NCBI GenBank assembly: GCA_038851035.1 | Contig: JAWCLH010000025.1 | Location: forward strand, 198 to 32,197 | Reading direction: 5' to 3' | Source: Thermoplasmata archaeon | GTDB taxonomy: Archaea; Thermoplasmatota; DTKX01; VGTL01 | DNA length: 32,000 bases | Shown here: one piece after another, positions 1 to 32,000 of the stretch | How positions within the stretch are numbered: the first letter of the stretch is position 1 | Layout of the letters: each line of letters begins with the position of its first letter | Program-made: the position numbers and the translations under genes | Notes under the pieces: generated by a model | What the model was told of the DNA's origin: nothing | Database searches by the model: none | What the model saw: the letters and a program-made list of their open reading frames with translations, nothing else

Positions 1-217
1 CAATAGGATAATCGTCAGGGCGGTGGACGCGGCCGGGAACGCCAACGAGACGACAATCACGGTCGAGAGAGTCGCGGTGAGGGACGGCGGGGGCGTCGCG
101 GCGCCCGGCCCCGACTGGCCCTTCGTGGCGTTCATCATCGCCTCCGTCTCCTTCGTGACGCTCGAGGCCCTCGTCTCCTGCCGGTGGCTGCGGAGGAGGG
201 GAGCCAAGGGGAGGTAG
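1..217 (+). CDS. 3' end of a cell-surface protein (partial, runs off the left edge); C-terminal transmembrane anchor plus basic tail
   Basis: The frame is open from nt 2 (..RIIVRAVDAAGNANETTITVERV..), with TAG at 215-217. The hydrophobic segment WPFVAFIIASVSFVTLEALV followed by RWLRRRGAKGR is typical of a C-terminal membrane anchor. Confidence 0.55.
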   Translation, partial: NRIIVRAVDAAGNANETTITVERVAVRDGGGVAAPGPDWPFVAFIIASVSFVTLEALVSCRWLRRRGAKGR

Positions 218-758
218 GACCGCCGGGCTGGTTCAGGCCCGCCGCGATTCCGGCGACAGCGGGGGTGAGGGAGCGCGGGTCCGTGGCTAGGGAAGCGGCT
301 GCGGGAGGCGGGAGGGGCGGAGTGGAGCGGCGGAATGGGAACTCGTAGGGCTACGGTGGGGCGAAAGCTTCACGGACGGCTGCACGCCGGCAACGCCCCA
401 TGCCGCTCGGGTCCGCCCTCACCGGAGTGTGGAGACCTGCGGCATTTCCGGTATCGACTAGCTCAGCCCGAGCTCCGTTGTGTCGATATTCTGGGCTCCG
501 TCGCGGGCCTCGATAAGGAATTCGTTCGTCCCATTCTCCCGAACTATAGAGGACCCGGATATTCCGCCCGCGCCGCCGACCCACCCACCATTGAGGTCAC
601 GAGCTCACACAGCCGCCCCGGACCCCGAGCTCGAAGCGCGTTGGCCTCGGGCGATTTCACTTGGTCCTTGCGGCGCCACTGTCCCTCACCGGCATCCCCG
701 CCCCGAGCTATCGTCCGTCCACCACCGACGGAAGGTTCGCGTCGACGCGGCCGCTTGA

Positions 759-766
759 TTTAATAC
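759..766 (+). promoter_or_regulatory. TATA-box-like element (TTTAATAC) for the 790 gene
   Basis: This is the only A/T-rich octamer in a GC-rich spacer. It is centred about 27 nt upstream of ATG 790, so a leaderless mRNA is predicted. Confidence 0.5.
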
Positions 767-789
767 TGCAGACGCCATTACTTTTTACG

Positions 790-2166
790 ATGGCTCAGGA
801 CTACGATGTCTCCATCGTCGGCGCCGGGCCCGCCGGGCTCTTCGCGGCGCGCGAGCTCGCCGGAAGGAAGAGGGTTGTGGTCGTTGACGAGGGCCGCGGG
901 ATTCCGGAGCGTTCCTGCCCGATGGAGGCCTTCGCCCTCTGCAGGCACTGCCAGCCCTGTGGAATTCTCTGCGGAGTGGGCGGCGCCGGCACTTTCTCCG
1001 ATGGAATTCTGAACCTAAGGCCCGACGTCGGCGGGGACCTCCAGGCCCTGACGGGGAGCGGCGACGCAGCCTGGGCTTTAGTGGCGGAGGTGGACAGGGC
1101 CTTCGTTGGCTACGGGGCGCCGGCGCAGCTCATCGACCCCCCAAGGTTCGAGGTCGAGGCGCTCGAGCGCAGGGCCGCGTCGGTCGGGGCGCGCTTCATC
1201 GAGATTCGCCAGAGGCACATCGGGACCGACAGGGCGCCCGCGGTGATGGGGGCTTTCGAGCGGGAGCTGAGGTCGAAAGGCGTGGACTTCATGCTCAGGA
1301 CGCGCGTCACGGATCTCATCGTCGAGGGCGGGAGATGCGCGGGCGTCAGGACGGACGCGGGCGAAATAAGGGCCAGCGCGGTTTTGGCCGCGCCCGGCAG
1401 GGTGGGCGCGGGCTGGCTGCGCGAGATGGTCGGCAGATACGGAATCAGGGCCCACCACGGCCCCCTCGACCTCGGCGTCAGGGTCGAAGTTCCGGCGGTC
1501 ACGATGGACCCCGTGACGAAGATCAACCGGGATCCCAAGTTTCACATAAGAACGAAGAGCTACGACGACTTCGTCAGGACCTTCTGCTGCAACGACAGGG
1601 GCTATGTGGTGAAGGAGGACCACGGCGACTTCGTCGCCACGAACGGCCACTCGCGCACCGACAAAAGCTCCGAGAACACGAACTTCGCCTTCCTCGTCCA
1701 GATATCCCTGACGGAGCCCGTGCAGGACACGACCGAGTACGGCCGTTACATCGCCCGGATGGCGACCAACATCGGGGGTGGGAAGCCTATCCTTCAGAGG
1801 ATGGGTGACCTCCGGAGGGGGAGGCGCTCGACGGCGGATAGGATAAGGCGCTCCCGAGTTCCCCCGACCCTGACCGATGTGACGCCTGGGGACATCTCGA
1901 TGGCTCTGCCACACCGCGTCGTCGTGGACATTATCGAGGGCCTCGAGATTCTCGACAAAATCATCCCGGGCGTGGCGGCCGACTCCACCCTCCTCTACGC
2001 CCCCGAGGTCAAGTTCTACGGGATGAGAATCGAGGTCGGGAGGGACATGCAGACCTCACTACCCGGCCTCTACGCCGCGGGCGACGGCGCGGGTCTCTCG
2101 AGGGACATCGTGAAGGCCGCCGCCACAGGAATTCTGGCGGCGAGGGGAATTCTCGGGGAGCCCTGA
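790..2166 (+). CDS. FAD-dependent oxidoreductase (COG2509-like uncharacterised FAD dehydrogenase)
   Basis: N-terminal dinucleotide-binding motif DVSIVGAGPAGLFAAREL, Cys cluster CPMEAFALCRHCQPCGILCG, and C-terminal YAAGDGAG motif. I moved the start from track position 661 to ATG 790 (MAQDYDV..), directly downstream of the TATA box. Confidence 0.8.
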   Translation: MAQDYDVSIVGAGPAGLFAARELAGRKRVVVVDEGRGIPERSCPMEAFALCRHCQPCGILCGVGGAGTFSDGILNLRPDVGGDLQALTGSGDAAWALVAEVDRAFVGYGAPAQLIDPPRFEVEALERRAASVGARFIEIRQRHIGTDRAPAVMGAFERELRSKGVDFMLRTRVTDLIVEGGRCAGVRTDAGEIRASAVLAAPGRVGAGWLREMVGRYGIRAHHGPLDLGVRVEVPAVTMDPVTKINRDPKFHIRTKSYDDFVRTFCCNDRGYVVKEDHGDFVATNGHSRTDKSSENTNFAFLVQISLTEPVQDTTEYGRYIARMATNIGGGKPILQRMGDLRRGRRSTADRIRRSRVPPTLTDVTPGDISMALPHRVVVDIIEGLEILDKIIPGVAADSTLLYAPEVKFYGMRIEVGRDMQTSLPGLYAAGDGAGLSRDIVKAAATGILAARGILGEP

Positions 2167-2254
2167 GCGGGCGCGCCGGTCCCCCCACTGCCGCCCGGGC
2201 GCGGCCGCGCCGGCGCCGGTGGACCGGCCCGCTCGATGCGCCGCGTCCCGGAGG

Positions 2255-2266
2255 ATACTTTTTTAC
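2255..2266 (+). promoter_or_regulatory. TATA-box-like element (ATACTTTTTTAC) for the 2289 gene
   Basis: An A/T-rich island centred about 28 nt upstream of ATG 2289. Confidence 0.45.
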
Positions 2267-2288
2267 CGGAGACGCCGATGCCAGTCCG

Positions 2289-3326
2289 ATGGCGTGGGGC
2301 TCGAGGGTGGCCGAGTACCTGAAGCTCGCGCGATCCTTCAACCTGGCCCTGACGGCGGTGGCGCCCGTGTTCGGGGCGCTGGCGATGGGGGAGCGCTCGC
2401 TCCTGCCCCTCCTCCAGCTCTTCGTCGTCGGCGCGGGCGCGCACATCTACGGCTTCGTTCTGAACGACTACCTGGACATGAAAATCGATAGGCTCTCCGA
2501 GGACCTCAAGGAGAGGCCGCTCGTCAGCGGCTCCGTGAGCCCCGGCGCCGCGCTCGCGTTCGCGCTCTCCGGCCTCGGGCTGATGCTCGGCCTCGGCTGG
2601 GCGATGGTCGCCGGCTACCCGCGCGCATTCGTCGTCCTCCTCATCGCGGTCCTTCTGGCCACGATATACAACCTTATCAGCAAGCACCTACCCGGGATGG
2701 ACATATTCGTGGCCTCCGCCGTGTTCTTCCTGTGCGTCTTCGGGGCGGTGACGGTGGCGAGGGACATCCTCTACGTGAGCAGGCTCGCCTGGATTGTCTG
2801 CGGCCTCGGCGGGCTTCAGGTGCTCTTCATGAACGTCGTCGCCGGCGGCCTGAAGGACATAGACCACGACTCGAGGGGAGGGGCGAGGACGCTCGCGGTG
2901 GCGATGGGCTGCAGGGTCGTGGGCCGGGACAACAGGCTCGAGATTCCGGGCTTCTTCAGGGCCCTCGCCTACACAATCCAGCTCCTCTTCATCATCGCAC
3001 TCTTCTCGCCCTTCGTTCTGGGCCTCCTCCCGCGGGAGGGCTGGCCCCTGCCGGGGTGGTTCCTGCCCGTGCTCCTCGCCGTTCTGCTCGCGGGCTCGGC
3101 CGCCATGCTGGCGGTCTCAGGCCTCCTCCTCAACCAGAGGCGCTTCGTGCGGGACAGGATGAGAAGGCTCATAGGGACCCACTACATACTCAACTACATA
3201 CTCGTTCCCGTCATGCTCGTCGCGCTGGAACCGTGGATACTGGTGCTCTCGGTGGTCCCGCCGCTGGGCTTCGTGCTGTCCAATGCAGCCCTCTCGGGCG
3301 GGGCGATGAGGCCCGCGACGATGTGA
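2289..3326 (+). CDS. UbiA-family aromatic/isoprenoid prenyltransferase (polytopic membrane protein)
   Basis: First Asp-rich motif NDYLDMKIDR and second motif KDIDHD. There are multiple hydrophobic helices throughout. Confidence 0.85.
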   Translation: MAWGSRVAEYLKLARSFNLALTAVAPVFGALAMGERSLLPLLQLFVVGAGAHIYGFVLNDYLDMKIDRLSEDLKERPLVSGSVSPGAALAFALSGLGLMLGLGWAMVAGYPRAFVVLLIAVLLATIYNLISKHLPGMDIFVASAVFFLCVFGAVTVARDILYVSRLAWIVCGLGGLQVLFMNVVAGGLKDIDHDSRGGARTLAVAMGCRVVGRDNRLEIPGFFRALAYTIQLLFIIALFSPFVLGLLPREGWPLPGWFLPVLLAVLLAGSAAMLAVSGLLLNQRRFVRDRMRRLIGTHYILNYILVPVMLVALEPWILVLSVVPPLGFVLSNAALSGGAMRPATM

Positions 3327-3565
3327 GACGCGGCGGCGGGCTCCCGACCGGCCCGGGGAGATGGGCCCGCGCGGGCGGGTGCTCCCGCGGCGCGGCAGAG
3401 GGGAGGGACAGCCGGCGCCGGGCGGCGTGAGCGGGCGCGGGAGAGCGGGGATGGACGGCGGGGGAGCGAGGGAATAGAGGGGAGCTGCGGGTGATGGCGG
3501 CAGGGAATTCCGTGGGGCGCGCGCGCGGTGAAGAGGCTGGAGATGGAGCCACCCGGGCCCGGGCG

Positions 3566-4906
3566 ATGAGGCTCATCCTCCTTTTTGGAGTCGTGAGCCT
3601 TCTCGGGGACATTGTCTACGAGGGAGCGAGGGGCGTGACGGGCCCGTTCCTGCTCCTGCTCGGGGCGGGCGCGGGGCTCGTCGGCATCGTCGCGGGCTCG
3701 GCGGAGCTGCTGGGCTACGGCCTGAGGGTGGCCTCGGGCCTCGCCTCGGACAGGAGGGGCGCGCGCTGGGCGCTGACGCTCGCCGGCTACGGACTCATCG
3801 GGGCCATTCCGCTGCTCGCGGTCGCGGGGGCGTGGCAGTCCGCGGCCCTCCTGATTCTCATGGAGAGGATCGGCAAGGCCCTGCGCAGCCCCGCGAGGGA
3901 CGCCCTGATGTCGGACGCGGCCCGTAGGGTCGGGACGGGCTGGGGCTTCGGCGTCCACGAGGCGCTCGACCAGCTCGGCGCGATTCTCGGGCCGCTCATT
4001 CTCGCGGGCTTTTTCATCCTCAGGGGAACGGCGGGAGGGGCCGGAGCGGCCGATGACTACAGGGCGGGACTGGCGGTGCTGGCCGTGCCCTACGCCCTCA
4101 TGATGGCCGTGCTGGTCGCAACATGGAGCTCCTCCGGAGGGGCGGGCCGCGGCGCTCCCCGGTCGCCCATCGGGGGAGCGGGGGAGGGAAATGGAGAGGC
4201 TGATGCCGGGGGAGATGGAGGTAGAAGGAGCGGTGGAGGTGGGGGAGGGAATAAGGGAGGGGATGGAGGTGCAGGAGGCGGAGCGGTCTGGGCGGGTCGG
4301 GCGGCTGAGGGGGCTGGAGCTCCGGGGAGCCTGCGAATCTTTCTGGGCTTCGTGTTCCTGAGCGCGCTGGGCCTCATGAGCTTCGCCCTCGTCGGCTACC
4401 ACCTGAGGGCCGGAGGAGTGACAGGGGACGCGGGGGTTCCGCTTGTCTACGCCCTCGCGATGCTCGTAGATGCTTTCGTCGCCCCGGTCATTGGAAGGGC
4501 CTACGACCGGCTCAAAGCCTGCGGGGGGGGCGCGGGCGCCGGCCTCAGAATTTTCCTCCCGCTTCCTCTAATGACCGCGGCCGTGCCCCTCCTCGCATTC
4601 GCGGGCGGGCTGGGGGGCGCCCTGGCGGGCGCGGCCCTCTGGGGCGCGGTGATGGGCGCTCACGAGACGGTGATGAGGGCGGCGGTCGCCGACATGGCTC
4701 CCCCGGAGAGAAAAGGGTCCGCCTTCGGCCTGTTCCATGGGCTCTATGGATTCGGCATGTTCGCCGGCTCCTCGGTGGCGGGTCTGCTCTACTCCCTGTC
4801 CCTCCCGCTCCTCTTCGTCTTCGTTCTCTCGGCGGCGGCCGCCTCCTTCCTCCCCCTCGCGGTGATTCTGCGGAGCGCCCAGAGGACGTCGAAGAAGTCG
4901 TCGTAG
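3566..4906 (+). CDS. MFS-type transporter with a Gly-rich low-complexity central loop
   Basis: About 12 hydrophobic helices in two halves, with MFS-like loop motifs (GLASDRRGAR; ERIGKALRSPARDA). ATG 3566 (MRLILLFGVVSLLGD) is preferred over the track start at 3491. No TATA is evident upstream, so it may be co-transcribed with the UbiA gene. Confidence 0.7.
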   Translation: MRLILLFGVVSLLGDIVYEGARGVTGPFLLLLGAGAGLVGIVAGSAELLGYGLRVASGLASDRRGARWALTLAGYGLIGAIPLLAVAGAWQSAALLILMERIGKALRSPARDALMSDAARRVGTGWGFGVHEALDQLGAILGPLILAGFFILRGTAGGAGAADDYRAGLAVLAVPYALMMAVLVATWSSSGGAGRGAPRSPIGGAGEGNGEADAGGDGGRRSGGGGGGNKGGDGGAGGGAVWAGRAAEGAGAPGSLRIFLGFVFLSALGLMSFALVGYHLRAGGVTGDAGVPLVYALAMLVDAFVAPVIGRAYDRLKACGGGAGAGLRIFLPLPLMTAAVPLLAFAGGLGGALAGAALWGAVMGAHETVMRAAVADMAPPERKGSAFGLFHGLYGFGMFAGSSVAGLLYSLSLPLLFVFVLSAAAASFLPLAVILRSAQRTSKKSS

Positions 4907-5595
4907 GGGACGCAGCCGATTCCGGAGGACCTGCAGTGCCTCAGGAGGTTTCCTCTGGCGAAGACGACGTCCGCGTGCTGCGCGGCGCAGCGGTCCGAGA
5001 TTCCGTCGCCGATGAAGACGGTCCGGAAGCCCCCTCTCCTGAAGGCCTCGATATGAGCTCTCTTGCAATTCCCGCAGAGGCCGCAAAGAGGGCTGGCGTG
5101 GGGGTGCTGGACTCGTATCCCGATTTTAGTGAAAACCGCGCGGTTCGCCATGAAGGGGACCCTCAGGCCCCTCTCGCGCAAAAAACTCCTGATGTAGAAG
5201 TCCAAGCCCTCGCTCACGATGACCACGGGAGCGCCCTCCGCGCGCGCCCACTCCAGCAGCTCCCCGAAGCCCGGCCTCAGGTGAATTCCACGGACGAACC
5301 TTCCGATTTCCCCTGGGGTCGCCCTGACCTGCGAGAACTCCCTCTCCATCGTCTCGCGCAGGGTGATGCGCCCCTCGCGCAGCGCCCGGTCTGCGGACCT
5401 CCAGCGCCCCCCGCTGAACCTCTCCAGGATGGATACAGAGACCTCCTCGACCGTGACGGTTCCATCGAAGTCGCAGAGAATGGCCAGGCGGGGCTGCCCT
5501 ATTCCCTGAGGACGGGACCGGCATGCAGGCCGGGGAGTTGCCCCTCTGGCGCGATTCTGCTCGCGCACCTGCCCGCGGGCCCGCTCCGTTTCCAT
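4789..5595 (-). CDS. HAD-superfamily phosphatase, MtnX-like (subfamily IB)
   Basis: Motif I ILCDFDGTVT, SEGLDFYI, the Cys cluster HPHASPLCGLCGNCK, motif IGDGISD, then VVFARGNLL..C....VPYDDFFDV. This order parallels B. subtilis MtnX. The start is uncertain: ATG 5595 has a G-rich stretch upstream, and the alternative is ATG 5658. The track start at 5982 overlaps the upstream gene and is rejected. Confidence 0.7.
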   Translation of the reverse strand: METERARGQVREQNRARGATPRPACRSRPQGIGQPRLAILCDFDGTVTVEEVSVSILERFSGGRWRSADRALREGRITLRETMEREFSQVRATPGEIGRFVRGIHLRPGFGELLEWARAEGAPVVIVSEGLDFYIRSFLRERGLRVPFMANRAVFTKIGIRVQHPHASPLCGLCGNCKRAHIEAFRRGGFRTVFIGDGISDRCAAQHADVVFARGNLLRHCRSSGIGCVPYDDFFDVLWALRRITARGRKEAAAAERTKTKRSGRDRE

Positions 5596-5684
5596 AACCC
5601 CCCCGTCCCATCGCACCCCGGCGATTTCCGTCGGCTGTTCAACATCTCTCAGCTCCATCCGGAGCTGGGCGAGACAGGGCCAGC

Positions 5685-6551
5685 CTAATCCTCCGTCCTC
5701 CGGGGCTCCCGGCCACGCTCCCCGCGAGACCTCCCTAGCCTCGGTATCGCCTCCGCGGGGAAGCACTTCTCCTCCGGCCCCCCGCCCTTCCCGCCGGGCC
5801 CCTCGGAGAAGAATGTACCATCCACAACAAGGACGCCCGGCGGGGCCTCGACGTCCGACACGAAGCCGAACCAGTAGACCACCATCCCGTTGCCGAAGAG
5901 CTTGACATAGGGGAGAAGCTGCTTCCTGAGGTTCCTCCTGAGCTCGACGACGTCGCCAAAGTTGGCCTTGGACTCTATCCACGAGACCCTCCTGCCCTTT
6001 ATGGTCACGGGCTTCATGAAGAGGACGTCGGGCGTCTTCGTGTAGCGGTCCCTGAGCTTCTTCAGGTCCTTCTCGGTCATGTACTTTATCCCCCGCCTAT
6101 CCAGCCACTCGAAGAGCCTCCTCTCCCCCTCCTGCCCCCTGAGCCTTTGGAGCTCCTCGCCTTTCGGGGAGTAGACCACGTCCTTCTCGAGGGCCGCGGC
6201 GAGCTCCCGCCTCATCCTCGGGTCGCAAGCGAGTTCGGGCTTGTGCACAAGGCTCCAGAACTGCTTCCGGGGCATGCCCTTGTGCAGAAAGAGGAGGTAG
6301 GCAAGGAGCACTGGCGGGAACCTGAGCCTCCGCGCGAGCTCGACCAGAGGGACGCCGCGATCGTACTGCTGGGCAATTCTCCCGATCTGATTCTTGATGA
6401 CGTAGAACCTGCTCGTTGCGTCCCTCGTGACGCGCTGGGTGTATATCACGAGCGCCAGCTCCTCAGGTATCCCGACCTCACGCGCCACCTTCTTTATGTC
6501 GTCAACATCATTCAGGCGGGCGGCGATCTGACGGTATTCGTCCTGGTTCAT
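5685..6551 (-). CDS. TPD-sequence-motif protein (CDIN1/C15orf41-like): N-terminal helix-turn-helix region plus PD-(D/E)xK nuclease domain
   Basis: RYTKTPDVLF...VSWIESKANFGD gives the D...ExK nuclease signature with the eponymous TPD motif. The helical N-terminal half is HTH-like. Confidence 0.65.
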   Translation of the reverse strand: MNQDEYRQIAARLNDVDDIKKVAREVGIPEELALVIYTQRVTRDATSRFYVIKNQIGRIAQQYDRGVPLVELARRLRFPPVLLAYLLFLHKGMPRKQFWSLVHKPELACDPRMRRELAAALEKDVVYSPKGEELQRLRGQEGERRLFEWLDRRGIKYMTEKDLKKLRDRYTKTPDVLFMKPVTIKGRRVSWIESKANFGDVVELRRNLRKQLLPYVKLFGNGMVVYWFGFVSDVEAPPGVLVVDGTFFSEGPGGKGGGPEEKCFPAEAIPRLGRSRGERGREPRRTED

Positions 6552-6653
6552 TGGACTCCCCGCTGCGCCCCCTATGGGGTTGTGTAACAGATACCTGCAA
6601 GGAGACCCAACTTATAATTTCTTCCGCCACGCCCGGCCCACTTTGTGATAAAT

Positions 6654-9272
6654 TTACGGAGTCTCCGGCGGCGGCAACGGCGGCTGCGCGTACCCCGCGC
6701 CGGGAGCCGCGGAATTCGCGCGGCCCTTTCTTCCTCGCGCAACAAGCAGCGCGAGCACCGCAACCACCAGCACGATGATTATCAGCAAGAGCGAGCCCCA
6801 CGCGGGCATCGCCAGCCCGGCCACACCCCTCGAGGTCTCCTCCTGCTCCCTTTTCACGCCGCTCAGGCCGCCCTGCACCACCTTCACCTCAGAGCTCAGG
6901 CTCTTTATATCGTCCACGGTCGCCATCAGCCTTGAAACATTCTCCAGACGCAACATCACCGCGCTCCGGAAGCCCTCAATTCTGGCGCTCAGGTTCCCGC
7001 CCACCTCCGCCATCCCGGCGTCCAGCTCCGAAACGGCGGCCTGAATTCCGGCGAGGGTGCTCGAGTTCAGGTCCCTGACGAGCCCCTCGAGCCTTCTGTA
7101 GCTCTCCGTCTGGGTGCGGTTCGCGCCCTCCATCGCCGCCATCATCGCCCCGAGCTCCGCCAGCAGGTCCGCCCTGAAGTCCTCGAGCTCCGCCTCGAGC
7201 GCGCTGAGCTCTGCCCGGAGCGAGGCGTTCACCGCCTCCAGCGCAACGCCCAGAGCCTCGACGTCCAGCGCGAGCCGCGCCTCCATGCCCGCGATATCGG
7301 CCGAGAGGCTCCGGTTCATCGCCCTGATCTCCGCGTCCATCGCAGACAGGTCCGAGGAGACTCCGCCCACCAGCGCGCGGATGCCCTCGAGGCTAGACTG
7401 GAGCGAGGAGTTCACCGCGCTCAGGGAGCTCCTGACGGCCGCGATGTCGGCGCGCAGGGTCGTGTTCAGGCCCGAGATGTCGCCCCTGAGCTGCGCACCC
7501 AGAGCCGCTATGTCCGCGTCGATGTCCTTGATGAGGTTCGTCAGGGAGGTCTGCATCGAGCTCACGGTGCTCGAGAGCGCGTTCAGGTTCGTGTTCATCG
7601 TGCTGACCGTCGAGGAGATGCCGGCCACCGTCGTCTGGACGCCCTGCAGCGTCGTGTTGAGATAGCTCAGGTGGTACTGGAGCGCGTTCTGCGGGTTGAG
7701 CGGCTCGGGGTCGCTCGCGTCCGGGATGCCGTCGTTGTCGTCGTCCGTGTCCGCACTGTTCCCCTTCCCGTCCCGGTCGGTGTCCAGCCACTCGGTCGGG
7801 TCGAGCGGGAAGGCGTCCTGTCCGTCCGGCACCCCGTCGCCGTCGTCGTCCCAGTCCGCAGTGTCCCCGATGCCGTCAAGGTCGGTGTCGCGGTCGCAGA
7901 CGATGCTCACCAGCGCCTCGCCCCTGAGCTCGGTTCCCTCATCGAAATCGGTCTCGACCCTGTAGTAATAGGTCCGGCCGAGGCTGACGTTCGTGTCAAC
8001 ATAGGTCCTGTCCGTTGGAGCCCTGAAGGTCAGGTAGACATAGTTAGAGCCGTCCACGGAGCGGTAGATTCTGTAGCACTCGAGCGGCGCGGCCCACGAG
8101 TCCGCGGCGTCCCAGCTCAGCGTGACCCGGGCCTGATTCTGGGCGTTGGATGCCCTCAGGTTCTTCGGCCCCGGGGGCCTGACGTTAGGAAGGATGAGGT
8201 ATGTCTGGCCGGCGTACGAGCCGCCGTCCTCGTCGCCATAGGCGCCGATCAGAATGTCGTCGTAGCCGTCGGCGTTAACATCGCCCCCGCCTCCGATGGA
8301 AAGACCGGAGTCGTCATCCGAGTCCTCTCCGCAGAATGACGCAGAGGCGGAGGAGAGCTTTGTGTCCATCGCCCACCCGGAGGCCTTGCCCAGTATGAGG
8401 TATGTCTGGCCGGCGGTCGAGCCGCGGTCGTCATTGCCGTACGCCCCAATCAGGATGTCGTCGTAGCCGTCGCCGTTAACATCGCCCGCGCCCGCGACGG
8501 AGTAGCCGGAATAGTCGTACGAGTTCTCTCCCCAGAATGATGCGGAGGCAGAGGAGAGCTTCGTGTCCATCGCCCACCCGGAGGCCTTACCGAAGATGAG
8601 GTATGTCTGGCCAGCGTACGAGCCGCCGTCCTCGTCGTCGGGCGCTCCTATCAGGATGTCGTCGTAGCCGTCGCCGTTAACATCGCCCGCGCCCGCGACG
8701 GAAAAACCGGAGTTGTCATCCGAGGCCTCTCCCCAGAACGAGGCGTTTGCGCTGGAGAGCTTCATGTCCATTGACCAGCCGGATGCCCTGCCAAATATGA
8801 GATACGTTTGGCCGGCATTTCCGCCGCCCTCGTCGTTGGAGGGCGCTCCTATCAGAATGTCGTCGTAGCCGTCGCCGTTCACGTCCCCGGCGCCCGCGAC
8901 AGAGCGGCCGGAATAGTCAAATGAATTCTCGCCCCAAAACGACGCGACGGCTGACGAGAGGCTAATGTCCATCGCCCACCCGGAGGCCTTCCCGAAAATG
9001 AGGTATGTCTGGCCGGCATTTGTGCCGCCATCGTCGTTGTTGGGCGCGCTGATCAGGATGTCGTCGTAGCCGTCGCCGTTCACGTCGCCCGCGATGGCCA
9101 CGGAGACGCCCGAGTAGTCGTAGGAGCTCTCTCCCCGGAACGACGCGTGCGCTCTCGAAAGAGAGGTTCTCATGCGGGGCTCGCTGCCCTCACTAGAGGG
9201 TGCTATCGCGAGCAGCGGGGCGGTCAGGATGGCGGTCACGACCCAGAGCAGTAGAAGCTTCTTTCCGTGCAT
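6654..9272 (-). CDS. Integrin-alpha-like FG-GAP repeat surface protein with Asp-rich Ca-binding (thrombospondin type 3-like) repeats, coiled-coil stalk and C-terminal TM anchor
   Basis: Signal peptide MHGKKLLLLWVVTAILTAPLLAIA. Five 67-aa repeats of the form SFWGE..DYSG.SVAGAGDVNGDGYDDILIGAP...GQTYLIFGKASGW. Further along: DTDLDGIGDTADWDDDGDGVPDGQDAFPLDP..DTDRDGKGNSADTDDDNDGIPD, then a long Ala/Leu/Ser heptad-like region with many N-x-S/T sequons, then the TM segment LLLIIIVLVVAVLALLVA followed by RGRKGR. Confidence 0.85.
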   Translation of the reverse strand: MHGKKLLLLWVVTAILTAPLLAIAPSSEGSEPRMRTSLSRAHASFRGESSYDYSGVSVAIAGDVNGDGYDDILISAPNNDDGGTNAGQTYLIFGKASGWAMDISLSSAVASFWGENSFDYSGRSVAGAGDVNGDGYDDILIGAPSNDEGGGNAGQTYLIFGRASGWSMDMKLSSANASFWGEASDDNSGFSVAGAGDVNGDGYDDILIGAPDDEDGGSYAGQTYLIFGKASGWAMDTKLSSASASFWGENSYDYSGYSVAGAGDVNGDGYDDILIGAYGNDDRGSTAGQTYLILGKASGWAMDTKLSSASASFCGEDSDDDSGLSIGGGGDVNADGYDDILIGAYGDEDGGSYAGQTYLILPNVRPPGPKNLRASNAQNQARVTLSWDAADSWAAPLECYRIYRSVDGSNYVYLTFRAPTDRTYVDTNVSLGRTYYYRVETDFDEGTELRGEALVSIVCDRDTDLDGIGDTADWDDDGDGVPDGQDAFPLDPTEWLDTDRDGKGNSADTDDDNDGIPDASDPEPLNPQNALQYHLSYLNTTLQGVQTTVAGISSTVSTMNTNLNALSSTVSSMQTSLTNLIKDIDADIAALGAQLRGDISGLNTTLRADIAAVRSSLSAVNSSLQSSLEGIRALVGGVSSDLSAMDAEIRAMNRSLSADIAGMEARLALDVEALGVALEAVNASLRAELSALEAELEDFRADLLAELGAMMAAMEGANRTQTESYRRLEGLVRDLNSSTLAGIQAAVSELDAGMAEVGGNLSARIEGFRSAVMLRLENVSRLMATVDDIKSLSSEVKVVQGGLSGVKREQEETSRGVAGLAMPAWGSLLLIIIVLVVAVLALLVARGRKGRANSAAPGAGYAQPPLPPPETP
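8165..9143 (-). repeat. Five tandem 201-bp coding repeats (FG-GAP units)
   Basis: The same ~50-nt core (cag[ga]atgtcgtcgtagccgtc[gc]gcgtt[ac]ac[ag]tc[gc]cc...) recurs starting near 8251, 8451, 8652, 8853 and 9054. The copies at 8451 and 8652 are identical over about 50 nt. Confidence 0.9.
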
Positions 9273-9290
9273 GGTGACACCTTCATAGAT

Positions 9291-9303
9291 AGTATAGTTA
9301 TAC
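9291..9303 (-). promoter_or_regulatory. TATA-like element for the FG-GAP gene, inside an A/T-rich island (9281-9345)
   Basis: The reverse complement reads GTATAACTATACT, centred about 25 nt upstream of ATG 9272. Further A/T-rich sequence lies upstream (aatttaatcttatataatctttattttttt). Confidence 0.45.
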
Positions 9304-9484
9304 TTGAACGAATTTAATCTTATATAATCTTTATTTTTTTCTCTTCAGCCGCGTTCCACCGGCGGCGCGTGGAGGCCCGGGCCCCCCTCCCATCCGGTTT
9401 CCGGAGGCGATGGGAGTGCCCGCGCGGGGCCTTTCTTGACCCCGGGGCCCCTGGGAGGCGAAACAATATAAGCGTCACGGCGAT

Positions 9485-10228
9485 ATGGCCGGTCGAGGAG
9501 GGGGGCTGGCGGCCGTGAAACCCGGCGCATCAATCGAGGAGCTGAAGGCCCTCGCGGGCCGGAGGGGCGCGGGGCTGGTTCGCGACGGCATGGTGGTCGG
9601 TCTCGGGACGGGCTCAACCGCCAGACACGCGATTCTGGCCCTCGGCGAGAGGGTGAGGGAGGGGCTGAGGATTGTTGGCGTCCCCACTTCGCTCGAGAGC
9701 GAGAGGCTGGCGCGGGAGTGCGGCATACCGCTGACCACCCTCGACGAGCACCCCGAAATCGACGTCACAATTGATGGCGCGGACGAGGTGGACCCGCGGC
9801 TGAACCTCGTCAAGGGCCTCGGAGGCGCCCTCCTGCGCGAGAAGCTCGTGGCCCTCGCGACGAGGAGGGAGGTCATCGTCGTGGACGGCTCCAAGCTCGT
9901 TGAGAGGCTAGGGACCAGGGCCCCCGTGCCTGTCGAGGTCGTCAGGTTCGGCCACACGCTGACCGCGCGCAGGCTGGCGGCGCTGGGCTGCGCGCCCGCG
10001 CTGAGGATGGCGGGGGGCGGGTCCGCGGCCGGGGGCCCATACGTGACCGACAACGGGAACCTCATCTACGACTGCCGCTTCGCCGGCATCCCAGACCCGG
10101 CGCGGCTCGAGAGGGAGCTGCGCGCCGTTCCGGGCGTTGTGGAGAGCGGAATCTTCGTCGGGCTGGCGCATCTGGTGATTGTGGCCTCCGCGGAGGGGGT
10201 CAGGGAGATTCGCAGGCCGGAGGAGTGA
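9485..10228 (+). CDS. rpiA: Ribose-5-phosphate isomerase A
   Basis: DGMVVGLGTGSTA, DVTIDGADEVD, NLVKGLGGALLREK and YVTDNGNLIYD are canonical RpiA motifs. The alternative start GTG 9515 fits better with the TATA-like AATATAAG at 9465-9472 and with typical N-terminal length. Confidence 0.9.
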   Translation: MAGRGGGLAAVKPGASIEELKALAGRRGAGLVRDGMVVGLGTGSTARHAILALGERVREGLRIVGVPTSLESERLARECGIPLTTLDEHPEIDVTIDGADEVDPRLNLVKGLGGALLREKLVALATRREVIVVDGSKLVERLGTRAPVPVEVVRFGHTLTARRLAALGCAPALRMAGGGSAAGGPYVTDNGNLIYDCRFAGIPDPARLERELRAVPGVVESGIFVGLAHLVIVASAEGVREIRRPEE

Positions 10229-10271
10229 CAGGGGCCCCGGTCTGCGCGATGTCCGCGCCTCCCAAGAGCCC

Positions 10272-13200
10272 CTACTCCTCCTCGCCCCGCCCCCACCACT
10301 CCATTTCACGGGCACTACGGCTCCGGAGCGCTATAGCCGAGAGAACGATGAGGAGCGCCAACGCGCCCGCGGCGAGGAGGAGCCATCCCGTGATGTCCGG
10401 AGCGGGTCCTGCACCGGGCTCTGCGACGCTCACGGTGAGTTCCAGCTCATTGTTGTCCTCCGAGAGCTCCGCCACCCTGTTCGCGCGGTCGATGACGACC
10501 TTCAGCGTGTGGGTGCCCCTCTTCGCGCTCCATATCACGCTCGCTTCCGTCCGGCCGCCGGCGGGGACGGACACGGTCACCGTCTCGAGGGGCTGGCCGT
10601 CCACGCTGAAGCTCACCTCGACGCTGCGCGCGTCGCTGCAGTAGGGGCCTGTGTTCATAATCTGAACAGCTATCTCGACCAGCCCGGGGACCACGCTCCT
10701 GTTCGACGGGGAGGGGGGGCCTCCGACGGGCCTGAGCGCCATGGCGCCGGGCGAGAGGTCGGGCTGGCGGCCATAGAAGCGGAGCGAGGCAGCGTTGTTG
10801 GTCTCGTCGGTCTCGAGGACTTCGTCGCCGGGGTCGAGCACGACCTCGAGCTCGTTCTCGCCGTACCTGATCGCCGTGAGGAACGTGGAGGCCGTGGCCG
10901 CGCCGCCCGGCAGGATGGGCTGCGTCAGGACCAGCGATGAGATTCTGTCTCCGTTCAGCAGGATGGCGATGGGGACCACGCGCGCCTCGCCCCCGCCGCC
11001 GTTGTGGACCGTGATGGAGACCTCGAACTCCTCCCCGACGACGGGCGAGGGCGGGGAGACGGCGACGTCCTCCGGGGATATCCGGAGGTCCGGGCGGACG
11101 AGGCCCAGCGTGACGGGGCGCTCGTCCCTCACGTCGCCCGGGGCCTCGAGCCGGACGGTCAGCTCGTAGTAGCCCGCGGGCGCTTCGCGCGGGACTCCGA
11201 TGGACAGGGAGACCGCGCGGCCCCTCTCGAAGGGCGCTAGCTCGACGCTCTCGGGCGGCAGGCTCCAGCCGGAGGCACCCTGAAATCCCGCCCTGAGCGA
11301 GACTGTGGCGCACTCCCTCACATTCCCGTAGTTGCCGACCTCGACCCTGAGGAAGGTCTGGAGGCTGAGGGCCGTGTTCAGGGGCGCCGCGCCTGCGACC
11401 CTCTCTATCTTCAGGAGACGGGTGGCGTTGACCTGAATCGTCAGGACCAGTGAGGCCTCGGCGTAGCTCCCGCCTTGCTGCGCGCGGGCGTGCATAGTCA
11501 CGGTGTGCTGACCCGCAAGCGTGTCCCCCGGGACGGCGGCGGTGAGCTGGACATAGGCCGTCCCACCTCCGGAGACGAAGACCTGTGACCTCGAGAGGCG
11601 GCTCCAGCCCGCGGCCTCGCCGCCGAGGGAGAGGTTGATCATGCTGTCGTGGTTACCCGTGTTCCTGACCAGAACGGAGAACGAAACCTCATCGCCGGGC
11701 GCGGCAATCGCCACTGGCCTCTCGCAGGAGAGGTTCACGCCGGCTACGCCGAGGACGGTGGTCCGGGCGGTTATCGCGAGGGTGTAGGGGTTCTGGAGGA
11801 GACGCACCTGGACCGTGACGAGCTCCAGCTTCCCCGCCGGCGCACTAGCCGGCGCGCCGACCTCGAGCGCGATATCGAGGGAGCCGGAGGCCGGGACCTC
11901 GACCACCGGCTCGCCCCCGGTGACCTGAGGTATGGTCCGGGCGCTCCAGCCAGGAGAGGGCGGGGAGGGTGCTAGGAACTCGATGAGAAACCCCCGGGGC
12001 TCCGGGTTGACTAGGCTTAGGTTGTAGCGGACGAACTCGCCGGGTAGGACCGTCTTCTCGAGGCCGCCGGGGCCGGGCTCGAGCCTCGCGCCGCTCCAGA
12101 GCCACTCCATCACTCTCGACGCGAGGAGGCTTCTCTCCGAAGGGTCCGTCAGGAAGGAGAACTCGAATGCGAGGAAGACAAGCCTGAACCGCCCCGAATA
12201 GCGGAGGGCGTTGAAGGGGCCCGTGATGGGGTGCCTGTCGTACTGGCTCTGGTAGAATATTCCCGGAGAGTCGGAGGCGTTCATGAGAATGTCGGACTTG
12301 TCCCAGAGGCCCGCCGGAGCGCCCGACGTCTGGAAGGAGAGGCCGCCGGTGATGGGATCCCCCTCGACGCCCTCGAGATAGGAGGGTAGCCCGCGGTCGT
12401 CCTCGAGGTTCGAGAAAGAGGTGACGCGCAGGTAGCTCCTTCCAAAGTCGCTCCTGCCCATCACCGTCCAGACGTCCCACATCGCCTCGAAGGAGACGAG
12501 CCATAGCTTGCCCCCGGCATCAAGATAGGACGATAGGCTGGAGAGGTCCTGCGCCGAGAGCGTGCCCGATTTGCTGGTGTAGCAGTCGTCGAAGCCCGTG
12601 AGCCAGACCACCGCGCCGTACCTCGAGAGAATGTGGGCACCGGGGCCGTCGCCGTCGTTGGCGACCAGATACACATCGAAGTCGAGGGGCGCGAGCGCGT
12701 CCATCATCGCCCTCTCGACGTCCGCCTGGAGATAGGTCCTGAGGGCGCCGTTGTTCCCAGGCCCGCTGTCATCGTCCACGAGGAGGATGCCTGTAGGCCG
12801 TGAGGAAACGTGGATGGGCCTCCAGAGGGAGTTGTCGCCGGGCACCTCGTCGGGGGAGGGGAGGATGGTGCACCTCGCGGTGTAGTCGCCGGGCTGCGAT
12901 GGGGTCCAGCCCCACTCGAGCACCGCCGTCTCCCCGGGAGCGAGCGCGGGGGCCTCGCGACTCATCGTCGTCCCGTCGCTGATGTTGAAGTACACTGTAA
13001 ACGGCTCCTGCTGGCTCTGGCCGATGTTCCGGATCGCGGTCCTGAAGGTCTGTGCGGCGCCCAGCCTGTCGACGTCGGGGGCCGAGATGTTCAGGAGCGC
13101 CACGTCGTTCAGGTTGCCCGTGCCCCTGAGCACGAAGTCGTCCACATAGAAGCCGAGGTCGTTGAAGTTCTGGTCGGAGACGAACCTGAGCTTTATTCTG

Positions 13201-14555
13201 ACCACCTTACCGCAGAACTTCATTATGTCCAGCCCCTTCTCGTGCGGCTCCCCCGGGTCCGCAATGCCGTTACCGTTGTAGTCCGACCAGTGCGAGACCC
13301 AGTCGTACCAGCCGTCGGAATTCCGCGTGCCGCTGAGAGTGGCGAAGAGCGGGTACCAAGTGGCGCCGCCGTCGTCAGTGATGTATGTCTCGAGCCCGTC
13401 GGGCGGCTGGGACCTCCCGTAGTAGTTGAAGTTGAACAGGATGTAGTAGTTCGGGTTCATCCTCGTCAGGTCGAGAGGGGGGGTGATGAGGGAGGCATCG
13501 AGATTGTTGGAGTAGGCCCCCGTGCCCCCGCAGTACCACGCCGTCGGGGCGCTGTGGGCCGACGGGTCCGGGTCGTTCACGACCTCGCTGACCAGCTGCC
13601 ACCTGCCGGGCCCAATGTCGCCGCTCCAGCCGCCCTGCGCGTCACAGGGGTCAATCCAGAGCGCCACGGGGACGCCGGTGAGCAGGAGCCCGTTGTTGCT
13701 TGTGTTGGTGTCGCCGGCGGTGCTCGCGGTAGCGTTGACGCTGACCGTCGTCACGTAGGCCGGGGTCCAGACCCACGACACCTCCTCCTCCGCGCCAGGC
13801 TGAATCGCGGGAATGGTCGAGGAGCGCTCGTTCATCAGGTTTCCGAAGTAGTCCAGAATTCTCACATAAACGTCAGTCGCGGGCGCTGGGTCCGGGCCGC
13901 CGTTCCTGACAGTGACGACGAGCTCCGTGGGCCTCCCGGCCATAGCGGCGCCGTAGATGCCCGCCGCCGGGTTGGGGCCTCTGAAAGATATGGACACGAC
14001 GGCGACGTCCGGGCCCGGGGCGCGCGTCTCGCGGCGCGCGGCGCGCGCCTGCTCCTCCGGGGCCGGGACTCGCGCGCCTGCGGCCCCCGCCGGCCTTGCG
14101 CCGCTCCAGACCTCGGCTGGGCCGCTGACGGCGGCCGACGCACCGCCTGTCCCCGACGTCCCTGCGGGGCCGCCGGCCTCCCGGCTCTCAACATCCCTTG
14201 AGCCGCACTGGCCCGCACTGTTGCCGGGAGAAGAAGGCCCCGCGGGCCCGCCCGGGGTGAAGGCGCCCTCGCCGGCCCTCCCGGCGCCCTGCGCGCCCTT
14301 TAGACGAGCGGAGAGGGGTGGCTGGCCCGAGGAGACCGCCGCGGGGAATTCGCCGGGAGGCGAACCGGCGAGCGCGCCCGGCGCCGCGGAGCGTCCGCCG
14401 CCAGAAGCTCCGGAGGGAGCTGGGTGACATTCAACCGGGACCGCGCCGGAGAGGGCTCCATCCGCCGAAAGCGGAGCCGCTGCGGGCGCCTGGAGGAGCA
14501 GCAGAATCAGAAGCGCGGCCGCCACGGAAATTCTGCGGGAACCGTTCATGCACAC
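10272..14555 (-). CDS. Giant (~1427 aa) secreted/anchored surface protein with repeated CARDB/Ig-like beta-sandwich modules
   Basis: Signal peptide (RRISVAAALLILLLLQAPAAA), then an Ala/Gly/Pro/Ser low-complexity linker of about 190 aa. Repeated modules show the x-V-x-N-x-G pattern (VTVRNGGPDPA, IRNIGQSQQ, VLVRNTGNHDS, VEVGNYGNV, ITVHNGGGGEA, VQIMNTGPY). There is an alpha/beta-looking insert (GILLVDDDSGPGNNG...VWLTGFDD). The C-terminal TM segment is WLLLAAGALALLIVLSAIAL followed by RSRSAR. The start is GTG 14555 or ATG 14549. Confidence 0.8.
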   Translation of the reverse strand: MCMNGSRRISVAAALLILLLLQAPAAAPLSADGALSGAVPVECHPAPSGASGGGRSAAPGALAGSPPGEFPAAVSSGQPPLSARLKGAQGAGRAGEGAFTPGGPAGPSSPGNSAGQCGSRDVESREAGGPAGTSGTGGASAAVSGPAEVWSGARPAGAAGARVPAPEEQARAARRETRAPGPDVAVVSISFRGPNPAAGIYGAAMAGRPTELVVTVRNGGPDPAPATDVYVRILDYFGNLMNERSSTIPAIQPGAEEEVSWVWTPAYVTTVSVNATASTAGDTNTSNNGLLLTGVPVALWIDPCDAQGGWSGDIGPGRWQLVSEVVNDPDPSAHSAPTAWYCGGTGAYSNNLDASLITPPLDLTRMNPNYYILFNFNYYGRSQPPDGLETYITDDGGATWYPLFATLSGTRNSDGWYDWVSHWSDYNGNGIADPGEPHEKGLDIMKFCGKVVRIKLRFVSDQNFNDLGFYVDDFVLRGTGNLNDVALLNISAPDVDRLGAAQTFRTAIRNIGQSQQEPFTVYFNISDGTTMSREAPALAPGETAVLEWGWTPSQPGDYTARCTILPSPDEVPGDNSLWRPIHVSSRPTGILLVDDDSGPGNNGALRTYLQADVERAMMDALAPLDFDVYLVANDGDGPGAHILSRYGAVVWLTGFDDCYTSKSGTLSAQDLSSLSSYLDAGGKLWLVSFEAMWDVWTVMGRSDFGRSYLRVTSFSNLEDDRGLPSYLEGVEGDPITGGLSFQTSGAPAGLWDKSDILMNASDSPGIFYQSQYDRHPITGPFNALRYSGRFRLVFLAFEFSFLTDPSERSLLASRVMEWLWSGARLEPGPGGLEKTVLPGEFVRYNLSLVNPEPRGFLIEFLAPSPPSPGWSARTIPQVTGGEPVVEVPASGSLDIALEVGAPASAPAGKLELVTVQVRLLQNPYTLAITARTTVLGVAGVNLSCERPVAIAAPGDEVSFSVLVRNTGNHDSMINLSLGGEAAGWSRLSRSQVFVSGGGTAYVQLTAAVPGDTLAGQHTVTMHARAQQGGSYAEASLVLTIQVNATRLLKIERVAGAAPLNTALSLQTFLRVEVGNYGNVRECATVSLRAGFQGASGWSLPPESVELAPFERGRAVSLSIGVPREAPAGYYELTVRLEAPGDVRDERPVTLGLVRPDLRISPEDVAVSPPSPVVGEEFEVSITVHNGGGGEARVVPIAILLNGDRISSLVLTQPILPGGAATASTFLTAIRYGENELEVVLDPGDEVLETDETNNAASLRFYGRQPDLSPGAMALRPVGGPPSPSNRSVVPGLVEIAVQIMNTGPYCSDARSVEVSFSVDGQPLETVTVSVPAGGRTEASVIWSAKRGTHTLKVVIDRANRVAELSEDNNELELTVSVAEPGAGPAPDITGWLLLAAGALALLIVLSAIALRSRSAREMEWWGRGEEE

Positions 14556-14582
14556 CCACCGCCATCATCACCTGATTGAGAG

Positions 14583-14591
14583 TATATTAAA
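14583..14591 (-). promoter_or_regulatory. TATA-like element (TTTAATATA on the minus strand) for the giant surface protein gene
   Basis: An A/T island in the divergent spacer 14556-14666, 32-38 nt upstream of the GTG/ATG start. Confidence 0.45.
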
Positions 14592-14631
14592 GTTGCCGGC
14601 TGCTCTCGCGCGGACGGGCGCCGTTAAGAAA

Positions 14632-14641
14632 TCTTTAAGTA
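14632..14641 (+). promoter_or_regulatory. TATA-like element (TCTTTAAGTA) for the 14667 gene
   Basis: Centred about 30 nt upstream of ATG 14667. Confidence 0.45.
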
Positions 14642-14666
14642 GTCTCGCCGCCGTGCATCATCCGCC

Positions 14667-15560
14667 ATGGAGCTCGGGCCCGTCGAGGTGCTGCGGATAA
14701 TATTCGGCCTCCTGCTCATCTTCTTCCTTCCGGGCTACCTCCTCGTCAAGTCGCTCTTCCCCGGCAGGAACGAGCTGGACAAGGAATATAACATTATTTA
14801 TGAAATCGGGCTGGGCATGGGCCTGAGCATCGTCATCGCGATTCTGGTCGGCTTCTTTCTCGGCTCCCTGCACCAGCTCATCGGCTTCAGATACGTTGAC
14901 GGGAAGGAGAAGGGCTACTTCGACACGCCCTACATCGTCGCCAGCCTCCTCCTTATATGCCTGCTCCTCTTCGTCGCCGCTTGGTACCGGGGCGCTTTTC
15001 CATGGATGGGAAAGCTCCACCCGGTCCTCGCCCGGGTCCCGGCGTCCGAGAAGCCGGAGGCGCGCAAGAAGCGCATGGACGCCCTGATTCTCAAGCTCTG
15101 GGACCTCTCGAAGGAGAGGGAGAGGCTTAGGAGGGAGGTGAGGCTCTGCGAGCGCAGGTACAGGAGCCACGGGCGCAGGATGAGGGAGCACTATAAGAAG
15201 AAGCTCGAGGAGACCCGCGAGAGGCTGGCGAGGGTGGACGCGGAGATGAGGGAGCTCGAGGAGCAGCGCGCTCAGGAGCTCGCGGGCGTGGAGGACGAGA
15301 AGGGAGAGGCGGAGGAGGGTGAGAGGAGCGCGCTGGGCGGCGGCGCGCGCGGTGATACCACTGAGGGGAGGCGGGGGAGATGGCTTCCGTGGCTTGGGGC
15401 GCGCAAGGAGAGGAAAAGGGAGGAGGGGGCCCGCCCCGGAGGAGGGGAGGGGACCCCCGACGGAAAAGCGGCGGGAGCGGCGGCCCACCCCGGAGGGGCG
15501 GAGGAGGGGGCCGCGTCTGAACCGGGCGGGGCCGCCCCGCCGGCCGCGGAGGAAGAGTAG
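14667..15560 (+). CDS. Archaeal membrane protein with DUF1616-like N-terminus, coiled-coil and charged disordered tail
   Basis: The N-terminus LRIIFGLLLIFFLPGYLLVKSLFPG matches the (F)LPGY...LFP signature I associate with DUF1616. There are 3 TM helices, then a Lys/Arg/Glu-rich helical segment and a Gly/Ala/Glu/Arg tail. Confidence 0.6.
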   Translation: MELGPVEVLRIIFGLLLIFFLPGYLLVKSLFPGRNELDKEYNIIYEIGLGMGLSIVIAILVGFFLGSLHQLIGFRYVDGKEKGYFDTPYIVASLLLICLLLFVAAWYRGAFPWMGKLHPVLARVPASEKPEARKKRMDALILKLWDLSKERERLRREVRLCERRYRSHGRRMREHYKKKLEETRERLARVDAEMRELEEQRAQELAGVEDEKGEAEEGERSALGGGARGDTTEGRRGRWLPWLGARKERKREEGARPGGGEGTPDGKAAGAAAHPGGAEEGAASEPGGAAPPAAEEE

Positions 15561-15732
15561 CGGGGCGGGAAGCCAAGAGAACTGGGCGCCGGTGGAGACG
15601 GCGAGGGGAGAGAGACGGGAGAAAGGGGCGCCGGTGGATGCGGCGCGGGGATGGGACCGGGCCTGAGGGGCCCGTGCCGGGCAGTGATGATGGACGGGCT
15701 GAGAAAGGTCAGACGGAGCGGGAGGAGAGGAA

Positions 15733-16095
15733 ATGGCGGATTTCCAGTACAAGATGGTCGTGGTCGCGAGGCAGGACCTGAGGCTCTCGGCGGGCAAGCT
15801 GGCGGTGCAGGTCGCACACGCCGCTGTGAGCTGCGCCCTTCAGGCGAAGAAGTACTCGCCCGAAGAATTCAAGGCGTGGTACGACGAGGGCCAGAGGAAG
15901 GTTGTGCTGAAGGTTCCGGACCTGAAGGCCCTGCAGGAGCTCAAGCTCGAGGCCGAGGCTTTCGGGCTCGTCACCTGTCTGGTCACGGACGCGGGCCTGA
16001 CAGAGGTCCCGCCGGGCACTGTGACGGTGCTGGGCATCGGGCCGGCGAAGGAGAAGGAGGTGGACAGGGTCACGGGGAGCCTCGCGCTGCTCTGA
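15733..16095 (+). CDS. pth2: Peptidyl-tRNA hydrolase, archaeal/eukaryal type (Pth2)
   Basis: YKMVVVARQDLRLSAGKLAVQVAHAAV ... VVLKV ... VTDAGLTEVPPGTVTVLGIGP is the canonical PTH2 fold signature, and the ~120 aa size fits. A GGAGGAGAGGAA Shine-Dalgarno-like stretch lies immediately upstream. Confidence 0.9.
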   Translation: MADFQYKMVVVARQDLRLSAGKLAVQVAHAAVSCALQAKKYSPEEFKAWYDEGQRKVVLKVPDLKALQELKLEAEAFGLVTCLVTDAGLTEVPPGTVTVLGIGPAKEKEVDRVTGSLALL

Positions 16096-16282
16096 CGGGC
16101 GCGGACATCGAGCGCTCCAGCGGGAGACGACTGCGCGTCGTCCCCCTCCTGACCGGCGCGCAGCTGCCGCGCCACGCGCGCGGGACCGGCCCCGGGTATG
16201 ATGGGCGAGGGAGTGTGATGAGATCGCGTGGGCGGGCGTGTGATGCGCGGGACCCTCCGGGCCTTGAGGCGTGAGGGGGGAA

Positions 16283-16891
16283 ATGAAGCCCCAGTTCAGA
16301 GTGCTTGGCATCGACGACGGGCCCTTCGCGTTCACCGACGAGAGGGCTGTGGTCGTCGGCGTCGTGGCGAGGAAGGGATACGTGGACGCCGTTCTGAGGA
16401 CGGACGTGGCCGTGGACGGCGACGACGCCACCTCCGTGCTAGCGGAGCTCGTTCTCGGCTCGGGCTACGCGGACCAGCTCGAGGCCGTCATGATTGATGG
16501 GGCATGTCTGGGCGGCTTCAATGTGGTTGATATCGAGGAGCTGCACAGGAGAACCTCCCTCCCTGTCATCACAGTCACGCGCGACAGGCCCGACATGGAG
16601 AAAATCAGGGAGGCTCTCGGGAAGCTCGGGACCTCGCCCGGCCGCGGCCGCAGGCGCGCCGCGAACTGGAGGGAGAGGCTCGAGAGGCTCGAGAGGACGA
16701 GGCTCGTCGAGGTGCGCACGGGGCACAGGCCCCTGTTCATCGGATTCGCGGGCGTCGGGGAGGCGGAGGCGAAGGGGCTCGTGCGCGCCTCTGTCGTCAG
16801 GGGCGCGCTCCCGGAGCCGCTCAGGCTTGCGCACATGATAGCGAGGGCCATCGCACGGGGGAGCTCGGGCCGGATGCACTCACGAACGTGA
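16283..16891 (+). CDS. UPF0215/DUF99 family protein (endonuclease V-like fold)
   Basis: VLGIDDGPF ... VVGVV ... VDGDDAT ... VMIDGACLGGFNVVDI ... LPVITVTR is the typical DUF99 pattern. ATG 16283 is preceded by GAGGGGGGAA and is preferred over GTG 16271. Confidence 0.75.
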   Translation: MKPQFRVLGIDDGPFAFTDERAVVVGVVARKGYVDAVLRTDVAVDGDDATSVLAELVLGSGYADQLEAVMIDGACLGGFNVVDIEELHRRTSLPVITVTRDRPDMEKIREALGKLGTSPGRGRRRAANWRERLERLERTRLVEVRTGHRPLFIGFAGVGEAEAKGLVRASVVRGALPEPLRLAHMIARAIARGSSGRMHSRT

Positions 16892-16919
16892 GGCAAAGCC
16901 CTGAACCCCCCTCCGGGCC

Positions 16920-17120
16920 GTGGAGGCTGCGAACGAGGTTCTCCCGGTCTCGAGGGTGGTGGCGAGGGCCTCCGGGATTTGGCTGGTCGAGCTCCGAAAG
17001 ACCAGACGGGATACCAGTCTGGCGGACGCGGTAATGCTCGCAACAGCGCGAGCCGAACGCGCGAGACTGCTCAGCGCGGACTCGTGTTTCCGGGTCCAGC
17101 ACGATGTCCCGGAGGATTGA
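16920..17120 (+). pseudogene. C-terminal fragment of a PIN-domain (VapC-like) nuclease
   Basis: ..VLPVSRVVARASGIWLVELRKTRRDTSLADAVMLATARAERARLLSADSCFRV.. matches the second half of PIN domains (DA.i.AtA ... LlT.D.dF). The N-terminal strand carrying the first catalytic Asp is absent, an in-frame stop lies at 16902-16904, and no antitoxin ORF is nearby. Confidence 0.4.
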
Positions 17121-17216
17121 GCCGCGGCCGGGCCTGAGGGGAAGGCACTGGCCGGGGTCCCGGACCCCTCTCATCCCCCAGCCGTCCCCTTCCCTTCGCC
17201 TCCCCTACCCTTCGCC

Positions 17217-17300
17217 TAAAATATTAATAGAAAATATAATAAAAATAATACAACTGAACTTGTAAAATAATTGTAATCTAAACATATATATCTCTTCCTA
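17217..17300 (+). promoter_or_regulatory. Strongly A/T-rich island containing a TATA-like box (ACATATATATC, 17282-17292) for the serpin gene
   Basis: About 85 nt are almost devoid of G/C, in an otherwise GC-rich locus. The TATA is centred about 30 nt upstream of ATG 17317. Confidence 0.5.
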
Positions 17301-17316
17301 TCCATAGCTCGCCGTC

Positions 17317-18600
17317 ATGAGCCTGAAAACCGCCCTCTTCGCCATCCTCGTCTGCGGAGTTCTTTTGACCGCCGGGGCGACCTATACCTTCCTGCGGCCG
17401 CAGGCCAGGACCGGAAAAGCGCCTGCGGGGCCCGCGGAGCCGGAAAATGACCTGCCCTCCCCGGCGAACCTGCAGGAGCTGGTCAACGCCAGCAACCGGT
17501 TCGCGCTGGAGCTATATGCCGGGCTGAGCAATGGCGGCGAAAACATCTTCTTCTCGCCATACAGCATCTTCACCGCGCTCGGGATGACCTATGAGGGGGC
17601 GCGGAACAGGACGGCGGAAGAGATTCGCGCCGTCCTCCACCTCCCCGCGGACAACCAGACCCGCTGGTCGCTCTTCAAAGCGCTCATCGAGCGCCTGAGC
17701 GCCGGGGGCGCGGGCTGCAACCTCTCCACCGCAAACGCGATGTGGATACAGCGGGACTTCAATATCCTAAGCGATTATGTGAACACGGTCCAGACCTACT
17801 ATAGGGCCAGCGCATTCAGCGTTGATTATGCCCGGGCCGCGGAGGAGGCGAGGCAGAGAATCAACTCGTGGGTCGAGGACCAGACCGGCGGCAGAATAAA
17901 GGATTTGATTCCTCAGGGCATCCTCAACCCGCTCACGCGCCTAGTCCTGACGAACGCGATCTACTTCAGGGGCGACTGGCTGAAGCGGTTCAACGAGTCC
18001 CTGACTGAGGAAAAGGACTTCCACCCCCGGCCGGGCGAGAGCGTCAGGGTCGATATGATGGCGCGGAAGGACGAGAAATCGGTCTTCAACTACACCTCCG
18101 TGGACGGCATCCAGATTCTCGAGATGCCCTACGCCGGCGGGAAACTATCCATGCTCGTCCTCCTACCCGGGCCGGGAGAGATGGAGGGGCTGGAGGCAAA
18201 GCTGAGCCCGCGGAAGCTGGAGGAGTGGAGGTCGAAGCTGAGGGAGCGGCGCGTCGACGTTTTCTTCCCAAAGTTCAGGCTCGAGAGGAGGTACTTCCTG
18301 AATGATAATCTTTCGAGAATGGGCATGCCGACCGCTTTCAGCATGGATTCGGACTTCTCTGGAATCGACGGCGCTCAGGACCTCTACATAGCAGCGGTGA
18401 TTCATCAGGCCTTCGTCTCCGTTGATGAGAGGGGAACGGAGGCCGCGGGGGCGACGGCGGTGGTCATCGAGTACAGGAACGCCCCCGTCGAGCCCGCGGT
18501 TCCCGTATTCAACGCCGACCACCCGTTCGTATTCATCATTCAGGACAGGGAGACCGGCAGCATCCTCTTCATGGGGAAGGTGGTTGACCCGACGAAGTGA
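17317..18600 (+). CDS. Serpin (serine protease inhibitor) with N-terminal signal/anchor; predicted P1 = Arg
   Basis: FFSPYSIFTALGMTYEGA, NAIYFRGDW and the hinge/reactive-centre loop ERGTEAAGATAVVIEYR-NAPVEP followed by FNADHPFVFIIQD..G.ILFMGKVVDP. Counting from hinge Gly P15 places Arg (codon 18475-18477) at P1. Confidence 0.9.
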   Translation: MSLKTALFAILVCGVLLTAGATYTFLRPQARTGKAPAGPAEPENDLPSPANLQELVNASNRFALELYAGLSNGGENIFFSPYSIFTALGMTYEGARNRTAEEIRAVLHLPADNQTRWSLFKALIERLSAGGAGCNLSTANAMWIQRDFNILSDYVNTVQTYYRASAFSVDYARAAEEARQRINSWVEDQTGGRIKDLIPQGILNPLTRLVLTNAIYFRGDWLKRFNESLTEEKDFHPRPGESVRVDMMARKDEKSVFNYTSVDGIQILEMPYAGGKLSMLVLLPGPGEMEGLEAKLSPRKLEEWRSKLRERRVDVFFPKFRLERRYFLNDNLSRMGMPTAFSMDSDFSGIDGAQDLYIAAVIHQAFVSVDERGTEAAGATAVVIEYRNAPVEPAVPVFNADHPFVFIIQDRETGSILFMGKVVDPTK

Positions 18601-18689
18601 CGCCCTCCTCCACTCCCCGCCCTGCGGGACAGGTCCCCCATCTGCTCTCCCGGAATTCTCTTGCGATGGAACTCCAGATTTCCGGTCTT

Positions 18690-19013
18690 CTACAATTTCC
18701 CTTCCCTTGCCCTCTTCTGAAGCTTTTTCGCGCGCTCCTTCGCCGTGAAGCCGGTGGCGCGCTCGAGGAAGGCGTTGTAGGCCTTTATCGTGCTCGAGGC
18801 GACGTCGGGCGGGACGGAGGGGTTCATTTTCGTCTCGACCTTCAGCACACCCCCACCGTCCCAGACCACCGTCAGCCTCTCAATGGCCCCGTAGCTCGAG
18901 ACCAGGGCCCCGCCCTCCTTGGTCACATTGCCGAAGGCCTCCTGCATCATCGCCCTCAGCCCCCCGGCCTCGAGATTCTTCTGGTGCCCACGCCGAATCT
19001 CGTAGTCCTGCAT
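18690..19013 (-). CDS. Small conserved-looking hypothetical protein (107 aa) with Lys/Arg-rich C-terminal tail
   Basis: MQDYEIRRGH...TIKAYNAFLERATGFTAKERAKKLQKRAREGKL has a globular-looking composition and clear G/C preference at third codon positions. A TATA-like AGATATTTCT on the minus strand lies about 36 nt upstream. The track ORF extends to 19547, but that extension is repeat-derived (see the rejected list). The family is not recognised with certainty. Confidence 0.55.
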   Translation of the reverse strand: MQDYEIRRGHQKNLEAGGLRAMMQEAFGNVTKEGGALVSSYGAIERLTVVWDGGGVLKVETKMNPSVPPDVASSTIKAYNAFLERATGFTAKERAKKLQKRAREGKL

Positions 19014-19131
19014 CCGCGCACCGGCGGTGAATCTCCGCTCCCGTAGAAATATCTGTCGCGGCGGGCGGCCGGAGGACTGGCTCCGCGGGCGGGCAGAAGG
19101 GACGGGGGGCGGCGGCCGGGACGGCGGGCGC

Positions 19132-19265
19132 GCGTGGAGGCGGAGGGGGAAGAAGCAGACAGGTTCGCGGGTAGGCGGAGGAGAGAGCGGAGGGTTTGCG
19201 TGGAGGCGGAAGATGGAGCGGACAGGTTCGCGAGAAGGCGGGTGGGTGAAGATGGATATGGGGAT
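19132..19265. repeat. Two clear copies, plus about 2 degenerate copies extending to ~19380, of a 63-66 bp direct repeat in a purine-rich spacer
   Basis: GCGTGGAGGCGGA occurs at 19132-19144 and 19198-19210. GACAGGTTCGCG occurs at 19158-19169 and 19221-19232. Weaker GCGGA[AT]GG...TTC/GG units follow at about 19265 and about 19349. Confidence 0.75.
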
Positions 19266-19463
19266 GCGGAAGGAAAAGTTCACGGGCGGGTTGAGAGAGA
19301 GGCGGATGAGGATGTGGAAGTAATGGGGGAGAGTGGGGTGCAGGAGATTGCGGATGGGAAGGCGGAATTGGAATCGGCATGGCCCGCGGGGGCCTCGGGC
19401 GGCTCGTCCGGGCCCGCCCGCGCGACCGCAAACATTATTTTCCAGCAGATGTGAATAGGTGTC

Positions 19464-19631
19464 ATGAGCATTGTGGGGACCTGCCACCTCTGCGGCCGGC
19501 CGGCCATGCTCTCCTGCCCCCTTTGCGGGCGGGTTGTCTGCAACCAATGCCTTGACGCCGGCGGCAGGGTTTGCAGGATGTGCCGCAGGAAGCTGGATTC
19601 TCAGTTAAACTCCGACGACATAATGGGATGA
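19464..19631 (+). CDS. Small zinc-finger protein (55 aa, four CxxC pairs, HIT/cross-brace-like spacing); absent from the ORF track (<60 aa)
   Basis: My translation: MSIVGTCHLCGRPAMLSCPLCGRVVCNQCLDAGGRVCRMCRRKLDSQLNSDDIMG, ending in TGA at 19629-19631. The spacing is C-x2-C-x7-C-x2-C-x4-C-x2-C-x7-C-x2-C. TATA-like CATTATTTT (19433-19441) is centred about 27 nt upstream of the ATG, so a leaderless mRNA is predicted. Confidence 0.65.
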   Translation: MSIVGTCHLCGRPAMLSCPLCGRVVCNQCLDAGGRVCRMCRRKLDSQLNSDDIMG

Positions 19632-19700
19632 GGCTTGGAATCCGGCTGGACCATTGACGGCGCCAGAGCCCAAGCGTTTCCACGCGTGTGTCGGCGAGTG

Positions 19701-20924
19701 TTACACCGTTCTACGAAAGGGCCTGCGCCCCCCGCTGCTGTGGCGAGGAGCGCGCTGGGCCCTAGTGTCCGCTCTCAGGTCCCTATAGAGTCGCTCGGTG
19801 GCTCTTATGTGTCCCGGAAAGTCCTCTATGCTTCTCGATAGCTTTAGGCCGCCCGAGCCGATTCTGCGCGCCAGACCTTCGTCCCTGACAAGCTCGCGCA
19901 GCCGCCGCGCAAAGCCCTCCGTGTCCCCCGGCCTGACCACGGCCGCGCTCTCGCCATCGACAAGCCTCCCTCCGGCGACCTTGGCCGCGAGCTCATCACT
20001 GACGATAAGGCATGTCCCGCAGGCCAGAACCTCGCGGGCCAGAATCGGCGTGTGGGTCCGCACAGGGAAGCGGTGCTCGGGCATGACGACGCACCTCGCC
20101 GCCCGGATCAGCCCTGGCATCCTCCACGGCGGGACGAACCTTCTGGTTATTACTCGGGGACGGAGGCGCCTTGGAATTCTAAGGGCGCGCAGGCCGGCGG
20201 CGTCCGAGGAGACGATAAGAAGCCTGAACTCCTCCGGAATTTTGGCGGCCGCGGCCAGCAGCTCGGGAACCCCCTTCCCCCTCGTCAGCTTGCCAGCGTA
20301 GAGGAGCAATGGCACCCCCTCCGGTACGTCCAGCCTCTCGGGCCGCGCCCGCGGGCTGAAGGCGGAGGTGTCGACCGAGAGCGGGATCTCATGAATTCTT
20401 GAGGGCGCTGCCCCTAGCGCCTCCAACCGGGGTCTCGCGCCGGGCTGCGCGACCACCGCGTCGGCCGTACCGAGGAGCGCGGCGACGAGTGGCCTCAAGT
20501 GGGGGCTGCTCCCGAGCCTTACCAGGTCGCTCGCGGCGTGCCTCAGAACGAGGGGCAGCCCCGTGGCGAGCTTCGCCAGCGCGGCCGCAGCACCGTAGCT
20601 GATGAGGTACCACGCGTCCAGCACCTGCGCGCCCTCCGCCTCCTCGATTGCGGCCGAGGCGAGCTTCTCGCAGAATGGGTTCGACTCGGGAATCAGCTGG
20701 TGGTCCTGAAACGGGTCTGTATTCCTCACCCTGACCCCGCGGCCCTGATAGGAATCGATATCCGGGCCGTGCAGCTCCTCGCGGTGGCGGTCCTCGACCT
20801 CGAAGGCATTCGTCACGACGGTCACCCTGTGCCCCCTCGAGGCCAGCCCGCGCGCGAGCCAGTAGGTGCAGGATGATACGTACCCCTCGATGGGCGGGTA
20901 CTTGGAGACAAGAACGAGCTTCAT
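19701..20924 (-). CDS. GT-B fold glycosyltransferase (GT4-like)
   Basis: The N-terminus MKLVLVSKYPPIEGYVSSCTYWLARGLASRGHRVTVVT is typical of GT4 N-domains. The C-domain shows LLLYAGKLTRGKGV and ...VVMPEHRFPVRTHTPILAREVLACGTCLIVSDE (an E-x7-E-like region). Its ATG lies 7 nt after the stop of the upstream small ORF. Confidence 0.8.
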   Translation of the reverse strand: MKLVLVSKYPPIEGYVSSCTYWLARGLASRGHRVTVVTNAFEVEDRHREELHGPDIDSYQGRGVRVRNTDPFQDHQLIPESNPFCEKLASAAIEEAEGAQVLDAWYLISYGAAAALAKLATGLPLVLRHAASDLVRLGSSPHLRPLVAALLGTADAVVAQPGARPRLEALGAAPSRIHEIPLSVDTSAFSPRARPERLDVPEGVPLLLYAGKLTRGKGVPELLAAAAKIPEEFRLLIVSSDAAGLRALRIPRRLRPRVITRRFVPPWRMPGLIRAARCVVMPEHRFPVRTHTPILAREVLACGTCLIVSDELAAKVAGGRLVDGESAAVVRPGDTEGFARRLRELVRDEGLARRIGSGGLKLSRSIEDFPGHIRATERLYRDLRADTRAQRAPRHSSGGRRPFRRTV

Positions 20925-20931
20925 AGATGGC

Positions 20932-21135
20932 TCACGGGACGCAGCCTATGCAGCTCCCGCAGACGGTGGTGCACCCTCCACCGCAGCCCCCGCAGCCGCC
21001 GCCGCAGCCCCCGCAGCCACCGTCGCAGCCGCCGCAGCCGTGGTCGGCGCGGCGCGGGCCGCGCGCGCGCCGGGCGCGGCACCCTGCCCAGAAGGCGAAC
21101 CTGCGGAGCTCCCTCAGCTCTTCCTCAGTCGGCAA
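20932..21135 (-). CDS. Candidate precursor peptide: 67 codons, charged/Arg-rich N-terminal half and Cys/Gly-repeat C-terminal half
   Basis: (TTG)PTEEELRELRRFAFWAGCRARRARGPRRADH-GCGGCDGGCGGCGGGCGGCGGGCTTVCGSCIGCVP. The only start-type codon is TTG at 21135. It is preceded by GGAGGGTGGTG (GGAGG at 21146-21150, 10-nt spacing), overlaps the rSAM stop, and ends 7 nt before the GT start. All Cys codons are TGC, while Gly codons vary (GGC/GGT/GGG/GGA). The caveats are the non-ATG start and the low-complexity GC-rich DNA. Confidence 0.55.
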   Translation of the reverse strand: MPTEEELRELRRFAFWAGCRARRARGPRRADHGCGGCDGGCGGCGGGCGGCGGGCTTVCGSCIGCVP

Positions 21136-22213
21136 TTCCCACCACCCTCCAGCACTGCGGGTCCGCCGCCATTGGGTCCCCGGAGACCCCGTGGGCCACC
21201 GCCATGCAGCCCCGGCAGAACGGCAGCAGCCTGCATCGGGAGCACCTCCTCATCCTCTCGTAGGAGCGGAGGCTTCGATGCCCGTCGGAATAGATAAATA
21301 TTTCCCTGAGGCTGGCCCCGGGCACCTTCCCGATTATTACGGGCAGCCTCCGGCAGGACAGGACGGTCCCGTCGGCGAGGATTGTGAGAATTCTGTAGCC
21401 CACCGAGCACCCCGAGTATATCACGCCCCTCTCGCGTGGGAGCCGCGGGAGAAGGCCGAGCTCGTGGTAGAGGAGGGTCCAGAGGTTCTCCTTGCGGCCG
21501 AAGTGCGTCCCGCAGCCCTCCGCCCGGAGGCGCCTGTACTCCTCGAGGACCTGGAGGAGCAGCTCGCGGTACTCCTCCGGCGCCAGGAGCTGGTTTTTGA
21601 GCGCCCTCCCGCTCCCTGTCGGAACGAGGCGGGCGAAGTCGAAGACCCTGACGCCCTCGCTCGCACAGAGACGAATCACGGGTATAAGCTCGGCCGCGTT
21701 CAGGCGGCTGACGGTGAACATGACTACGGACGGAAGGTCCACAGCGTTCAGGATGCGTATCGCCCGAATAGCGTCCCTGAAGGCCCCCCTCCGGCCCCGC
21801 AAGGCGTCGTGGGTCCTCTCAAGCCCGTCGATGCTTATCTGGTACCTGACCACGCCGGCGTCCCTGAGCTCCCTCGCTTTCTTTTTCGTTAAAAGACGCG
21901 GGTTCCCCAGAATGCCGACCATCATGCCCATCGAACTGGCTCTCCTGCAAAGGTCCGTCAGGTCCTTCCTGAGCAGGGGGTCGCCGCCGCTGAAACTTAC
22001 CCTCCCCCTCACCCCCCAGGCCTCGAGGGTTTCTCCGAAGTCCTCCAGAACTCTCACGCACTCCTCGGGGCCGAGCTCGTTCCTGAGCTCCGATTCATAG
22101 GTTGGGGAATCGTGCATGTAGCAGTGCCTGCACCTCTCTCCGCATCTCGCGGTCAGGTGCCACTGGAGGACGAAGAGCCTCCTGTCCTGCGGGAGCTCAG
22201 TTGCCGGGGGCAT
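21125..22213 (-). CDS. Radical SAM enzyme with C-terminal SPASM domain (peptide/protein maturase-type)
   Basis: CGERCRHC (C24-x3-C28-x2-C31; 22121-22144), the GGDPLL SAM-binding motif, and the full 7-Cys SPASM pattern C269-x12-G-x4-C287 ... C324-x2-C327-x5-C333-x2-C336 ... C354 (21152-21409). It ends ..DPQCWRVVGIAD. Confidence 0.9.
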   Translation of the reverse strand: MPPATELPQDRRLFVLQWHLTARCGERCRHCYMHDSPTYESELRNELGPEECVRVLEDFGETLEAWGVRGRVSFSGGDPLLRKDLTDLCRRASSMGMMVGILGNPRLLTKKKARELRDAGVVRYQISIDGLERTHDALRGRRGAFRDAIRAIRILNAVDLPSVVMFTVSRLNAAELIPVIRLCASEGVRVFDFARLVPTGSGRALKNQLLAPEEYRELLLQVLEEYRRLRAEGCGTHFGRKENLWTLLYHELGLLPRLPRERGVIYSGCSVGYRILTILADGTVLSCRRLPVIIGKVPGASLREIFIYSDGHRSLRSYERMRRCSRCRLLPFCRGCMAVAHGVSGDPMAADPQCWRVVGIAD

Positions 22214-22718
22214 GGGACTGCAGCAGCCTCGCGGCCTCTGCCGGCTCGAGGTCTAGGGCCCTAGCGAAATAAGTCAGGGCCTTTCCGCGCGCGCGGTCGA
22301 GTTCCTCTCGCGAGACCTCATCCTCCATTCCTCTTAACACGGCCATGTAGAGCTCGATTCCGAGGTCGGAGAAATAGTAGGGCGCGTTCTCGGGGTCGAG
22401 CTCCGCGGCTTTTTTATAGCATTCCTCGGCCAGCTCCGTCTTTCCCTCGCGCAAGCAGAAAGCGCCGAGCTGGGTCTGGGTCATCGCCCTCTCGCCCGGC
22501 TCCTTCTGGAGTTCTATAGCCTTCTGATAGCTCGCCACTATCTCTCCCGCCTCAATGTCAGGCAAAGCCGCGGCAGCCTCCGCCTTCCCCAGATAGGCCT
22601 CGGCGTTGGAGGGGTCGAGCTTTATCGCGCGGTTGAAGCGTGACAGGGCCCCCTTGTAGTCCCCCGCGGCCAGAAGCCTCTGGCCCGCGGCCACCTCCTT
22701 CGACGCGTCCTCGGGCAT
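22197..22718 (-). CDS. Tetratricopeptide-repeat (TPR) protein
   Basis: GDYKGALSRFNRAIKLDPSNAEAYLGKAEA and AEECYKKAAELDPENAPYY are TPR consensus stretches. ATG 22718, preceded by GGAGCGAGG, is preferred. The track start at 22949 would cross the A/T-rich divergent promoter region. The stop overlaps the rSAM start by 17 nt. Confidence 0.7.
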   Translation of the reverse strand: MPEDASKEVAAGQRLLAAGDYKGALSRFNRAIKLDPSNAEAYLGKAEAAAALPDIEAGEIVASYQKAIELQKEPGERAMTQTQLGAFCLREGKTELAEECYKKAAELDPENAPYYFSDLGIELYMAVLRGMEDEVSREELDRARGKALTYFARALDLEPAEAARLLQSHAPGN

Positions 22719-22744
22719 CCTCGCTCCCCGGGGGAGCCAATCGT

Positions 22745-22840
22745 GGACCACGATATTAATCTTGTTCTCTTCCGTCCACGCCCCACTACCCTTCGAAAAT
22801 AATAAATGCTCACTGGAGGATGAGGCATTGAGGAATAAAT
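22745..22840. promoter_or_regulatory. A/T-rich divergent promoter region
   Basis: TTAATAT on the minus strand (22754-22760) lies about 38 nt upstream of ATG 22718. AAAATAATAAAT on the plus strand (22796-22807) lies about 40 nt upstream of TTG 22841, with GAGG at 22830-22833. Confidence 0.45.
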
Positions 22841-23587
22841 TTGTTCTGGCCGCGTGCTCCGGCGGTTCTGCTGCAAATCGCGCCGCATGATACCGGCTGG
22901 ACGCCTCAGGAGTACCTTCCCCCGCCCCCGCGTCCCCAGGGTCATCCACTGCCCCTCCTTTTCAGGGTCGGCGCCATCGGTCTGCTCCTGATGGCCGCGG
23001 CCAGCTTTGCAGCCCTCCTCCTCATCGGACACACTCTCTTTCGCCCAGGGACGGATCCGTCAACCGCAGAGCGCTGGTTTCCGTTCATCCCTGCCCTGAT
23101 GTGCTGCGGCTCCCTTCTGTCGGCGGTGGGGTACTTCAGCAAACTACACCACTACGGCTCGGCCATAGGCGCGGTCACAGGAGGTTCCCTAGTTCCGGCA
23201 ACATTGATGTTTATGGATTTTCTCCTGTCCTCCTCGCAAATCCGACTGACTTATTATTGGGATGTCTTTGGGTGGGGAGCGGCAATGTTCTTCTTTTTCG
23301 GTGTCTGCGCGATACTGATGGGCGTTTCCCATATCGTCTCCCGCTTCCATATGGGTCACCCCTATCTCGGTGGGACCGCCGGAATTTTCTTCATTCTCTC
23401 AGGGGCCTTCTTCCTGTCCTATTTCCTGTTTCCAATTGGCATCGCCCTCTTTTTTGGCGCCTCCATCTGCGGCGCCTTGAACCTTATGCTGGCCAGATAC
23501 TATGAATACTGGCCCGGGGGGGCACTGGAGCCGCCGAACTCTCCGAACTACCCGCGCTGGCCCCCTCCGGTCGAAAAGGTGCGATGA
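22841..23587 (+). CDS. Polytopic membrane protein of unknown function (~6 TM helices)
   Basis: Successive hydrophobic helices (GAIGLLLMAAASFAALLLIG; FPFIPALMCCGSLLSAVGYF; GWGAAMFFFFGVCAILMGV; GIFFILSGAFFLSYFLFPIGIALFFGASICGAL). GC is visibly lower than in neighbouring genes. The start is uncertain: TTG 22841 has a GAGG 7 nt upstream, and the next in-frame ATG (22991) would cut TM1. Confidence 0.6.
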   Translation: MFWPRAPAVLLQIAPHDTGWTPQEYLPPPPRPQGHPLPLLFRVGAIGLLLMAAASFAALLLIGHTLFRPGTDPSTAERWFPFIPALMCCGSLLSAVGYFSKLHHYGSAIGAVTGGSLVPATLMFMDFLLSSSQIRLTYYWDVFGWGAAMFFFFGVCAILMGVSHIVSRFHMGHPYLGGTAGIFFILSGAFFLSYFLFPIGIALFFGASICGALNLMLARYYEYWPGGALEPPNSPNYPRWPPPVEKVR

Positions 23588-23615
23588 GCGTCCTCGGGTC
23601 GGGGCGCCGGCCCTC

Positions 23616-25154
23616 TCAAAGTATCGGCGTGTTCCTGAGCCACTCGAGGTCCGGGAGGTAGAGCCGGCGCATGTCGTCTATGCCGTAGCGCTTCATCACC
23701 AGCCTCTCGAGCCCGAGACCCCACGCCAGAACAGGGTGCTTTATGCCAAACGGCGCGGTCACCTCAGGGCGGAAAATCCCAGCCCCCCCGAGCTCCATCC
23801 AGCTGCCGTCGAAGAAGACCTCGACGTCGAGCGAGGGCTCGGTGTAGGGGTAGTAGGAGGGCCTGAATCGAATACCGGTGAATCCCATCCTCTCGTAGAA
23901 CTCCTTGAGCGTCCCCATGAGCATTCGGAAGGAGGCTCCCTCCTCCATGATTATACCCTCGATCTGGTGGAACTCGGCCAGGTGCGTCGCGTCGGTGGCC
24001 TCGCGTCTGAACACCCTGCCGACCGAGAAGGCCTTGACGGGCGGCTCCGGGTGCTCTGAGAGGTAGCGGATGGTGTTGACGGTGGTGTGGGTGCGCAGGA
24101 GCGCCCTCGATGCCTCCTCCTCCGACCATCTGTAGCGCCAGCCGTCCGAGCCGGTGTCGCCGCCGGTCTCGTGTATCTGCCTTATCAGCTCAGGGAGTCG
24201 GGGCGGGAGCTCGATTCTCGGTGGATTCTTCAGGTAGAAGGTGTCCTGCGCGTCCCGAGCGGGGTGGTCCTGCGGGATGAACAGGACGTCCATGTCCCAG
24301 AAGCAGGACTCGACGAAGTCGCCCTCTATCTCGGTGAAGCCCATGTGCAGGAATATGCTCCGAATTCTCTTTATCGCCTCGCGCAGGATGTGGGGCTTGC
24401 CACCTTGCGCCGCTGGGGCATAGGTATTTACATCGTAGGGCCTGAGCTCCACACCCCTCCAGGCCCCGCTGGTGATGAGCTCGGGCGTGAGCTGGGTCAG
24501 CTCCTCGCCGACCTCCAGCCCGGCCTCGACGAGCTTTCTGCCCCTCTCCGTGAGAACCAGCGTCCTCAGTCGCCTCTCCCTCGCCCTCAGCAGGCCTTTG
24601 CGCGTCAGGAGGAGAGGGAGCGAGCTGGCCCCGATTCTGCGCGCCTCGTCCTCCGGCAGACCGCCCTCCCGCCCCGCGGCCCTCAGGAGCGCAAGCTCCT
24701 CGCCCTCCGGCCCCCTTCTTAGGGCTTCGCGGCCCTCATCCGTGAGAGATATCCAGCTCCTCCCCGCCTCCTTCAGGATGCTGGCCCAGCCATTCCTCCT
24801 CAGCCACCCAAGGGCGACTCTCAGCTCCTCGGAGCCCATTCCAGGGGGCTTCAGCGCGCCCATCTCAACCCTCCCGCCCCTCCCCAGCTCCTCCAGCACC
24901 CTCAGGAGGGTGAACTCTGGGAGCTCGCCCCTCTCCACGTACCTTCTCCCCTCGTCATCGAGGAAGTAGGTGGTCTGAATTCGCTCGTGGATTTCCAGAA
25001 GCCCCTTCGACCTGAGCCACGAGGCCGCGCTCATCACCTCGACCAGCTCCCGGAAGCCTCCCTCCCTCACCACGTCCTCCGGGGCCGCGCTCCCCAGCCT
25101 TGAGATCGCGAGCAGGACCCTCCTCTCGTTCCTCGAGAGCTCCTCCGCAGCCAT
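23616..25154 (-). CDS. pheS: Phenylalanine--tRNA ligase alpha subunit, archaeal type
   Basis: FLHMGFTEIEG.FVES.FWDMDVLFIPQDHPARD.QDTFYL, motif 2 FRRE..DATHLAEFHQIEG, and motif 3 GAGIFRPEV. The long N-terminal winged-helix-like extension is typical of archaeal/eukaryal PheS. Confidence 0.92.
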   Translation of the reverse strand: MAAEELSRNERRVLLAISRLGSAAPEDVVREGGFRELVEVMSAASWLRSKGLLEIHERIQTTYFLDDEGRRYVERGELPEFTLLRVLEELGRGGRVEMGALKPPGMGSEELRVALGWLRRNGWASILKEAGRSWISLTDEGREALRRGPEGEELALLRAAGREGGLPEDEARRIGASSLPLLLTRKGLLRARERRLRTLVLTERGRKLVEAGLEVGEELTQLTPELITSGAWRGVELRPYDVNTYAPAAQGGKPHILREAIKRIRSIFLHMGFTEIEGDFVESCFWDMDVLFIPQDHPARDAQDTFYLKNPPRIELPPRLPELIRQIHETGGDTGSDGWRYRWSEEEASRALLRTHTTVNTIRYLSEHPEPPVKAFSVGRVFRREATDATHLAEFHQIEGIIMEEGASFRMLMGTLKEFYERMGFTGIRFRPSYYPYTEPSLDVEVFFDGSWMELGGAGIFRPEVTAPFGIKHPVLAWGLGLERLVMKRYGIDDMRRLYLPDLEWLRNTPIL

Positions 25155-25180
25155 CGGGGCGGGTATCGGGGCCGGTTTTC

Positions 25181-26485
25181 TTAAAGCTTTTCAGACATCC
25201 GACGCCCCCTCCCGAGCTCTAGCTTTGCGGTGAGGATTTTCTCCGTCGAGAAAACGCGCGCCGCCAGGGCCAGGACTCCCGCGGTGAAGAGGGCCTGATA
25301 CAGTATCCCCAGCGCCACGACGAGGTACTGGTGCGTGTAGAGGGCGCGGGAGGCGATTATCGGGTAGGAGAACGGAATCGCCAGAATCACCGCTTGGAGC
25401 CAGCCCGGGAGGGACTCCACCGGCGAGAACATCAGGACGATGGCCGGAATCATTATGGGTATGTAGAGGACGCCCATCAAGGACTGGGCGCTGCGCACGT
25501 CCTTCGTGAACACGGAGAACAGGACCGCGAGCGAGAGGGCGGAGACGAACGAGAGCAGCAGCGACGCACCGAGAAGGGCTATGCCCTCGGCAGGCGGAGC
25601 GAGGCCGAGCGATGCCAGGTCCAGGTCGCCCGCGCCGATTCCGAGGCTGCTGAAATAGAAAGAGAACCCGACGAGGTAGGAGGCGGTCGCTAGGAGCGAG
25701 ACCAGAACCACGCCCGCGAGCTTCCCGAGCAGGATGCTCACCCTCCTCACCGGGAGCGTCAGGAGGACCTCGAGCGTCTTCTGCTCCTTCTCCATCGCCA
25801 CAGAGGTCGCGGCGAGCTGTCCGGCCATTATTAAAAGAATCATCAGGGCCACCGGCATTGAGAACGAGGAGCCCATTATCGCGGCACCGACCAGAGTGGG
25901 GTCGGCATCCTTTGGCTCGCCGTGAATCACGCTGAGCGCTTTCGTCACCAGAGGCCGGGTCAGGTTTGGGGCGCTCTCGTTCGGGTAGGCCCTCTGCAGC
26001 CTCTCGGTCACGACCGCGTCGTTGAAGACCTCGACGGCAGACAAGAGCCTCTGGTGCACCGTGCTCTCGGCGATGGAATAGTCACGCATGATTCCGTAGA
26101 TCCTGACTTCGGCCGGCTTCAGCGCCTCGAGCCTCTCGGAGAAGTCGGGGGTAACCGCGACGAGCGCAATCTCCCCGCCCTCGAGCGCGCTCCGGAGCGC
26201 CGAGGTCTCATCAGCCGCGCTGATGTTCCGGACGGTGAGGTTGGACGCAACGAGGACCGCGCCCAGGAGAGTGGAGTAGGTTTCGTTGCCATCGAGGGAA
26301 TCCGTAGAGAAGAGGCCCACGGCCGCGCTCTCCACGCCCCGCTCCGCCGCCTCGCGCGAAGAGCCGATGGCGCCTCCTAGCACAGGGAATATGAGCATTG
26401 GGACGAGAACCATCCCCACTAGTAGCTTCGGGTCCCGCACCATCTCCCTGAGCTCCTTCCCCGCGATGTTCGCCAGAGGCCCCAT
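25181..26485 (-). CDS. ABC-2 type transporter permease (NatB-like)
   Basis: MGPLANIAGKELREMVRDPKLLVGMVLVPMLIFPVL is the typical ABC-2/NatB N-terminus. There is a large extracytoplasmic loop and 5 C-terminal TM helices. The ATG (26483-26485) shares one nt with the TGA of the ATPase gene (TGATG), and the track start at 26593 is rejected. Confidence 0.8.
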   Translation of the reverse strand: MGPLANIAGKELREMVRDPKLLVGMVLVPMLIFPVLGGAIGSSREAAERGVESAAVGLFSTDSLDGNETYSTLLGAVLVASNLTVRNISAADETSALRSALEGGEIALVAVTPDFSERLEALKPAEVRIYGIMRDYSIAESTVHQRLLSAVEVFNDAVVTERLQRAYPNESAPNLTRPLVTKALSVIHGEPKDADPTLVGAAIMGSSFSMPVALMILLIMAGQLAATSVAMEKEQKTLEVLLTLPVRRVSILLGKLAGVVLVSLLATASYLVGFSFYFSSLGIGAGDLDLASLGLAPPAEGIALLGASLLLSFVSALSLAVLFSVFTKDVRSAQSLMGVLYIPIMIPAIVLMFSPVESLPGWLQAVILAIPFSYPIIASRALYTHQYLVVALGILYQALFTAGVLALAARVFSTEKILTAKLELGRGRRMSEKL

Positions 26486-27228
26486 CACGCCCCACCCCCG
26501 GCCGCGCGCTCCACACCAACTACTGTGATGAACAGCTCCTCGAGGTTCCTCACACCGCGCTCCTCCATCAGCTCCCGCGGCGCGCCAGTGCACGCTATTC
26601 TTCCACCGTGCAGAATCGCGACGCGGTCGCAGAGGTACTCCACCTCGAGCAGGTTGTGGCTCGAGACCAGCGCGGCCGTCCCGGTCTCCCTCACCCTCTC
26701 CCTTATCACCCTGCGGATGTGGTGGGCGTGCAGGACGTCGAGCCCGGAGGTCGGCTCGTCGAGGATGTAGAGACGGGAGTCGGTCATCAGCGTCCGACCG
26801 ATCAGGAGGCGCCGCCTCATGCCACGGCTGTACTCTTTCGTCCGGGAGCGAATTCTATCGCCGAGACCGGCGATTCGGGCCCCGCGCCGAACCGCCTCCT
26901 CGGGGTCGCCGGGGTAGAACCGGGCCATGAAGCGCAAGTACTCCTCGCCCGTGAGGTTCTCGTAGGCCCCGGCCTCCTCGGGGAGGTAGGATATGATTCT
27001 CCTGACCTCGTCCCTCTCCCTCACGACGTCGTGGCCCCAGACCTCCGCCCTCCCCGCTGTGGGCACTAGCAGGGTGGCGGCGATGCGAATCGCAGTGCTC
27101 TTTCCGGCCCCGTTTGGGCCGATGAGGCCGAATATCTCTCCGGCCTCGACCGTGAGGTCCACCCCGTCCAGCGCCCGCACGCCGGAGTGGTAGTCCTTGA
27201 CCAGTCCGCACATCTCGAGTGCGTGCAT
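26485..27228 (-). CDS. ABC transporter ATP-binding protein
   Basis: Walker A GPNGAGKST, Q-loop, signature-like YSRGMRRRL, Walker B LYILDEPTSGLD, and H-loop SSHNL. Confidence 0.92.
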   Translation of the reverse strand: MHALEMCGLVKDYHSGVRALDGVDLTVEAGEIFGLIGPNGAGKSTAIRIAATLLVPTAGRAEVWGHDVVRERDEVRRIISYLPEEAGAYENLTGEEYLRFMARFYPGDPEEAVRRGARIAGLGDRIRSRTKEYSRGMRRRLLIGRTLMTDSRLYILDEPTSGLDVLHAHHIRRVIRERVRETGTAALVSSHNLLEVEYLCDRVAILHGGRIACTGAPRELMEERGVRNLEELFITVVGVERAAGGGA

Positions 27229-27397
27229 GGACCCACGGGACCACCAGCATGGGCCGCCGATAAATAACTATCGTAGGTGGTCTGCCGAGTTGCTTCCGGA
27301 CGCCGAGGCTGCCGTGGGGTCAACTCCGGCAGAGGGAAAAAATGCGCAAAATCTCTTATCACAACGCTTAAATATCACGCAAAAAAAGTACTATTGA

Positions 27398-27407
27398 TTT
27401 TATATAT
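27398..27407 (+). promoter_or_regulatory. TATA-like element (TTTTATATAT) for the second giant surface protein gene
   Basis: Centred about 27 nt upstream of GTG 27430 and about 36 nt upstream of ATG 27439. Confidence 0.5.
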
Positions 27408-27438
27408 CGCCGGCGCAGAAGCTCTCGCGGTGAGCTGG

Positions 27439-30400
27439 ATGACGAGAGCCGTCGCGATTGCGCTTTGCCTCTTACTGACCATCCCGGTTGCCCATGGCCC
27501 AAGTATCTCGCAGAACCCGCCGGCCGGCCCCGACCGCGCGCGGGACCCGGGAGCCACCCTGACCGGGGAGCGGGGCTCCGGGCCGCTGCATGAGCCTGCC
27601 GCAGAGACGGTTGAGGAAGCGTGCGCCTCCGGAAACCACGCCAGCGCGGCGGGGCATAACGCCCGGTGCCGAGAAAGTCCGGAGAACGAAGAGCCGGCTC
27701 CAGAGATTGAGCGCGCTGATTCACGGGGCCCGGGGGGTGCGCAATCCTCGGCCAAAATGGAGGTGGAAGGGAAAGGGACCTCTCCGTCCGCGCAGAAAGA
27801 GGACAAAACGGCGGGGATTGCACTTCCTGACGCTCATGAAGGAGCGGGCGACGGCAGGCTCGTCGTGATATCCAACGCCACGAACATCACCCTCGCGCTC
27901 GGGACCTTCAGCACCACCCTGCGCTACTTCCCTGACCCGAAGACGAACATCGGGACGCTCCAGAAGGGCGTTCCCGTGGACATCACGGGCCAGCTCGTTG
28001 ACGGAAACTACACCGAGCTCGGCGCGGGCGGCGCGGGCGCGGCGATGAGGAACCACGGAATCGCAAACATTGTTGAGATGGTCTACTGGGAGTTCAACCA
28101 CGAGCCCCAGACGCCGCTCGCTCTGGCGTGGAAGAACCCGGACGACATCAACGACACCGACATCAACGGGACCTTCGTGATTCAGCAGTGGGCGCCCGAT
28201 GTTCCGAAGGCCGGGCTCTACCCGATGGTCTTCTACTTCGAGGGCGCCTCGGTCGAGATCGGCGGCACGATATACAACATCTACCCGCCCTGCAGGAAGG
28301 AGTTCCTCGTGGCGGTCCAGTTCCCAGTGGAGCTCACCGTCGAGGTCTCGCCCGCGGCGCCGGAGGCGGGCGGGAACATAACGATAACCGGGACCGCGAG
28401 GGGCACGGACGGCGTCTCGCTGGACAACGAGGGCCTCCTGGTCTCGTTCGCGGGGACAAGAATCGGCGCCCCGCTGCCCGCGGGCTGGTACATCGACGAC
28501 GTCACCGTCGTCGCCGACACCCTCAGGACGGTCCTGAAGGAGAACTTCGAGACCGGCGGCACGGGCTGGACGCACGGCGGCGTCGGCGACGACTGGATGA
28601 TTGGAATACCGGCGAGCCCGATAGGCCCGACGAGCGCGAACAGCGGCCAGAGGTGCGCCGGGACCAATCTCAAGGGCTCGTACCAGCAGCTCGCGGACTG
28701 CGTTCTGGTCAGCCCCGACTTCAACCTGAGCATGGCGTTCAGCGCGCAGCTCTCCTTCTTCGAGTGGTACGACCTCGCCAGAGAGGACTCGATACTCGTT
28801 TCGCTGGAGGCGCTGATAGGCGGCCTGTGGATCGAGAGCGACGCGATCGAGGTGAACGGGAGCAGGCCCCAGTGGGCCCAGAGGACCATAGACTTCAGCG
28901 AGTTCACGAGGGGCGGCGGCGTTTTCGAGGCGGTGGGGTCGGAGAGGGTGCACATCAAGTTCAGGCTCGTCAGCCGGACCTTCTCCGTCTACACCTCCGG
29001 CGGAGAATACTCCTTCAGGTACCGGATACCGGACGAGACGCTTCCCGGAGAGCAGAACCTGACGGTGACGCACCCCGCCTCCCTCCTGTACGCCCACGGC
29101 TCCGTCTCGAAGGTTTTCCCGGTCAAGAGGCCGACGACCTTCGTCTTCCCCACAAACCCCGCGGCGCACATCGCATACCGTAGCAGCGCGGACGGCTCGA
29201 TACAGAAGTACATCGAGCTCAGGGCGAGGCTGGTCGACAGCCGCGGCGACCCGCCGATGATGAAGATAAAGGACGAGAAGGGCGAGGAGATCAGGCAGGA
29301 CTACACGGTCAAGGTCTACTGGGACGCCACGCCGCTCGACCCGCGCGACCAGCCGAAGCTGATTGGGAACGCGAGACCGCTGAACATGACGGAGAACTTC
29401 TGGGACGGCTCGCTGACGATCGCGTACAAGGTACCGAACGACCAGCCCCTGGGGCCGGTCTATGTGATATTCAGCTTCGGCGGAACTAGGTACTACTCCC
29501 CGGGCGAGGCCACAGATTCCTACACGGTGATGGCGCACACCTTCATCGAGCCCCCGCCGCCGGAGGAGAGGACCGTCTTCAGGGGAAGCACGGTCAACCT
29601 CTACGGCGTCCTGAAGGTGAGGCCGGAGGAGAGCCAGTTCGACACCATCCGCGGGGACCCCGTGCAGCTGAAGAACATCAGAATCTTCTGGGCGGGCGAG
29701 GAGCAGACGAAGGAGGGGAGGACGGTCATCACCGAGCTCGACGGCACATTCTCGATGTCGTATCATGTGTCGAGCACGCACGCCCTCGGGCTGGTCCCCG
29801 TGAGCTTCAAATTCGACGGCGACGACAGGTACCAGCCCTGCGCGGCGGACGTGAACTACTCCGTCAAGTCGCAGACATTCATCACGCTCGAGCCGCAGAC
29901 GGTGATGAAGGGCGTCCCGATCGACGTCTACATAGACGGCGTCCGGAGGCTGGGAATCGCCGGCGTTCTCAGGGACGACAAGGGCGACAGAATCGGCGGC
30001 GTGCCCGTGACGCTCAAGAGGCTCAGACTCGGGACCGAGGAGACGCTGAAGAGCAACCTGATAACGGGACCGGACGGCGTGTTCGTTTATCCGTTCACGG
30101 TCAGGTTCGAGGACCCCGTGGGCAACCTCACGCTCATCGCCACATTCGCCGGCGACGACAAGTACACGAGGTCCACGAACATGACCAACTACACGGTGCG
30201 CGTCAGGACCTCCATCGAGAGAATCGACACTCAGACCGAGGTCGCGCGCGGCGGGACGCTGAACGTTCAGGCGCTCCTCTACGAGGACTGGAACGGCGCC
30301 CCCGGGTACGAGATAAAATACGAGATGGTCACACTCTCGCTCGACGGCCAGCCGCTCACGAACAACATGACCGACAGCGGCGGCCAGGTCTCGTTCCGCT

Positions 30401-31572
30401 CGATTATCAGCTCCAAGACGCTCGTGGGGATGAGGGAGATATCGCTCAGGTACAACGGCAGCCAGTACTACCTCCCCACCGAGAACACATCGATGATTTT
30501 CGTTCAGGGGAGAACGCTCATCGAGTTCCAGGACGTCTACCCCAACGAGACGCTCCAGCAGAAGAGGCGGCTCAGCGGCAGGCTCAGGCTCGTCGACGAC
30601 GCCTACGTCCCTCTGGTGAACCAGACCGTGCTGGTCTTCTTCACAATCGAGAAGAGCTCGATAGACATCGAGAACCCCGAGATCGAGAAGGAGAAGAGGG
30701 ACAAGAGAATCGCCGTCGCCAACACGGACATACAGGGCTACATCAGCTTCAACGTGACCTTCAGAATGGGCGAGAACCTCGACAGCCAGCAGACCTGGAA
30801 GCTCCACCTGTGGGCTAAGTACGCGGGCCAGACGGAGGTCATGCCCGACGGCGAGGTCAAGATGAAGTACCTGAACTCGACCGGGACCTACTCCCTCACC
30901 TACATCATCCCGGCGAGGGTCAGGGTCCCAGAGTGGGGATGGCTGATCGTCCTGGTCATCATCGCCGTCGGCTCCATAATCACCGGCTGGGTGCTCTACG
31001 AAATCAACAAAAAGAGGGCTCTCAGGGGCATGCAGACGATCATCCGGAGGGCCGCAGACCAGCTCGTCGCCGGGAACGAGTACGCGGCGGTCATCTTCAA
31101 GGCCTACAGGAAGCTCGCCGCCAGCATGAAGAGGTACGGCTACATGAGGCGCGACAGCGAGACATTCCGCGAGTTCGAGAGGGCGATAAGGATAGCCCTG
31201 CCGATAGACCAGAAGGCGATGAACGAGTTCCTGACGGTTCTGGAGGAGGCCCGGTACAGCCAGCACGAGATGGGCGAGCCGGACAGGGACAGGGCGATAA
31301 ACGCCCTCAGGGCGGTCCAGTACTCGCTCGAGAAGGTCATCCTGACGCAGGAGCAGCTCGCAATGATTCAGGACAAGGCCGAGGCGCTGCCCGAGGAGGC
31401 AGAGCCCGACATATACATCCAGAGCGAGGAGGGCCTGAAGAAGGCCGAGGACATCGATATCCCGCTCGTCGAGGGGACGCCCGTGGAGCCGCCAGAGGAC
31501 CGGCGTCCTCGGGAGCCCACCACCGGTGGCGCCGGCAAGCCCGGTAGTGATGGGGGCGGGGGCACCCAGTAG
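27439..31572 (+). CDS. Giant (~1377 aa) surface glycoprotein-like protein: signal peptide, large beta-rich ectodomain, single TM, cytoplasmic DUF4129-like helical domain
   Basis: MTRAVAIALCLLLTIPVAHG is the signal peptide, with an alternative leaderless start at GTG 27430. There are about 20 N-x-S/T sequons. The TM segment WLIVLVIIAVGSIITGWVLY lies at about 30940-31000. It is followed by AAVIFKAYRKLAASMKRYGYMRRDSETFREFERAI...EEARYSQHE, which resembles DUF4129. The tail is acidic and Pro/Gly-rich. Confidence 0.8.
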   Translation: MTRAVAIALCLLLTIPVAHGPSISQNPPAGPDRARDPGATLTGERGSGPLHEPAAETVEEACASGNHASAAGHNARCRESPENEEPAPEIERADSRGPGGAQSSAKMEVEGKGTSPSAQKEDKTAGIALPDAHEGAGDGRLVVISNATNITLALGTFSTTLRYFPDPKTNIGTLQKGVPVDITGQLVDGNYTELGAGGAGAAMRNHGIANIVEMVYWEFNHEPQTPLALAWKNPDDINDTDINGTFVIQQWAPDVPKAGLYPMVFYFEGASVEIGGTIYNIYPPCRKEFLVAVQFPVELTVEVSPAAPEAGGNITITGTARGTDGVSLDNEGLLVSFAGTRIGAPLPAGWYIDDVTVVADTLRTVLKENFETGGTGWTHGGVGDDWMIGIPASPIGPTSANSGQRCAGTNLKGSYQQLADCVLVSPDFNLSMAFSAQLSFFEWYDLAREDSILVSLEALIGGLWIESDAIEVNGSRPQWAQRTIDFSEFTRGGGVFEAVGSERVHIKFRLVSRTFSVYTSGGEYSFRYRIPDETLPGEQNLTVTHPASLLYAHGSVSKVFPVKRPTTFVFPTNPAAHIAYRSSADGSIQKYIELRARLVDSRGDPPMMKIKDEKGEEIRQDYTVKVYWDATPLDPRDQPKLIGNARPLNMTENFWDGSLTIAYKVPNDQPLGPVYVIFSFGGTRYYSPGEATDSYTVMAHTFIEPPPPEERTVFRGSTVNLYGVLKVRPEESQFDTIRGDPVQLKNIRIFWAGEEQTKEGRTVITELDGTFSMSYHVSSTHALGLVPVSFKFDGDDRYQPCAADVNYSVKSQTFITLEPQTVMKGVPIDVYIDGVRRLGIAGVLRDDKGDRIGGVPVTLKRLRLGTEETLKSNLITGPDGVFVYPFTVRFEDPVGNLTLIATFAGDDKYTRSTNMTNYTVRVRTSIERIDTQTEVARGGTLNVQALLYEDWNGAPGYEIKYEMVTLSLDGQPLTNNMTDSGGQVSFRSIISSKTLVGMREISLRYNGSQYYLPTENTSMIFVQGRTLIEFQDVYPNETLQQKRRLSGRLRLVDDAYVPLVNQTVLVFFTIEKSSIDIENPEIEKEKRDKRIAVANTDIQGYISFNVTFRMGENLDSQQTWKLHLWAKYAGQTEVMPDGEVKMKYLNSTGTYSLTYIIPARVRVPEWGWLIVLVIIAVGSIITGWVLYEINKKRALRGMQTIIRRAADQLVAGNEYAAVIFKAYRKLAASMKRYGYMRRDSETFREFERAIRIALPIDQKAMNEFLTVLEEARYSQHEMGEPDRDRAINALRAVQYSLEKVILTQEQLAMIQDKAEALPEEAEPDIYIQSEEGLKKAEDIDIPLVEGTPVEPPEDRRPREPTTGGAGKPGSDGGGGTQ

Positions 31573-31699
31573 CAACGTCCATGGGGAGAGGAGATAAGCC
31601 TGAGGTGGGAAGACCGGGGGCTCTTCGGGGCCGCGAGCCACCTCCCGCCGCACCCCTAATTTTTTATCGCCCCACGCCATTCCGCGCCCTGGTGGAAGA

Positions 31700-32000
31700 A
31701 TGGGCTTTGGTCTCACAAAGGAGCAGCTCGAGTTGCAGGCCGAGGTTCGCGAGTGGGCCGAGAGGGAAGTCGCGCCGCGGGCCGAGGCCGTGGATGCCAC
31801 GGGCGAGTTCCCGCTGAACACGATAAGAAAGGCGGGCGAGAGAGGCTACGCGGGCCTGAACATTCCCGTCGAGTATGGAGGCCGGAAGGTGGACGGGCCC
31901 TCCTACGCCCTCGCCATCGAAGAGATATCCCGCGCCTGCGCGTCGGTGGGGGTGATTCTGGCGGTGCACAACTCGCTCGGCGCTCTGGGCGTCTATCTTT
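31700..32000 (+). CDS. Acyl-CoA dehydrogenase, N-terminal part (partial, runs off the right edge; not in the ORF track)
   Basis: My translation: MGFGLTKEQLELQAEVREWAEREVAPRAEAVDATGEFPLNTIRKAGERGYAGLNIPVEYGGRKVDGPSYALAIEEISRACASVGVILAVHNSLGA.., a classic ACAD N-terminal domain. GGTGG lies 5 nt upstream. An oligo-T/TATA-like CTAATTTTTTATC lies at 31656-31668. Confidence 0.85.
   Translation, partial: MGFGLTKEQLELQAEVREWAEREVAPRAEAVDATGEFPLNTIRKAGERGYAGLNIPVEYGGRKVDGPSYALAIEEISRACASVGVILAVHNSLGALGVYL

Follow-up and report, generated by a model that had tools for sequence, protein, structure and literature searches.

Organization of the locus

Within the 32,000-nucleotide stretch of Thermoplasmata DNA analysed here (the window), four minus-strand genes encode, in order of transcription, a TPR protein, a radical SAM (rSAM)/SPASM enzyme, a small Cys/Gly-rich peptide and a glycosyltransferase (GT). 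The positions of the genes, their overlaps, the Cys motifs of the rSAM enzyme and an upstream A/T-rich patch are as given in the original prediction, which had read the genes as a tightly coupled operon. This coupling was confirmed in the sequence: the end of the TPR gene and the beginning of the rSAM gene share 17 nt (22197-22213), the end of the rSAM gene shares 11 nt (21125-21135) with the start of the small open reading frame (ORF), and 7 nt (20925-20931) separate the ORF stop from the GT ATG. The TPR gene (22197..22718) encodes 173 amino acids with matches to Pfam TPR_11, TPR_1 and TPR_2 above gathering thresholds. Its reading frame is listed mechanically as 22197-22949 from a GTG codon; we prefer the ATG at 22718 because homologues measure 166-170 amino acids. 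Upstream of this ATG, the predicted A/T-rich region was recovered at 22745..22849 on the minus strand, with TTTATTATTTT and ATTAATAT patches and a GC fraction of 0.38 at 22790-22849 vs ca. 0.65 across the remaining window. From this GC dip and a reading of the sequence we infer a candidate archaeal promoter.

Inspection of the four genes revealed no protease, exporter or NDP-sugar gene, and the genes around the module have housekeeping functions, with no protease or exporter dedicated to it. An ABC-2 transporter is encoded beyond pheS, its link to the operon being a candidate one only.

The small ORF is a selected gene with a conserved leader

The small ORF (20932..21135, minus strand) starts with TTG and encodes 67 residues. 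An exact match to the peptide is deposited as MEM2870365.1, a gene called by PGAP and annotated in GenBank as "hypothetical protein". Near its N-terminus lies the motif L10-R-R-F-A-F-W16 (21088..21108), corresponding to the consensus [LIM]-x-x-[FY]-x-x-W that is alignable in 27 peptides encoded beside rSAM homologues; this leader motif is common to archaea and bacteria and always adjoins the rSAM gene. It is followed, beyond an approximate leader/core boundary, by a core of ca. 34 residues (CGGCDGGCGGCGGGCGGCGGGCTTVCGSCIGCVP, 20935..21036) that is near-invariant in 11 distinct relatives and contains ten Cys spaced 3-4 residues apart, with two or three Gly between them.

Since the spacer DNA is 73% GC, a 67-codon open frame is by itself weak evidence for a gene, and the ORF might be a chance frame in a GC-rich, low-complexity (GGC)n spacer. 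Such a reading would account for the 21-nt tandem repeat (seven amino acids, CGGCGGG) at 20981-21040 of the core DNA, for a second frame that is also open over 53 codons, and for the lack of any Pfam or NCBIfam match to the peptide (NCBIfam at E ≤10). The pattern of variation refutes it. Among the 11 distinct relatives, variable sites are distributed 3/2/25 over the three codon positions of the Cys/Gly frame, and synonymous differences exceed non-synonymous ones in this frame only (464/122, compared with 55/560 and 107/507 in the alternative frames). Relatives whose rSAM enzymes are 67-80% identical to that of the window keep the frame, the position of the start codon, the stop and the core CxGC[DE]GGCGGCGGGCGGCGGGCT[ST]VCG[GS]C[IV]GCVP, and AT-rich genomes encode the same leader with a Cys-rich core. 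Together with the PGAP call, these data render a chance frame hardly credible: the 67 codons make up a genuine gene under purifying selection. The proposal that it is the substrate gene, conserved beside the rSAM gene in relatives, is thus borne out as far as the gene is concerned, and its product is the most plausible rSAM substrate. The locus has the generic genetic features of a pathway to a ribosomally made, post-translationally modified peptide (RiPP): a selected short precursor, a conserved leader, a distinct core and an adjacent predicted peptide-modifying enzyme.

The rSAM/SPASM enzyme

The rSAM gene (21125..22213, minus strand) encodes 362 amino acids, and the Cys motifs first noticed in it hold up to closer analysis. 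The cluster motif CX3CX2C comprises C24, C28 and C31, and seven C-terminal Cys (C269, C287, C324, C327, C333, C336 and C354) are invariant in 16 homologues, with a SPASM spacing of CX2CX5CX2C vs the textbook CX2CX5CX3C. In Pfam, the enzyme matches Radical_SAM (residues 20-181) and SPASM (residues 269-327) alone, without a PqqD match. With 23 residues before the cluster motif, it has, as suggested, no room for an N-terminal RRE.

The top NCBIfam match is the ACGX maturase TIGR04340 (276.5 bits, E 3e-82, end-to-end; cutoff 400), followed by SbtM (TIGR04082; 205.8 bits, cutoff 350). A haem or cofactor enzyme, the kind of assignment that would have spoken against a peptide substrate, was considered and rejected: AhbD (161.3 bits, cutoff 500) and NirJ (127.9 bits, cutoff 515) score far under their cutoffs, and the operon contains no haem-pathway neighbours. 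The AF2 model is nearest to the solved structures of SkfB, PqqE, SuiB and anSME, SkfB being the best PDB match by both sequence and structure; the PDB neighbours are RiPP maturases. Since no curated family is matched at or above its cutoff, the reaction cannot be transferred by homology. On these sequence comparisons, the enzyme is a predicted peptide maturase from a clade that is sister to TIGR04340.

Several known systems invite comparison. SbtM, the closest characterised enzyme, has Cys or Sec in a ribosomal peptide as its target and turns Cys into a thiooxazole with loss of four hydrogens (PMC11002830). The window enzyme matches positions 197-515 of the 516 in the SbtM model and is missing the N-terminal domain (ca. 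195 residues); it thereby differs from the family, for which a full-length match of at least 350 bits is expected. The window further differs in having no selenocysteine element and in a putative substrate with ten Cys in a repeat. Sactipeptide and ranthipeptide maturases such as SkfB, CteB/SCIFF and PapB are likewise SPASM or twitch rSAM enzymes, which form Cys S-C thioethers on short Cys-rich peptides. They carry, however, the N-terminal RRE that the window enzyme lacks, and their family models score it far below cutoff (StsB 64.5 bits, cutoff 625; SkfB 84 bits, cutoff 300) or, in the case of PapB (cutoff 340, with relatives of the window enzyme scoring 57-82 bits), are not among its best 25 families. 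In addition, most repeats of the window core are without a thioether acceptor such as Asp or Thr, Gly alone being available. CXXX-repeat systems, originally named as the closest concept, resemble the locus in pairing an rSAM/SPASM enzyme with a peptide containing periodic Cys. This comparison has to be revised, as the CXXX-repeat maturase model is not among the best 25 of the 58 NCBIfam families matched (listed scores at least 52 bits), and the ACGX, SbtM and haem-type SPASM families are all nearer.

Relationship to the ACGX system

Haft's ACGX system (TIGR04340) owes its definition solely to database curation, and we found no experimental characterisation of it in the literature. Its maturases are RRE-less rSAM/SPASM enzymes of ca. 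345-360 amino acids with the same seven SPASM Cys, and its short peptides likewise begin with a leader and end in a Cys repeat that has small residues on either side. The window could therefore contain an ordinary member of this system, a TIGR04340 maturase with its ACGX-repeat peptide, to which the GT and TPR genes would be unrelated neighbours. The whole-length match to TIGR04340, the CX3CX2C and SPASM motifs without N-terminal extension, and the JGI label "radical SAM/SPASM domain protein of ACGX system" on 54-68% identical homologues are in line with this reading. The 276.5 bits of the window enzyme, however, fall short of the cutoff of 400, which controls taken from real ACGX-peptide loci exceed (531.5 and 584.1 bits), and a neighbour-joining tree groups the ACGX loci in a single derived clade with the window rSAM outside. 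Canonical ACGX peptides (...PACGTACGSADP...) occur only beside rSAM enzymes 33-38% identical to that of the window. Their core follows the pattern A-C-G-[AST]-A-D-P and they are encoded upstream of the rSAM gene, whereas the window peptide lies downstream and has a CGG/CGGG core (CGGCDGGCGGCGGGCGGCGGGC...) in which no Ala precedes any Cys, so that the A-C-G-[A/S/T] repeat is absent beside the window rSAM. A leader HMM built from the window clade (L-x-x-[FY]-x-x-W) does not detect ACGX leaders. Finally, the TPR partner found in Thermoplasmata sets the locus apart, and the GT is kept beside the window clade in many phyla but occurs at none of the ca. 50 ACGX loci. We consider ordinary membership unlikely.

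The system is instead an uncharacterised relative of the database-defined ACGX system that is present in many other archaea and bacteria. Peptides that combine this leader motif with a Cys/Gly/Ser core are encoded beside rSAM homologues with 40-61% identity in Argoarchaeum (three tandem copies), Firestonebacteria, Planctomycetota, Thermodesulfobacterium, DPANN, CPR and Chlorobium. As the rSAM clade, leader motif and GT recur in bacteria, among them Planctomycetota, Chlorobium and CPR, the module is not the purely archaeal one initially envisaged; by the distribution of homologues, peptide, rSAM and GT constitute a module that is conserved across both domains. Its description as a new system stands in part. 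The GT-linked clade with CGG/CSG repeats falls under every NCBIfam cutoff and our literature search found no paper describing it, yet it is a relative of TIGR04340.

The glycosyltransferase

The last gene (19701..20924, minus strand) encodes a GT4-family, GT-B-fold glycosyltransferase of 407 amino acids. It matches Glyco_transf_4 and Glycos_transf_1 (52.8 and 42.8 bits vs gathering thresholds of 26.4 and 28.5), and its AF2 model (pLDDT 92) is closest in the PDB to GlgM, MshA and BshA (E ca. 1e-20). All of 26 homologues retain G211, K212, E283 and E298, and the donor-site signature of GT4 is thus intact, with a Glu spacing of EX14E vs EX7E.

Full-length homologues with 27-38% identity abut rSAM genes (loci L010/11, L016, L018-20, L022, L024, L032, L036-38, L055, L102, L104 and L108), so that a homologous GT4 gene is adjacent at about 16 of about 35 non-Thermoplasmata loci from DPANN, Argoarchaeum, CPR, Planctomycetota and Chlorobium. 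About half of the loci of the rSAM clade have no GT in the flanking sequence examined, some encoding an HExxH protein instead, so that glycosylation cannot be a general requirement within the family. More distant bacterial homologues (31-40% identity, 637-698 amino acids) include several with a PqqD (PF05402) RRE domain, confirmed in homologue P0182 at 26.4 bits vs a gathering threshold of 23.4. The genes for these fused enzymes belong to MNIO clusters in which the precursors, too, have a C-terminal Cys repeat (CGGCNGCGGC), with termini such as ...SCGGCNGCGGCAH, ...CICNGCNCLC or ...CACACACAC. We know of no established role of GT4 enzymes in RiPP tailoring. As to the suggestion that the GT glycosylates the peptide, adjacency in distant lineages and the PqqD fusions tie it functionally to the peptide and make it a presumed tailoring enzyme; adjacency alone is no proof that the peptide is its acceptor.

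These data also bear on an alternative, raised from the outset in the form of a metallothionein-like chelator beside an unrelated GT, in which the peptide stays unmodified and both the rSAM enzyme and the GT belong elsewhere, e.g., to the biosynthesis of cofactors or of the cell envelope. With ten Cys and small spacers in its 34 residues, the core would be expected to bind soft metals even without modification, and the nearest structures of the GT (MshA, BshA and PimA) act on small molecules or lipids. A stand-alone chelator would, however, be expected to match a metallothionein family model and to have no dedicated modifying enzymes. The window peptide is instead translationally coupled to both genes, through the rSAM overlap on one side and a 7-nt gap or, among the window and its relatives, an ATGA overlap on the other. 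It carries a leader motif that is conserved across domains and always beside the rSAM gene, the rSAM enzyme is far from the haem-type families (AhbD 161/500, NirJ 128/515), and relatives of the GT are fused to a peptide-binding RRE. An unmodified chelator thus seems very unlikely.

The TPR protein

TPR homologues with 67-75% identity are encoded immediately upstream of the rSAM gene only at loci L001-L007, L012 and L092-L100; among the rSAM-homologue loci compared, the gene is restricted to the Thermoplasmata clade. Within the operon it is an accessory specific to this lineage, and therefore not a general leader reader. The idea that it substitutes for the missing RRE is weakened accordingly, as outside Thermoplasmata equally RRE-less rSAM enzymes occur beside the same leader motif at loci without a TPR gene, and may hold within Thermoplasmata. 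The protein might be a Thermoplasmata-specific helper that acts as scaffold or chaperone for the rSAM enzyme or, in an OGT-like manner, for the GT.

Proposed pathway

We consider it likely that the four genes for TPR protein, rSAM/SPASM enzyme, precursor and GT4 constitute a RiPP pathway in which Cys-centred rSAM chemistry is followed by glycosylation. The RRE-less rSAM/SPASM enzyme would bind the leader itself and employ a 5'-deoxyadenosyl radical and its two auxiliary clusters in reactions centred on the Cys residues of the repeat, either forming S-C thioether cross-links to neighbouring residues or, by analogy to SbtM, oxidizing Cys by four electrons to thiooxazoles. The GT4 might then use an NDP-sugar to attach a hexose or HexNAc to the core or modified core. 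Because of the housekeeping surroundings, the lack of a dedicated protease or exporter and the occurrence in reduced DPANN and CPR genomes, the product is probably not an antibiotic and would rather be a peptide rich in thiols or heterocycles that binds metals or has a redox function.

A related logic is known from MNIOs, which form the same thiooxazole heterocycle in the Cu-binding bufferins and captophorins (PMC11626156, PMC12668002). Bufferins and captophorins such as fontiphorin arise from Cys-rich repeat precursors in which several Cys are converted to metal-binding heterocycles, and they function physiologically in Cu homeostasis rather than as antibiotics; glycosylation of these products is not reported (PMC11626156, PMC12668002). 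A subset of MNIO clusters contains a homologue of the window GT beside CGGC-type cores, and homologous GT4 enzymes and CGGC-type cores are accordingly common to the rSAM and MNIO routes. The two routes differ in their central chemistry: MNIO systems use an O2-dependent di/tri-iron enzyme with an RRE partner, whereas the window, which contains no MNIO gene, encodes an unrelated anaerobic rSAM/SPASM enzyme. As a bolder and rather doubtful extension, the operon might represent an anaerobic rSAM route to widespread, unrecognised glycosylated peptides derived from poly-Cys precursors, possibly poly-thiooxazole metallophores, whose aerobic counterpart is made by MNIOs in actinobacteria and myxobacteria. 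If this were true, O2-independent and O2-dependent enzymes would form a pair converging on one product class, and the class would extend to DPANN and CPR organisms, in which secondary metabolism is otherwise scarce.

A conserved peptide gene between radical SAM and glycosyltransferase genes

The operon lies on the minus strand of the window (GC ~65%) and comprises genes for a TPR protein (22197–22718), a radical SAM (rSAM)/SPASM enzyme (21125–22213), a Cys/Gly-rich peptide of 67 codons with a TTG start (20932–21135), and a GT4 glycosyltransferase (GT; 19701–20924). The mechanical TPR ORF extends to a GTG at 22949, and we set its start at the ATG (22718) because homologues are 166–170 amino acids long. 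Rechecking of positions bore out the predicted gene junctions, i.e., a 17-nt overlap between TPR and rSAM, an 11-nt overlap between rSAM and peptide, and a 7-nt gap before the GT. The proposed A/T-rich patch upstream of the operon was likewise recovered: GC drops to 0.38 at 22790–22849, immediately before the TPR ATG, and TATA-like runs can be read directly within this stretch. An Rfam scan of 18500–23700 gave no family match.

Since the spacer between rSAM and GT has a GC content of 73% and a second frame of 53 codons is also open, an open frame by itself is no proof of a gene, and relatives were therefore gathered for comparison. The spacer DNA is a 21-nt tandem repeat. The original prediction had called for a search for a conserved small ORF at this position, and the same frame is kept between rSAM and GT in every contig that encodes an rSAM of 67–80% identity and reaches beyond its stop codon. 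The position of the start codon is conserved (TTG in the window, GTG or ATG elsewhere), the core CxGC[DE]GGCGGCGGGCGGCGGGCT[ST]VCG[GS]C[IV]GCVP is almost invariant in close relatives, and in most relatives the peptide stop and GT start overlap as ATGA. Across 11 distinct DNA sequences, variable sites number 3, 2, and 25 by codon position, and pairwise codon differences in the peptide frame are 464 synonymous to 122 non-synonymous, against 55 to 560 and 107 to 507 in the other two frames. The codon-position bias, together with a synonymous excess found in the peptide frame only, rules out a chance ORF. The small ORF, a hypothetical protein in GenBank, is thus a gene under purifying selection.

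The radical SAM enzyme as a sister of ACGX maturases

The rSAM carries the predicted CX3CX2C motif (C24/C28/C31), and its seven C-terminal Cys residues, spaced CX2CX5CX2C, are invariant in 16 homologues. Pfam detects only Radical_SAM (residues 20–181) and SPASM (269–327), matches that leave no space for an N-terminal RRE, a PqqD-like peptide-recognition domain whose absence had been claimed. Among NCBIfam models, the enzyme matches TIGR04340, “radical SAM/SPASM domain protein, ACGX system”, over its full length with 276.5 bits (E 3e-82; cutoff 400), followed by the thio(seleno)oxazole maturase SbtM with 205.8 bits (cutoff 350) and AhbD with 161 bits (cutoff 500). We dropped a haem or cofactor role, as AhbD/NirJ scores are far under cutoff, and also the CXXX-repeat system that had been named as the nearest concept, as its maturase does not appear among the 25 top-scoring NCBIfam families for this protein. 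The nearest solved structure by sequence is SkfB, a thioether-forming RiPP maturase, and the AF2 model (pLDDT 83) is closest to SkfB, PqqE, SuiB, and anSME.

Positive controls from loci with ACGX peptides (e.g., MSENLENVAAF...PACGTACGSADP...) scored 531 bits (Collinsella) and 584 bits (Methanobacteriaceae) against TIGR04340, whereas the wider clade of the window rSAM reached only 290–341 bits. Neighbour joining of 99 rSAMs groups the ACGX loci in a single derived clade and places the Thermoplasmata enzymes outside it, amid sequences from Argoarchaeum, Planctomycetota, Firestonebacteria, and Thermodesulfobacterium. By its sub-cutoff score, the control scores, and this placement, the window rSAM is a sister of the ACGX maturases and, by curated criteria, outside that family.

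The system is not without a related class, contrary to what had been assumed. Judged from sequence, it appears to work like an rSAM/SPASM RiPP system whose nearest counterpart is the database-defined ACGX system, itself without experimental study. The window system differs in missing both the TIGR04340 score and the peptide criteria, and in adding a conserved GT4 enzyme and, locally, a TPR protein. Neither is it archaeal only, as was supposed, since the module also occurs in bacteria (e.g., Planctomycetota, Chlorobium, Shapirobacteria). ACGX-type rSAM systems have been in databases for more than ten years without a known product; the window reveals a large sister clade across both domains, with a ten-Cys CGG/CGGG-repeat substrate and an extra conserved enzyme. 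The gene set is real, widespread, and unexplored: a literature search with incomplete coverage turned up no publication that deals with TIGR04340/ACGX, with Cys-repeat clusters of rSAM or MNIO type that bear a GT, or more generally with MNIO clusters that bear a glycosyltransferase (MNIOs, such as MbnB/TglH, are Cys-modifying enzymes unrelated to rSAMs).

Precursor peptides and leader recognition

Small ORFs also adjoin rSAM homologues of 40–61% identity. They have in common an N-terminal motif, [LIM]-x-x-[FY]-x-x-W, located ~10–17 residues from the peptide start and followed by a Cys/Gly/Ser-rich C-terminus. Examples are the peptides of Ca. Argoarchaeum (three tandem genes; ...CNSCAGCGGGGCGGCGGP), Firestonebacteria (...CSSCSSCGSCRGCNA), Thermodesulfobacterium (...CGCGGGCSCSIGCGGSC...), and DPANN archaea (MSSPKSILEKYDYWN...ECGGCGGCGGGG), and the leader and core of Chlorobium and CPR peptides are similar. 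In Ca. Argoarchaeum ethanivorans (L011, 5141–5719), the tandem genes encode precursors of 56, 52, and 54 amino acids with a common leader motif and differing Cys/Gly cores; next come a membrane-like ORF of 192 aa and the GT homologue.

NCBIfam and Pfam scans of the window peptide (to E ≤10) and of canonical ACGX peptides gave no usable model; weak heterocycloanthracin matches (E 0.006–0.025) reflect CGG composition only. When 6741 ORFs were searched with an HMM of the leader alone, derived from 27 clade peptides, canonical ACGX leaders were not recovered (best E 1.3), although an L-x-x-hydrophobic-A-x-[FW] resemblance between the two leader types is visible. For want of a significant HMM match, we regard the two kinds of peptide as conceptually related and the homology of their leaders as unproven. 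In Coriobacteriia and Ruminococcus from the gut, canonical ACGX peptides are encoded upstream of the rSAM (L044–L091; e.g., L073 2945–3292, L067 3572–3907). Their repeat, A-C-G-[ST]-A-D-P, gives a Cys-x3-Asp spacing, which resembles that of the ranthipeptide freyrasin.

The TPR protein had been proposed as leader-recognition partner. Its homologues (67–75% identity) lie ahead of the rSAM in every Thermoplasmata-clade contig with sequence upstream of that gene, and nowhere else; a match in contig L103 comes from an unrelated TPR protein, encoded past a transposase on the opposite strand, and was discarded. This role is weakened by the RRE-less rSAMs of other phyla, which occur with the same leader motif and without a TPR protein. 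Most simply, then, recognition of the leader would fall to the rSAM (and GT), and the TPR protein looks like a lineage-specific helper. OGT joins a TPR domain to a GT-B domain and, by analogy, the GT is just as plausible a client of the helper as the rSAM.

A ~190-aa HE[LI]xH family without Pfam match occurs alongside the rSAM and its peptide at several bacterial loci (L009 4569–5111; L015 about 2449–2862; L017 2381–2980; L019 3303–3878; L102 3228–3830, minus strand; L104 5511–6065). At some non-Thermoplasmata loci, it replaces or supplements the GT. We consider it a candidate leader peptidase; no member was found in the window.

A glycosyltransferase family in two enzymatic settings

The window GT contains Pfam GT4 domains, residues G211, K212, E283, and E298 are invariant, and its confident AF2 model (pLDDT 92) most closely resembles GlgM, MshA, and BshA, which are retaining GT4 enzymes. 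With tblastn, full-length homologues (27–38% identity, E 1e-31 to 1e-89) were found directly beside the rSAM, often abutting it, in L010/11 (Argoarchaeum), L016 (Planctomycetota), L018, L019, L020 (Iainarchaeum), L022 and L055 (Woesearchaeota), L024, L032 (Shapirobacteria), L036 (Aenigmatarchaeota), L037, L038 (Chlorobium), L102, L104, and L108. None was present at any canonical ACGX locus.

Remote homologues (31–40% identity) are bacterial proteins of 637–698 amino acids, several of which end in a C-terminal PqqD/RRE domain, confirmed in Sorangium protein P0182 (residues 589–646, 26.4 bits; GA 23.4). Three of the four inspected lie within MNIO clusters (L172 3913–8019, L173 3742–7941, L175 2061–6247), where the GT homologues measure 646–672 amino acids, carry the RRE in two clusters, and are accompanied by an asparagine-synthase-like gene in each. 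The precursors of these clusters terminate in ...LCICNGCNCLCWAAKQ; ...ACHCLCVCACAS / ...SCACACACACSFG; and ...EVSCGGCNGCGGCAH / ...PPGCNGCNHCS, with Cys-repeat ends CGGCNGCGGC, CICNGCNCLC, and CACACACAC across the three. At the fourth locus, a ...CNCMARC... peptide is encoded, with no MNIO in view.

By gene context, this GT family goes with ribosomal peptides of the Cys-repeat type in two enzymatic settings that are unrelated, rSAM and MNIO. The two settings, combined with physical fusion to a peptide-recognition domain in one of them, form the strongest available argument that the GT acceptor is the peptide. RRE-fused GTs in MNIO clusters with near-identical cores tie two unrelated Cys-modifying superfamilies to one probable product class.

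A large cluster in L174 (680–11185) contains a GT homologue of 39% identity. Three rSAM/SPASM genes, two glycosyltransferase-like membrane proteins (PMT_2), a PqqD that stands alone, and an ABC-2 transporter are also encoded in this cluster, where no precursor with Cys repeats was noticed.

Proposed chemistry

The peptide gene and the peptide/rSAM/GT module are conserved, and the catalytic motifs are intact. In the proposed pathway, the leader would guide rSAM chemistry on the ten Cys residues of the peptide, and GT4 glycosyl transfer would come after this step. The rSAM might form thioether cross-links from Cys to neighbouring residues, with mostly Gly on offer, a course that we roughly rate a little short of an even chance. 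It might instead oxidise Cys to thiooxazole. SbtM catalyses this reaction (PMC11002830), and MNIOs carry it out on multi-Cys peptides, from which bufferins and captophorins that bind copper arise (PMC11626156, PMC12668002). We hold such thiooxazole-like chemistry to be rather unlikely, and some other reaction equally so. With a single small peptide and a set of two or three enzymes, the module offers a tractable entry to new Cys-directed radical chemistry and the prospect of a first GT4-type RiPP glycosyltransferase.

Genomic surroundings

The window and its relatives have a common housekeeping gene order of ABC-2 transporter, pheS, operon, DUF5611, serpin, and PTH2. The occurrence of the module in DPANN, CPR, and Thermoplasmata genomes amid housekeeping genes suggests a physiological role, e.g., in metal or redox handling, in these rarely cultured anaerobes. 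The operon itself contains no protease or exporter gene. Directly past pheS, ABC-2 permease and ATPase genes (25181–27228, minus strand) are syntenic in relatives L003 and L004, and this transporter might be a candidate peptide exporter.

The interval between pheS and the TPR gene is filled by a divergent hydrophobic ORF of 248 codons (22841–23587, plus strand) without Pfam match. As this interval spans only ~112 nt in L003 and L004, the stretch represents an insertion or a lineage-specific gene. The ~690-nt gap between GT and DUF5611, ~330 nt longer than in L003, contains a 31-nt tandem repeat (19154–19241; 2.8 copies, 75% match) and, on the strand opposite to the operon, a putative 55-aa ORF with four CxxC pairs (19464–19631, plus strand), which weakly matches B-box and prokaryotic RING models of Pfam below gathering threshold. 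A full-length serpin gene (17317–18600, plus strand; Pfam 397 bits) also lies near the operon in Thermoplasmata relatives, with counterparts at 8224–9513 in L003 and at 4888–7470 in L006, where it is duplicated.

Follow-up and report, generated by a model that had tools for sequence, protein, structure and literature searches.

The open reading frame at 20932..21135 on the minus strand of the window (the whole 32,000-nucleotide stretch of DNA analyzed here) is a genuine protein-coding gene under purifying selection. It is the middle gene in a translationally coupled operon that also encodes a TPR-repeat protein, a radical SAM/SPASM enzyme, and a GT4-family glycosyltransferase. The product, annotated by NCBI as the hypothetical protein QW379_08115 of a Thermoplasmata MAG, is probably a RiPP-like precursor belonging to an undescribed cassette of a radical SAM enzyme and a GT4. 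The features are as follows, with the basis of each in brackets.

19701..20924, minus strand: GT4-family glycosyltransferase, 407 aa, co-oriented third cassette member (Pfam, synteny)
20932..21135, minus strand: probable precursor-peptide gene, 67 aa, TTG start (orthologs with conserved start and stop)
20935..21036, minus strand: core CGGCDGGCGGCGGGCGGCGGGCTTVCGSCIGCVP, residues 34-67, 34 aa (translation, ortholog alignment)
21037..21135, minus strand: leader region, residues 1-33 (alignment, AlphaFold helix, charge count)
21088..21108, minus strand: leader motif L-R-R-F-A-F-W, residues 10-16 (alignments of orthologs and of diverse members)
21125..22213, minus strand: radical SAM/SPASM enzyme, 362 aa, presumed maturase (Pfam, NCBIfam, alignment, fold)
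21140..21150, minus strand: Shine-Dalgarno-like GGAGGGTGGTG inside the 3' end of the radical SAM gene (kept in orthologous junctions)
22197..22949, minus strand: TPR-repeat protein, 250 aa (stop overlaps the radical SAM start by 17 nt)

A first-pass annotation had proposed a Cys/Gly-repeat ORF at this position, and the translation we obtained for the 67 residues is identical to the one it quoted. As it had counted, 10 Cys lie within the final 34 residues, where they are accompanied by 16 Gly and spaced x2/x3/x2/x3/x2/x3/x3/x2/x2; every Cys codon in the window ORF is indeed TGC, while the Gly codons comprise GGC, GGT, GGG, and GGA. At 20981-21040, Tandem Repeats Finder recovered the underlying DNA repeat with periods of 9, 12, 21, and 30 nt; one CGG + CGGG pair makes up the unit of 21 nt. 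The caveats that had been attached to the ORF also hold: there is no in-frame ATG or GTG from the preceding stop to the TTG, the DNA is 67% GC with many frames remaining open, and a PPQ-repeat frame exists on the opposite strand, within a 321-aa ORF that runs antisense to the radical SAM gene. Pfam and NCBIfam scans of the peptide returned zero matches to curated models, and the ORF has no internal TGA and hence no selenocysteine.

To decide whether the repeat is maintained as protein, as the first-pass annotation had argued, or as a replication-slippage repeat, the ortholog alignment that it had proposed was carried out. Each of the 20 orthologous Thermoplasmatota loci that extend beyond the radical SAM gene carried this ORF and its core, and the ORF is therefore more than a chance reading frame. 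The number of core repeats was identical in 18 of these 20 loci, with one GGC missing from L086 and L087 through an in-frame 9-nt loss; this was the sole indel and a multiple of 3. Over the 13 distinct orthologous core sequences, 3, 3, and 24 variable sites fell at codon positions 1, 2, and 3, respectively. Of the six frames, the proposed one had the lowest pN/pS, 0.109; the antisense PPQ frame reached 0.26, and the remaining four gave 2.4-4.2. Cys codons were conserved (128 TGC and 2 TGT among the orthologs), the start was ATG, GTG, or TTG at one aligned position in all orthologs, and the position of the stop was also kept. Taken together, the codon-position pattern, the low pN/pS, the fixed repeat number, and the kept start and junctions show that this is a coding gene under selection rather than a microsatellite. 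As a more general observation, frame-specific substitution analysis makes it possible to validate small ORFs in GC-rich repeat DNA from sequence alone.

The junctions on either side of the peptide gene are conserved as well. A Shine-Dalgarno-like sequence had been reported upstream of the TTG, and its GGAGG occupies 21150-21146, at a distance of exactly 10 nt from the start codon and within the 3' end of the radical SAM gene, which ends at 21125. This stretch also encodes the conserved radical SAM C terminus W-R-V-V. A GGAGG or GGAAGG about 10 nt upstream of the start was kept in 16 orthologous junctions. In the window the peptide gene shares 11 nt with the radical SAM gene; across orthologs the overlap at the radical SAM stop is 7-17 nt, and the peptide TGA overlaps the ATG of the GT4 gene in most of them. 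These features are consistent with the translational coupling that had been suggested. A scan of 18500-23800 gave no useful information: it revealed no intrinsic terminator on the minus strand and one sigma-70 promoter-like site versus 0.8 expected, archaeal promoters being outside the models of that scan.

The peptide is divided into two parts. Residues 4-24 of the leader are predicted by AlphaFold to be helical (pLDDT 74-85), while the core is predicted to be disordered (pLDDT about 35). The leader had been described as amphipathic and charged: its charge is evident (9 K/R and 5 D/E), but its hydrophobic moment was not above that of shuffled controls. The leader carries the motif LR[RK][FY][AS]FW, which across the whole family takes the form L-x-[KR]-[YF]-x-[FY]-W, with the Trp (W16) invariant in 22 diverse members; beyond the FW motif, the leader varies in length and sequence. 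The leader motif is kept across phyla, and the cores differ. A helical leader followed by a disordered core, both as predicted here, is typical of RiPP precursors and supports the RiPP-like reading. Counting against it, we recognized no leader-cleavage motif, and the conserved cassette holds neither a protease nor a dedicated exporter.

The neighboring 362-residue protein belongs to the radical SAM/SPASM superfamily by both its motifs and its Pfam domains. It scored 84.1 bits against PF04055 (cutoff 29.5) and 26.7 bits against PF13186 (cutoff 21.5). The CX3CX2C cluster motif is formed by C24, C28, and C31, which are invariant in 23 close homologs and at least 90% conserved in an alignment of 30 diverse homologs. 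The seven-Cys SPASM motif is complete (C269, C287, C324, C327, C333, C336, and C354) and, together with G282, invariant in the same 30. The enzyme lacks an RRE domain. Its structure model (pLDDT 88) matched SkfB, PqqE, SuiB, anSME, and ChlB, all of which are peptide-modifying SPASM enzymes; this comparison of a predicted fold confirms a SPASM enzyme of the peptide type and does not discriminate between chemistries. The nearest HMM families are the ACGX radical SAM family TIGR04340 (276.5 bits) and then SbtM, TIGR04082 (205.8 bits), and SCIFF and sactipeptide families were absent from the 25 best NCBIfam matches, save for the low-scoring SkfB and StsB.

Downstream of the peptide, the GT4 protein scored 42.8 bits against PF13439 (cutoff 28.5) and 52.8 bits against PF00534 (cutoff 26.4). 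It reached no specific NCBIfam model (top score 38 bits versus a cutoff of 480) and resembles only generic GT4 enzymes acting on sugars or small molecules. All 19 of the close-clade loci long enough to show it have an adjoining GT4 homolog, as do about 25 more distant ones, which brings the loci with an adjacent, co-oriented GT4 to about 44; three gene orders occur among them. A glycosyltransferase is lacking from about 15 wide-family loci whose flanking sequence is sufficient. The identity of the glycosyltransferase tracks that of the radical SAM enzyme (rho 0.94), a correlation that shared organismal phylogeny could also produce, and the GT4 could serve another pathway. The first-pass annotation had missed both the GT4 as part of the conserved set and the reach of the family beyond this lineage.

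Upstream, the TPR gene is kept within the Thermoplasmatota clade only (18 close loci and 0 wide loci), and a DUF5611 neighbor is likewise conserved only in the close clade. Since synteny there extends to PheRS and a serpin as well, a functional linkage of the TPR and DUF5611 genes cannot be inferred from their conservation; it is possible that the TPR protein is a leader-binding partner. No other maturase (YcaO or lanthipeptide enzyme) was found in the 32-kb window.

The set reaches well beyond the Thermoplasmatota. About 40 loci pair a radical SAM/SPASM enzyme 40-84% identical to that of the window with a neighboring peptide, encoded on the same strand, whose leader contains [KR][YF]x[FY]W and whose core is of the Cys/Gly/Ser type. 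The pair is usually accompanied by a co-oriented GT4. These loci occur in archaea (Thermoplasmatota and DPANN) and in bacteria (CPR, Firestonebacteria, Chlorobium, Thermodesulfobacterium, and Gammaproteobacteria), and some wide-family loci carry two to three tandem copies of the peptide. The co-occurrence of the radical SAM enzyme, the peptide, and the GT4 thus spans phyla. A literature search on archaeal RiPPs, radical SAM enzymes, and glycosyltransferases returned nothing that describes this cassette, and the set, present in many uncultured archaea and bacteria, is hitherto unnamed and unstudied.

Several known systems resemble parts of the cassette. SbtM (SbtMa, TIGR04082) is the only experimentally characterized peptide maturase among the top HMM matches of the window enzyme, and the match runs across the whole radical SAM/SPASM core. 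However, its 205.8 bits lie below the cutoff of 350 and cover only model positions 197-515 of 516, as the window enzyme has no counterpart of the SbtM N-terminal region of about 195 residues; in addition, the precursor here has no in-frame UGA for Sec. SbtM is a thio(seleno)oxazole-forming radical SAM maturase whose direct targets are Cys or Sec residues in a ribosomal peptide, from which 4 H are lost, and a glycosyltransferase is not described for it in the review concerned (PMC11002830).

The sactipeptide and ranthipeptide (SCIFF) synthases are also radical SAM/SPASM enzymes with Cys-rich, leader-bearing substrates, and one of the group, SkfB (PDB 6efn), is the top PDB match of the window enzyme in both sequence and fold, although at an identity of only about 23%. 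These synthases form cross-links between the sulfur of Cys and carbon atoms in leader-bearing peptides. Unlike the window enzyme, they usually have an RRE domain, and unlike their substrates, the core here has 10 donors and hardly any acceptors other than Gly; with a core that is almost all Gly, few side chains could accept ranthionine-type links, which counts against this chemistry. The best size-matched structural neighbor is anSME (PDB 4k36-4k39), with a TM of 0.70-0.73 in both directions and the same minimal radical SAM plus SPASM architecture without an RRE. anSME abstracts H from the Cys C-beta within a peptide. It is only 15-17% identical, however, and its target is one Cys in a sulfatase motif rather than a dedicated small repeat peptide. 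A functional analogy is possible with the MNIO metallophores (bufferins and methanobactins), in which Cys residues of ribosomal peptides become metal-binding heterocycles (bioRxiv 10.1101/2025.11.18.689057, PMC12538549), but those systems use O2-dependent DUF692/MNIO enzymes, and there is no such gene here. For thiooxazoles, PMC12538549 reports an absorbance maximum near 302-305 nm with SbtMa and bufferins.

The closest curated relative is the uncharacterized ACGX system, which NCBIfam defines bioinformatically as a TIGR04340 radical SAM/SPASM enzyme with a TIGR04341 ACGX-repeat peptide; a literature search on ACGX and radical SAM found no paper characterizing it. One could suppose that the window cassette is an ordinary member of this system with a slightly unusual repeat. 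TIGR04340 is the top NCBIfam match of the enzyme (3e-82, full length), JGI labels some 53-68% identical homologs "ACGX system", and the peptide leader can be aligned with that of ACGX peptides where one would expect, at L..[VFY]A[AF][FW]. The two systems further share a compact radical SAM/SPASM enzyme (about 340-360 aa) without an RRE, a short same-strand peptide gene adjoining it, a leader with an aromatic end (VAAF/W in ACGX, FAFW here), and a repetitive core of small residues that contains Cys-Gly. Nevertheless, we consider membership quite improbable. The enzyme scored 276.5 bits against a TIGR04340 cutoff of 400, and seven FW/GT-linked enzymes scored 276-339, whereas the genuine ACGX enzymes from loci L049 and L040 scored 551 and 527 bits, and in the tree the ACGX enzymes fall in a clade of their own. 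The window peptide had no TIGR04341 match at E<=1, and the ortholog L090 and seven wide-family peptides had none at E<=10, while a Ruminococcus ACGX peptide passed the cutoff of 28 with 29.3 bits. When the A4 and A5 peptide profiles were compared with hhalign, L..[FY].FW was placed on L..VAAF over 12 columns, but the match lacks significance, with a probability of 0.85% (E 0.065). The core has no ACGx-ADP or ACG[AST] units: there is one Cys per 3-4 residues in a Gly matrix here, compared with ACG[AST]ADP units every 7-10 residues in ACGX. Finally, ACGX peptides sit upstream of the radical SAM gene, whereas the window peptide lies downstream and overlaps it, and the GT4 that belongs to the set here never occurs in ACGX loci. 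We rejected membership for these reasons: scores short of the curated cutoffs, a core of another sequence, a different gene order, and ACGX loci that have no glycosyltransferase.

A different maturation route, in which the peptide is a TOMM precursor of the heterocycloanthracin type and a YcaO cyclodehydratase whose gene lies elsewhere forms thiazol(in)es from its Cys residues, is very improbable. Such precursors (TIGR03601) do carry a repetitive, Cys/Gly/Ser-rich core behind a leader, Gly/Cys-rich repeats being typical of the class, and wide-family peptides match this heterocycloanthracin/sonorensin model weakly (13-24 bits). None of these scores reaches the 35-bit cutoff, the window peptide has no match, and the conserved partner is a radical SAM/SPASM enzyme and not a YcaO. 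No YcaO, dehydrogenase, or docking protein was found among the large ORFs of the 32-kb window or the recurrent neighbors, and this assignment was rejected, the matches being sub-threshold and compositional. It is also unlikely, though less so, that the product is translated and remains unmodified as a metallothionein-like or Fe-S-binding protein, a buffer or carrier of metal or sulfur that merely shares the operon. The dense Cys residues, spaced as CxxC and CxxxC and flanked by small residues, recall metal-binding peptides, the conserved cassette contains no protease or dedicated exporter, and the radical SAM enzyme itself needs three Fe-S clusters. But a leader motif that is separate from the Cys core and kept across phyla with widely differing cores is difficult to reconcile with a simple chelator, and adjacency to a radical SAM/SPASM enzyme in about 40 loci, with tandem peptides in some, is a RiPP pattern. 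Moreover, a repeat peptide is the partner of the nearest curated relative of the enzyme, and a characterized peptide maturase is the next nearest (PMC11002830). That there is no gene at all, only a GC-rich microsatellite or spurious frame, or that the true product is the antisense PPQ-repeat ORF, is hardly credible. The high GC content that keeps frames open, the TTG start, the tandem repeat visible in the DNA, and the antisense pN/pS, which is also below 1, would fit such a view; the ortholog comparison led us to reject it, and in other phyla cores of different sequence occur within the same architecture. The antisense ORF lies opposite the radical SAM gene and varies from 114 to 555 aa among orthologs. 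It was rejected since its boundaries are not kept and its pN/pS exceeds that of the sense frame.

We therefore favor a RiPP-like precursor that we infer to be, most likely, the substrate of the neighboring radical SAM enzyme and possibly also of the glycosyltransferase. We envisage that the leader would dock the peptide on the radical SAM/SPASM enzyme, leader recognition being assumed for an enzyme that has no RRE. Radical chemistry through 5'-deoxyadenosyl, together with two auxiliary Fe-S clusters, would then oxidatively modify the core cysteines. The main candidates for this step are S-C thioether cross-links like those of sactipeptides and ranthipeptides or a conversion of Cys to thiooxazoles of the SbtM type. 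The GT4 would subsequently add a sugar to the peptide, and the product may be a compact glycopeptide rich in thiols or heterocycles, plausibly metal-binding. The radical SAM chemistry, the action of the glycosyltransferase on the peptide, and the function of the product are speculative.

A bolder proposal can be made from these elements, which we offer tentatively and regard as doubtful when its three parts are taken jointly. The set may represent an unrecognized, phylum-spanning class of RiPPs in anaerobes, including the genome-reduced DPANN and CPR; the radical SAM enzyme may turn many closely spaced Cys into thiooxazole-type or thioether units, with the glycosyltransferase glycosylating the product; and the product may be an oxygen-independent counterpart of the thiooxazole metallophores made by MNIO enzymes (bufferins and methanobactin-like compounds), serving in metal handling.

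The presumed substrate is extreme, with ten Cys in 34 residues of an otherwise near-pure Gly matrix and every spacing conserved, and the only characterized close relative of the radical SAM enzyme, SbtM, forms thiooxazoles from cysteine. To our knowledge, the constant company of a GT4 is unusual among radical SAM RiPP systems, and we know of almost no natural-product chemistry that has been shown experimentally in the Thermoplasmatota, DPANN, CPR, and other anaerobic lineages that bear the cassette. The cassette itself is small, comprising three genes in about 2.7 kb. If the inference holds, it would constitute an unnamed peptide-modification system in the Thermoplasmatota, DPANN, CPR, and several other anaerobic lineages.

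The minus-strand Cys/Gly-repeat ORF was reproduced exactly as the first-pass annotation had translated it, and NCBI already lists it, in a Thermoplasmata MAG, as hypothetical protein QW379_08115. The ORF and the genes around it are:

20932..21135, minus strand, Cys/Gly-repeat peptide gene (67 aa, TTG start)
21125..22213, minus strand, radical SAM (rSAM)/SPASM gene (362 aa; stop overlapped 11 nt by the peptide ORF)
19701..20924, minus strand, GT4 glycosyltransferase (GT) gene (7 nt past the end of the peptide ORF)
22197..22949, minus strand, TPR protein gene (overlaps the rSAM start)

PheRS-alpha and an ABC-2 transporter pair lie farther upstream, and a DUF5611 protein and a serpin lie downstream. 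The large ORFs that were scanned across the window include no RiPP enzyme, be it a YcaO, a lanthipeptide enzyme or another type. The final 34 residues of the peptide form the core, CGGCDGGCGGCGGGCGGCGGGCTTVCGSCIGCVP, in which 10 residues are Cys and 16 are Gly. As first noted, every Cys codon is TGC, Gly is encoded by all four synonyms, and a GGAGG (21150-21146) stands 10 nt ahead of the TTG. Tandem Repeats Finder detected periods of 9, 12, 21 and 30 nt at 20981-21040.

To decide between selection on the peptide and a slippage repeat, we assembled 20 orthologous loci, window included, from related Thermoplasmatota by homology searches and two collection scans; their rSAM enzymes are 67-84% identical to that of the window, and the sequence reaches past the rSAM gene. 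The ORF was present at the same place in 20 of 20 loci, with identical core length and Cys spacing in 18, and the sole length variant was the in-frame loss of one GGC unit (9 nt) in the fetched loci L086 and L087. Across the 13 different core DNA sequences of standard length, the variable sites at codon positions 1, 2 and 3 numbered 3, 3 and 24; Cys codons were conserved (TGC 128, TGT 2), and the Gly codons were GGC 142, GGG 42, GGT 13 and GGA 12. In the proposed frame pN/pS was 0.109 (pS 0.377, pN 0.041; Nei-Gojobori proportions), against 2.4-4.2 in four other frames and 0.26 in the antisense PPQ frame, whose ORF varies between 114 and 555 aa across orthologues, so that its boundaries are not conserved. 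The start codon occupies a single aligned position in 19 loci (ATG 6, GTG 10, TTG 3), and the junctions are conserved, with GGAGG or GGAAGG about 10 nt upstream and a 7-17 nt overlap with the rSAM stop. Judged by the refuting conditions that the first-pass annotation had itself set, these comparisons sided with it, as it had argued for protein-level selection, and they indicate that the ORF, very probably a real gene, is under purifying selection and is not a slippage repeat.

In most orthologous loci the peptide TGA overlaps the GT ATG (cCATGAag). In 11 of the 13 orthologues the last Pro codon (window 20935-20937) reads CCA, and its A supplies that ATG; this synonymous site is thus constrained by the start codon of the neighboring gene. 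The codon is CCG in the window and in locus L001, where the GT start lies 7-8 nt downstream.

In an alignment of seven database homologues, the core was invariant from C34 on, as were leader residues E6, L10, F15 and W16, which are followed by a basic linker of varying length. The AlphaFold model has residues 4-24 as a helix, with pLDDT 74-85 across residues 1-20; the core is predicted to be disordered, at a pLDDT of about 35. The leader had been described as amphipathic; the helix is charged, yet its hydrophobic moment was no higher than that of shuffled controls, and the leader is therefore not demonstrably amphipathic.

In 30 diverse homologues of the window rSAM, its CX3CX2C motif is conserved, as is each of the seven SPASM cysteines; the enzyme has no N-terminal RRE-like extension. 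Its confident model (pLDDT 88) has as structural neighbors the peptide-modifying SPASM enzymes SkfB, PqqE, SuiB, ChlB and anSME, the last with a TM of about 0.72 both ways. Its best NCBIfam match was the ACGX-system rSAM (276.5 bits, cutoff 400), followed by SbtM (205.8 bits, cutoff 350, core part only) and by AhbD- and NirJ-type enzymes.

A wider scan covered 146 fetched loci and the window. Here rSAM homologues 40-61% identical to the window enzyme also adjoin small same-strand ORFs with an L-x-[KR]-[YF]-x-[FY]-W leader, whose Trp is invariant in 22 of 22 diverse members, and a Cys/Gly/Ser-rich C-terminal core with CxxC, CxC and CxxxC spacing. The hosts are bacterial (Thermodesulfobacterium, Chlorobium, Firestonebacteria, Gammaproteobacteria, Planctomycetota-like contigs, Shapirobacteria, Saccharibacteria), archaeal (Woesearchaeota, Iainarchaeota) or unbinned metagenome contigs. 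At some loci the precursor gene occurs as two or three tandem copies; in the bacterial-type loci L100 (1474-2129), L102 (4975-5487) and L104 (1657-2533) these lie between rSAM and GT and are diverged, each with an EKYQFWK leader and a different Cys/Gly/Ser core. No Pfam or NCBIfam family matched the wide-family peptides beyond sub-threshold compositional matches to heterocycloanthracin. An exhaustive profile search with the subfamily alignment against 1.84 billion representatives returned 9 proteins (6 subfamily, 2 wider family, 1 unrelated), and a word-indexed search with the wide alignment returned 25, all unnamed or "hypothetical"; these counts are lower bounds because small ORFs are under-called.

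The GT4 gene recurs beside rSAM in 17 of 19 close-clade and 14 of 21 wide-family loci when neighboring ORFs are clustered. By tblastn, a co-oriented GT homologue adjoins rSAM in every close-clade locus of sufficient extent, and about 25 loci farther off have one as well. The genes are arranged in one of three orders (rSAM-peptide-GT, peptide-rSAM-GT or rSAM-GT-peptide). With one peptide between them, rSAM and GT are 175-320 nt apart, with several 1.3-1.7 kb, and with the peptide located elsewhere 3-17 nt. GT and rSAM identities are correlated (Spearman 0.94, n=36; 0.90 outside the close clade), which fits inheritance as a unit, with shared phylogeny contributing. The GT resembles generic retaining GT4 enzymes only, all weakly (sucrose-phosphate synthase, GlgM, BshA, MshA). 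It is absent from about 15 wide-family loci with adequate flanks, including a CPR/Gammaproteobacteria subclade with cores ending HGDGxCGGDGD/E. We count the glycosyltransferase as part of the conserved set. The TPR and DUF5611 genes recur in the close clade only, where housekeeping genes are also syntenic, and their recurrence therefore allows no inference.

A subclade comprising L018 (3654-3842), L020 (5076-5252) and L022 (2003-2275), labeled Gammaproteobacteria, Saccharibacteria and Patescibacteria, has cores ending HGD[DG]xCGGDG[DE], fewer Cys and no adjacent GT4, and possibly represents another variant of the system.

Elsewhere in the window, the archaeal serpin gene (17317-18600, plus strand) is full-length, with a Pfam Serpin score of 397 bits. 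About 9 related loci show it in synteny with the cassette, and an AT-rich stretch with short repeats (17185-17250) lies directly upstream of it. A 31-nt tandem repeat (2.8 copies, 19154-19241) lies within an N-terminal extension of ORF 18690..19547 (minus); because the DUF5611 domain covers only aa 179-278 of this ORF and the orthologue in locus L002 is no longer than 107 aa, this repeat probably sits in the intergenic stretch that separates GT4 from DUF5611. A 201-nt tandem repeat (4.7 copies, 79% matches, 8194-9147) inside ORF 6654..9272 (minus; 872 aa, FG-GAP repeats) is a protein-level repeat in a probable surface protein. ORFs 10272-14555 (minus; 1427 aa, CARDB domains) and 27277-31572 (plus; 1431 aa, DUF4129 plus a weak Ig-like match, to Big_3_5, below threshold) probably encode surface proteins as well, each with long antisense ORFs typical of a GC-rich background.

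Genuine ACGX loci appeared in the same wide scan, in Ruminococcus, Collinsella, other Coriobacteriia, Treponema and Methanobacteriaceae, and a Ruminococcus peptide passes TIGR04341 (29.3 bits, cutoff 28). In these loci the peptide gene (e.g. MSEMLNRVAAF…SACGAADPAPSACGAADP…DKK) lies upstream of rSAM and there is no GT; their enzymes score 527-551 bits with TIGR04340, whereas the FW/GT-linked enzymes score 276-339 bits, and they form a separate clade in a neighbor-joining tree. The leaders of the two types align at the aromatic motif, although not significantly. We rejected membership in the ACGX system on enzyme scores, peptide position, GT absence and tree, and conclude that the window system is its sister. 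In the library searched, no paper combined "ACGX" with "radical SAM", so ACGX chemistry appears likewise uncharacterized. In Coriobacteriia ACGX loci (L040:3296-3937, L052:3303-3944, L061, L065 and other Collinsella/Coriobacteriia), the peptide and rSAM genes flank a conserved ORF, about 210 aa long, that bears two ferredoxin-like CxxCxxCxxxCP motifs and may encode a dedicated electron donor.

For the peptide and the rSAM/SPASM enzyme, these observations support a RiPP-like logic. The leader-bearing peptide would be presented to the enzyme, which would act on its cysteines, and the GT4 could plausibly glycosylate the peptide at conserved D, T/S or Cys positions. We regard this precursor model, with leader docking, Cys modification and sugar addition, as likely; each candidate chemistry of the rSAM, taken singly, is less likely than not. 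Cys in rSAM-RiPPs most often ends up in a thioether (sactionine or ranthionine), and the top PDB match of the enzyme is SkfB, but the core, with its ten donors, has little except glycine to serve as acceptor. By HMM the closest characterized peptide maturase is SbtM, which turns Cys or Sec into thio(seleno)oxazole, a change that removes 4 H (PMC11002830); such a per-residue change to thiooxazole would suit the dense Cys-Gly array. If the chemistry is of this type, the product would bind metal strongly and would be analogous to the O2-dependent MNIO products.

The first-pass finding is thus real and its interpretation is supported. Because the pairing of rSAM/SPASM enzymes with Cys-rich repeat peptides is a known kind, the window system is not categorically new. 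It is an unnamed variant, below the defining thresholds of the nearest family, with a rigidly conserved, distinctive (CGG/CGGG)n core and a conserved GT4 partner, and it spans archaea and bacteria, DPANN and CPR lineages included.
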